A stretch of 64,000 nucleotides of DNA, taken from assembly GCF_030028105.1 (NCBI RefSeq), contig NC_092379.1, positions 25,785,821 through 25,849,820 on the forward strand, given 5' to 3'. Position numbers and translations under genes: made by a program. Under the pieces are notes generated by a model. It was not told where the DNA came from. It saw only the letters and a program-made list of their open reading frames with translations, and ran no database searches. Source of the stretch: Mobula birostris. Taxonomy: Eukaryota. The first letter of the stretch is position 1. Every line of letters begins with the position of its first letter. Positions 1 to 64,000 of this stretch are shown here, in pieces.

Positions 1-739
1 GACATTTATGCAACGATATTTGCTCAGTATTTTTGCTATTGTCAGCAGTATATCTGTGTCTCGTAGGAAATAATATTACATAATTAACTGCAGCCCCATT
101 GCAGCGAGGTGTCGATTATGTATCATTGTTTAAAAGCTTAATTTCCATTCATTTTTGACTCAGTGTTCTATTTATTTTTTTATTGTCAGAAGTCAAGAAA
201 TTCTGTTTTTACTATTGTTTGCGGCAAGCAGTTTATGGACATTAGATATTGAAAAGAGTCAAATAATATTGTTATGACAATGCTTATGTTTTGAATTCTT
301 GTTGCAATGGCACTCCATTTTACAGGTTTTTTTAATCCCTGATAAACCGGGTAACTCACTCCATTTTGTCGACGAACGCAATTTTATTAATAAGAATGCA
401 TTCATTACATACATGTGCCTTTATGGCCAACTTTCCTCTGTTCAGTTGAATCAGAATTGACAGGTTTCAAGCTGCTAAACTGCAACGTAACATTTGAGTA
501 ACTTGCATTTGAAAAGTAAATACATAATTCAGACTAAACCAGGTAAGCAGCTGCAGATAAGTGAGTATTTATGGCTCCCTGTCTCCTGATTTAAAATTCC
601 GGACTTTCCATTCGCTTCAATCAACGTATGCTTTCACGCTGATAGAACAATTGTTGTCCGATTCAGATGAAAACAGAAACGAGAAAATGACATATTAAAT
701 GAGCAAGTAACATACGAAACTCAATTTTGGAGGTTATCT

Positions 740-1190
740 CAACGGTGAAAATGCTGGAGAAACTCAATGGGATAACGAACATCTTTGGAGAGAAAGGGTC
801 CCGAGACCCTTCATTAGCACAGTAATGCAAGGGGAAAGAACGCAGACTAATACGGACTGGATTGAAGGAGGAGCATTTTATTGGGTAAATCTCGGTGAGT
901 GGCGGACAGGGTGGTGGTGGTGGGAAATAAGGTACAATATCAGCCGTTTTGATGTAATATGGATTTACGGCCAAATGTTGAAGAATATTTTATTTGATAG
1001 AGTGGTAAAATAGATAATAACCTGAAAGATTTCGGGAAGCAAGTATTCAGCACTAGAGGACGGTAGAGCGAATGCACAAAAGCACCAGCTAGTCGTCCCA
1101 TCCATTGGTCTCTCAAATTTCTAAAATAATCGCGCGCCTGAAGCTCTCTTGCCGGCATATTTGTTTTTTTTTCTTCCCCCATCAACCTCT
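740..1190 (-). mobile_element. Decayed Penelope-like (PLE) terminal fragment with a degenerate hammerhead-like core
   Basis: Plus strand reads aaaatgctggagaaactc...catctttggagag...cccgagacccttcattagcac, the antisense of the family at 15370/33397, followed by a purine-rich tract. The core reads CTAATGA rather than CTGANGA. Confidence 0.5.
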
Positions 1191-2150
1191 AGCCATTAAT
1201 AACTGCCGCAGGGCTACATTTTACACCGGACATTAATTATCATCCATCACCAACATTCAGGACTACAGCCAGTCTATCAGGATGAGGCAAAGTTTCACGT
1301 GAAATTTCATCGGTATCATTTATAGTAAAAAAAAATTCCGCAGTCTTATGCAGCGCAATCTGCGTCACTGAAACATGACCTAGATTGGCCTTCGCTTCCT
1401 CAAGCCCTTCGCACCACCTGCGGCAACCGATGTCTTCTGGTAGTGAACCGCTTCAACTGCATTTGCAACCCACACAACTGTGTTTCCATCCGCGGTCTCG
1501 TTCACTTCCAGGTGCAACCTAGTTGCATATTTTGGGAAGAACAAACAATATTCCAATCAGAAAACTCGAAGCTCACGGTATTAAAAATTATTTTTCTCCC
1601 CGCTTCTGGTAAGCACACCACTCTGGTATCCTCCACTCCATTTTTTTTTTTTCCTTTCTGTTACGGGGTCTTTACTTCTCCATGTTGAAGTCGCCACTCT
1701 ACAGCTTGATCAATATTCTCAACAGCTGTTCTCTCTTTTCGCATGTCATTCCTTATATTGCATGAGATCTGTATTTTCATATTAGATTTCTTATTTTACT
1801 GCCTCTCCGTCCCGACCTGCATGCTGTCAGTATTTTTGTAAGTTTAGATTCCTGAGCACTGCTGCCTTCCCGTCTCCCTTGAATTCTATTATCACTGGCC
1901 AGCTCCTGCTGATCCCCACATTACTAGCATTTGATCCTTATCTTTCTGTCAGGATGATAAGTTTCGGTGCGAAAATTCGAATATTTATTTTTTCTTAATA
2001 CAGGCTGTCTAATACGCTGTTGCGTCAGAATTTGGGTGTTTTCATGGGAATAATAATAAAGTCCAAAACAAATCACAGTTACTGAAATCAAACAACGGTG
2101 GAGGACTGAGGCAGAAATACGTCAATATGGAGAGATGAACAGTTAGAGAG

Positions 2151-2322
2151 NNNNNNNNNNNNNNNNNNNNNNNNNNNNNNNNNNNNNNNNNNNNNNNNNN
2201 NNNNNNNNNNNNNNNNNNNNNNNNNNNNNNNNNNNNNNNNNNNNNNNNNNNNNNNNNNNNNNNNNNNNNNNNNNNNNNNNNNNNNNNNNNNNNNNNNNNN
2301 NNNNNNNNNNNNNNNNNNNNNN
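2151..2322. other. N gap or masked tract next to an AG-rich repeat, upstream of V1
   Basis: Run of Ns preceded by cagttagagag. Confidence 0.95.
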
Positions 2323-2502
2323 AATGGCATGGGCACGCTCATTTCGGCTCCGACATATTAGCCAATAATACACAACGGAGACGCCTCTTTATCCCCAGAA
2401 CAATATAAAATGCTTCTGATGGTCTAATATAATCTCGGCTTTGGAAGCAGAATCATGATGCATTTTGATTTTACTTTACATTCTGCAACTAAATCTATAG
2501 CC

Positions 2503-2548
2503 ATGTTGTGTATTTGGCCATTACTGATAAGTATCCTGGCTTTTCCAG
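2503..2548 (+). CDS. TCR V segment 1, leader exon (MLCIWPLLISILAFP-G)
   Basis: ATG at 2503 and 15 mostly hydrophobic codons plus G, then a phase-1 donor GTGAGT at 2549. The 79-bp intron ends in a pyrimidine-rich tract and ttacAG at 2627. Confidence 0.9.
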
Positions 2549-2627
2549 GTGAGTCTTTGTTTCAATCCTGGTTTTGGCCTTGATAATTGTCTTTATAATT
2601 TATAATTTTCTTTCTGATGTGTTACAG

Positions 2628-2934
2628 GAGCCTTTGGCGTTGAAGAAATGTCGCAGTATCCGCGTGAGTCAACGTTTGAAGAAGGACGAATTTTAACACT
2701 GTCCTGCACGTACCCTGGGTCTTATGATGGTAATACTGCTTTCTGGTACATCCAATCTCCCGGAGGAGCGCCGAGAAATATACTGAGGATTTACAGCAGC
2801 GGCTCCGTAGACCGGTCTGCACAAGCTTCAAAGCGGTTTTCCGCTGTTTATCAGAGAACAAATAAGACGTTACATTTAACAATCGCTGATGTCCTTGTCT
2901 CTGACTCTGCCTCGTATCTCTGCGCAATGATGGC
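2628..2934 (+). CDS. T-cell receptor alpha/delta-type variable segment V1, apparently functional
   Basis: In frame with the leader: GAFGVEEMSQYPRESTFEEGRILTLSCTYPGSYDGNTAFWYIQSPGGAPRNILRIY...RFSAVYQRTNKTLHLTIADVLVSDSASYLCAMM. It has the canonical V-set Cys, Trp and D-x-A-x-Y-x-C, with no stops. TRAV/TRDV-type assignment is inferred from motif style. Confidence 0.9.
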
Positions 2935-2973
2935 CACAGTGTAACAGACAAGGAGTAGACCTGTACAAAAACT
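2935..2973 (+). promoter_or_regulatory. Canonical 23-bp-spacer recombination signal sequence (RSS) of V1
   Basis: CACAGTG (2935-2941), 23-nt spacer, ACAAAAACT (2965-2973). Confidence 0.97.
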
Positions 2974-2999
2974 CTCACTGCAGCTGTTCGAGCGAGTGC

Positions 3000-3013
3000 T
3001 CTTGAGATGGCGC
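3000..3013 (+). promoter_or_regulatory. CTCF-like motif just downstream of the V1 RSS
   Basis: TCTTGAGATGGCGC, 10/14 match to CCACCAGATGGCGC; same offset as the motif at V2. Confidence 0.4.
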
Positions 3014-4679
3014 CTTCAACAATGTGAGAATGAGAACAAATTAAGTTGACAGCAATTTTCAGGAAATCCATTGCAGACCTACTCTTCAGTAAATTTGACC
3101 AATCGCTGTTTTTTTTTTTTTTTTTTTCCCAGAATGTGTGTTGGCGTTTGCCGTTCAATCTGTAAAGACTTTGAAATTCAATTTAATGCTATTAACAACA
3201 ATATTATAGCTGCAAGCGCTTAGCTTTCAAAATACTGTTATACTTCCTGTTTCTCACTTGTAGGGTGATCGGCCTTCCTACGCGCTGTCATTATTTTCAA
3301 AGCAGAGCAGATCACGTTCCTTTATTTTTTTATCAAAGACTGTTTTTTTTTTTTTGATTCGTACCTCACGATTTTAGGATCAACAAACGGGGAACTGAAT
3401 TTGAATTCTAAGTTCCCAAGCATTGCACCCTTATTTTCCCTCTTCATCGGGTATCTGTGCAGGAAATAATTTATTAATTAAGCGCAACTTCCAGTTGTGT
3501 CTGCCTGCGTATAAAAATTTCTTTCGTTATATTCCAATGGGGTTTATACACTCATTTTTATCTGTCTGCTTTTGCTGGGGGACCTCATTTTTTTTTCCAG
3601 CATCTCACAAACTCTTCCATGTTTATTGCCTAACTGATAAATGGAAGCCCTCTGTCCTTTATCATTTGTACCCCGAAATCAGTGAATCGATGTAAAGGAT
3701 TGTCGTATAAAATATATTCCGTTTGTATATTGTTGGTATAAATATGGATGTGAATATGGTACGAATACACAGTCGTGCATTGGATGTATTGGCACTGCTT
3801 TAAAAAAAAAAACTGTGACTGAATAAATGAATTTTATTGGAGCAGTGTTGGCTGGCATATTGCATCGGACGCTGTTTGCACCGAGTTCCAAGTGTTTCCT
3901 TGAGACCGAATCTGTTTCAATAATACAGATATTTGAAATCAAGAACGAGTGCCGTCTCTGAGAAAGTCAAATATCTGTGCTTTTAGATCGGACCTATGAA
4001 TTAATTATTTAAATATGCTATAGTTGTAAATTCTCAATAATATCTTCCCAGAACTAGGAAACTCATAACAAACAGACGGCGGTGTAATCTGCTCACCATA
4101 CAATTTGCTGTCCACCTTCTCGTCGGCTGCACCTCTAAGTAGTCTGCTGGTATCTTCTAATCAGGGACGATGCACTTTGTTTTTCCAATCAAGTCTGGTA
4201 TCATTGTTCTATACTCGCTCGTCAATGCAGCGCCTTTTGCTTCCGAAACCAGTTCCACGTTCTTTGTAGACGTCACATATATTCAAATGATTTAGTCTGA
4301 TATGGTTTTCGCTTCAGCTTCTGAGATACTCTCTTCGAAATGCTCTCTATTTCGTTAGAGAATAAAGAGTCTTAGTGCTGCTGCTCACAATGACTTCACA
4401 ATCTGTCATATTGGTGATGATATTGCGCCATTTCTCAGTTCAGGTGTTTCAGAATTCTGAAAAGAATGCCGCAAAAATCACATTCTCAATATCGAGTCTG
4501 GTTAGTACTGTCATGACTTTATATGTTGACAAAAATCAACTCAGTCTGTTTTGATCAATATGTAAATGAATTCGGTGTTAGAATTTATACGTAAGAGTGT
4601 TAAGTTTCATGGGGTTACGATATGCATTTAGCTCTTAATCGCACAAAAAAAAAAAAACAGACTAAGCCATCCATCCAAA

Positions 4680-5760
4680 TTCATTTCAAATTATTAGAGG
4701 CACGAGGCAATCTGAGAGACCCTGAATATTCCTAATTTTATCTTACCGCACGACGACCCCTGGCCACCCAGTCTAGGAACCTAACAAGCAATGCCAGGAA
4801 AAAATCTGAATAAGCCATTCACCATTAGCTGTCTTGAAACGCTTTACAGTTATGCCTTTTCATATTTGTCACATCCGACCTGGTATAAATCACTTTGGTT
4901 GTCCACTCTCTCTGTGCTTACTATCATATTGAACCCTTCAATTAAAACACCTGTGACCCCTATTGTCTCCAAGGAAAAGATGCCGAGCTCGCCCAGCGTT
5001 TTCTTATACGAGATGTATTCTATTCCGAATATCAGACTGTTAAAACACCTCTACATCCGCACTAAAGCTCCCATATCCTTCGTATGGAGATGCGACAAAA
5101 AATGGACGCATTCTTACAACACAAAGTATGGTTTAAATACAATTTTACACGGCTGCAATATTACCTTATATTGATCAGTTTCCCGACTAATGAGAGCCAA
5201 GACACTATGGGATTCTATGCATTTAATCAACTTGCTATGCAGCCTTAAGGAGTCTATAAATGTGAAGCCCAAGGTTTCTCTGATCCTTAGCAGTTGATAT
5301 TTTGCGAAAGAACCTCGTATTTTGCATCTCATATGGACATAACATGAAAAATTACTCGCAGCTGCGCATTCCCTGAAAATCCCTCCATACCCTACGGCTA
5401 GAGTCTAAGTAGATCTTTGGATAGTACATTCTTTCCAACGTACCTTCTTAATCTATGTAATCTGTAAAGTTTTTTACGCTCTTTCCCAATTCCCCAGTAA
5501 GGCTATTATTAAAATCGTAAGCAGCAGTTTACGATAGAACATATACCGACGGGGTAATGCTCATCAGACATCTGCATAGAGATGCCATCCAGTTACTAAC
5601 AGTATATACCTTCCGTATTACGATTTCAAGTAGTCAATTTTCTCTGCACATCATAAATTCCAACTCAGCGTACATGAGGATTTTTGACAAATGCCTAGGT
5701 GTTCTCGTGCAGTGTGTTGAAACTGTGATTAAACACCAAGTTAAACCCAAGCCAATGCAG
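4680..5760 (-). mobile_element. Decayed CR1 LINE 3' portion (RT C-terminal region and 3' UTR)
   Basis: Antisense similarity by eye to the better-preserved CR1 copy at 25701-27410; many stops. Confidence 0.55.
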
Positions 5761-5899
5761 ATAGAGTAGTCGTAAGGCTAATCATTCACTCTTCACTCTT
5801 CCACTTTAACATCGCATGGTGAAAACTGTTGATAAAATAATAGAAACATATACAGTGTCGGTTTCATTCTTGAAACCACATTTGCATCGTAAATACTTG

Positions 5900-7050
5900 T
5901 AAAAGTAAAACTATAACAAACTGTATTACAAAGGAGTCTCATTATAGGTACAACATATAGGCCGAATCACTTCAGTATTTATGCAATGTATTGTCCATCG
6001 ACGGTTCTAGGTAGATTCCCACACAATTTTTCCAGGAGTGGGCGTAGGTTTGAAAACAGTCGCTTTCGTCGCCTGCTCCTTGCACCCTCTGAACGAAACT
6101 GCTCTACAGAGAAATTGGTGTTTCTGTCATTGAAATTGCTTCTAGCGGATATGTTGGGTGATTATCAAATTGGTGAAAATTTCGAGACCAGAATCGACAA
6201 CAAACCAGTTATTTATATCCTGGTCTAGGAGGAATTCGATGTCACAGTTCATAGTTTATTGGCGACGTTATTTGCCAGAAATATCAGTCTGAACTACCGG
6301 CTAGGAAGCCGGGACTTTGATACGGAGCCGTTGTACTGACGTTCCCATGAAGGGCCGGGAATAACAAGGCTGGAGTAGGATAGAGTTGTGCATCATTTGT
6401 GAGCTTCTTGTTACGGCATTCCACAAGCTTTCTGCAACTAGAACACCCTGAATTTGAAATAGTTGCTTGCACTCAGCCCTGAAAAAGTTGCAGCGAGGTG
6501 ACCCTTCTACAGGTACCATTTGGTTTGCTCTTGTGTAAAGGGATATAGCCCAGGTTAAAAAGTCGAAGCACTCTACCATACCTCTACTGCTAAGAGCATG
6601 GAACAGATTCGAATAGTGAATCTCGGTTCTATAGAGGGTCACGGCTCTTCCAGACAAGTCTGAGCGTTCCTATATGGCTTTACCTCGGTTGTTTTGAAGT
6701 CACTTCATGCTGTTTAGTAATCATAAAGAAACTTACCTGCGGGGACCGGGATCTTTCCTGCAGATTCCAGCTTTTTATGTGGCCATGTAGCCATGAGACA
6801 GAATGGAGTATTTTCCATTTTCTCTTTGTATTTTCTCTGCCGTAATAGGCAGACATTGATTTCGTGTTACGGAGAATGCTTCAAGAGCACTGAATACTTT
6901 GCAATTATTTTAGGTATTTCCATTTACAAGGGTAAATTGGTCAATACATTATCATGATTATGGACTCTAGTTTGTTTTATGATCGGTAATGAGGGTAAAC
7001 TTATTCCCATATAAGCACTAGTTTTTTTTTTTATGTTATACCTTTCTCAA
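5900..7050 (-). mobile_element. Possible highly decayed Gypsy integrase fragment
   Basis: Weak antisense remnants resembling xNGxVER (~6510-6530) and LYRTxxH motifs. Confidence 0.3.
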
Positions 7051-7189
7051 GGCCGCTCTCCCCATCTGTGCCAATCTCTGCTACCGTATGCGATCGCCAT
7101 GTAATGTCCATGTTGCGTTCATTCCATCACGCATCATTTGCGATATGACTGCACGTAGAAAGAAAGTAATTACAGGCAGGATTGATAGA

Positions 7190-7500
7190 ACAACATGTTT
7201 CGTAGTGTTTGCCTACAGTGAGGGTTTCTCCACATTTATTTGTGAAAAAGTCACAGCAGGTGCTTTGAAAGTGGGAGGGGGAGGAGAGACCCGAAATGAT
7301 AGGAGAAGACGGGTAAAACGTGGATATGAATCAACGGCTGGGAAGTTGATTGGCAAAGGTCTACAAGGCTGGAGAAGAGGGAGTATCATGGGAAGCAAGG
7401 CCTTGGAAGTAAGAAAGAAAGAGGGAGGGGAGCACCAGAGGAAGATGGAGAATAGGCAAGGAAATATTGTGAGAGGGAATAATTTGTTTGTAAGCATTTT
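7190..7500 (-). mobile_element. Decayed PLE terminal fragment (purine-rich on plus strand)
   Basis: Same composition and motifs as 740-1190; antisense of 21240-21660. Confidence 0.45.
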
Positions 7501-7509
7501 CGAGTTAAA

Positions 7510-10500
7510 GTTAAAGTTTGGTAACGACGTTACAGTTTAACAAAAGGTAAAATGCATTGTCTATGGTATATCGCGGCATATGATGACGTCTCAGTAGGTT
7601 TCGCCGCATCCTTCGTGTTGCTTCCAATTCGGAGAAGGACAAAAGGTGGGGTCCCACGCGTGCAGCATGAACGTGAAGAGCTCCATGTCTACCCACAAAG
7701 AAACATCATAGAAACAAATCCGTAAGTTCATATGACAGTAGACATGTTGAAGTAAAAAGATATTAATGCGGATTCTGTTAAAGGAAACGATGGTTGATGA
7801 GGGTTATTACTTGTGCCATTGTGAGCATTGCTAGAAACGGTGTGGTGCAGTCTACCTAAAACCGTTGAAGGTCAATACACTGCATAAATGCTTAAGCAGA
7901 TTCTGGCTAAAAGTTGTACCTTTGATGAGACTCATTTTTAATAAAGTTTGATACAGTTTTATTTTTACAATATTTACGATGCAAACGTGCTCTGAAAAAT
8001 GAAGCAGGCACTGAATATGTTTGTATCATTTTGTTAGCAGTATTCACCATACGATGTTAATGTGGAACAGTGAACAGTAAATGGTTAACCTGACGACGAC
8101 TCTGCCTTCATTGGCTCCGGTTTAACTTGGTGTTTAGTCAGCGTTTCAACTCACTGCGCAAGAACATTAAAGTGAAAAGAATGAATCATTAGCTGTTTCG
8201 ACAAATGGTACGATGGCTTCGTGACAAAGCACCAAGTCGTTTGCATCCAGCGCCAAGTGCAGTAGGACGTCGGCAAGTGTGGCTGCCCTTGTAACACCTA
8301 AAGCAGAAGCCGTGAAGTGCTAGCGTCGTACGCTAACCAAGAGGCTAAACTGAAAATGGAAAACGGCTGCCAGAGAAGCGAAAAGTATCACAAGATACGC
8401 ACAAAACCAGATGGAAAATGCTGCCAAAGAAGCGGAAAACTAGTTGGAAAAGCACGGATAGATATAGAGTTAGAAGTGCTGATGCTACAACGAGATGCTG
8501 ATGCAGCCGCAGTGGAAGCACAAGTGTCGGAAAATGCTGAAGAAATGCACTTTCTGGATGAAACACTAACATCGATATCAGAAAGAGCCAAATGGGAACG
8601 CACCAGAGAATATGTTTAATTTCAAATTGACCTGCAGGTTCATTCTCGTTCTCCATACCTGCCTGTTGCTGTTATATCTCATGTGAAATCACGGAGTAAC
8701 TTCGTTGCATCGCGTCCACCTGGGGAAGACAACTCACAACTGCAAACTTGCAACAAAATTAGATATGAGAGGGCTGACTATAGATACTTTCCGACACCAA
8801 ACTTAACAGATCCGGCGAGAGCTGAGACAAAGGCTGAGGTCAGAGCATCAAATCCCATCATGAACGTACATGCTCACTCATATGCCCCAGCATATTCCCC
8901 CACCTAGCACGCCACCAGCAGCAGAACCCTTGACACAGTATTTAGCGCAATGAGACCTCGCCAATTCAGGCTGTACCAGCCTGACAATAAGCCTGAAAAT
9001 TACATTGCATGGTACTCATCATTCACCAGAGCAGCCGGCGGAATCCAGCTGACAGCAATCCATGAGTTGGACCTTATGACTAAATGGCTGGGAAAGAAAT
9101 CAAATGAACAGGTGAAACGCATACGCTCATGTAGGTCAACAACCACAATCTATCTTTACAGAAAGCATGGGAGAGACTTCGGGACTGCTAAGCGGCCCCT
9201 CATATTATTGAGAAGTCGCTATTTCAACGGCTGGACATTTTTTTTTTCTGGGGTGTCAGACAATGACCACACTGAATTACGAAAAATCGGAGATTTACTC
9301 ATGGAGTTTGAAGGTCCCAAAGAAGACGGCTATTTAATTGGTCTGTGGTATCTGGATACTTCACGCGGAATTGGAGCAATTGTGGACAAACTTCTATTTT
9401 GGCTGCTGGAAATCTGGGTGTCTATTGGCTCAGGGTACAAGGAAGAGAACGGTCATCCATTCTTTCCCTTTGTGTATTTATTAGGTTTGTGTGCAAAGAG
9501 GAGAAGTAGCGAAACGCCCCTAGCTTCATGTATCAAGGTAGCTCCACAACTCAATTGAAGCCAGTCAAATCATTTTGAACAATTTTAACGTCAATAAACC
9601 CGTATCAGTACACAAAATCGAAGTCTCCACAACCAATGATCACCCTAGCAAGAATTGTCCATTGCACAACAAACCCCACCCCCTCAGAAATGCTGAATGT
9701 TTAGAAACAAACCCGTTGACGAAAGAATTTCGCTTTGTCAAGGAAAAAAGAATATGTTTTAAGTGCTGTTCCTCTATCTCCAACATCGCGGGTTGTGAGC
9801 ATTTCTACTTGTGCGATGGTGTGTCGGCATCGCTGGGCAATTCGGGCACTACGCGCATGCGCACATACCTGCCCGTGCAAGGCTTCATGGTCATTGTAGT
9901 CCAATCGGGAAAACAAGAAGCGAGCGTCTTTTTTAGTAAAAGCGAAATGTGTCCTCCGTAATTTCGGAGGTCTGTAAAGCTTTATTCAAGCATTGCAAAC
10001 AGATTTGTTTCCCTGCCCTTCTGCCGCCCAATGGGAAGCTATTGCAGCGTAGCATGAAATGCGATGGTACCTAGCGGACCAATCACAGTTCCTAGACGGT
10101 CTGCTTTGACGCGACGCGCGGGTAAATTTTGAGGTTTGCGTCGCTGCAACGCCGACTCAGGCGTAGGGTTCCGCGTCGGTATTGCGTACTTTTTGCGGCG
10201 ACGCAGACCTTCCGACGACATCTTGACGCAGAAGAATAAACAAGGCTTTTAAGGAGCGTATGTTCCCCGTAAAGTGCTTTAAGCACTATGGGGCCATGCA
10301 TCCAGGCCCATCACCGCAAAATGCCAAAGCACATTCACTGTCACAACAGAACGGCGGGAAGGGAGAGGATCACTCCAACATAACTATTGTCAGCTCAAGC
10401 TGCAGAGAAGTTTGCGGTCCAGGTCCGTCCAGCTGTTCGTGCTAAAAAAATCTGCCTCACTCAGGTATAACCTAAGGGAGTCAAATAAAAGGCCATCGAA

Positions 10501-13229
10501 GCCTATGTAAATCTGGACGACAAGAACAACCACTCACTAGTCAGAACAGAGTTGGTCGAGTTCTTCGGCGTAGAGAGTAATCCTTTCCCATACTACCTTA
10601 GGACTTGCTCTGGCATTGCAGAAACGTATGGCAGGAAGGCAGAAGGCTTCCAGCTCGAGTCGCTGAATGACAAAGTTGTCATCTGTCTCCCTCCACTCTT
10701 AAAGTGCAAGGAGATCTTGAATAACCGATCCGAGATTCGGACGCCAATCGCAGTGCTACACCAGCCCCATGTCTACCACATTGCTAAGGACATCCCAGAA
10801 CAGGATCCAATAGCAGAAATACTCCTGCTACTCGGAAGAGACGTTCTTAGGATGCACAAAGTCAGGCAGCAGGCCAATGGACCACACAACGACCACTTCG
10901 ACCAACGTCTGGATCTGAGCTGGGTGCTGATAGGGGAGGTGTGCCTTGGCAACGTACACAAACCGACAGATAACACGCTCAAGACGAACGTGCTACAGAG
11001 TGGCCGCCATTCATGTTTTCAGCCCTGCACAAGCGGCATGTGTGTCAAGGAAGCACAATGGAATCACAAGCATAGTAAAGTAACTGAGAACACACTGAGA
11101 CAGGCAGTCTTCGCTCAAACAGAGCACGACAATGACTTGCTCCATCTGTAGAAGACGCCATCTTTAAAAAAAAAATAATGGAACAAAGGTCTTTAGATAC
11201 GAAGCAAACAATTGGGTCGTCCCACTACTGTTCAGTGGAGCACGCTAGCGCTTACCAAGCAACAAAGAGCAGGCAGTCATGAAGGCCTTTCCGCCCGATG
11301 ACAGTGCTCCAGCGATCAAGGACATAGATTTAGGTGAAGACACTATACATAGACAAACGAGTTTGGGTCACCTTCGGGAGATCACGACGACACATTCATG
11401 TTCTCCGTGCCGTCAACCAACAAATCATTCAACCGCCGTGGAGCTCTGTCCACTGTCAACAGTATTTTCTATCCTCGGGGTCTACTGGCACCGTTTACGA
11501 TCCAGGGAAGAGCCCTTCTCAGAGAACGTTCCTCCGAGAACTCCGACTGGGACTCTCCGCGACCAGAAAGACAAACTAAGCAGTTGGGAAGTTTGGAGAG
11601 ATTCACTTCAAGAAATAAGACAGCTTTATGTCAAACATGGTGTTCCCCGCTGTCATAAACGAAGCAATAGAAACCTGGATTGGTCATGATAATGAAGAAC
11701 CCGCATAATACTTCGAGAACCTTGTATCCAGTTTAAAGGAAATTGGTGAAATTGTCCATATTTACCTGATTGGAAAAAAAGGCAATCAGACGCACCCACG
11801 GGTAGTATCCTTGCACTGTGCTGATGATGCAATCAGTGTCAGTGGGCAAAATCAATTGCACCAGCTTTCAGTAAAATCTACTGCTGCTTGCCAGCATGGA
11901 AGTGACCTGACTGTTGTAGGTGGCCACATCCCATGAAGGATGTGGAGGTGCAACATGGAGACAATGGCCTGGGAACAATGCACGTCACTGCCAAGAGATC
12001 GTCTTCAGCCGTCCCAAGTGAAGATAGCATTTATTCATTGGGTGGGAAACTGTTCCGTATACACATTCTAGTGCTGTCATTGTTATGGGGTCTGTAATAA
12101 TATGTAGGTTGAAACAAACCAACTGGAGACTGCAGTGTGTCGGGCTTCTGGCGTTAACCTTAATGAAACTATCTATCTAATGGGTGAGGAAGAGAGTGAC
12201 CTGAAGTTCTTTACCAAACCATCTTGTCTCATTCGGTGTTTTGACACGCGTTCCAGGACATGCCAGTTAAAGCCCAATCTTCTCCCTTTTACAGGCCGTA
12301 TGCATGCTACTATTCACAAGGACCTGTTTTTATAGTAGCTGAGGGAGATTCTCTGATATGTTACAATCCGTTGCTTGACAGTTTCACCGGACTGCGCTTC
12401 CCAGAGTTTTGGAGTCCTGTGCCCTCCTTGTAGAAGATTGCCAGCTGCAATGGGTGTATTTCTGTTTGCAGAGATAAGTGTAAAAGGGGTAATGCCAGAA
12501 CATTAAAGCGGAACCCAGCCACATCTGTAGTATGAGTGATAAGTGGAATGGAGATATTGCTGACAGATTGGCAATTAGTTTTGGCGTGATTCTAATCAAG
12601 TACAGTAAACTGCAGCTTTTTTTTGTCGGATTTAATTTGTTGCGTGCACAAAATATTTGTTTTTTTTTAACTTCTGCAGATAACAACAACATTTCAGTCC
12701 TATGTATATTCTCTCAGATATTAATTGACCTAAACAATGTCAAACTATCGTCAAGTTGTACTCCAGACCGAGACCCGTTGCAGAGGTCGTTCTAATTCTG
12801 CCTAAATATTGATCTAGAGACTAACGTTTAATGCCATGTTCATAGTGACATCACAATGGTCAGGTGGGGAGTGTGTTGCCTTAAGGCATTCATTTAACTT
12901 TACTAAATCTCCGCTTTAAATAATTCGCTTGTAACTATTTTCTAGTTGTAGTTAAAGGTTGACAACTACGTTACAGTTTAACAAAAGATTTAAAAAAAAA
13001 ATCATTGTCTATGGTACCTCGCGGCATGTGATGACATCACCTCTAGTTTCGCTGCGTCTGGTGATTAACTTCCAGTTGGCAGAACGAGAAAGGGTGGGAT
13101 CACGCGTGTGCAGCATGAACGTGAAAAGCTCTATGTCTACCCACAAAGAAACATTGCAGAGGCAACGACACAAGTTCCGATGACAGTAGACATGTTGAAG
13201 TAAGTTTATTAACGCTGCTCTGTTAAAGG
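7510..13229 (+). mobile_element. BEL/Pao LTR retrotransposon, decayed and internally deleted
   Basis: Direct repeats at ~7510-7785 and ~12951-13229 (LTR parts). Gag motifs: KARIDIELEVLMLQRDADAAA, DNKPENYIAWYSSF...ELDLMTKWLG, and Cys/His cluster CPLHNKPH...CFKCC. Protease region LDDKNNHSL (~10513) and LLLGRDVLRMHKV. Pao RNaseH-adjacent motifs FPPDDSA..IKDIDLG and RRGALSTVNSIFYPRG. Integrase tail RPVAEVVLILP (~12770). Polypurine tract caggtggggag then TGT at ~12861-12874. Confidence 0.85.
11700..12110 (-). mobile_element. Rex1/Babar-like LINE RT fragment nested in the BEL element
   Basis: Antisense remnants resembling the WILDFL...GAPQGCVL region; strongly decayed. Confidence 0.35.
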
Positions 13230-13234
13230 CTCAG

Positions 13235-14090
13235 AACAGCTTAAATAAACTTGGCCAACTTCTACTGTTGTCCTCCTTCCCTTCTTCCCCAAGCAGGATA
13301 AACACAGAGAGGTTGATTCAAAGGGTGGTGTACTTTGCCGTCGTCCTTCATGAACCTCCAGGTGTATTCTCAAAAGCTAAGGAACGTGATTAGCAAAATC
13401 GCAGTCTTGGCCATGGCCATGTTTGACAGCTTCTATCTTGGACGGATCCGTATCTACTCAGTCTCGTGAGTGCCCAAAGTAGTTGACACGCATTTGCAGA
13501 ACAGGGCACCTGTTCAGTTACAGTTTTAACCATTCAGCTTTCAAGCGGCCTCACATCTTCAGTAGCCTCGGCTTGCACACATTCTGATTGGGATGGGACA
13601 ATATGTGATCAACCAGGTACATCAGTCCATGTGCCCACATTCTTTTCCAAGATGCGTGGGATCGAGGCTGGTCCGCCTGAAATACCCTGGGGCATTCTTT
13701 GAAATTGAAAGATTGCAATTTCGTATACAAATTTCGTTTTCTGTTTGTCAACTTCACCCATGGATACATGATAATACTCACTCCTTAGATACAGCACAAG
13801 GAGCAATTTCGCCCCCAGGGGTAGGCCATCGAATCCTCAATCCGCGGAATAGTATACTGATCGGGTCAATACGCAAAATTCAACACACAATGCGCACTAT
13901 CACGTGTCTCTTAGTCACAGCAACCATGGAGGACAAATAGGAACTCCATGACTCAGGGGTAATGCCAGCTTCCTTCTATTTCAGCAGATGCTGCAGAACA
14001 TCCGCCCCCTATGCTTTTTCTGAAAAAGGATCCCCTCTGTCACTTGGATACTGCGGGGAGTACTCTTGAAGCAACGCACATCAACCCCTC
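13235..14090 (-). mobile_element. Gypsy/Ty3 reverse transcriptase fragment
   Basis: Minus-strand FQFQRMPQGISGGPAS, VLYLRSEYYHVSMGEVDKQKT and KIEAVKH-type motifs. It abuts and truncates the BEL 3' LTR. Confidence 0.85.
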
Positions 14091-15369
14091 TTTAGAAAAG
14101 ATATTTTTGAAATTTAACATTTGTCCGTCCATCTCTCTTTCCAGTCGTCAGGTACCGGGGAAGTACTAAATTTGAATAACTTGCCTGTCAATGGTTCTGT
14201 TCCAAAAAATTGTCCCCTCCTGGTTTTCTTAAATAAACACCCGGCGTTACAGCTACAGGGGAAAAAAAAAGTGACAACAAGGAGGGCCTCGACATCAGGC
14301 CTTCTGGGGAATTTCGGATATCTCGTCACTTCGTCATTCTAACTACATTCCCAGGCCAAAATATGAAAGTTTTGTACGATGTGTACAACTATTTTTCTAA
14401 TTTCCGCTGATCTTCCTGCCGAAGATGGTTTTGCAATTTCTTAAAATATCTCTGTACGCCGGGTTGATAGCCAAGCTTTTAAGTAAACGTTCTCCAACTT
14501 TCTTCTTGCAAAGTCCAATTGGCCTCCTCACAATAGGAGTATCTGCTCCTAGAAGAAATGCAGCTTCACCCTACTCAATCGAAATCCGGTCAGTCTAACA
14601 TTAAGTATCAAGTGGCTCGGCTACTCCAATATCTGCCTCGGAATCTGCAGCTTCAACGACAAAAAAACCATCATACTTGTAGACATAATCATAAAGGCCC
14701 AAAAGCTCCAGTGTACCAGGTGACGTCAATGATAGGTGTTGTGAAATATCTGTTGCGGAATGATCTACACGGTAGAATAAATTGAGTGCCTACTTCAAGT
14801 GTGGGTCTAGCAAAAAATCGTTCAATCTGTCGCGATACGCTGGAGCTTGGACAACTACGCCTTCAGAAAAAGGGTTTCGCACAGTCAATGCTCCTTGATA
14901 CATTGATTGAAGCGTCCAGACCTCACTCCCCCCCCACAACCCGCGAGACACCGGGACGTTCCCTTAGTTGGTCTCTCCATGGTGTCCTGATTTGTCCTTC
15001 TGTTTAGGCAACCGTTGATTGACATTCTGAACTTTTTCCCGTACTTTGCATTATCATTTGAAATGTCGATTCTCATCATAGTTACACAGACAATACTGAC
15101 CGTTCCCCGTTTCAAAGGGACCGTTCAGGAGCAGCTGTCTGCTTCGTACGTCCAGACAGCTGGATCGGCTCCCTGTCGGCTTTCACACGCTTGATGGTAG
15201 GACCTGCCGATATCATCCGGGATACATCGGCTGTATAATATTTCACGAAATCCTGTGAAACTTCTATTGCGTGACAACAGGAATCTGTTCAGCAACAGGG
15301 GCCACTACCGAGGAATGTGCCCTGATCACGGAGGCCTCCTGCTCCTTCAGAACGTTTATCCATTTCTTA

Positions 15370-15595
15370 TGCAAACAACAGGAATTCTGCAGATGCTGGA
15401 AATTCAAGCAACACACATCAAAGTTGCTGGTGAACGCAGCAGGCCAGGCAGCATCTGTAGGAAGAGGTGCAGTCGACGTTTCAGGCCGAGACCCTTCGTC
15501 CTGACGAAGAGTCTCGGCCTGAAACGTCGACTGCACCTCTTCCTACAGATGCTGCCTGGCCTGCTGCGTTCACCAGCAACTTTGATGTGTGTTGC
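15370..15595 (+). mobile_element. Young 226-bp PLE-type insertion forming a long hairpin, with 13-bp TSD
   Basis: TSD TATCCATTTCTTA at 15357-15369 and 15596-15608. Inverted arms 15407-15500 and 15503-15596 (the last base overlaps the TSD) have one mismatch. Confidence 0.92.
15498..15531 (+). ncRNA. Minimal type-I hammerhead ribozyme motif
   Basis: gtc-CTGACGA-agagtctcggcct-GAAAC-GTC-gac. Stem I is gtc/gac, with conserved cores CUGANGA and GAAA, a palindromic ACGU in place of stem III, and predicted cleavage after 15528. Stem II carries one G>A change. Confidence 0.7.
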
Positions 15596-16049
15596 TATCC
15601 ATTTCTTACCTAGCTGATCAGTTCAAGAAACGACGGGGGGCGGGGGGCATCCTCCGGGAAATAGAGTCGCTTAATGAATCACATAACTTGTCTGGGCGCC
15701 CTTTCGCCATTCAGCCAGATGAAAGTCTCCTTTTAGCCGCAAGCAAAGCAACTGTCTGTCTAGTAGAAAAAGTGTAGTCAGAATGCTAAAATAAAAATTG
15801 CAAATATCCGATATAAGCTCCATTGCACTTCCCGTCGAGGCGAAAACGCTTTCTAGCGCTTGCAAGTTGCACGCAGAAGTGGCGAATTATTTGTCCTTCT
15901 TCAATAAGCTTGCTATTTCAGCAGCCGGACCCTTCAGACTCTCTGTCAGTCGCTGTATTTTCACATTATCGGAGCACTGCCACTAATCCAGTATGTTTTA
16001 GATGTCTACTCCGCCGAAGCCACATATTTCTCCTATCCCTCGCTGTTGG

Positions 16050-16440
16050 TCTCAGATCCGAGAAAATACTCAGCCTACGCTAAACTCGACTCTCTGCTCG
16101 CGGACTTTGCCATTATCCACCAAGAGCGCAATTGCCGAATAAAATCAGAATTTTCAACCGTCGCAGAAGCACTTACTGGACAAGTTGTCCAGTTCACTCG
16201 GCAGAAACGAGAGTTTAAACCTCCCCCTCACCTACCAGTGTCTCAACTTCCAGTTCTGCACCCTTGCCGACACTCCCCAATTCACTGACGACCTCTCCTC
16301 TCCCGGAACCCCAAGTATAACATGCAGATCCACTCCCTCTATGTCATTGTTAGTCTGAACTAAACCGACATCTTTGCCCGCCGTTGGTCCAAGCTGCCAT
16401 TCTCTGATTGTTACTTCCGGAATAATGGAACGGAACTTAA
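16050..16440 (+). mobile_element. Decayed Penelope-like RT fragment
   Basis: Remnants resembling the KIH...IVS...TEL...L..LVQ.LP motif of PLE reverse transcriptases. Confidence 0.4.
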
Positions 16441-16878
16441 CACTCTCATCAGTACTTCATCTGATGATATCCATTCCGTTCCTCACAGCAGCCTTATTTT
16501 CGTGTAATCCTTTTTAAATCGCACCAATACTTGATCGCTGTGGCATATATTACCATATACTGTAATCACTGATTAAGTTCCAGGCGAGTCCCCTGAATGA
16601 CAACAGTTTGTGATAATTGTCCCTGGAGATGCAGCTCGATTACGCCTCGCTAACAAGAACCACCTCAGCGGTGAGAGAACCACCCAAAAGAATCGTGACT
16701 AGGTCGGTATGACTTTGGTACCACTGAAACCGTGATGTATTCATCTGGCGCCCAAGTGAACTCTGATTTATCTGAATACTGTGTAAAAGACGCCCTCATA
16801 CAAATGTCTGTCAGCCATAAATACCTGATAGCGAATGGCATAAAATCTTACAAAATGTGATGTGTTTGGTATTTCCTC

Positions 16879-18702
16879 TGTCATAAGGTGGGCGTTGATG
16901 GGTGAAACCACATGAAAGACACAGACACTGCACTCCTAGAAACTGGACTGGACTAGAGTTATGGCGGGACAGGACGGGACACAGACTAGGGCTAGGAATT
17001 TGGCTAGGCAAGCGGGACCAGGACAAGGAATTGGGAATTAGGGCCCTTGGATAGGACTCCGAGCAAGAGACTGGACAGGGACCAGAACCTGGATCTTGAG
17101 TCAGGCTTGGACCCCGGAAGTAGGCCGAGGACATGACGTGATTACAGAACTGGACATGGCTTGGGTTCTTCGAGGCATGGGTTCTTCGAGGCATGTGTTC
17201 TTCGAAGCCTGGGTATTGACTCCGAGACAGAGACAGTTCAAGAACCTAGAACCTGGATCCTGACTCGGGCTCGGACTCCAGAACTAGGCGATGAGACGAT
17301 GTGGCTACACGACTGGAAGAAGCTTGGATTCTTCGAGAATTCCCTGGGCAGGACGAGGTACTCCTGACCTGCGCGAGGCACAAAGATAGGACGAGGCACC
17401 AAAGCCTTCAATTGGTCCTGGGAGAAAAGGAAAAACAGAGATTAATTTAAAGAGTTTCTTCTTTTATGTTATTGCTAAGGCTAATAAAATGTGTTTCTTT
17501 TTATGTTAAAAATAAAATGGCTTCTCTGTGACGTTACCTGCTCAGACAGTGGTTCTCTCTTTCTAGCAGATTATTTGGGTTATAATTACTGATAACGAGA
17601 ATTGTATTCATTTTCGTACGGATTGGGATATATTTTATTCTTTATTGTGTGTCTGTGAGCTATTGTTTTCGCGGGCTTTGGGCGTAGGCGCGATGTGGAC
17701 AGAGAGAGGAGACGCGATACTGTAAACTGAGCATTGGAATGGACCCCGAAGGGGAGTCAGAGGTCCAGGGTCTTCAGCGAGGAGTGGAGAGGTGGACAGT
17801 CTGGTGTGTCGCGTCTGGACGACCACCATGTTTCGTCCCTGGCGGCAGGACGAGGAGGTCTGAGTGGATCGAATGGTGGCAAGAAGACTCCTTTAATTGA
17901 GCTCCAACGGTTGTGCACGAAGTGGTTGAACCTTGATAGGTTTAACGCCTTTTACTTTACTTTTATATTGTATCTCTCTTAGTTATATAGTTCCAGTGAG
18001 ATCTATAAAGTGTAATAATTTAATCGCATACGATGTACTGTCTGTTATTTGACGTGGTGGGGTACATCACACAGCATCTACACAAGCTTGAAAACCTGGA
18101 ATAAGGAACAATGGACCGGACCGTGACCCGGAATGTGGACTTCACGGATGAGAGCATGACAGAGCCCCGCTCCCCCCGGGACCCATCGTTGATAACAGGA
18201 CTTGGGACCAGGGCTATACACAGAATCAGGACTCCTCCTAGGGAGCTGGACGTAGGGTCGGTACTCGTACACAAAACATTGAGAGACAGTTTCCATTCAA
18301 GGTAGCAGCAAACGGCCAGACTTACGCAGCGGAGTCGAGGGCACCAAGAGACGGTTCCCAACTCAAGATAGCGGCAAACGGCTGGAACTACCTCGCGAAA
18401 GTGAGGACACAAAAATACAGTTCCAAACAACAATAAACAATTCCTTATCTTGACACAGCAAGGCTCCATTCTGGATCCGGCGGTAGAACTTGACAGCGAT
18501 ACAGGGGAGGTTGCAGGGAAGGCTTCAGGCAAGGCATCAGAAGGAAGAAGGGAAGGGCACAGTCCTGCAAATGAAGCTGAACCCAACAGTTATTTATGTG
18601 GCCAGTCCAAAATCAGAATCCGGTGCTGCAATTCGAGCACCTAACAGAACAAGGGCAAACTGGAAATCCTGGAATTAGGAACGATGGACCGGGCCGTGAA
18701 CA
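16879..18702. mobile_element. Solo-LTR-like element with 5-bp TSD, containing a nested repeat
   Basis: Begins TGTCA and ends GTGAACA, flanked by TCCTC on both sides. Shares internal motifs with 48193-49294. Contains a 3x16-bp tandem repeat at 17162-17209. Confidence 0.75.
17410..18075 (+). mobile_element. LTR-like repeat nested in 16879-18702, same family as 42090-42480
   Basis: Shared blocks tgagctccaacg and gggta(c/t)at(c/t)acacagca with the 42 kb copy. Confidence 0.5.
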
Positions 18703-19041
18703 TCCTCGTGCCAACTCTTATACACTGACCGCCGGTAGAACACAATCAAATCGCGCTTCCCCGTTGTATTACAACCTCCGGCCGGTTTTCTCTACCTGTT
18801 TCTCTCTCTGTCTCCAACTCAAAAAAAAAAAAAAAAAATCATTGTCCTACCACAATATATGTCACAAAATCTGTCCGTCCAGCGCTCCCTAGAACCTTTT
18901 CCCCATCATGATAGGATAACACGACACTTAATCAGTTAAAATGTTTCAGCGTGTTGCAGAACAGTTTTGCTCATTCCTAAAAATAAATCAGTATTATCAT
19001 GCGAATATTCGGTAATGAAATCTCCAAAATGACCTCATTAA

Positions 19042-19393
19042 CCCGTACATACGTTTCAGGTCAAATTCGACCCGTTTTCACATTTGGCAGCAGGAAAAAA
19101 AAACACGCCCTAAATGCCATTTTAGCCGAAATTTGAAGACTTTTCCTAAAGTGACCCAAAATACACCAAGGTGAAGTTGTTTGTATCTATATAATTGTAT
19201 TAATTTCTACAAATTTTTGTTCGGTACCTATTGCAGTGTATTTTAGATCTCTGAAACCTTAATTAAGGAATAATCACCATTTATTAATATCAGAAAGGCT
19301 AAGTAGTTCTGTGGATCAAAACTTGGTATGGACACTTGTTACGACTGGATTCATGGGCCGGGTCAAAATTGATCTGGACGATACTGTGAAGGA
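19042..19393. mobile_element. piggyBac-like non-autonomous element (MITE)
   Basis: TTAA-CCC start (19038-19044), degenerate GGA-TTAG end, and subterminal ggtcaaa..tgacccg motifs. A second copy lies inverted at 36740-37141. Confidence 0.6.
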
Positions 19394-19904
19394 TTAGAAT
19401 ATGAACAGGTGTCTGGTTTAACTAATGTGTTCTTTATAGTTTCTGATGAATGCTCCACTGTCATTTCCCGCATTTTTCCCCTTGTCATTAGCCGCCCTGT
19501 CCTTTCTCACTTCATTCGTTTTATTGTAAGAAACTTGTCCAATTGTATTTTGATGTCTTACTTTTTTTTGCCGTCTCAACGTACATACTCTCAGTATATT
19601 TGAAGTTTATCTTCCCACGCCCTACCTCTCGGTGTCTCACATGGATTCAATTATGACCCGCCAAATGTTGCTCATCCACAGCCGTTTATCCAGCTTTTGA
19701 GCCTTCCTGTCTGTCATAATGAAACATTTGGGTCTGTACCTTTGACTGCTAAATACTTGCAACTTGATTAGCTGTTGGGCCAGAATGTGTGTGTCTTACT
19801 GAATAAGAAAAAAACACAAACAAACATACATACAGGAGACACTGAGGCAGGAATGGGGCACAGGCGGTGTGGTAAGTTGGTAAGATGGAGAGAGACAGCG
19901 AGAC

Positions 19905-20042
19905 NNNNNNNNNNNNNNNNNNNNNNNNNNNNNNNNNNNNNNNNNNNNNNNNNNNNNNNNNNNNNNNNNNNNNNNNNNNNNNNNNNNNNNNNNNNNNNNN
20001 NNNNNNNNNNNNNNNNNNNNNNNNNNNNNNNNNNNNNNNNNN
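19905..20042. other. N gap or masked tract within an AG-rich repeat, upstream of V2
   Basis: Ns flanked by gagagagacagcgagac and gatagataaagatagaagagacagag. Confidence 0.95.
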
Positions 20043-20267
20043 GATAGATAAAGATAGAAGAGACAGAGAAGCCAGAGCACGTAATGGCAGAGGATTGCAC
20101 TCAAACAACAGCAGCTGTGAGATCCTAGCCAATTGCAAACAAGGAACAAGTCTCTGTAGAACAAAAACTAACACAGTCCCTGATCTTTGGCAATACTGCT
20201 TACGGTGGAAGCATAAGCACGGGACACTTATTCACGGCTTTCAGTTTTTATTACGAAAGTAGTAGTA

Positions 20268-20697
20268 ATGTTGCGTATCTGTCTATTTGATATAATTCTG
20301 TTCCCGGTGAGTCTGTGTTCCACTGCTGGTTGTGGGTTTGATTGCTTGATTCACTGACAGCTTTTTCACAATCTTTGTCATGTGTCGCAGGAACGTTTGG
20401 AGATGATAGAAACTCCCAGTATCTGCCTCAATTAATGGTTGAAAAAGGACAAAACTTAACATTGACATGCACTTACCCTGAAACATATGATGGTTATAAT
20501 GCCTTCTGGTGCATCAGATATCCCGGAAAATCTCCAAAATGTATACTGTGGAGTTTCAGCAGCCGGTCCGTAGACCGGTCAGCACTGGCTTCGAAGGTGT
20601 TTTCGTTTTTTTATTAGAGAGAAAATAAGCGGCTAGATTTAACTATCTTTGGTGTTCTTATCTCTGACTATGCCTCCTATCTCTGCGCAATGACTAT
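20268..20697 (+). pseudogene. TCR alpha/delta-type V pseudogene V2, paralog of V1
   Basis: Leader 20268-20306 is 39 nt (phase 0) but the acceptor at 20390 needs phase 1. The V exon reads GTFGDDRNSQYLP...LTCTYPETYDGYNAFWC...SVDRSALASKVFSFFY*RENKRLDLTIFGVLISDYASYLCAMT, with in-frame TAG at 20615-20617 where V1 has CAG. Confidence 0.9.
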
Positions 20698-20736
20698 CAC
20701 TGCGCATCACAGAAGCAGTGAATCTGTTCAAAGACT
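20698..20736 (+). promoter_or_regulatory. Degenerate 23-RSS of V2
   Basis: CACTGCG, 23-nt spacer, TCAAAGACT; aligned with the V1 RSS. Confidence 0.85.
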
Positions 20737-20762
20737 CTCACTGCAGCAGTTCGAGCTAGCGG

Positions 20763-20776
20763 TCTCCAGATGGCGT
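20763..20776 (+). promoter_or_regulatory. CTCF-like motif just downstream of the V2 RSS
   Basis: TCTCCAGATGGCGT, 11/14 match to CCACCAGATGGCGC. Confidence 0.45.
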
Positions 20777-21239
20777 CACCAGCAATCGGAGATTGCGAGC
20801 GCATTCGTAACATGATGGCATTCCTCAGCAAATCGATTGCATACCTGCTCTACAGTAAAAATATGATCCATCGCTTCTCCTATCCTAACGGGATTTACAG
20901 GCTCAATTGCAGCTGCGTGTAATTACGATGGGAATGGATTTTCTGCCATCTCACAAGCTGTTCGATATTCATGGGCTGACTGTAAAAAAAAAAAAAAAAA
21001 AAACTTCCTTGCACTCTACAGGTTAGTTCAATGAACTCACCAGATCGATGTCAGTGGGTCGCCGAATATCTATGCTCCGTCCGCCAGAACAAGTGGGATT
21101 TAATCGTGTCTCACCCACTTTTTGGTTCCACTTCCCATTCCTATTCCTATATGTCCACCTATAGCCTCCTCCACTGTTCTGATAAGGACAAACATAGTTT
21201 GGAAAAACAACATTTTATATTCCGTATTTTTCGTTTAGG

Positions 21240-21660
21240 GCGAATCCAATCTGATGACATGAATATTCATTTCTCAAACTTACCATAATGCCTCCACTAC
21301 TTCACTATTTTCCGTCCTATTTTCACTCTCATGTTATCACCTAGCCCACGAATATCTTCCGTCTGGTGCTCCTCCCCCTTCCCTTCTTTTATTTCTTCTA
21401 AGGCCTTGTGTCCTTCTCGCTTTGCTCTTTGCTTTATTTCTCCCCCTTCAGGGTTAACTTATCTCCTGGTTTTACTCTCTCTCCTCCCACACCTTTCAAA
21501 TCTATTCCTCAGTATTTTTTTTCCTTCCTTTTCTCCGCAGTCCTGGAACATCGGCTGTATTTTTTTTTCTTTTCTTTTGATATGCCTGGCATTTTAGGTT
21601 TATCTAGCGGTTTTTTGTTGCCAGGTTTACCAGCATCTGCAGATTTTTACTTGTTTTCAG
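21240..21660 (+). mobile_element. PLE terminal fragment inserted into the V2 downstream flank
   Basis: Pyrimidine-rich tract ending ...ccagcatctgcagatttttacttgttt, the family 3' end. No counterpart was seen in the V1 flank. Confidence 0.6.
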
Positions 21661-22649
21661 TATAAAGCGGAGTCAGACAAATATTTTATATGTATAATAT
21701 TAGTATCATATGAATATCAATATCTTAGTAAAATACTATCGTGAGAGGACTGTCCTGGTACTGTTTGGAAGATTTGCGTGACTAATAATCGGCGCTTCTC
21801 TGGACTATTATTTGCTCATATATCGCAGCTGATACTGTTCACGTCTGCAGCAAACTGTTCCTGTGATGCCAAACCTGCTTCAATCACACGGATATTGGAA
21901 AGCAGAAACGAATGCCTTCTCTGACAGCGTCCCATGACTGTGGTTTTAGATCGGACCTTTAAGTTAATTATTTAAAAGAGCTGCATTGGTAAGCAGTCCG
22001 TAATATCTTTGGACAGGTTGATGCGTCATGGTAAAAGGACAGCGGTGCAATATATCCACCCTAAATTGAGCTGAATTGCGAGGAACATTGCAATATCTGT
22101 CTCTATTTTCGTTGGCTTCCCCGCTACGTATCCTGCCGGAGATTTCTAATCAGAGACACTGCATTTTCTTTATCCAATCCAGTCTGAAATTCGCATTTCA
22201 ATGAGGCGCCTTTTGGTTCTGCAACCAGCTCCATGTTCTCCATAGACGCCATTGATACTCTATGTGTTTTAGGGTAATATGACTCGCGCTTGAGCTCCAG
22301 TCTTCTATAGTTGCTGTACCTCGTTGGACACTATTTAGTCGGCATACCTGCTACACACAAAGAGATCTCAATTTGTCATATTGGCAACGATAGCCCCCCA
22401 TGACTTATTACAGTCGCTTCGATATACTTTGAGACTGCTGCAGAAATCATATTTTCATATCAAATCTGAATAACATTGCTAAAATTTGTATATATTGAAC
22501 ATCTCTGACTTGCTCGGAAGAATATCTATGATTAATTCGATATTTACATTAGTATTGGATTGTGCAGGACCTTGGGCCTACAATATTAGCTCGCCCTGTT
22601 AACCGCACACAATCAATTTAACCGTCTATCTCGTATAAATTTCAATTAT

Positions 22650-24400
22650 TACATCCGAGCCAATGCGAGAGCTTGACACACTTAAATGTATCTTACTCCG
22701 CCACGACCGCTGGCAATTCACACTACTGCCAATTGTTGCATAGAGGGAAGTCGAAATTTGAGAGCGAACATAAACTTTCCTACAAACGCTTTAAAGATAC
22801 AACTTCTCATAGTTGCTACTTCCAACCTGGAGGGGGAAAAAAAAAACTCTCTGGCTGAACACTTTCATATTTAATACCACAACTACATCACGTTCCATAC
22901 CAGTTCTTTCCAAGCAAACAACACAAGCTCGCTCAAGCTTTCCTCAGATGCCATGTTTTAGATTGTGAAAAGCATACTGTTACTTCTAATCTGCATCCTC
23001 ACTACCGCACACAAGTCCTTCCTATCACGATACCACAAGAACTGGATAAAATATTCACGATGCAAATGTGCTCTAACCACATTTTGACGGTGCTACAATA
23101 TTGCCTTTCAATTATTGGCCTGTTACCCGTTTAATAAAGGCCAATACACCATTTTATCTTCTCCATCTGATCAAATGGCCCAACAAATTTGAGGAATCTA
23201 TAAATATGAACTCAAAATTTCTGTAATTCAACAGTTAATGTTATTTCATTCACCACACATGCTGCTTCTCAGTTGCATAATGTAAATTGAACAACTTCAG
23301 AGTACTGCCAAACCAGCTTCCAGCTGCACAGTCCGTCTAACTCCCTCGATAACATACACTAATATTGTACTCTATTTAAAGAGTTATCTAATATGTAACC
23401 GCCCTTCCACTTATTCAATGACGGCATTTACAAAAAAAAAAAAAAAAAAAAAGAAAACACAACACAGAAACAGAAAGAGCCGGTATCCCAGAAGATATAC
23501 CCATCGCACACAATTCGTCAGGGACCTCCAGATCGATACACTCCATTCACTACAAGTATATGCCTTCTGCATGCAGGTTAATTCTGCTTAATTCTAAAGC
23601 AGTCATTGTTTCCTACATTTCCTAAATGCCTCAGCATACCTAAGCAATGTAGTAGAATGCATTTCGTAAATACAATATTCTGCATTATTTTTTCGATCTT
23701 CCTGGATTTGCATTGCCTCTTCCTCAAAGAATTCTATAAGTCCAGCTAGGAATGAGATTCCACTCCCAAATGCATAGTGTCTGCACCTAATCTTCTCTAA
23801 ATATTCATATACCCCATCACGACACAACTTCTCCAGCAGCTTGTCACAACTGAAGTAAGCTTACTGATGTATGTTTCCCAGTCTCATTAATATAATGCAC
23901 ATTGTCAGTGGTTATCGCAAGAACAGTTATCTAATATCAAGCATTCACTACAGCCGTTACGACACAGGTTCAATATCGTCATCTTGCACTAGACGTATCT
24001 AATTGTCTTGAGTCAACTTATGTTATCACTGTCCAACAGAGTCTTACAATTATCGCAAAAATATCCCCGAAAATCAGCAAAGGTTATGCTGCGCACTGCC
24101 ATCACACACCAACTCTAGAGCATTCGACAAGAATGCTGCAACAAGGTCTGCTACCAGGTCAGCTTCGCAAACAACAGTCTCCCTCCTCATATATGCCGGC
24201 AGGCTCCGACGACTTACTGACGAACTCCCTTCAAAATATTCCGGCCGTCTCCTTCTCTAAATAATGGGCGGACGCACCGAAACCACGGCCTCTGCACGAC
24301 AAACAGAAGTGCTGTTTCTCTGATGAACTAACAGCTCAGTCACAGAATAACACTGTAGTACCTTAAGTTTCTGGAGCAGAACTTACATGTGGTCGTAAGA
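22650..24400 (-). mobile_element. Very old CR1-like remnant (ORF1/endonuclease region)
   Basis: Only weak antisense motif remnants. Confidence 0.25.
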
Positions 24401-24889
24401 AACACACATATAAAAGCAAAAAAAAAAAAAAAGGAAAGAAAGAAAAAACACTTCTTCAGGAAGGTTTACTGTAGTATTCGAAAATATTTCGCTCGTTTTG
24501 TTTTTTTTTTCGTTTTTTTTTTTCTTTAGGTTTATGAATGCTCTTCCTAGTCGTGCCTGTCGTTCTTTTGCTCTCGGGAATCACCAGAATGGAATGCCTC
24601 AGAACTACCCCACTGCACAACTCGATAGCTCGATGGTCATTATTAATTCCACAGCTTTTGTTTCGCGTATGCACAGCATGTTTTCGGAATCACATACTCA
24701 TTCACAGCGGACTTAATAGCGTCACGACGAATTGTGACATACTCTTTCAGACTAGAAATCAATATTTGAATACAGTCCAGTCTAGCGATTAAAGGCAATA
24801 ATGCAAACGCACTTGCACATCATTTGTCCATACAGTAACTCCCACTATTTTTTTCTTGCGACATTTAGATTCTACTTATGGACAGTGAG

Positions 24890-25420
24890 TAGAAGTATAA
24901 TCAGTTAATACAACGTTCCAAAGTCTAAGCGTGGGATGGCATGATAAGCTCTTGATAGTCGCGTGTATGTGGTCCAGGCTGTTGTCTCCTCTGGGTGTAC
25001 AAGCGATTGCTGGCAATAACTATTTCGATATCTTTTCAGGCTAGCCAGTATAAAATACAACAGAATGATGTTGAAGTTATCATGTTGCGATGTTTCATGC
25101 TTATTGATTGCGTTACTCACTTCGACTCTATCCTGCTTGACACTGTGCAGAGGTGGGATGTACACCGCTACTAGGATGATGACAGAATACTCCAATGGCA
25201 TATAACATGGAAGGCACTTGATCGCCTGATCTTGCAAGAGGTATAAGCAGTACTGCGACTCCACTACAACGTTTGTGCAACAGAATACATACTATATCTC
25301 TTCTACCTTTCATAGACTCAGCAGTCCTATCTTGGCAGTAAATTCTGAATCCACAGATATGTATTGCTGTGTCTGCAATGGAGGAGCATGTTCAGATGTT
25401 CAGAAAATAAATAACCAAAA
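24890..25420 (-). mobile_element. Rex1/Babar-like LINE endonuclease-region fragment
   Basis: Minus ORF ...CYMPLEYSVIILVAVYIPP... resembles the LPREFS.V...AVYIPP motif. Confidence 0.7.
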
Positions 25421-25700
25421 ACAAATGCAACTCATCACAATAACTCCCCCAAACTGAAACCTGATACCAACGAAATAGAAAGGAAAACTGTAGCAGGAAC
25501 TGAAAAAGAAAAACAGGGCGTTAGGATTGTATCTGAGAAGCAGGAACTCAAAGGTAGTAATCTCAGGATTCCTGCCTGATTCACGCGACAGTGAGAAGAG
25601 GAATAGAATGATGTACCAGATAAAAAAAATATGCTTCAAGATTAGGGGAACGGGGCAGGGATTCTGATTTGTAATTAATTGCTATATATTCTTGAAAAGT

Positions 25701-27410
25701 TAGAACCATAGAACCATAGAAACAGCAGCACGGAAACAGGCCTTTTGGCCCTTCTTGGCTGTGCCGATCCATTTTCTGCCTAGTCCCACTGATCTGCACA
25801 CGGACCATATCCCTCCCTATTCCTCCCATCCATGTATCTGTCCAATTTATTCTTAAATGTTAAAAAAAAGAACCCGCATTTACCACCTCAGCTGACAGCT
25901 CATTCCATACACCCACCACTCTCTGTGTGAAGAAGCCCCCTCCTAATGTTCCCTTTAAACTTTCCCCCCCTCACCCTTAAACCATGTCCTCTGTTTTTTT
26001 TTGTTCTCCCCTTGCCTCAGTGGAAAAAGCCTGCTTGCATTCACTCTATCTATAGCCATCATAATTTTATATACCTCTATCAAATCTCCCCTCATTCTTC
26101 TACGCTCCAGGGAATAAAGTCCTAACCTATTCAACCTTTCTCTGTAACTGAGTTTCGCAAGTCCCGGCAACATCCTTGTAAACCACCTCTGCACTCCTTC
26201 AACCTTATTTATATCCTTCCTGTAATTTGGTGACCACAATTGAAAACAATACTCCAGATTCGGCCTCACCATTGCCTTATACAACCTCATCATAACATTC
26301 TAGCTATTATACTCGATAATTTGATTAATAAAGGCCAATGTACCAAAAGCTCTCCTTACGACCCTATCTACGTGTGACGCCACTTTTAGGGAATTTGGTA
26401 TCTGTATTCCCAGATCCCTCTCTTCTACTGCACTTCTCAGTGCCCTACCATTAATCCTGTATGTTCTACCTTGGTTTGTCCTTCCAACGTGCAATACCTC
26501 ACACTTGTCAGTATTAAACTCCATCTGCCATTTTTCAACCCATTTTTCCAACTGGTCCAAGTCCACCTGCAGGCTCTGAAAACCTTTCTCACTCTCTACT
26601 ACACCTCCAATCTTTGTATCATCAGCAAATTTGCTGATTCAATTTACCTCATTATCATCCAGATCATTGATATAGATGACAAATAACAATGGACCCAGCA
26701 CTGACACCTGTCGCACACCACTAGTCACAGGCCTCCACTCAGAGAAACAATTCTCTACTACCACTCTTTGGCTTCTTCCATTGAGCCAATGTCTAATCCA
26801 ATTTACCACCTCTCCATGTATACCTAGCGACTGAATTTTCCTATCTAACCTCCCACGCGGGAACTTGTCAAAGGCCTTACTGAAGTCCATGTAGACAATA
26901 TCCACTGCCTTCCCTTCATCCACTTTCCTGATAACCTCCTCGGAAAACTCCAATAGATTGGTCAGACATGACCTACTACGCTCAAAGCCATGTTGACTCT
27001 CCTTAATAAGTCCCTGTCTATCCGAATGCTTGTAGATTCTGTCTCTTAGTACTCCCTCCAATAACTTACCTACTACCGACGTTAAACTTACCGGCCTATA
27101 ATTTGCCGGATCACTTTTCGATTCTTTTTTAAACAACTTAACATCATGAGCCACTCTCCAATCCTCCGGCACCTCACCTGTAGACAGCGACATTTTAAAT
27201 ATATCTGCCAGGGCTCCGGCATTTCAACACTAGTCTCCTTCAAGGTCCGAGGGAACACCCTGTCAGGTCCCGTGGAGTTATCCACTTTAATTTTCCTCAA
27301 GACAGCAAGCACCTCCTCCTTTTCAATCTGTACAGTCTCCATGATCTCACTACTTGATTCCCATAATTCCATAGACTTCATGCCAATTTCCTTAGTAAAT
27401 ACAGACGCAA
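25701..27410 (-). mobile_element. 5'-truncated CR1 LINE (RT domain and 3' UTR)
   Basis: Minus ORFs NYRPVSLTSVVGKLLE, SQHGF..RSCLTNLLEF, VYMDFSKAFDK, SVLGPLLFVIYINDLD and LYKAMVRPNLEYCFQLWSP. The 3' tail is (TTCTATGG)n, read at 25701-25723. Confidence 0.95.
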
Positions 27411-27424
27411 GTTCGGAGCTATAT

Positions 27425-28147
27425 ATAGGGCGTGATTCACCTGAATCCGCAGGGGAGCAATATTCTTGAGGGAAGATTTCTGGAGCAGTTGGGGGTGTTT
27501 GAGAATAATATGGAAGTATAATAGAGCTGGGGATGAGCAGGACGTTTACAAGTGGCTGATTTTCGAAATATAAATGTTAGTCAGGACCCTACAATGATCG
27601 GGTACAAATGCACGCAGTACGAAGAGTTAAGTTAGACCACATAGACAAAATTCAAACTGGCAAAAATGCACTGTTCTTGGTGTTGTATTTAAATTCGAGC
27701 AGCACTCTGAATACGTTGGAAGAACTCGTGCTCCAATTGCGGATTGGGCGGTACGTCGCTGAGGGCATCACTAAATCGTGGCTGAGGGAAGGCCATAGTT
27801 TGGAACTTGACATCAAAGATAAACTTTGTATCGAGAGGACAGAGAAGACGTCAAAGGTGGTTGTCTGCCTCTGTTAATAAGAGATGGAAATACATCTTTA
27901 GAAAGTGGTGACATAAGTCAGAGAACATTCATTTTTCTTGGGGATGGAGTTAACCAAACACAAGAATTAAAAAAAAAAATAGGATCATTATGGGAATATA
28001 TGTAGTCCTCCACGTTGTACCAAGATGTGGGATTGAGATTGCAAAGGGTGCTGAAAAAGGAATTTAATGAGGGTAATTCTACCATTGTAGTGGGGGACTT
28101 CAGTTTGCAAAGGGATTGGGAATATCGGATTGCCGTCGGATCGCCAA

Positions 28148-28184
<37 letters not shown>

Positions 28185-29900
28185 CCTACGATTGGCTTTA
28201 TAAAGCAACGGATGCTTGAGCCTACTCGAGGAGAGGCTACTTCGGATTAGGTGTTGCGTAGTGACACAGATTTTTGTAGGGAACATAACGGAAAGGAAGT
28301 CTTAGACCGTAGTTATCATAATAGAATTGAATTCAGACTGCAATTTGAACGGAAGAAGCATAACTCAAATTTATGAGTATCGGAATGGAATAACGAGAAA
28401 TATAGAGGCAGGAAATGGGAGCTTGCACGAATGGATTGCAGGAAGATACTGACAGAAATGACGGCAGAGCAGAAATGGCTGAAGATTCTGGGAATAGTCA
28501 CAAGGCGCAGGGCAGATATTTTATACAAATGAATACGTTCTCAAATGGCCGGTGAAGCCAACCGTGACTGACAAAGGAAGTTAAGGACTGCATAAGAATC
28601 AAGGAAAGTGCATATAAAGTAGCTAAAGTGAGCGTGAAGTCATATGATTGGGAAGATTTCAAAATTCAACAAAAAGACAACTGAAATCTATAAGAAACGG
28701 AAGAAAAAAAGTGATGAAATATGAGCGCAGACTTCCTAATAATATAAAGAAAGATAGCACTTTTTTTTTTCTTGCGCATATTAAGAGTCAAAGAGAGGTG
28801 GATTTTGATATTATACAATTGGAACATTATGCTGTTCAGGTAGTAATGTGGATGGAGCAAATCAGTGACAGCTGGACGTAATTGGAACTTTGCATTTTTC
28901 TCCACTGTGGACGACAGTAGAAGTGTGCCAGGGTCCAATGAGCCTCAGGAGCAAGGGTTAGTGCCATTGCCATCACAAATGATATAGTTCTGGGCAATCT
29001 CAACGTCTTCAGCTGCATAAGTGTCCTGGACAGAAGTAACTACGTCCTCGAGTCCTAAGAGTGGTTTCTGAAGGGACAACGGGTGCATTGGTCATGATGG
29101 TGCAATAACCACTTGATTCTCGCATCGTCCTGGAGGAGTGGAATTAAGCAGGCGGGAAGACAGAGAACGGAAATGACTCCTGTGGTTGGAAAGTGTTGGA
29201 AAGATTATTTTTAAGGTTGCGGTTGTACTTGGAATGAAATGTTAAAAGAAGTCAAAGTCAGCATGGTTTCAAGTATTATCTTGCCTGACAAATCTGTTAG
29301 AGTTCCTATAGGTAGTAATAAGCAGGGTGGAAAAAGGAGAGGTAGTGCATGTCATTTTCATGGCATTTTCAGAGGCGTTTAGTATGGTGCCATACATGAG
29401 CCTTCTGGACATGCTAGAATACCATGGCGTTACAGGAAAGATACTGGCACGAATAGCGGAATGGCTGACAGGCAGACTGTAGTGGATGGGAATAAAAAAA
29501 AGGGAGTCTGGTGATTTCTCCTGCGATTATTTCTGGGACCCTTATTTTGCACATTGCTATATGATTTAGATACCGGAATTGATAGCTTTTGGCAACATTT
29601 CCGGATGAAACGAATATTGGTGGAGTGCATATAGCGATCAGGAAGCAATGCATTTGTAGCAGGAGTTTGTCAAATTGAAAGATTGGACAAACAAAACAAA
29701 ACAAAAAAAAAAAAACATATGGAATGCAGTACTGGGAAAGGTATGGTAAAGTATGTTCGTTAAATGATCTGTCCGGAGCTTTCTACACGACGGAGGATGT
29801 CGCATAAAGTCAAACCCTTTCACTGCCTCAAGTCGCACTTGAGACGTAGAGCGAAACTGTTTGTCATAGGAAGACTTTATTCTACAAAGGTAGGAATGCC
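27425..29900 (+). mobile_element. Old decayed CR1 LINE (end of ORF1, endonuclease, partial RT)
   Basis: LYLNSSS..N motif (~27680), IVVGDFS, and YRRHGVTGKILA.IAEWL-like stretches; many frameshifts. Confidence 0.75.
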
Positions 29901-31035
29901 ACCACAGCAATTACTTCGGCCGGCCCAAATGGGATTATTTAAATGTTGCCATGCTGTGCATATCTGTGTAGTGTTTGTATTTTTTAAAATGTATTTTGCA
30001 TATGGTTAAAATGAACTTGATATGGATTTGAAGCTTATAATAAAGTAGGGAGGAGAATTGTTCTTTGAATATGCATTGCTATTTGTATATTATTGCAATT
30101 GTACTGTTTAATTAAGCATTCTTTGTTATTTATATATTGATGATTTGCGGGTTATCTATAAAATGCATAAATACATTTCCTCATCATTCCACCAAATGAT
30201 ACGAGCCCGGCTCACTTCTGGACAAAAAATAGTGAAGCTGGCATCACATTTGCAGCCTCCGACTTTTCCTTTAAAATGGGTTAATCCTTAGATGTTACTA
30301 ACATTACAGAGCTAAGCATCAGACTTGAATATTGGTTTTGTAATAATCGACAGTATTTCATCCTTTCTGCTCACTTTCTTCAGTATGCTTTTGCAAGGCA
30401 CTTCGCAGGTGATTTCCATTAACGGCAGCCGACTAAGTTAATCCAATCCAATTTGCTTCACTTTGTACCCTGATTCGTCCAATCAATATGTACCGTCATT
30501 TTCTTTCTGCTGCCAGACCAACTGCGAATGCACTTATATAGTTGCTTTCATGCAATGTCAATTCGACTACTGTAAATAGCTTCAGATTAGTATGTTTGCT
30601 GCTTTGTGGAGTATGAGTGTGCCTCGTCAGATTCTGTATAATGGAGGAGAACCGCCTATAACTCCTAGTGCGGTGGGGTGGTGGAGTGTTGAAAATCTGA
30701 TTTTGTTGCAAAGGTTCGATTTCATTCTTTTTCTTTTTGAGTCTGTAATGCATTTTTTTTTTTTTTTGATTGCCAGCAGTAGGAAAAAAAATGTAATTCG
30801 GTTGTGGTGTAGCGGAAGAGAAGCATTTGACTAGCTTTCATTTCGAAAACAAAATAAGATTCAAGATTGACATGGGTAACCCGCTACAGATGAGTCAGTA
30901 GATAAGCCTTCTTTGTCTTCCCTCAAAATTATTGTATTTCAATTATCTTTACTCAATAAATGCTTGCATATGTTGTGTCATCCTAAACCAAAACTTTAAG
31001 AGAGACAGTACATGAAACACGCACATCATACACGA

Positions 31036-31600
31036 GTGAGACTGCAATGTTTGAAGTTAAATCAAACAAAATGTTGTATGAACTCAAGGAGATAACCAAC
31101 ATTTATCGAGAAAAAAACATATCACAATGTTTCCATCACCAGACCTTTCATCAACGGAAGATGAACAGAGAAAGACTCTAGAATATGCGGAAGTATGCTG
31201 GAGGTAGGGGCCTTATAATGGGATAATCCAGGTGCGAGACGGTCTGAGTGGGTGGCGCAGGGAGAAAATGCGGAAATATCAAAAGTTTGGAGGAGATAGG
31301 GATGGAAGACGAGTGTTTGAAGAATACTGTATCGGATTAAATGGTGCAACAAGCGGTAACCGTGAGAAGTCAGGGACGAAGAACTAATGTTGTAGTCAGA
31401 ACATGTGGACGGTAGTGGAAAATAAAAAGGAATGAGGACATAGTGATAATCAAACACATTCCGCGGGAAATGGGTGCCCGATGTGGATACCGTAAGTTTG
31501 CAAATCTGATCAGCGTGCTCTCTCCCGAATGAACTACATGGTGCTATTTCTTCAATTTTTGTCTGCACAACGTTTTGAAAAGCGCCATGGAAATGCGGGC
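31036..31600 (-). mobile_element. Penelope-like element 3' region with decayed hammerhead core
   Basis: Minus ORF LLHHLIRYSILQTLVFHPYLLQTFDISAF resembles the PLE region upstream of GIY-YIG. The antisense core reads ttgatgaaaggtctggtgatggaaacattg (~31125-31155). Confidence 0.55.
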
Positions 31601-33396
31601 ATTCCATATCTGATTGTCAACAACGTTTGCCATTTCCTCCGGTCCCCAGCAACAAGCATTCAGCATGTGCCCTGACCTTTCAGATTTCAAAAAAAAGTAT
31701 CACTCGCTTAAAACAATGTTGCAGGCTCGATTTGTATTGCCTTATCAATCTCCCGCCACTGATCTCTGCAACCGAGCCACGTTTTGCAGTTAACGTAAAA
31801 CATCACCCCTTTCCAGCCCTCAGGACACTTGCCAGTCCATCGAGGTGAAGGAAAGTTTGACTTCACTATCCGTCGCTATCATTAAGCGTATGAGGTAGCC
31901 CTCATTCGTGTGCAGTCTCAGTTTCATCGCTGAAACTTGTCCTAGCATGGACTTTGCTTCCTAAGCAGCTGTGCTTCGCGTGCGGCAGCAGACAATTTCT
32001 TCTGGACGTGAACGCATTTAACTGCATTTCCGACACCCACAACAGCGTTTCTCTCTGCGTCCTTATGCATTGCACGTCTAGCGGAGAGGCATATTCTGTA
32101 AGTAATATTCGGTATTGAAATCTCCACAAACCTTATTTCACCTGGAAACCTACTATTTTTTGAAACGGGAACCTGTTTATCGTTGCTATGGTTAATAATA
32201 GATGAAGCAAGAACAATATTTTTTACTTTGTCCGCACACATAAAAAAAAACAAAACAAAAAAAAAAAACATCCTGTCTTATTCTGTTCCCGGCTGCTAAT
32301 TATTGGTCTAAAGAGACAATGAAACAATCACGATACACACATATATAAGGTGAACAATTTATTTGATATTCATTCTTTAGCTTTACCTTCAGAGGACATA
32401 TAGAATCCGTACATTAAAATGTGTCCAAGTATTTTTCCTGCGGCATTGACCATAGACATAGGGGCAGAATTGGGCCAGTTGGTCCATCGTGACTGGTCCA
32501 CCATTCAGTCAATGCTGATCTACTTTTCCTATAGTCAGCTCCACTCCCAAGCCATTTCCCCGTAACATTTGATACCTTGCCTAATCAAAAACCCATCAAC
32601 CTCTGCCTTAAATACACTCAACATCCTAGCCTCCAAAGCTAACTGTCGAATCAAATTCCACAATTTCAACACTTTCCAGCTGAAGAGATGTCTCTGTAGC
32701 GCTGCTGATACTGGACTGCCCTCAATCATGATGCAGTGTCTTTTTCTCGTGGGCTCCCCCCACCCCCCAAAGGAAACATTCTGTTTACGTCAACTATATT
32801 TATGCCTTTTAAAATTCGAAATGACTCAGTGAGATCACCCCGATCCTCCTCAATTCAGTGAGTACAGACGCAGAGCCATCAAATATAAAACTTCTTTTTT
32901 TCCGGAAACAGCCTTATGAACCTCCTCTGAACGCAGGCCGATGTCAGCCCATCTTTCCTTATATGATGAGCCAAAAACAGTTCGCTATACCCGAGGTGAG
33001 TCCTCACTAGTGTCTTATGAAGCCACAAAATCAGATACCTGCGTTTATATGCCTGACCTGTTGAAATGAATGCTTACATTCGATTTGCCATCCTCACCAC
33101 TGACACAACCTGCAAACTAATTGTCAAAGTTTTCTACCTAAACATGCCGCTACCCTTGTATCACATATGCTTGGATTCTCTCCCACTGTTAGAAAATAGT
33201 CTGCACTCCTATTCTACCACTAAAATACAAAAACATGCAGTTTCCAACACTGTTTCTCATTTGTCATTTCCTCGTCAATTATCCTATTCTGTCTAAGTCC
33301 TTCCGTTGCCTATCTACTTCCTCAAAACTACCTGCCCTTCCGCCAATATCCGTGTCATTTGGAAACTTGGCAGAAAAGCCAGCTATTCCAACATTT

Positions 33397-33516
33397 CCTT
33401 CCTTCACTCTTCCTTCAGTTAGTTCTGACGAAGGGTCTCGGCCTGAAACGTCGACTGCACCTCTTCCTAGAGATGCTGCCTGGCCTGCTCCGTTCACCAG
33501 CAACTTTGATGTGTGT
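33397..33516 (+). mobile_element. Young 120-bp hammerhead-containing insertion with 13-bp TSD
   Basis: TSD TATTCCAACATTT at 33384-33396 and 33517-33529. Near-identical to the right arm of the 15370 element. Confidence 0.92.
33420..33457 (+). ncRNA. Minimal type-I hammerhead ribozyme motif
   Basis: tagtt-CTGACGA-agggtctcggcct-GAAAC-GTC-gactg. Stem I tagtt/gactg pairs with two G.U wobbles, stem II is agg/cct, and predicted cleavage is after 33452. Confidence 0.75.
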
Positions 33517-34915
33517 TATTCCAACATTTAAATCGTTGACATATAGCATAAAAATAGCAGTCCTAACACATAACCCTACGGAACACCATCAGACGAGGAT
33601 CCTTTCTTTCCCACTCACTACCGCCTACCAAGGAGCTAATGCTTTAACCATGCCAGTAACGTCCCTGCAATGCGAAAGACTTTTAACTAGATAAGCAGCC
33701 TCATATGTGGCACCTTGCCAACGGCATTCCTAAAAGTACAAATATGTAACATCCTCTCCTTCCTACTTTACCCATATTGCTTGTAAACACCTCATTTAAT
33801 TCTTTACGGTACTTCCACCAAGATTTCCCTCTAAGAAAACGATGCTGGCATTGTCATCTTCTCTGGTGCCATCAAACACTAAATAGCCTCATCCTTAATA
33901 ATTGACTCCAACCTCTTACCAAGTAGTGAGATCAAGGTACCTGCTCTATATTTCTTTTTCTTTCCTTTTCTTTTTTTTTCTTTTCTGCTGCCCTCTTCTA
34001 TTTAATAAAGAGTTGGGTGGCCTATGCAATTTTGCAGTCCTTTGGTAGCAAGCCAGAGTCCATCGATTTTTGAAAGATCATTTTAATGAGCTCACAATTT
34101 CTAGTATTACCTCTTTCAGAACTCCAGAGTTCAGTTCTTCTATCTGGGTGAGTTATCTACCCTCAGGATATTTAGCTTTTTCAACACATTCTCACTTATA
34201 TGTGCACTCATTTCTCTCACGGCACACACATCAACATCTGAAACATTGCCTGTGTCATCCACAGCGAGGACTAATGCAAAACACACATTTATTTCCTCTG
34301 CAATCTCTTTGAAATGCGCTGTTATTTCTGCGGCCTCAGTTACTAGCAGCCATATACCCACACTCTTCACTCATATAATTTTATAATCCTGAAAAAAATA
34401 CTGTCCACTTTAATATTGTTTAATGGGTTGCATTGATATTTCATCTCTCCCCTACTAATGGGTACTTCAGTTGCTCTTTACAGGGTTTTAAAATGTACCC
34501 AATCTTTTATTTACCCGCTATTTTTTGCTTTGCTGTGTGACCTCTCTCTTGCTTTTCACATTAGCTTTGACATCCCTTCTCAGTGGGTTCCACACAAGCT
34601 ACCACGTCAATCCTCTCTTCAGCAATGCAGCTTGAAAACGTTTCCTTCAACATCTGAACATTTCATTTCAACTAGATACAGAGTTTCACACTGCCGTCAC
34701 TGAAGCATTCAACCTCAGGATAAAAATATTTTGAATCGAAATATGATGTAATGTGCGAGCCCTTAACGTATGGTGCAGTGGAATGTTATTTCCAAGTCTA
34801 TGTTTTCGATAACCTCAGATTCAATAGTTCCGACGGTTCCCTCTCAGTTGAGAAAACATCTTTATCTGTGGATACTTACAAATTGTCAGAAAGTCCCACA
34901 TTCGGGACGATAAAA

Positions 34916-35200
34916 ATGATTTGCATTTTTCCTGATCTTCTGTTACTGTGGATATGGTTTATTTCTGGTAACAACTCACTTCGTGATAACTACAAACGGT
35001 TGTATTGCGCAATGCATATCAAGTCCAATGCATCGCATGGATTTGTTTCTTTTTCTCAGAGAATTGTGGCTCATGAATGTAATGCAGCGGGAAATATCGA
35101 CTGGAATGGCACAACATCTCATCCTGCGGAAATAATTTGCAAATATCACTAAATTCACATATTTCTCGATCCTGTACTTAGAACTGGATGTGTAAGAAAA
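34916..35200 (+). pseudogene. Possible orphan leader exon with decayed V-exon start (V3 remnant)
   Basis: ATG 34916 encodes MICIFPDLLLLWIWFIS-G, then a phase-1 GT donor at 34968 and a polypyrimidine AG acceptor at 35058-35059. Frame-shifted remnants follow (EIICKY, NWM), but no RSS was found. Confidence 0.35.
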
Positions 35201-35270
35201 ATCATGCATGTCAGCGCAAAAAAAAAATTGCTCAATAACATCAAAATTCCGGGAAACGGGACAATGCTTC

Positions 35271-35285
35271 GCTGCCATCTGGTGG
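35271..35285 (-). promoter_or_regulatory. Strong CTCF-consensus motif
   Basis: GCTGCCATCTGGTGG is CCACCAGATGGCAGC on the minus strand. Confidence 0.55.
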
Positions 35286-36739
35286 ATTATTTAATTTTTC
35301 CAGGCGCTCTCACATACAACACAACGACTCCTTCCACTCGGAATGACCTGTATGCAATCAAAACTATATCGGCCTAAGTATTCGTTATGTTTTTTTTTTC
35401 AGAGAAGTCATATTTTCAGGGGCTGTAGCGTTACAACACCAAATCTCATGCGCTAAGCTTGCTGATCGTTTCTGCGTTTCTGTATCAAATTTGGCGTCCC
35501 TAATTTCTGCTGAAAAGAAAAGTAAAAACGCTGTGTTCTGCTTCTTTGCTGCACCATCGCTTCGTTGCACTCCCTTTCATTCTGCTGGTAGTCTCTGACT
35601 CGCCGAGCAAAGGCTATTTGATGACAGTCTTCTACACGAGTAGCGCCAGTTCTCCTCTGAGTGGCGCTCTGCATTTAACATCAACTCGTAAAGTAACTGC
35701 AACTTTTATTTTCTCTCTCTCTAGTTTCTTTGATAATTTGTCACGGTGAGCTGCCGGTTTGGAATTGGTTAGCTTCTCCAGGTTATGTGTATCTCCATTC
35801 TGGCAGTTTGTCTCCTGTCTGCGGACACGGAAGTAGAGACTCAAGTACAGCATTAGAATAAATGTTACAAGTCGGTCTTTATTATTAATTTTCTTCGGGG
35901 TAAGATGTTCCAGCACAATGATATACCATAATTTGTTGAATCTCCGAGGCCAAATCTTATCTAATTAAGGAATTACGTTTTTCGAGATAGTGATTGTGCC
36001 CCTTCTTTAATATATTATTGCTAGGCCGGAGTCTTTAAGACAATGTAGCAAGCGCTGCACTCACAAATATTTTCTGGTGCAGTCAACAAACCATGGGGCG
36101 GCCACTCTAGCTGTTTCGCATTATCTGGGTACCCTGCACCGACATTGAGATAAATCAGACCGATTGTCCTCTACCTTCCTTACCGCAACAGAATATACCG
36201 AATTGTTGCTCCGCAACACGGTCATCTCTCACCCAACCATATACGTCTACTTGTTGAGCCAAAAATGCATGAAAGTCTCAGGAACGTCAGACAAAAGCTC
36301 ATTGTGACAATTATGTATAATATATTTCGAATATCGTTCGACTATTTAAAGTAATAAATTTAGCTTTCATGATGACCGACCATAACCTTTCAAATCGCCC
36401 AGGTATAGAAGGTATGTCAGTGAGGACAAGTTTGATAGCCACTCATTTCATAATTCAATTTCCTCCGATTTAGTAAATTAAGCAGCGTGTTAATGCTCGA
36501 GAAATTCATAGTGGGCTGGCAGAGTCCCACTGAAAAAAAGCCTCGATTTGTTGTGATCAATGTGGTTGTTCTGCTGCTAGTTACGATGATTATATTATTC
36601 CAATGTTCCAGTTGATGCTCAGGTATTTTTTGTAGAATTGGGTATAGATTATATATATTAAAGAAGGAAGGGCGTCAGAATGAATTGTCCTTTTGTAGTC
36701 ATTATAACAATAGTAAGCCAGAAACCTGTTCATATTCAA

Positions 36740-37141
36740 GCCTTCACAGTGTGGTACAACTCAACTTTGACCGGCCCAAGAATCCCCTCATTACAAGTGT
36801 CTAAACCAAATTTTGAACCGCAGATATATTTAGAATGTATAAATAGCCTATCGGACATTAATAAATAGGTGATTAATGCTTAATTAATGTTTCAGAGATC
36901 TAAAATGCATTTTAATAGATACGGGTCAAATTTGACTCGGAACAGCCTCAATGTACAAGAAATTGTAGCACCTGTACAATATTCTTTAAAATATTTTCAT
37001 GTTTCCGCATTTTGGGTCACTTTAGGAAAAGTCACGAAATTTTTGTACAAAACAAAATGGCTTTTAGAGTGTTTTTTTATTTTTTTTTACTGTTGTCAAA
37101 TGTCAACAAGGGGCAAATTTGACCCGAACAGTATGTAAGGG
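36740..37141. mobile_element. piggyBac-like MITE, inverted copy of 19042-19393
   Basis: Ends GGG-TTAA (37139-37145). The left end ccttcacagt...ttgaccggccca.gaatcc matches the reverse complement of 19340-19395. Confidence 0.65.
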
Positions 37142-37449
37142 TTAATCGACTACAATATAATCCAATTCAACTTACTTTCCAACTTTTAAAACTGGCGTTG
37201 ATTCTCAATCACGTTTTATTAAAGTTACATACAGGTCTTTCTTTTTATTTGTTTAAATAGAAAGAACGAAACTGTTGCAATGTATATAGGCTGATCATAA
37301 CCCAAGATAAAGGTACAATAAAACATTAGTATTTAAGGATGGTATCTGCTACCTAAGTTAGATCACTTATTTGTGAGCAACGTTCAGATAATGCATCTTG
37401 AGTTTTCTGAAATTCGCGCTGTTTAAGTACTTCAAACACTTATAATACC

Positions 37450-38200
37450 ACAATACCATTGGACATAGAAAAGGAAGTAGGCCATATAACCCATCGGTCT
37501 ACTGCGCCATTTCGTCATGACATATCCTCTTATTCTCTCAACCCAAATTTCCTGCCTTATACACACATCGATTCACCTCCTGATCAATTTAAGAATATGT
37601 CTACCTCTGCCTTAAATATAGATAAATAATTGGGCTACACAGCTGTTTGCGGCAAAGAGCTTCACAGATAAACCACTGTCACTCAAAATAAATCCTTCAT
37701 CATCTCACGTCTAAAACGAAGCCCTTCTATTCTTAGGCTGTATCTTCTGGTACTAGGCTCTCCCACCATAGGAAATATCCAAACCACATCCCATCTACTA
37801 GTCTATATCCAGTGCCTTCTGAATTGTTTCCCGAAAGTCCGCCAGTGCTGATATGCCGGTATCTCGGCCAGAGTTCCTTTCTAATCGATTCTGGCCAACT
37901 CATCTCTCATGCTTCTGTAATACAATTTATCCTCTGTAATACTGATATATCTGGCCTTAGGCCCACCTCTCTCAAATTTCACAGTGAATTTGATGGTATT
38001 ATGATCACTTTCTCCAAAGGGTCCTTATACCTTCAAATGTCGAATCAATTTGTGTGCTTTCCACAACACCCAATTCCATTCAGTCTACTACACCTTGCAG
38101 AATTTTTTTTTAGCTCTATTCGCAATGTTTAAACACCTTCCATCAACATGTCATCTCCCCCAATGATCTGATTTCATTGTTTTCCAACAAACACGATTAC
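37450..38200 (-). mobile_element. Decayed CR1 3' fragment
   Basis: Antisense 3' UTR start (catagaaaaggaagtaggccat...) and RT remnants. Confidence 0.5.
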
Positions 38201-38509
38201 ATATTATTTGTCTCTGTGGAACACTTCAAAATTACGTTGTTATGACCTGGATATTATAGAGTTGAAATGTTCGATAAAAGTCAACGATCCTGAAACGCCC
38301 TCTTAAATGAAACTTGTCAGTGATGGGTTGCAGCCCTTATAAAGATAGGCACTATTATGTTTCAGCATGATGAGCAACAAGAGATATGTTATTTTTAATT
38401 GGATATAGAATGAGATATGTGAGGTGACTACAGCCGAAAGAAATTCACATAAACGTTTCATAATGATCAACCAGCATACATCGCTTCACCTCCATTTTCG
38501 TCATGACAA

Positions 38510-41360
38510 CTTCAGATGAATACGAATTGGCAAATATGATGTTGTAGGAATAACAGAGACATGGCTGTAAGAGAACCAGGGCTACGAAATGGATATTCAA
38601 GGGTATACGTCCTATCGAAAGGACAGACCGGTGGGCAGAGAGTGTGGGGTGGTTCCGTTGGTAAGGAATGAAATTCAGAGCCCTGCGAGGGGCGACATAG
38701 AATCAAGAGGTGTAGAGTCAGTATGGATAGAACTGAGAAATTGTAAGGGCAAAAAAACCCTAATGGGAGCTGTCTGCAGGCCCCCAAACAGTAGCCTAGA
38801 CATAGGGTGCAAGTTAAATCAAGAGTTACAATTGGCAAGTCGCAAAGGTAATGCTACGGCTGTTATGGGAGAATTTAACATGCAAGTATACTGGGAAAAT
38901 CAGGTTATACTGGACTCTAAGAAAGGGAGTTTGTGGAGTGCCTCCGGGATGGATTCTTAGAGCAGATTGTACTGAAACCTACCAGGGAGATGGCATTTCT
39001 GGATTTAGTGTTGTGTAATGAAACGGATTTAATAAGGGAACTCGAGGTAAAGGAGCAATTAGGAGGGTGTGACCATAATATGACAAGTTTTAAACTAGAG
39101 TTTCAGAGGGAAAAGGGAAAATCGGAAGTGTGAGTATTGCAGTTGCACAAATGGGGACTATGGAGCCATGTGGGAGAAGCTGACCAAAGTAGACTGGAAA
39201 AAATACCCTGTCAGGGATGACAATGGAACAACAATGGCAGGTATTTCTGGGAATTATACCGAAGGTGCAGGATCAGTTCATCCCAAAGAGGAAGAAAGAT
39301 TCCACAGGGAATAAGGGGCGACCGTGGCTGAAAAGGGAAGTCATGGACAGTATAAAAATAAATGAGAAGAAGAATAACATAGCAAATATCAACGGGAAGC
39401 AAGATGACCGGGGAACTTTTAAAGAGCAACAGCGGATAACTAAAAAGGCAACACGGGGAAAAAATATGAGATACAAAGGCAACCAAGCCAAGAATGTAAA
39501 GGAGAACAGTAAAAGCTTCTTTAGGCATCTGAAGAGGGAAACAAATAGTTCAGAACAAACTTTGGCCCTTGAAGACAGAAACGGGTGAATTTATGATGGG
39601 GAACAAGAAAATGGCAGACGAGTGAACAGGTACTTTGGATCAGTCTTCACTAGGGAAGACACACACAATCTCCCATATGTAATAGAGGCCGGAGCACCTA
39701 GAGTAACGGAGGAACTGAAGGAGATTCACATTTGGCAGAAAATGGCATTGGATAGACCGATGGGACTGAAGGCTGATAAATCCCCAGGGCTGATGGTCTG
39801 CAACACAAGGTACTTAAGGAGGTGGCTCTAGACATCGTGGAAGCATTGGTAATATTTTTTTCCAAAGGTCTATAGATTCAGGATCTGTTCCTGCGGATTG
39901 CAGGGTAGCTAATGTTATCCAACGTTTCATGAAAGGTGGGAGAGATAGAACAGGGAATTAAAGACCAGTTAGCCTGACATCAGTAGTGGGGAAGGTGCTG
40001 GAGTCAATTATAAAGGATGAAATAGCGGCACATTTGGATAGCAGTAATAGGATCTGTCCGAGTCAGCATGGATTTACTAAGGGGAAATCATGCTTGACAA
40101 ATCTGCTGGAATTTTTTTGAGGATGTAACTATGAAAATGGACATGGGAGAGGTAGTGGGTGCGGGGTACCTGGACTTTCAGGATGCCTTTGAGAAGTTCC
40201 CACATCGGAAATTAGTGGACAAAAATATACCACATGGCATTGCTGGTAGGGTACTGACATGGATAGAAAATTGGTTGGCAGACAGTCCACAAAGAGGAAG
40301 GATTAACGGGTCCCTTTCAGAATGGCAGGCGGTGAAAAGTGGGGTACCGCAAGGCTCGGTGCTGGGACCACAGCTATTTACAATATACATTAATGATTTA
40401 GATGAACGGATTAAAAGTAACATTAGCATATTTGCAGATCACAAAAAGCTGGTTGGCAGTGTGAAATGTGCGGAGGATGTTGAGATACTGCAGAATGTCT
40501 TGGACAGGTTGGGTGAGTGGGCAGATGCATAGCAGATGCAGTTTAATGTGGATAAATATGAGGTTATCCACATTGGTAGCATGAACAGGAAGGCAGATTA
40601 CTATTTGAATGGTGTCAAGTTAGAAAAAGTCAAAGTACAACGAGATCTTAGTGTCCTTGTTCATCAGACACTGAAGACAAGCATGCAGGTACAGCAGTCA
40701 GTGAAGAAAGCTAATGGCATGTTGGCCTTCATAATAAGGGGAATTGAGTATAGGGGCAAAGAAGTCCCTCTGCAGTTGTACAGGGCCCTAGTGAGATCAA
40801 ACCTAGGTTATTGTGTAGAGTTGTAGTCTCCAAATTTGAGGAAGGACATTTTTGTTATTGAGGGATTGTGACGGAGGTTCACGAGGTTAATTCCCGCGAT
40901 GGCAGGACTGTCATATGTTGAAAGATTGGAGCGACTGGGCTTGTATACACTGGCATATAGAAGGAGGAGAGAGGATCTGATTGAAACATATAAGAGTACG
41001 AAGGGAATGGACACGTTACAGGCAGGAAGCATGTTCCCGATGTTGGGGGAGTTCAGAACCAGAGGTCACAATTTGCGAATAAGAGCTTGGCTATTTAGAA
41101 CGGAGATGAAGAAAACTTTTTCTCCACGAGAGTTGTGGATCTGTGGAATGCTCTGCCTCAGAAGGCAGTGGAAGCCAATTCTCTGGATTCCTTCAAAAAA
41201 GAGTTAGATAGACCTCTTAATGATAGCGGAGTCAAGGGATATGGGGACAAGGCAGGGACAGGGAACTGTTTGTACATGATCAGCCATGATCGCAGTGAAT
41301 GGTGGTGCTGGCCCGAACAGCCGAATGGCCTCCTCCTGCACCTATTGTCTATTGTCTGTT
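38510..41360 (+). mobile_element. CR1 LINE ORF2 (endonuclease plus RT), degenerate
   Basis: YDVVGITETWL, VESVWIELRN, LDLVLCNE, YLDFQDAFEK, SGVPQGSVLGPQLFTIYINDLD, IFAD. Tail ctattgtctattgtct at ~41342-41357. Confidence 0.95.
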
Positions 41361-42089
41361 CAACTAAGTTTTCCAAAATTTACTCAAGCACAATGACGAA
41401 CCTGCTTTCTTGTGGCTGTTTGATTAGCCTCAAGTTCGCAAAGCCAACTCCGAATTTGGTAATTGAGACATCAACGTTTGGATGAAGAAAACAGCTGAAT
41501 TTTCTTTTACGGGACGCTTTTAAACTAGTCCATTAATCTCAATCGATTATTTCTGATGTTGTTCTATTTGTGAGCCCAAAGGTTAGCTGCGTGTTTTTCT
41601 TCTTTTTTTGTTTGTTTGTTTTGGGAACTACACAATATCTGTCAGCAGACATTGCACGGAGCATCCTGGTTGATAGCGTTACATGCTGCAAATGTATTAA
41701 ACAATTTGTTCATACAGTGTGTGGCATTAAAGGGATGATTACGAATCACCAAACTTAGCGATGAGGTGGAGAATAAAAAATGTTGTCTGTGTTGTGAAAT
41801 AGTTCACTTTCAAACGAGGATCCGCCAAGAGGATTGTCAGGAGGCTTGATCCAAAAACAGAGCAGAGACGACATCTTAGCAGTAATCAGAATCAGGTTTA
41901 TTATTACAGGAATGTAACATGAAATTTGTTAACTCAGCAGCAGCAGTTCAATACAACGCATCATCTAGCAGAGAGAAAAAAAAAATAATGTACTGGTTTC
42001 TCTGTAATGTTCGCTGCTGAGGTAACGGTTTCACTGTAGCAGCAATATTTGGGTTATGGCTGGGAATAACGTAATTGTAGTATGTGTGT

Positions 42090-42480
42090 GAGCCAATCGG
42101 AAATTGTTGCTTTGTCTTCTGTATCCGGAAGGCTTTTTTTTTTTGTTGTTGTTGTTTTCGCGGTCTTTTGTCGACGACAGATGAAGAGGAAAGACTGGGG
42201 CAGAGAGAGTTGGTAGACCACGGGACGGAGTGGACTGGGATCTGAAGGTTCGGTTCCGACGACGCTCGGAGGCCACCGCTGATAAAATAATTGCTGCTGA
42301 GTGAGCTCCAACGTGAGCATTAGACTAGAATTGGGCCATTTCAAAAAATGTCATTACTAACCGTATATTCAGATTAAGATTCATATAGTTCAATAATTTA
42401 ATTCCATATGGTGTACTGTCTGATATTTTGTGTTGTGGGATTGTAACTGGGGGTATATTACACAGCAACCAGACAGAAGT
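42090..42480 (+). mobile_element. LTR-like repeat, same family as 17410-18075
   Basis: Shared blocks with the 17.4-18.1 kb copy. Confidence 0.45.
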
Positions 42481-42549
42481 GATTACCCACTTTGGCGGGG
42501 TCGAAGGCTGTTTCCCTTAAACAAACACGAGCTGGGCGAGACTGTTAAA

Positions 42550-42581
42550 ATAATATTATTAATAATAATAATAATAATAAT
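42550..42581. repeat. (AAT)n microsatellite
   Basis: aataatattattaataataataataataataat. Confidence 0.9.
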
Positions 42582-42959
42582 GTAAATGAATAACGTATAT
42601 GGTATTGAATAGATTTATTAAAACGTGCAAAAGCAGATAATGCACACTTAAAAAGTGAGGTGGTGTCCAAAGATTCAATGTCCATTTTGGAATCGGGTAG
42701 CAGAGGGAAGGAGCTATACCTGAATATATATAAATACATACAAAAGAGCAAGCCAGGAGGAGCCGTACAATCAAAGAGAACAGGCATATGAAACAGGCTA
42801 TGCGTAACTGGATGAGGCTGGCTGTTATAATGGATGAGGAAAGACAGTGCTTGAGCGTTAGGTTTAAATAGGCTACCGTTGATGTCTTGGAAAGGAGGAA
42901 CAAAAGACTGCTGTTAGTTGGGTGCAAACTGGAAGTGTCTGCCCATGCACAACGAAGAA

Positions 42960-44560
42960 GACACGAAGAACCCTTCCCCATCTTCAATTGAGGCGGGCAT
43001 CTGACCGCTCAGGATGATCCGGATGCGTCTGCTGGACGATCTCTATGATCCAAGATGAAAAAAAAAAAAAAAAAAAAACAACATCAAATGTCTCTCCTCC
43101 GGGTTGTGCCCTTTCCTTTCGGCTAGGGACTGTACTCATCTCCTGCCACATCAAGCCGACAGCCGGCGAGCCCTGTACACTAGATAACTTTCCACTACCT
43201 TTGTTTCTGGACATGCAGGCTTAGTTGAATTTAGTGATCCATAGTCTTCACTTGAAATGTAGGTGTGATCCTACGAGACGGTGCAGCTGGAAAATGTACG
43301 CGTCTCGTTGACAGAATGGATAATCATAAAGCGTGCAACGGATGCGGGAGAGAACTTGAAAAAGGCATTCCACGGAATCTGATTTTCGGTAGACACCCTG
43401 TCACGTTCCCCAGGTCTTAGACATATGGATGGTGTTGCAAGGACGTGGCGGTGGTACGAACCCAAGTGATGATCAGAGGCGCGGAGGCCGAGTCGTGAGG
43501 CGTTATAGTCGTAGCAAGTCTGGAATTGGTGTCCAGAGAGAGTCTTTAGCCGAAGTCCTGGTTTTAGTAGAGAATTCAGGGACGATGTTAGACTTAGAAC
43601 TGATAGTTCTAAGAACCATGGAACGAGATTATTCATACAATAGTCGACCAACGAACTGACAACTCCTTTTTGTGTCACAGGGTCTTTATCCTGCAGTTTC
43701 TGATGGGAAGCAGGTGTGTGTAGTTAGTGGAAACTGGGAATGATTGGAATTTAAATGAGGTGATTGAGGCCCAATTCCTGAGGTTAATAGCATGGTGGGG
43801 GATTGCCAGAAGGGCCCGTGACAGATGGGTGCCGACGTAGTTAGACAAGCAGCTGTAGGCGCGGATGGGAACTGGTTGCCCTACTCCAAATATCTGGCCA
43901 TCGGCTAACCAGGACCCCAGTAGACAAGTTCTTCAACGTGGGCTGAACTGCGATGTGTAACGGGGATTAAAGTCAAGAAACACTTAAACGGTTGACATAA
44001 CCCTGGCAGCAGAGGGGTGAGATTGAAGATTATTTCGGCCCAGAGCTGATCTTTCTGCATGATCAACGTTATTAGCGGCGAAGATTCGCTAAATTATCAA
44101 CACCTGCTGCTTGGTGCTTTCTGACCTATAGTTTCTCTGTAAATGATTCCCAGAGGACAAACTGTCTTAAGGGTTGTGGACAGAACATTAGGCTCGCCAG
44201 AAAAAAAAAAAAAAATGATCACCGTGGTCGCGTCATCTAATTTCAGACGCTTGGTAAAATCTGTGGAGATGTGTTACCATTGCATTTAAAGGACTGGTAG
44301 GTGCCACAGTAGTCCAGCTGGCCGCTGCTTGGTGCAGTTATACTGTCACAATAACAGCAGGCAGCAATAACCTTTCGTGCGTCTCATTACCTTCTGGAGT
44401 GCCATCAAAAATTGCATTGCAGAAATTTCAGTGGGCGTTGTGCGCTACGAATGCCAGAAAAACGTGATGACTCGTCTGATCGATGTGTTCCAAAACGCAT
44501 TAAGGCTTCATGCCTTAGTCATCTGTTTTGTCCCGTACGGTGGGCCCAGATACGCTTTGA
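42960..44560 (-). mobile_element. Decayed chromovirus-type Gypsy pol (RNase H, integrase, chromodomain)
   Basis: Minus-strand integrase C-terminal remnants (LVPW...SLTSS; DHH...LATP..RPG.RDRVST...FSP). Chromodomain-like VYRARRL...VQSLAERKGHNPEER at ~43090-43180. Purine tract gatggggaaggg near 42970-42985. Confidence 0.65.
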
Positions 44561-45149
44561 TTTCAACATGCTAGACAATCTGGGCCGGGATCCGTAAGGT
44601 TGGAATGGTGGGCTGTGGATAGACCTGAGTTTCCACGGTTCAAACTCCTGCTCAAGGGTTCTGCGTGCCTTTGAGGTATTTTGGTCCGAAATGTTGAATC
44701 TGAAATGCTAGTAGAAAAGTGCCAGGCTAGAATGATGTAATCTATGTTGGCATTTCTCTTATATACAAATGAAAAGGTGATGGTTATTCCAGATCAGAAG
44801 TTCTCGGTGCTCCACAACAGAAAAATCGCAATGTCTTCAGTGCTCAATTAACTCTGAACAGCTCCCTTTCTCTTTACCCAGTACGAATCTCTGTGAATTT
44901 AAACTTGTATTTTGCGATGCTGACTAGGCTGGAGGAAAATATCCGCAGTGCCACTACGGATGTGCCCGCCACTACTAAAATAAGGCAGGGGGTGATAGGA
45001 TAGCGAAGCATGGAAGCGGTGGTGAATATTCTTCTGAGCTGCTGGCAAAGATGTCGAACAGGCTGAGAAGCAGAAGGCAGCGAGTCTGAATAAAACGGGG
45101 CCTTTTCTGATTGCCTGCCCCTGACTGCTAGTATTCCTGAGCGGTCAGT

Positions 45150-46128
45150 ATTGGGACAGCTTCATTTCACATTGTCTCTGTATGATTTAGATAATGGACT
45201 TGATGGGTGTGTGACAATGTTTACGGATGATAGGCAGGTAGGTGGTGGGTTTGTATTGCTGACGAGGCAGTCCAATTGCAGCAGGACTTAATCAAATTGT
45301 ACGAATGGGCAAAATAGTTGCAGCATTTGGATACATTTCTGAGAAATGCATTACAGTGTATTTTATTAAAAGCAATAAAACTGCGGACTATTATCTAATA
45401 GGCACAAGGTTTACGCATCTCTGTTAAAGAGAGACATAGTAGTCCTAGGGCAGGACACCCAGAAGGTTAGTTTGTGTTGAGTCTGTGGGGAACGCAAGGT
45501 TTGCATTTATTTCAAGGGAATAGAACTTAAAAACAAGGAGATAATGCCGAAGGTTTTTGAGGCGTAAGGCAGGCCATACTTGCGGTATTGTCAACAGGTT
45601 TGGACTCCGTATCTCAGAAAGGAATACTTGTCATCCAGAGGAGGTTCACGAGGATGACGCCGGGAATTAAGGTGTTAACGTATGAGGACAGTTTGGCAAC
45701 TTTGGGACTGTACTTAGCGGAATTTTGAAGATTCCGGTGTGTTTTCGCTGAACCCTACCGAATGTTGAAAGGACTAGATGAGGTGGATGTACAGGATCTT
45801 TCCTATGGTGGGATGCCCCGATCTGGAGGCACAGCCTTAGAATTGAGGGAGGACAGTTTAGAACAGAGGCATGAGGATTATCTTTGTGTTTGTTAGCTTT
45901 TTTTTTTTTTCGCAGCAGAGTGTAGTAAGTCTGTGAAATGCTGTGCCACAGACTGCGCTGGAGGCCAGGTCAGTGGACATAATTAAAGAGGAATTTGATA
46001 GTTTCCTGATTGGTCAGAGCATCAAAGGATATGACACGATGTCAGTTGTCCAGCCATGATGGAATGCCGCAGCAGTCCCGAAGACCTGAATGTCTTTTTT
46101 TCTCGTATGTCTTATGGTCTTATGGTCT
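45150..46128 (+). mobile_element. Old 5'-truncated CR1 fragment
   Basis: DNGLDGCVTMFTDD (KFADD-like) motif and tail tatgtcttatggtcttatggtct at 46106-46128. Confidence 0.75.
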
Positions 46129-46471
46129 AAAACCGTAGTTTGCGGCAGGACACTAGCTGGCACATGAGATAAGTGGTTTGCTGAGGAAGGTGGGTGGAGC
46201 TGCAGTACTTCACGAATCTGCGGTAGATGGTGGAGAAGTGCATGGAGCGGTGTACCGGTTTGAGGAAACGCAGTACATGCCATAAATTGACCTCGCTCAC
46301 TTTCCTTGGATACTTAGTAATGCCTTGGGATGGAACTATATAAACCAAGAAGGAAATGACGGGATGTGGACCTAACCCTTTTCTGACTTACAGTTCAGCT
46401 GGTTTTCAGTGAGACGATGAAGGACTGAACTCCGGGGTTTTCCTTCCACTTACTTTATTTTTGGAGCTGCA

Positions 46472-46631
46472 NNNNNNNNNNNNNNNNNNNNNNNNNNNNN
46501 NNNNNNNNNNNNNNNNNNNNNNNNNNNNNNNNNNNNNNNNNNNNNNNNNNNNNNNNNNNNNNNNNNNNNNNNNNNNNNNNNNNNNNNNNNNNNNNNNNNN
46601 NNNNNNNNNNNNNNNNNNNNNNNNNNNNNNN
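46472..46631. other. N gap or masked tract
   Basis: Run of Ns. Confidence 0.95.
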
Positions 46632-47229
46632 TATTTTTGGTGTGTATTTTATTATGGGTTATGGTAATTTGTCATCTGCGTTGGGGCATGGTACAAGCAA
46701 TTGATTATTTTCACGTATTATCCTTTTGTGACGTTAGTTTAGTTTATTTTGCGAGAAAATTCATTGAATATTTTTCAAGGATTCTTTTGTTATTTTGAAT
46801 GTCTTGCGCAGTTTGCTTATTCCGTTATTTTTTCCTGCTAATTACGCTAGGTTCATTAATATGACTAATTTTGATAGTTAACCTTTGCTAGTTTGGTAAT
46901 GAAGTATAGCATGTCCTTATTTTGATATGGAACTCAGTTATTTCGAAGCGGTCATATAATGTGGATTCCGTCAATCAGTGTCTGAAAGATATTTATCCGT
47001 GTTTCATTTGGTTAAGGTAGCAGCGGAAATACTGATCGGCTGAGGTTTCCCTCGTGTGTTGATGCTCACTAATGCAGAAAGATAAAGGAATTTCGAATGT
47101 CTGTGCATACCTCTGGAGCAACTAAATTACCGATCTGAGGCAGTGTTGTCCCTAAGAAATGTGCAGAAGATAATGAAGAAAAGTTAATATCTGAAACGTT
47201 GAATAGTGAGTTATCAATGAGGAACATAA

Positions 47230-47330
47230 GGAAATCTGCAGTTGGTAGAAATTCAAGTCAATACGCAAAATGCTACAGGAATACAGCAGGTCAAGCAGCA
47301 TCTATGTAAAGCGTTAAAAGTCGGAGTTTG
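47230..47330 (-). mobile_element. Decayed PLE terminal fragment
   Basis: tctgcagttggtagaaattcaagtcaatacgcaaaatgct...cagcaggtcaagcagcatct resembles 15385-15460. Confidence 0.6.
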
Positions 47331-48192
47331 GTCCAGGATTATTTTGCACGAGAATGCATTGTTTGCATTGCTTCTATGTTGAAAGCTGACTTGTATCAGT
47401 GTCACCTGAGCAAGAAGCGGTCTCTCGCTATCATGACGCTCAATCAATTAGTGCTAAAGGCTGTTGACAATTCTCATACTGGATAAGAAACACAAATAGT
47501 GCTCTGACTGTGCACCAAAGGTGCAATGAGAGAAAACATGAAGGATGTGGCTGTGCATCAAGGTATAGCTTCAGTAGAGACGATGCTCTGTTGGTAATTG
47601 TCCACTAAATCTGATACTTTCAAGTTCATTATGACAATGCAGGTTAGTCCATAGACTAGCAGAGGTGTCCTCTCCACAGTGACGACTATATATAATCATT
47701 TAAGAATGTTGAGTCCAATAGTGCTGATCGGAAAATTCTACAGCATTTAAGTAAAGAAAAAAAAAAAAAAAAAAGCTTGGCTAGACTGACACTGTTGGGA
47801 CGTCAGTTGTTCACCAGTGCACAACCTGGCTGGAAGATCTCTATCAGTAGGAAGGCTCTAAATTCGTTTAATGTTTGCAGCCACTGGATTATGGAGAATT
47901 TAGTTTTGCACAGTTCCAACGGTTTCAGACGTATGTGAAAATACGCCCTCTAAGGTGCATAGTGTTTTTATCATGGGATTTGCAAGCTAGCTTCTTTGAA
48001 GTTAGTTTCCATCGTTGTATAGCTCCTGCTGTCATAAAGGCAACCCGTACTGCGACATTACGAGGGAATGAGTTGCACATGCTGCTTCCTGATTCAATGT
48101 ATTGGGCTGATAGCACCTCTCAAAGCAAGTATAGGACGAAAGAAAGTTACAGGTTTAGACCCTTCGTTGCAGTAGAGGTTCCGGAAATTCTT

Positions 48193-49294
48193 TGTCACAA
48201 TGGGGGAGAGGGTTGGGGGGGGGGCGTTGGGAACGGACCCAAATGCAAGACACAAACACTGAAGTACGAGGAAAAGGACTTGAGTATAGTAGGATTGCGA
48301 CAGGTTGCAGACAAGGAGCAGGGTAAAGAACGCGACTTGCGCTTGAACCCCAAGCCAATGACCGAACATGGACGCAGAATCTGGGTCTTGCTTCGGGCTC
48401 GGGACCTAGAACCAAGTATGGACATGACATGACTGCAGGACTGAAGGCTGGGGTCTTGGGGCTTTAGGCTTGGAGACATGCATGGGGTCTTGAGGCGTGA
48501 GGCTTGGAAACAGGCTTGGGGTCTTGAGGCTTGAGGCTTGGGGTCCTGAGGCTTGAGGCTTGGAGACAGGCTTGGGGTCTTAAGGCTGTAGGCTGGGGTC
48601 TGGGTTCTTGGGTCTTGGAATGCGGAGGCTGGTAACTCGGAGACAGACTGGGAACTGTACATCAACATGGAACCTGGACTCATCCGTCGAAAAGCCGGAA
48701 ATAATCTTCAACACCTCACCAACATGAGACAGGACAGTGCATAGTCATAAAGCCGGAACTCAAATTAATTTCCACACCAAGTTGGGACAGGACCATCCGT
48801 TGGGTAACGATAGGACGGCCGGACTTACCCAACAGAGGCAAAGACAAGAAAAGAGAGGACCCCCGCAGGGCAACGGCAGAATGTCCTGATTTACCCCACA
48901 GCGGCTAGGACAAGACAAGAGAGATCCCCCCACAGGACAACAGTAGAACGGCCTGCCTTACTCCACAGAGGCGAGTACAAGAAGAGACAAACACCAGAGA
49001 CAGATAGTTTCATCTCTGCATTGGCGATTGAACTCGACAGTGGTGCATTCCAGGCATCCAGGCAAAGAGTCAGGCGAGGCTACTGTCAGAGATTCATGCG
49101 AGGGGGAAAAGACGGGGAGGGGAACGGGACAGTTCAGGAACGAATCCCTGGTTTGTAGAGGTGTTTATGACTCAGCCCCAAAACGAGAATCCTAAGCACA
49201 AAACAGTAACTGGGGAAAACCACAAACCCCGGAACAAGGAACCATGGACTGAATCGGGAACCGGAACACGAACTTCACAGACCGGGCTTTGACA
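48193..49294. mobile_element. Solo LTR, 1102 bp, with 5-bp TSD
   Basis: TGTCA...TGACA termini with TTCTT on both sides (48188-48192, 49295-49299). G-rich degenerate tandem repeats at ~48440-48620. Confidence 0.8.
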
Positions 49295-51219
49295 TTCTTA
49301 AGCTCTCACAGGCATATCACTGGAGGCTAGCAAACACTTAAAACAACGCGTCAGATGTGACCTCTAGAGGTTTGAAGCTTGAAGCATTTCTGAATATTCA
49401 GGACATCAATATCTTCTTCAGACTATAACGGAATGGCCTGCAAATCGTGGTTATTCAAGAAAATTCCAGCTAGATTTTCCGGCAGTCAGAAGTTTATATA
49501 CAATAAACGTGGACATATATTAAAGAGGAGGCGAACGTGCATTTCACCTCACATATATAACATATATAATCCACCACTCGTCTTGGACCCGTTTGAGGAA
49601 AGCGGTGACCTGAATTCTTGGATTCTAAAACCTGCTAGTTTTTTCGTCATAAGAGGAAACAATGGAACATTAGAATGGAAGTGATTTCCAGAGTAATTTT
49701 CAAGTTTGTAAATGCTTAAAAATGTGAAATGCAATATAATAGTTGTCAAACTGTATCCAGTGCGTGAAAATAGCTGGTGCACAGCTTGGTAAGGTAACTA
49801 TGTTCCACGTCTCTAAACATAATGCTACAGTGGTGAAAGATCTCCATACCTCAGTCAATCTTCTGACGCATATACTTCAAAAGGTCAGATTTTGTGAACG
49901 TAGCCAAACGTTGTCTCCAGAAAACGCTGAAATGCTAGATTCCCTGCGCTACTGCAGCTATAAGAAACATTTGTCGACGGTTGTTTGTCGACTGTTGCAC
50001 GAAGCACCAGGATATCAGCAGAAAGCGGATATATGTATACACAAAATCTCTCCAGCTGAATATCCGTTTACACGTGTAAGGAGTAGACTGTCTTGGACAG
50101 TCTGAGGGGAAGACATGAAACAGTGCGGTGAAGAAGGGAAAGGTTATATTTATCTGTTCAGGAATGCGAGTTGTTTATATTCAGTAGACATCTTCTTTGG
50201 ACACACATTCTTTTGCTAGGTTTATAGCAAGCCAAGTGCAAGTTTGTGAACCTCTCTCTGATAATGCGAGAAAGTTTCTTGTAGCTGAACGTGAGTAAAG
50301 AGAAGCCATTGAAAACTGGAACCATTCACAGATTATTGACGTCCTCTACAGAAATGAACTGAAAGGATTTCTAACCACACCCGCCAGAGGATTTCTGCAG
50401 CAAGTACACATCAAGTGCACCTGTCTGGACAAGCTTCTAAAAAATATGCCTTTCAGAAGAGAATCACGTCTGAGGAGGTACAGCCCGAGAGGCCATGATT
50501 GATTCTCTTGATGGTTTTGACTTGACTTACTGACTTGACTCAGAGTGATGGTAAACAAAACTTCCTGCTGGGTTATGTGATGGTATCCTCTGGACGAGAT
50601 GACTGTTACTTGACTTGGCTTGAATAAAGAGGACTTTTGCATATATATGGAGATGTTTATCGCTGAAGATGTCATATCTACAATTTTTTCGACTGTGGTA
50701 ATTATTATAGCGGAATAGCTGGTGGAGGAGTCGTAGAAATTCTTTATCATTTTCCTGACTGCCAGTATTATACTTAGTTTTGAGATGTATTTTTACAATC
50801 ATTGATCATTTGCTATTGTGCGTTGTTGAACTAAATGAGAAGGGTCCGATATACAGTATTTGCGCCATTATTTTAGATTCGTTTTTTTTTTTTTTCCGAC
50901 TGCTTATTTTATTATGCGCTTACTATGCTAACTGTGTTCTTTTACGAGGAACGCGTTAATATCGTTAATTTTGATCTATCGACTTCGGTGTTTTCGTAAT
51001 AAGTTATCCAGCGTGTTTTGTCGACGTGATACTCAGTTATTTTCATAGTCGTAATATAGCGTTCGTTTCCTCGTCAATCATCTCCTCTCCGAGGTTTTCG
51101 ATTGTGTTTTCAATGAGCTGCTAAGAAAGACGACGAGGTACATTGAAAACCAACCCGAAGCAATTACCTACTTGTTGATACGCAGTCCTGTATTTTTTTT
51201 TTTTACTCAACATGGGCGC

Positions 51220-54200
51220 AGAATCATTCCAGATACTAAAAGCAAAATACCTCTGCAGCCAGAACTCGTGATACGTGTTGGTACCAACGACTTAGGCAGG
51301 AAGAGGGATGAGGTCCTGAAGTGTGAGTTTCGGTAACTAGGCAGAAAGTTTAAGAACAGGACCTCAAGGGTGGCGTTCTCAGGGTTGCTTCCAGTGCTAC
51401 GTGACAGTGATGTTAAGAATTGGAGGAGATGGCAGTTGAATGCGTGGCTGAGGAGTTTGTGTAGGGAGCAGGGTTTTAGATTTTTTGGATCATTTGGATC
51501 TCTTCTGTGGAAGGTGGGACCTCTACAGATTAGATGGGCTGCACCTGAACTCGACGGGGAGCAATATCCTTGCAGGTAGGTTTGCGGGTTGCTAGCATGG
51601 TTTGGGACTGTTTAAACTAATTAGCAAGGGGGATGGAAACCGGAGCGATAGAGCAGTTAAAGAAGTGCATGGAGTAAAGCGAGATCTTAGAGAGGCTTTG
51701 AGAAAAAAGAAGCAGAATATTCGGTGTAAAGGGAGTAAGGCAGAAGGGCTGAAGTGTGTGTACCTCAATGCAAGAAGCATCAGGAGTATAGGTGATGAAC
51801 TGAGAGCTTGGATAAATACATGGAATTACGATGTAGTGGCCATTACAGAGATTTGGCTGGCACCACGGCAGGAATGGATTCTCAATATTCTAGGATTTCC
51901 CTGCTTTAAAATGAATATAGAGGAGGAAAAGGTGAAGGAGGGTGGCATTACTGCTCAGCGAAAGTATTACAGGTACAGAAAGGATGGGTAATACAGCAGG
52001 ATCCGCTTTTGAGTCATTATTGGTGGAAGTCAGGAACAGGAAGGAGCAGTTACTCTATTGGGGGTATTCTATAGGGCCACTGGTAGCATCCGAAAAACAG
52101 AGGAGCAGATTGTAAGGCAGATTTTGGAAAAGTGCAAAAAATAACACCGTTGTTATCATGGGTGACGTTACCTTCCCAAAGACTGATTGGCACCTCATTA
52201 GTTTCAAGGGTGTAGACGGGAAAGAATTTCGTAAGTGTGTCCAAGGCGGATTCCCGTCACAGTATGTGGACAGGCCGACTAGGGCGGATACCATGCTAGA
52301 TCTACTACTAGGTAATGAACCGGGTCAGGTCACAGATCTCTCAGGGGTGAGCATCTGAGGGACAGTATCCATCGCTCCCTGGTCTTTAACATTATCATGG
52401 AAAAGGATAGGATCAGAGAGGACAGGATTTTTTTTTTATTTTAATTGGGGAAGAACAAATTATGAGGCTATAATGCTAGAACTTGTGGGTGTGAATTGGG
52501 ATGATGATTTGCAGGAAAATGTACATGGAAATGTGGTCAATATTTAGAGATCTCTTGCAGGATGTTCGGGATAAATTTGTTCCGGTGAGGAAGATAAAGA
52601 ATGGTAGGGTGAAGGAACCATGGGTGACATGTGAGGTAGAAAATCTAGTCAGGTGGAAGAGGGCAGCAAACATGAGGTTAGGAAGTAAGGGTCAGATGGG
52701 TCTATTATGGGGTATAGGGAAGCAAGAAAAGAGTTTAACAAGGGGCTGAGAAGAGCAAGAATGGGTCATGAGAAGATCTTGGCGAGTAGGGTAAAGAAAA
52801 ACCCCAGGGCATTCTTCGATTATGTGAAGAACGAGATGATGACAGGAGTGAAGGTAGGACCGATTAGAGATAAAGCTGGGAAGATGTGCCTGGAGGCTGT
52901 GGAAGTGAGTGAAGCCCTCAATGAATACTTCTGTTCGGTATTCACCAATTAGAGAGGAGTTGATAATTGTGAGGACAACATGAGTGAGGTTGATGTTCTG
53001 GAGCATGTTCATATTAAGGGAGAGAAGATGTTGGAGTTGTTAAGATACGTTAGGACGGATACGTTTCCGGGGCCTGACGGAATATTCCCCAGTCTGCTCC
53101 ACGAGACGCGGGAAGAGCTTGTTGAGCCTCTGGCTAGGATCTTTATGTCCTCGTTGTCCACAGAAATGGTACCGGAGGATTGGAGGGAGGCGAATGCTGT
53201 CCCCTTGTTCAAAAAAGTTAGTAGGGATAGTCCGGGTAATTATAGACCAGTGCGCTTTACGTCTGTGGTGGGAAAGCTGCTGGAAAAGGTTCTTAGAGTT
53301 AGGATCTATGGTCATTTAGAGAATCACGCTCTGATCAGGGACAGTCAGCATGGCCTTGTGAAGGGCAGATCGTGTCTAACAAGCCTGATAGAGTTCTTTG
53401 AGGAGTTGACCAGGCATATAGATGAGGGTAGTGCAGTGGATGTGATCTATATGGATTTTAGTAAGGTATTTGACACGGTTCCACACGGTAGGCTTGTTCA
53501 GAAAGTCAGACGGCATGGGATTCAGGGAAGTTTGGCCAGGTGGATTCAGAATTGGCTTGCCTGAAGAAGGCAGAGTGTCATGGTGGAGGGAGTGCATTCA
53601 GATTGGAGGATTGTGAATAGTCGTGCCCCAGAAGGATCTGTGTCTTTGACCTCAACTGTTCGTGATTTTTATTAACGACCTGGATGTAGGGGTAGAGGGG
53701 TGGGTTGGCAAGTTTGCAGACGACACAAAGGTTGGTGGCGTTGTAGATAGTGTAGAGGATTGTCGACGATTGCAGCGAGACATTAATATGATGCAGAAGT
53801 TGCTGAGAAGTGGCAGATTGAGTTCAACCAGGAGAACTGTTAGGTGGTACACTTTGGAGGGACAAACTCCAAGGCGGAATGGAAAGTAAAAGGCAGGATA
53901 CTTCGCAGTGTGGAGCAGCAGGTGGACATGGTGGTACATGTCCACGATCCTTCTAAGTTGTCTCAGAGGTGGATAGGGTAGCTAAGAAAACTTATGTGTT
54001 GTTAGCTTTCATAAGTCGAGGCATAGAGTTTAAGAGTCGCGAGGTAATGATGCAGCTCTATAAAACTCTGTCTAGGCCACTATTGCAGTATTATGTCCAG
54101 TTCTGGTTGCCTCACTGTAGGAAGGATGTGGAAGCATTGGAAAGGGAGCAGAGGAGATTTACCAGGATGCTGCCTGGTTTGGAGAGTATGGATTATGATC

Positions 54201-54626
54201 AGAAATTAAGAGAGCTAGGGCTTTACTCTTTGGAGAGAAGGAGGATGAGAGGAAACATGACAGAGTTGTACAAGATAATAAGAGGAATAGATAGAGTGGA
54301 TAGCCAGCGCCTCTTTCCCAGGGCACCACTGCTCAATACAATCGGGCATGGTTTTAAGGTAAGGGCTGGGAAGTTTAAGTGGGATATTAGAGGAAAGTTT
54401 CTTTTTATTATTATTTTACTCAGAGAGTGGTTGGTGCGGCGAATGCACTGCCTGAGTCAGTGGTGGAGGCAGATTCACTCGTGAAGTTTAAGAGACTACT
54501 AGACAGGTATATGGAGGAATTTAATGTGGGGGTTATATGGGAGACAGGGTTTGAGGTTCGCACAACATTGTGGGCCGAAGGGCCTGTAATCTGCCGAACT
54601 GTTCTATGTTCTATGTTCTATGTTCT
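51220..54626 (+). mobile_element. Long CR1 LINE: ORF1 esterase remnant plus ORF2 endonuclease/RT, degenerate
   Basis: VGTNDLG...SGLLPV...LNAWL..LCREQGFRF (SGNH-like ORF1), CVYLNARSIR, YDVVAITEIWL, NYRPVRFTSVVGKLLE, IYMDFSKVFD, KFADDTKVGG. Tail (GTTCTAT)n at 54601-54626. Confidence 0.95.
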
Positions 54627-55849
54627 TCCTTGGAAGGGGGAGAGAGTGACTTTGAATTTTAGAAATGTCAGGAACAGAGGTAATTACCGGCTCCATACAC
54701 AGTCAGTTACGGGTAATAATAATAAATATTCATAAGTAGAAGTGGCTGGCTATACCGGGAATATATATTGCGTTTGCTTTACAGTCAAAAGATGGACAAC
54801 GTATGAAGTAAGAGTCATTTCTTTTCTTTCATAAGTGGAATCAAATGAAATCTTAACCTATTTCAAGGACCTGCTTGATTTGAGGAAATTAGCAGAACAT
54901 TGACAGTTAGATGATGGTCTTCGTTAATGCAGGGAGATCGTTTCTTGTAGTTCGTGGAATTTTACAAGACAACATTCAAAAACACTTCCTGGTAACTGAA
55001 ACACCGGTCATGTTTAGAAGAATAGTTAATGATGTCTGTATCAATTAAAACCGCAGCAGAAACGCAATTCAATTGCGGTCAGGAACTAAAAACAGCGTAA
55101 AAACAAACAGAAAAAAAATGAACAGCTGAACAGAAACGTGCCTGCAGAAGACATTGTGTTTCGTTTTTGTAGGGGCGTACGGACGCACTTTTAAATGTGA
55201 ACCTTGCAGAAAATGCAAAAAAGGTCAGGTATCTTGGCCTGTCAAAATAACTAGACTGCACAGGAACGACAGAGAGAGATAAAAAAAATCAAGTTGGAGC
55301 TTTCAAAAGAGTAGCAATCAATGAGGATCTGATAAACAAGTCTGATAAAGATAACAGTGTCAGCGAAATGAGAAACCTTGAGATTTTCAATCTGTAAACT
55401 AACAAGAGACAATCAATAAGGCTTAAACCAGCAATATTCCGTAGTTAATTAAAATGGAATTGTATTCTATCTCGGCTGCTGCGGTTAGTCTTTGAAATGA
55501 CTATGAAAATGAAGCCTGCGGATATTCAACCTGTTGTGTAAAACAGATTACACCTGTGTGAATGACACTGGAAAGAAAAAGATAACTGTCAACCAGGCAC
55601 ATTGGTCTTTTAAATGGGATCAAAAACAAAACAAAACAGCAATTATAGCACTTTGGCTGATCCAACTACAACTTGATTGGAGATGTATGCATCATTTGCT
55701 TAGTATTTCCACTGCAATAGTGTCAACTGAAAGCGAAGTAGGAAAGGTCATGGATAATGACATAACAGTGTTCAGTATGGCATTGGAAATTTCTGGTATA
55801 TCAATGGTAAACTAGCGTCAAGTGAAAGTTTCACACATTAGTTTTACAT

Positions 55850-57700
55850 AGCATCTCCGTCCCCTTCACCATCCCTGCTGAAGGAGATCGCCTGACGGCT
55901 GAGGGAACGTCTTCCAAGTTTGATTGGAGACCGTGAATCCCCAAGTTGACCATCAGCTACTAGCCAGGAAGGATAGATCTGTTGTGACTTTAATGTCATC
56001 ATCAATCCAGTTCTGAACATAGAACAATCTCGTTGTACAGAATATATGATATATTTGCAAAACGTTCTCGAGTGAAAGACTTCATCAAAGAAGAATTATC
56101 TAAAATCTACTTACAGGTTGCATTCGAAAAAAAGAGTTAAATGTCTTTCTTACAGGAAACACACACAAGAGGATTTATCGCTATCATAGGCTTAGTTTTA
56201 GAATGACATCTGCACAAGCACTCGACAAGGTTCAGCAATGCTGCTCAAACACGCTCTGTAATCCTGAAATATTATTGTGACAGGTGAGGATGAAAAGGAA
56301 TATCTTCAAAATCTCAAGACTGGGTTAAAATGAATAGAATATCATGGTCTCAGAATACGGCTTGCCAAGTGTGAAAACATTAAACGAAACGTCACTTACT
56401 GTGGTCATAACCGTGACTCTCATAGATTATACAAGTATGCTCAGAAAATTGATGAGTGGGCTGATGCCTCAAGAATGAATTGAATTGAAGTGACTATTCC
56501 TTACATTCTTCACATACATGAGGAGGAAACATCTATACGTTATGTCTCCGTCTAATCGTGCAACATTAAATCATAGTAATTTATAACAAATAGAATAGTC
56601 GATGTAATAGAGAGTATACTCAAGTAAGTATGAGTTAGTCAGTCTTGTGGAAGATGCTCTCTGTTGGTCCTGCCTTTTATGCTGCTGTACCGTTTCCAGG
56701 ATTACAGAAGCTGAAGTAGATTGTGGTTGGGGTGACTAGGGTCCATAATGATCCCACCGGCCGCTTTTACACTCCTGCCCTTGTAAATGTCCTGAATCAT
56801 GGGAAGTTCACAACTACAGATGTGCTGGGCTGTCCGCACGACTCTCGACAGAGTCCTGCGATTAAAGGAGGTACAGTTCCCATACCAGACAGTGATGCAT
56901 CCAGTTAGGATGCTGTTAAATTTGCCCCTATAAAAAAGAAACACAACTCTGCAAGCAAGTATCATGTGATCAACAACGTCCAATGAATATTGCCTTTCAC
57001 GTCTGTCCAAATGTTAAAGGTGCAGTCATGGCATACGTTACGAGCGATGGATATGAAAAGTCCATAGCTTTTGTTTCACATTCCCTTGCCACTGCACGGG
57101 AAAAAAAAATCCGCACAAGTTGACAGGGATGTCGTAACGCTAGTTCGGTCTCCACGCTGCTTTTTAGCCTGTGCCTGGACGGGAGACAGGTTGCCATAAT
57201 TATTGACCATCATTCACGAATATCTATTTTAGATCCACATAAGCGTGAGTAGCACACCACTACAGAGACAAATAGGTGAGACAAATTGAAAAGTCCTCAA
57301 ACAGGGAGGAACCGTGGTTCACATCTGGCGAAGAACTATCTTGGTGATGAAAAGTGAGTGATCGGCAAGATTAAGGGCAGAACCAGATCTCTATCCTGGA
57401 TAACAAAGATTGTTCGATATCCTCCTGAGATGACACTTTGATCAGTTGGGGAAATCAGTGCCAATTGATAGAAAATATAGGTCTCCGGAACCGTCAGAAC
57501 AACTTTCTGCATTCCCAAATTCAAATCCTACCACGGCCAAGGAGGAGGCCCCGAATCTGACATTGGGTTATTGCAACAAATATCTCCTGTCAGATATAAT
57601 TCTACCTCAACTACTCTTGACAAGAATGAAATTATTCCACAAGTATTGACAATTAACCATACAGAAATCTCTTCATGTGTTAATGGGACAATTTAACTTG
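55850..57700 (+). mobile_element. Decayed Gypsy pol (RT and RNase H), interrupted
   Basis: Remnants of GDFK..INPVL, THKGLYRY.RL.F and AVM...SDG.E..IAF motifs; split by an insertion at ~56470-56930. Confidence 0.7.
56630..56930 (-). mobile_element. Rex1/Babar-like LINE 3' fragment
   Basis: SILTGCITVWYGNCTSFNRRTLSRVVRTAQHICSCELP. Confidence 0.85.
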
Positions 57701-59419
57701 TATATGCTAATCATTTTCCACTTCCTTGAGGGTCGAACATATGACGCAACTGAATAGTGATATAATAATATTTATTGCAAATGACTACTTTACTTTCGCA
57801 ATTAGCGTCTACCCCGTCAGAGTCGTCAAGTTATGAAAGAGATGATGAGGGCGGTCCTGGCTCTGGTAATTGGAGAAAAGAGTTGGCTGGAGTACGAAGT
57901 GTAAGAAGCACTAGGATAAGAAGTTGTAACATTCGGTTGCAGATGTGTTGAAGCTATGCCTTACTCAACATGTGAGAAGTTAATATTACCTATCTAACAA
58001 CCTCATATTTCTTGCATCAATCTGTGATTTCCCGACCATTTTGTTCCTATAAGTTCCCGGATATTGGGTCGTCTGTAATGCAGTCCCATTGATGTCGCAA
58101 TGCCTTTTTTTTTAATTCTCAGTCGAGCAATAACACGGGACTTAAATGAGTTACTTAGATTGTGCTGAATGACCATTGTCGTGACGTTTTTTTTTTCTGA
58201 CTAGTAAAACGATCTCATTTAATTCCTGTCGTAGAATCGCGCCTAAAGCAAAGCAACATCAAAATACGGAGCAAATCTGCAACAAAGGCTCAGTAATGGC
58301 TGCAATATGATAATTTTCCGTGTCCATCCATGCGTTGAGCTCATCTGACGTCCTTACAATACATCTAGCTGCGAAAGAGACATGACTCAGGGCATCCTGC
58401 GCTATTTTCTCATTGTTTTGATCACCGAATGTCTCTGAAATATTAACAACATCTGTCTATATACTCTACCGCACAGCACCGGCAAATCTTCGGAATAGGA
58501 TGTTGCTCCCTTTCCAATTCAGGTACAAACGGTCTGTTGTGTACAGTACATGACTTCCCTAGAAGAGAACCGAATAATCCAAAATCTCACGTCCTCCCTC
58601 CGAGAGCAACTACATAGCCACGTATTTAAGTGTATATGTTTTCAACTTCTGGCCTGACGAGGACGAGGCACGGGGTTCAATCTAGAGATCTAAGCTCTGG
58701 AGGAACTGTCCTTTAGCGTAGCACCTAACTCCTTCAGATAACTCCAGAACCTGGTGAGTCTTATTATAATTTCCATTGGTACCTACATGGGCCACAACCT
58801 CCGATAGCTGAAACACCCATCTGAAATTCTGAAAGCTCGTTCTGGGATGCCCTGGCTAATGGCATTAGGGATCAACAGATCCCTGAGAGCACCACTTACC
58901 GCTCAACATAGAGGTTACTTTGCTCGGAATCAGCGGGAGATAAAAAAAAAAAATGGAGCTACATTCTGCTCAAAGACATCAAGACAGCGAAACAATACAA
59001 GGACAGATCCATACTCAACTTTGCACCAACAGCACACGGAGAAGCAAGGTCTGCACAATATCTTAGACTTCAAAGCTAAACGCAGTTGGGTTTTCTGTCT
59101 CAGACGAGCTAAATCTTGATACGCTCGATTCGATGTCGCGAATACTGAGTCCCTGCGGAGATCTGCAGATGATGCTACCGCCATACTGGTCATCTTTGAG
59201 GCCGAAGTTCGCAGGTATTTCGAACCAGTGGACAGTCGTTAGGCTGCGGGACCGGCCGACATTCCAGGGCGGGTACTCAGGATGTGTGCGGCACAAATGG
59301 CAGGTGCAAAAGTACGTACATTTTTCACGTCTTACCTCTCCTAGTATAGAATGCCTTCCAGCTTTAAAACATCCGCAACGGTTCTTTTTAGCTAAAAGGA
59401 ACAAGATAACATGTCTGAA

Positions 59420-60540
59420 ACGGCTGACGCCCTATGACATTCACCTCAAGAATAAGCAAATGCTATGCGAGTTTAGACAGGTACTACATCTACAGCATGT
59501 TACCATCCGCACCAGAGCGCCTACAACTCGCCTACCGAGACAACCGGTCGACAGATAACGCAATAGCCACAGCTCGACACACCGTCCTTACACATCTGGA
59601 GATGAGTGATGCTTATGTAAAAATGATGTTCTTGGACTACAGTGCAACACTCAGCACTGTAATTCCCTCCATGATCGACAAGAAGCTCACAGACCTCAAC
59701 CTTCAACCTGCCATGTGTAGCTGGATCCTGGACTTTCTGCCAGGTTGCCGCGGTTGGTAGGAGTGGAGTCTCTCACCTTTGGCCTCTGACTGTCAACGCT
59801 GGAGCGTTTCTGGGCTCTGTACGAAGCCCACTCCTTTACCGTTGGTATACTCGGGATACCTATAGTCCCCACCCACAGCTCCAATCTGATAATTCAGATT
59901 TGCTGACGACACTGTTCTGTTTGGCCTAATCTCAAGTAATAATGAGGCAGCCTTCAGAGAAGAACTCACCACTCTCACAAACCAACTGTGTGGTGAAAAT
60001 GACACAGCAGCGTCTCTATTTTGCGTTGGCCCTTCGGGGCTATTGTGGGCCCTCCAATACTAAGTACTTTCTATAAGACACAAATGATAGCATCCTGACT
60101 AGCAGCATTACTGCTGGTATGGGAGCTATACCTGCCAGTACATCTACAGATGTGCTGAGAGCCCAGCACATCTGTATGTGTGAACTTCCTACTCTCCTGG
60201 TCGTTTACTAAAACAAGTGTGTACTAAGGGCTCGAGGGTTCACTGGGCACCCGGGACACACCAGCTACAAAGTGTTAGAACTGCTACCATCCAGCAAAAC
60301 GTATCGCAGCATGAAAACCAGGAGCCCCAGTCTCCGGGACAGCTTCCTCCACCAGACCAGAGGACTGATTAAATCGTGTTTCTCTTTTATATTGGCTGTT
60401 CTGTTGCACATACGTTTTATTTTATATTGCTATAAATTGTGCATTGCAAATTTAGGCGGTGACATAACATAAAGGTATATACTCATCATGTATATGAAGA
60501 ATGTACGTAATGAATTCATTTAAATTCAATTCAATGCAAC
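59420..60540 (+). mobile_element. Rex1/Babar-like LINE RT fragment, internally deleted
   Basis: LQLAYRDNRSTDNAI...THLE...YVKMMFLDYS...SWILDFL, FADDT, and LELLPSSKTYRSMKTR. Tail-like attcaattcaa at ~60515-60535. Confidence 0.85.
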
Positions 60541-60724
60541 TCGCATTGCTTAGGCGTCACAGAGACACACTAGGTGTCTGAGAGTTTCCACTGAGACTTT
60601 CCTCTGCTACATCTTTTTTTTTTCCCCAACAATACCAAAGATCTCGTATCTGTTCTTGAGATGTCCACAGGGCATTCTGCACTGGCTGTTAAACTCCTTT
60701 GTCCTTCTTTCCACACAGTTTCCT

Positions 60725-61410
60725 GCGTTAAGTAAACGGCAGCAATGAATATCAATCGAGACAGGTTATATAAAAACAACCAAACATTTATTAAATTTTG
60801 GATAAACTATAGAGGGGGGGGACGCAAACTTTAACCGGAAGTTAACCGATATGCAGCCGGTCAACAACTAATCACTCGGCACTGGTTTGATAAAGCGTTA
60901 AATGCGAAAACAGTTCTTAAAGCGATAAAGTCAGATATAGTTCTTAAAATGGTAAATTCGAAAGTCCAATAGATTTATACATTCAATTGGGAGGCACTTC
61001 TCTGAAGAAGGACTTCTTCATCGACGCGACTTTCCTGCTGATTCTGATCACAGGACCCACGAAGCCGAAAAGTAAATAGTTTAAAACAAATGACCTTAAA
61101 TTCCTCCTACTACCGGAATTCAGTAAATCAGCAAATCCAGCCAAACATTTTCAGTCCAATAATATTATCTTGCAATAAAACGCAACACTCCGTCGAAAAA
61201 ATTAAACTGCGGTACAAAAATAACAAACACGCAACAATGCAACATAAGCAGAGACACAGCATCTTGTACCTGGGCATAAACAAACTAAAAAAAAAAAAAA
61301 TAAATAACTGCGTCATCTGGGATCTTCCTTCATATACCCATGGTGTGCATGGCATTACGTGACCTCACGTGGGGGGGGGAATCACATCAGGTGATCTTCC
61401 AAAGACCATT
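60725..61410 (-). mobile_element. Possible solo LTR
   Basis: LTR-like composition with an antisense AATAAA signal; termini not clean. Confidence 0.3.
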
Positions 61411-61419
61411 ACATCATTC

Positions 61420-61800
61420 TCACACATAAAAACAGAACTCCTTGAGTATGTAACGCCTGTGTTCTTGAACTCTATTTCACCTACCTCTCATTATGCCCAA
61501 TCTATCTCAGCATCACGAAAAATCCATCGCTCATCCAATTCCAGCTTCACCTCCTTAAAACTAATTGTAAGAAGCTATAATTGCATAAATTTCACCCATA
61601 AGTAGTCGCCAGTGACACCGGAGGTTTCCCAGTGCTTTATCATCCCGTCAGGAAAGCAGTCATATTTTCAGGTCCTGTTGAATGATCTCGGACAGAAACA
61701 TCCACGGCTTACTCTTCCCCATACATGTTTCATGGCCTGCCCGAGCTACCACGGCATTGTGTGTGCATTGAGTTCAAGTATTCTGCCTGACATCATTAAA
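61420..61800 (-). mobile_element. CR1 ORF1 N-terminal (zinc finger/leucine zipper) remnant
   Basis: Antisense ETSGVTGDY...LQLL...KEVKLELDE resembles the shark-type CR1 ORF1 start. Confidence 0.5.
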
Positions 61801-63060
61801 ATGCATTCTTAACAAATATAGAAAAGGAAAAATATATATATACTATTGGAAAAAAAAAACTTGCCTACAACTTTGTCTCATTTTCTTACTCCGGCCGATT
61901 CTCGCTAAAGCATCGAAGAGGCAATATGTCAAGTTTTCACTCTAACAATTTCGACTCCACGGATGACTGCTCCACATTCCGCTATTTTTTTTAATATAAA
62001 TTTGATCTTGTCATTCAATCCATATCGCTCTTCAAAACGAGAAGCTGTCGTGAATTGATGGGTTATGCATGCAAATCGGCGAACCTGAGAGCCCCGTCTT
62101 GTCAGCCTTGGGATCTTCGAATGGCCGCAGTTTAAATCACCAAAACGCTTAAAATCGATACCTTATGTTCTCAATCAGCGTACCTGGTTCCGCTATGTCT
62201 TCTCGTGTTTCGTATCTCCGATGAGCCTCTGTTTAAGCATCAAACAGCCGCCAGCTGATGCCTTGTATACTCGATAGGCAAACTTGAATGATTCCATCCT
62301 CTCGCGCTTCGGTCTCATTTCCATCAGTTTGCTTACGCTGTCTTTCCGTGTTTGCGGAGCCCATTTTTACTTAGAACATTTTCTGTTTGTCTATCTAATT
62401 ATTTATCTGTGCGTTTGTTTATTTATTTGCTAAGATCTCAGTACCCCTGGTGGCTCCATTCTTTTGATTATTAAAGAAAATTCTGTAACAACGGAGGTAC
62501 AAGAAAATTAAAGCTCTGTATACTGTTTTCCGTAAGATCTGACAGAACCCTAATCTACTCACTGAATCAAAGATAAATCCACGCCATATAATAAGTAATA
62601 AAAAAACACAGCCGGAGCATTTGTCTTCAATTCGACGGTGGCGCTTCACATTTCCAGTTTTCGCTTAATCATCAACTTTTCCCAGCCTCACCAGAGTTAA
62701 ATAAATATTTTGCTTTGTTATTTTCGCTCTGGCGAGTAGTTCCTCGTAAACATAAATTGTTTTATTTGCCACTGCCTTGTGTATACCATGTGGCCTTTTA
62801 CCTCTGGTCCTTTAGGTAGAACAGAGAACACAGTATAGTACAGCTTGGAGTCCGCACAGCACGATCCACGCCAGACCGATATAAATCACTCCACGATCAA
62901 ACCACAACTACATAACACTCTGCACATAGTTTTATCCTCCATTGATCCAATATCCTTAACGAAACTATTAAACATCAATTCATCAGCCTCCATTGGCAAT
63001 AGTTACTAGAAAATATAAAAGATAATTTTACAGGAGGTTCCCATTCGAATACTCCACGGG

Positions 63061-63152
63061 TGATGATGATGATTAGATTAAATTAGATTCGATTAGATTA
63101 GATTAGATTAGATGATGATGATGATAATAATAATAATAATAATAATAATAAT
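63061..63152. repeat. Compound microsatellite (GAT)n(GATTA)n(GAT)n(AAT)n
   Basis: Read directly from the sequence. Confidence 0.95.
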
Positions 63153-64000
63153 GTAATATAACCCCTGACATCTCACTGAAACTGTCTTGAACTCAACGTA
63201 CTATTCCCTGGCGCTAAGCTTTGCCGTAGTGGATGTCAACATTATTTTACCTTCAACAGACTTCTAGGGTCTCCGATCGCCTCGACACCGACGATTAGAT
63301 TGATATCGACTGTGAATACAAAGTGACAAGCAAGGTTTCCTATGGTACGTATTTCTTAAAATACGGACCAAAAAAAGAAAAACAGTTGCTTGTCTGCAGT
63401 GTTACTCTTATCCACATTTTCTGCTATGAGGAGCCATGACGGAATGTTGCATCCAAAGGCTAAAAATGTCATCACACTCATCCGAGGCTGAGGTAGGGAT
63501 TGTCAACTCGTCAAACGTACCTGCCATCAAGATCCGGGCAGAGGCTGAATTACGTCAAAAAGTGGTCTAAGAACTGAAACATTCTCTGGAAGCATGGGGC
63601 ATAATTCTCAAAATCAATACATAGCAAGTAATCACATATTTTTTGAAAGACCGTCCGTTTAATGGCGAATGAGATAGACTCATCCATTGATAGGCCATCT
63701 CTGTCACACATGTTGAACGTCAGGCGGTCATGGGAGGAGCTTCCTCACCCGGAATAAATACACAACACAGAATTAGAACCACCAACTGTCCATTAACAAA
63801 CCTGTCGTTGAAAGTTCACTGTCCAAATCTGAAGGAGATTCTGCCATAACTGTGCAGGCTGTATGGTCCATGTCCATGCCACTTCAGAAATCTTCCCCGT
63901 TGACGATGGGAGTCTTCTTTTTTTTCACACTTTGGCTTTGCTTACGGCGTGAGTACATTTCACACATCCACAATATGTTGATTTTAAATCTGTCTGAGCC

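What the first reader, a model, noticed from the sequence alone, without database searches (positions are those of the whole stretch)
15357..15608. Young 226-bp retro-insertion forming a 94-bp-arm hairpin with a hammerhead ribozyme at its centre
Seen: a perfect 13-bp TSD, inverted arms with a single mismatch and a 2-nt loop, and a CUGACGA...GAAAC-GUC core starting in the loop. Only the plus strand has a complete core, and the inversion point falls inside stem I/core of the ribozyme. Known: Penelope-like elements carry minimal type-I hammerheads thought to cleave as dimers and often insert with inverted termini. Inference: a recently active non-autonomous PLE-type or retrozyme-like element. Its transcript would fold into long dsRNA that sequesters the ribozyme, and the DNA could extrude a cruciform inside a RAG-targeted locus.
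Basis: partly seen in the sequence, partly recalled or inferred. Interest (0 to 1): 0.75.

Follow-up and report, generated by a model that had tools for sequence, protein, structure and literature searches.

The report
Head-to-head Penelope retrotransposon stub pair
This small palindromic insertion is real and young. It is the usual by-product of one Penelope-like retrotransposon integration: two heavily shortened copies laid down head-to-head, each carrying a crippled remnant of the element's hammerhead motif. It is not a new ribozyme-bearing hairpin element.

Summary
A 226-bp insert (15370-15595) sits between perfect 13-bp target-site duplications. It holds 94-nt inverted arms with one mismatch and a 2-nt spacer, and a CUGACGA...GAAAC-GUC motif starts in the spacer.

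The anatomy says this is two 5'-truncated copies of one repeat family joined head-to-head, not one hairpin element:
- The right copy ends at the same 3' terminus as a solo 120-bp copy at 33397-33516.
- The left copy carries an extra 38-nt "tail", which older solo copies in the window also have.
- Published work names an inverted 5'-truncated copy, a 30-40-bp tail at one end only, variable duplications and AT-rich targets as the signature of Penelope-like elements. A purified Penelope-like element protein nicks and extends both target strands from two adjacent start sites.

Neither strand has an intact hammerhead:
- The minus copy lacks C3 and U4.
- In the plus copy the single arm mismatch (15510, position 10.2) breaks helix II.
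- Helix III is a loop-less ACGU that needs a second sense copy, and there is none in cis.
- The whole RNA folds into a -200 kcal/mol hairpin.
- Rfam gives no hammerhead hit.

The scan has already reported such stub pairs elsewhere in this genome. Reads and orthologue checks could not be run. One detail is unexplained: both copies stop within 2 nt of the ribozyme's 5' edge.

The parts
15357..15369 (.). Left target-site duplication, TATCCATTTCTTA (77% A+T, contains ATT)
15370..15500 (-). Left copy of the hammerhead-tail repeat (131 nt; the hammerhead sense is on the minus strand). It is 5'-truncated at G5 of the CUGANGA box, so C3 and U4 are missing. Helix II is intact.
15370..15407 (-). 38-nt optional 'tail' at the 3' end of the left copy only. 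The same tail is present in old solo copies at about 47.2 kb and 21.6 kb.
   Evidence: PMC8557442, PMC11167929, PMC3846280 for the PLE tail
15501..15595 (+). Right copy (95 nt), 5'-truncated exactly at C3 of the box. It ends at the no-tail terminus ...GTGTGTTGC, within 2-3 nt of the terminus of the solo copy at 33516.
15501..15528 (+). Minimal hammerhead motif. CUGACGA lies at 15501-07, a bulged A at 15508, helix II at 15509-20, GAAA at 15521-24, the loop-less palindromic helix III ACGU at 15524-27 and C17 at 15528. Position 10.2 (15510) is A instead of G, which breaks helix II.
   Evidence: feature list from PMC4209133
15475..15500 (-). Hammerhead remnant of the left copy. Helix II, GAAA and GUC are intact, but the box reads AGGACGA because C3 and U4 are replaced by the spacer.
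15596..15608 (.). Right target-site duplication, identical to the left one
33397..33516 (+). Solo 120-bp copy of the same family, 97.8% identical to the arms. It starts 28 nt upstream of CUGACGA, has an intact motif and no tail, and is flanked by the 13-bp duplication TATTCCAACATTT (33384-96 and 33517-29).
47205..47360 (-). Old diverged solo copy (about 71-75% identity) that includes the tail
21510..21680 (+). Old diverged solo copy that includes the tail
61640..61810 (+). Old diverged solo copy with a decayed hammerhead region

Best explanation
The 226-bp insert is the product of one integration event of a Penelope-like retrotransposon (PLE). It consists of two extremely 5'-truncated copies of the element's 3'-terminal module (hammerhead motif, then about 67 nt, then the reverse-transcription start site), laid down head-to-head between staggered nicks 13 bp apart.

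Most likely route (inferred): the PLE protein nicked both target strands, and each 3'-OH primed cDNA synthesis on hammerhead-sense RNA. The top strand primed at the distal start site, which gives the 38-nt tail on the left copy. The bottom strand primed at the proximal start site, which gives no tail on the right copy. Both cDNAs stopped at the 5' edge of the hammerhead box and were joined blunt, by template jump or end joining.

The result was dead on arrival. It has no ORF and no second sense hammerhead for the obligatory dimer. One copy has a truncated catalytic box and the other a broken helix II. It has no function of its own. Its only plausible effects are side effects of being a near-perfect 93-bp palindrome: hairpin RNA if it is read through, and DNA fragility.
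For: Shown here:
- A perfect 13-bp duplication and tight inverted arms.
- The two halves have different 3' ends. The right half ends at the same terminus as the solo copy at 33397-33516. The left half extends 38 nt further, with sequence that old solo copies also carry. So the right arm's outer end is a genuine element terminus, and the left arm cannot have been copied from the right.
- The spacer CT equals C3 and U4 of the right copy's natural sequence.
- There is no poly(A). The two duplications are A+T-rich against a 58% window (77% for this insert; 9 of 13 bases, 69%, for TATTCCAACATTT, counted by eye) and both contain ATT.
- The geometry fits: both duplication-bearing 3' ends point into the insert, as dual target priming requires (read).

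From the literature:
[quoted passage not shown] - A purified PLE protein cleaves and extends both strands, starts reverse transcription at two adjacent internal sites whose spacing equals the tail, and prefers ATT or AT-rich targets. The hammerhead is not needed for insertion (PMC11167929).
Against: - No PLE ORF (RT plus GIY-YIG) lies in the window. The RT fragments tested here are LINE-type or unclassified. The link to an autonomous PLE therefore rests on the structural signature and the motif class.
- G10.1 pairs with U, not the conserved C11.1.
- Two independent cDNAs stopping within 2 nt of each other needs a hot spot or a defined RNA 5' end, neither of which is shown.
- Independent reads or an orthologous empty site could not be examined.
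Confidence: 0.78

Rival explanations
1. One cDNA, self-primed (snap-back). A single copy with the tail was reverse-transcribed. Its 3' end folded back at the hammerhead edge and copied itself, giving the second arm. This is the self-priming model proposed for palindromic PLE junctions.
For: Arkhipova et al. 2013 interpret the frequent palindromes at inverted PLE junctions as self-priming (PMC3846280). It would explain directly why both arms stop at nearly the same base and differ at only one position.
Against: - The nascent cDNA end has no self-complementarity to prime from, and a 2-nt loop is too tight.
- The spacer CT matches the right copy's own natural upstream bases. A chance match has probability 1/16.
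- Fold-back copying should have continued through the 38-nt tail into the flank. Instead the right arm stops at the canonical no-tail terminus seen in the solo copy.
Confidence: 0.12
2. One reading: the 226-bp hairpin is itself a copy of a non-autonomous, retrozyme-like or MITE-like family whose master has this fold-back structure.
For: The insert is young, has a duplication, and its right end is a legitimate reverse-transcription start site. A 2026 preprint argues that animal retrozymes derive from PLE pseudo-LTRs. Earlier scan notes list several fold-backs of about 200 bp in this genome (unverified).
Against: - There is no second copy of the unit or of its junction in the window. All other family members here are solo and non-palindromic.
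- There are no tandem sense repeats and no two sense hammerheads, so the retrozyme definition is not met.
- The inverted repeat does not reach the left terminus, where 38 nt are unpaired, so these are not terminal inverted repeats.
- A 13-bp duplication is atypical for DNA transposons.
- Earlier notes report fold-backs from about 200 to 905 bp. That fits independent truncation events better than one master, though those notes are unverified.
Confidence: 0.06
3. Assembly or fold-back sequencing artefact.
For: PLE tandem and inverted structures are known to trouble assemblies (PMC8557442). No read-level check was possible.
Against: - A perfect 13-bp duplication abuts both ends.
- The arms are asymmetric, with a family-specific tail on one side.
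- There is one arm mismatch.
- The nearest N run is more than 4 kb away, at 19905.

An artefact would not create a duplication or a canonical element terminus.
Confidence: 0.03

Closest known systems
Canonical PLE insertion architecture (Penelope/Poseidon/Neptune): pseudo-LTR plus an adjacent inverted 5'-truncated copy plus an optional 30-40-bp tail (Evgen'ev & Arkhipova 2005; Arkhipova 2013, PMC3846280; Craig 2021, PMC8557442)
   Same: Head-to-head inverted copies within one duplication. A 38-nt tail at the 3' end of only one of them. Extreme 5' truncation. No poly(A). The hammerhead motif in the terminal repeat.
   Different: Both copies are truncated to about 95-131 nt, so no ORF or pseudo-LTR body remains. 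The two truncation points coincide at the ribozyme edge. The autonomous partner was not seen in this window.
PLE minimal hammerhead ribozymes (Cervera & De la Pena 2014, PMC4209133; Lunse et al. 2017, known to me only as cited in PMC6765202)
   Same: CUGANGA and GAAA boxes. [quoted passage not shown] A loop-less palindromic helix III (ACGU) that implies dimers. A short helix I (5 bp in the solo copy).
   Different: G10.1 pairs with U rather than the conserved C11.1. In the finding itself, one copy lacks C3 and U4 and the other has A at 10.2. No Rfam model recognises either copy.
In vitro PLE integration (Poseidon from Anolis; Frangieh et al. 2024, PMC11167929)
   Same: Both target strands are nicked and extended. 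There are two adjacent internal RT start sites, and the interval between them is the tail. Targets are ATT or AT-rich. The hammerhead lies a short distance upstream of the start sites.
   Different: In Anolis the ORF's AUG lies inside CUGAUGA. Here the box is CUGACGA, with no AUG. The RT start region is GU-rich in the sense strand, whereas the paper describes an AC-rich stem-loop. The distances differ: 67 nt from cut site to terminus here, against about 85-92 nt.
LINE-1 twin priming inversions (Ostertag & Kazazian 2001; from my own knowledge)
   Same: The second target strand primes a second cDNA, giving an inverted 5' segment within one duplication.
   Different: In L1 the two segments come from different parts of the RNA, and the 3' end carries poly(A). 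Here both arms cover the same segment and both outer ends are element 3' termini.
Metazoan non-LTR retrozymes (Cervera & de la Pena 2020, PMC7229834; Li et al. 2026 preprint)
   Same: A short non-coding sequence with a type-I hammerhead, related to PLE pseudo-LTRs.
   Different: Retrozymes are head-to-tail tandem repeats whose sense hammerheads excise circRNAs. Here the copies are inverted, so no transcript carries two sense ribozymes.

Membership tests
Penelope-like element insertion | An inverted 5'-truncated copy directly adjoining the 5' end of another copy, within one target-site duplication | tested here: met
   Left copy 15370-15500 (-) and right copy 15501-15595 (+), head-to-head, flanked by a 13-bp duplication; definition from PMC8557442 and PMC3846280
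Penelope-like element insertion | An optional 30-40-bp tail at only one end of the insertion | tested here: met
   A 38-nt extension on the left copy only (15370-15407). The same sequence is present in old solo copies and absent from the solo copy at 33.4 kb.
Penelope-like element insertion | Heavy and variable 5' truncation; no poly(A) or microsatellite tail | tested here: met
   Copies start at C3, at G5 and at -28 relative to the box. Their 3' ends are ...GTGTGTTGC...GTGTGT and ...TGTTTGCA.
Penelope-like element insertion | AT-rich target with an ATT motif | tested here: met
   Both young duplications are A+T-rich against a 58% window: 77% for TATCCATTTCTTA and 9 of 13 bases (69%) for TATTCCAACATTT (counted). 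Both contain ATT. Two sites only, so this is weak.
Penelope-like element insertion | The family is linked to an ORF with a telomerase-like RT and a GIY-YIG endonuclease | not testable with these tools
   No such ORF among 31 window ORFs of 98 aa or more that were scanned. The RT fragments are LINE-type or unclassified.
PLE minimal hammerhead (Cervera & De la Pena 2014) | CUGANGA and GAAA boxes with an NUH cleavage triplet | tested here: met
   Plus strand 15501-15528 and the solo copy 33425-33452. The minus-strand copy fails: its box reads AGGACGA.
PLE minimal hammerhead (Cervera & De la Pena 2014) | [quoted passage not shown] | tested here: inconclusive
   The bulged A is present (15508). G10.1 is present but pairs with U11.1 as a wobble. 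Helix II has 4 bp in the solo and left copies (-2.3 kcal/mol) and does not form in the right copy.
PLE minimal hammerhead (Cervera & De la Pena 2014) | Palindromic 15.2-16.2, or a loop-less helix III that needs a dimer | tested here: met
   ACGU at 15524-15527, with no loop
Hammerhead ribozyme, Rfam models | A covariance-model match | tested here: not met
   No hammerhead family at gathering score or at E<=10, for the finding or for the solo copy. This is expected for loop-less helix III variants.
Hammerhead ribozyme (activity) | Self-cleavage after C17 | not testable with these tools
   Needs in vitro transcription. In silico, the hammerhead-like fold is -0.5 kcal/mol against -199.9 kcal/mol for the hairpin.
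Non-LTR retrozyme | Head-to-tail tandem units, each with a sense hammerhead | tested here: not met
   The copies are inverted, and there is no direct tandem.
MITE / fold-back DNA transposon | Inverted repeats that reach both termini, and a short duplication of fixed length | tested here: not met
   The left 38 nt lie outside the inverted repeat, and the duplication is 13 bp.

The most novel reading that the evidence does not exclude
The coincidence of both truncation points at the 5' edge of the hammerhead box could reflect a real rule of PLE copying. The segment from the ribozyme to the start site would then be a discrete module, bounded by a defined RNA 5' end or an RT strong stop at the protein-bound hammerhead. 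Head-to-head pairs would arise when the two RTs of a dimeric particle run off that end and jump onto each other's cDNA. As a corollary, such near-perfect palindromic stubs, when read through, would yield hairpin RNAs that target the very module the element needs, a self-generated silencing trigger.
Probability: 0.12. Interest if true: 0.5.

Novelty: new member of a known kind. Interest (0 to 1): 0.2.

Why it matters
Mostly as a clean negative. The striking 'ribozyme in a hairpin' is an ordinary by-product of Penelope-like element integration, and annotators of ray and shark genomes should mask it as such rather than call it a new element or a miRNA-like hairpin.

It is also an unusually legible natural example of three things recently shown in vitro for a PLE protein: extension from both target strands, the two reverse-transcription start sites (tail against no tail) within a single event, and an AT-rich target.

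The shared stop at the hammerhead edge is a small open point about PLE mechanism. A genome-wide tally could settle it.

Tried and rejected
- Rfam at gathering score and at E<=10, on the finding and on the solo copy. No hammerhead hit. The miRNA-family hits are generic long-hairpin matches well below their gathering scores.
- Two pattern scans of metagenome contigs with a 26-nt and then a 19-nt motif of the repeat. The first found 0 loci and the second 39. All 39 are 20-25-nt chance matches in unrelated contigs, and none extends to the family.
- A search for a paralogous empty site in the window found none; the flanks are unique.
- A search for a PLE ORF in the window. Pfam on 31 ORFs gave only RVT_1 fragments, a weak APE-endonuclease hit and the V-set domain. 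One RT is LINE-1/R2-like by PDB sequence search, and one gave no PDB match.
- An open frame runs through the 161-nt composite unit, but it has no ATG and is not significant for 53 codons.
- The predicted hairpins at the two 3' termini are not better than shuffles.
There is no read-level, expression or polymorphism test.
After that I sent no further letters of 15000-16000 to any search tool; one search used the copy at 33.4 kb and was blank.
- Lunse et al. (PMC5785218) is not held. It is cited only through PMC6765202.

Full report

Yes. Reading 15200-15760 and the repeat finder show:
- the 13-bp direct repeat TATCCATTTCTTA at 15357-15369 and 15596-15608;
- between them a 226-bp insert (15370-15595);
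- inside it, inverted arms 15407-15500 and 15503-15596, 94 nt and 99% complementary, separated by 2 nt (CT).

The single mismatch is 15493 C against 15510 A. A whole-window scan finds no other tight palindrome. The nearest N run is more than 4 kb away.

The motif CTGANGA-N(8-20)-GAAACGT occurs twice in 64 kb, against 0.06 expected: at 15501-15527 and at 33425-33451. On the minus strand of the finding the box reads AGGACGA. The CU of that box is the 2-nt spacer.

**2. What the insert is made of**

A BLAST of the left part against the window, reading of the second locus and an alignment show that the insert is two copies of one repeat family. The coordinates below follow the hammerhead-sense orientation.
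- The right copy (15501-15595, +) starts at C3 of the box and ends ...GTGTGTTGC.
- The left copy (15500 down to 15370, minus strand) starts at G5. It runs through the same sequence and then continues for 38 more nucleotides, to ...TGTTTGCA.
- A solo copy at 33397-33516 (+) is 97.8% identical and has its own 13-bp duplication, TATTCCAACATTT. It starts 28 nt upstream of the box and ends ...GTGTGT, within 2-3 nt of the right copy's end.
- Three old, diverged solo copies lie at 47205-47360 (-), 21510-21680 (+) and 61640-61810 (+). Two of them include the 38-nt extension, so that extension is family sequence and not target DNA.
- None of the solo copies has an inverted partner.

The family therefore has two alternative 3' termini 38 nt apart and variable 5' starts. 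The finding is a head-to-head pair in which one copy uses each terminus.

**3. Which family**

I could not reach the rest of the genome. Two metagenome pattern scans returned only chance matches.

The window has no PLE ORF. Among the ORFs scanned with Pfam there are only RT fragments. One of these is LINE-1/R2-like, and one sits near a weak APE-endonuclease hit.

The assignment therefore rests on a structural signature that the literature describes as specific to Penelope-like elements:
- Craig et al. 2021: insertions are highly 5'-truncated. [quoted passage not shown]
- Arkhipova et al. [quoted passage not shown]
- Frangieh et al. [quoted passage not shown] It starts reverse transcription at two adjacent internal sites whose interval 'clearly corresponds' to the tail, and it prefers AT-rich targets with ATT. 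The hammerhead lies just upstream and is not required for insertion (PMC11167929).

The finding shows every one of these features: head-to-head copies, a 38-nt tail on one side only, no poly(A), and A+T-rich duplications that contain ATT (77% for this insert; 9 of 13 bases for the solo copy's duplication, counted).

**4. The ribozyme motif**

I tested the motif against the features listed for PLE minimal hammerheads (PMC4209133).
- Both boxes are present.
- The extra unpaired nucleotide after A9 is present (A, 15508).
- Helix III is the loop-less palindrome ACGU (15524-27), which can only form between two sense copies.
- Helix I is 5 bp in the solo copy.
- G10.1 pairs with U rather than the conserved C.

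In the finding itself no copy is intact:
- The minus-strand copy lacks C3 and U4.
- In the plus-strand copy the one arm mismatch is position 10.2 (G to A), and predicted helix II vanishes (0.0 against -2.3 kcal/mol).
- Its helix I is a fortuitous 3 bp supplied by the inverted arm.
- A hammerhead-like fold scores -0.5 kcal/mol, against -5.9 for the solo copy.
- The full transcript folds into a -199.9 kcal/mol hairpin (z = -26.5).
- Because the two copies are on opposite strands, no transcript carries two sense motifs, so the dimer requirement cannot be met in cis.
- Rfam finds no hammerhead.

But there is no working ribozyme to sequester.

**5. How it arose**

Shown:
- Both duplication-bearing 3' ends of the target point into the insert.
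- Both outer ends of the insert are element 3' termini.
- The inner ends are 5' truncations.

Inferred:
- Both nicked target strands primed cDNA synthesis on hammerhead-sense RNA, one from the distal start site and one from the proximal start site.
- The two cDNAs were then joined.

The junction is blunt. The left copy's templated sequence ends at 15500 and the right copy's begins at 15501, with no shared bases. That fits a template jump or end joining rather than annealing.

The self-priming (snap-back) model of Arkhipova 2013 is the main rival. It would explain the near-identical stop points. However:
- The nascent end has no self-complementarity.
- A 2-nt loop is too tight.
- The spacer equals the right copy's own C3 and U4.
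- Fold-back copying should have run through the tail, instead of stopping at the canonical no-tail terminus.

I put dual priming well ahead of snap-back. Only a genome-wide tally can decide between them.

**6. What remains unexplained**

Two independent cDNAs ending 2 nt apart is unlikely without a hot spot. An earlier follow-up in this scan (s1-145545) reports that short stubs of this family tend to start at the upstream edge of the hammerhead. In this window two of three young starts do, and those two belong to one event. A defined RNA 5' end or an RT stop at the protein-bound motif would explain it. Neither is shown.

**7. Context and consequences**

The window holds a TCR-type V segment (2648-2944; V-set E = 1.9e-14) with a 23-spacer RSS at 2935-2973. 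Earlier notes place the window in a ray TCR locus. The insert lies 12.4 kb from that RSS, in unique non-coding sequence.

As DNA, the arms could form a -129 kcal/mol hairpin per strand. From general knowledge, palindromes of this size with tiny spacers are fragile, and that fits its apparent youth: a perfect duplication, one arm difference, and all five CpGs per arm intact. Nothing links it to RAG activity.

**8. Verdict**

It is wrong where it posits a distinct hairpin or retrozyme-like element with a live ribozyme. This is a new instance of a known kind, and earlier work in this scan reports such pairs elsewhere in the same genome (s1-145291, s1-145502, s1-145600; those notes are unverified by me). 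Interest is low, apart from the small mechanistic puzzle of the shared stop point.

Noticed in passing
window 5700-5909 and 7957-8166: 210-nt inverted arms, about 82% identical, 2047 nt apart, with no other copy in the window. Possibly an old long-TIR DNA transposon or an inverted duplication.
   Followed up: partly
window 33384-33529: Solo 120-bp copy of the same hammerhead-tail family, with an intact motif, no tail and the 13-bp duplication TATTCCAACATTT. It shows the family was recently active, and it defines the no-tail terminus.
   Followed up: yes
window 15370-15440 (minus strand): The two alternative 3' termini of the family each sit at the 3' foot of a similar predicted hairpin (6-bp stem, 10-nt loop). 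This recalls the stem-loop RT start site reported for the Anolis PLE, but it is not significant against shuffles.
   Followed up: partly
window 26639-27193 (-), 40131-40532 (+), 51602-53564 (+): LINE-type reverse-transcriptase fragments. One is LINE-1/R2-like by PDB search, and one has a weak APE-endonuclease hit upstream. No GIY-YIG or PLE ORF was seen.
   Followed up: partly
window 2648-2973 (+): TCR-type V segment (V-set domain, ...YLCA end), directly followed by a 23-spacer RSS with one mismatch to the consensus.
   Followed up: partly
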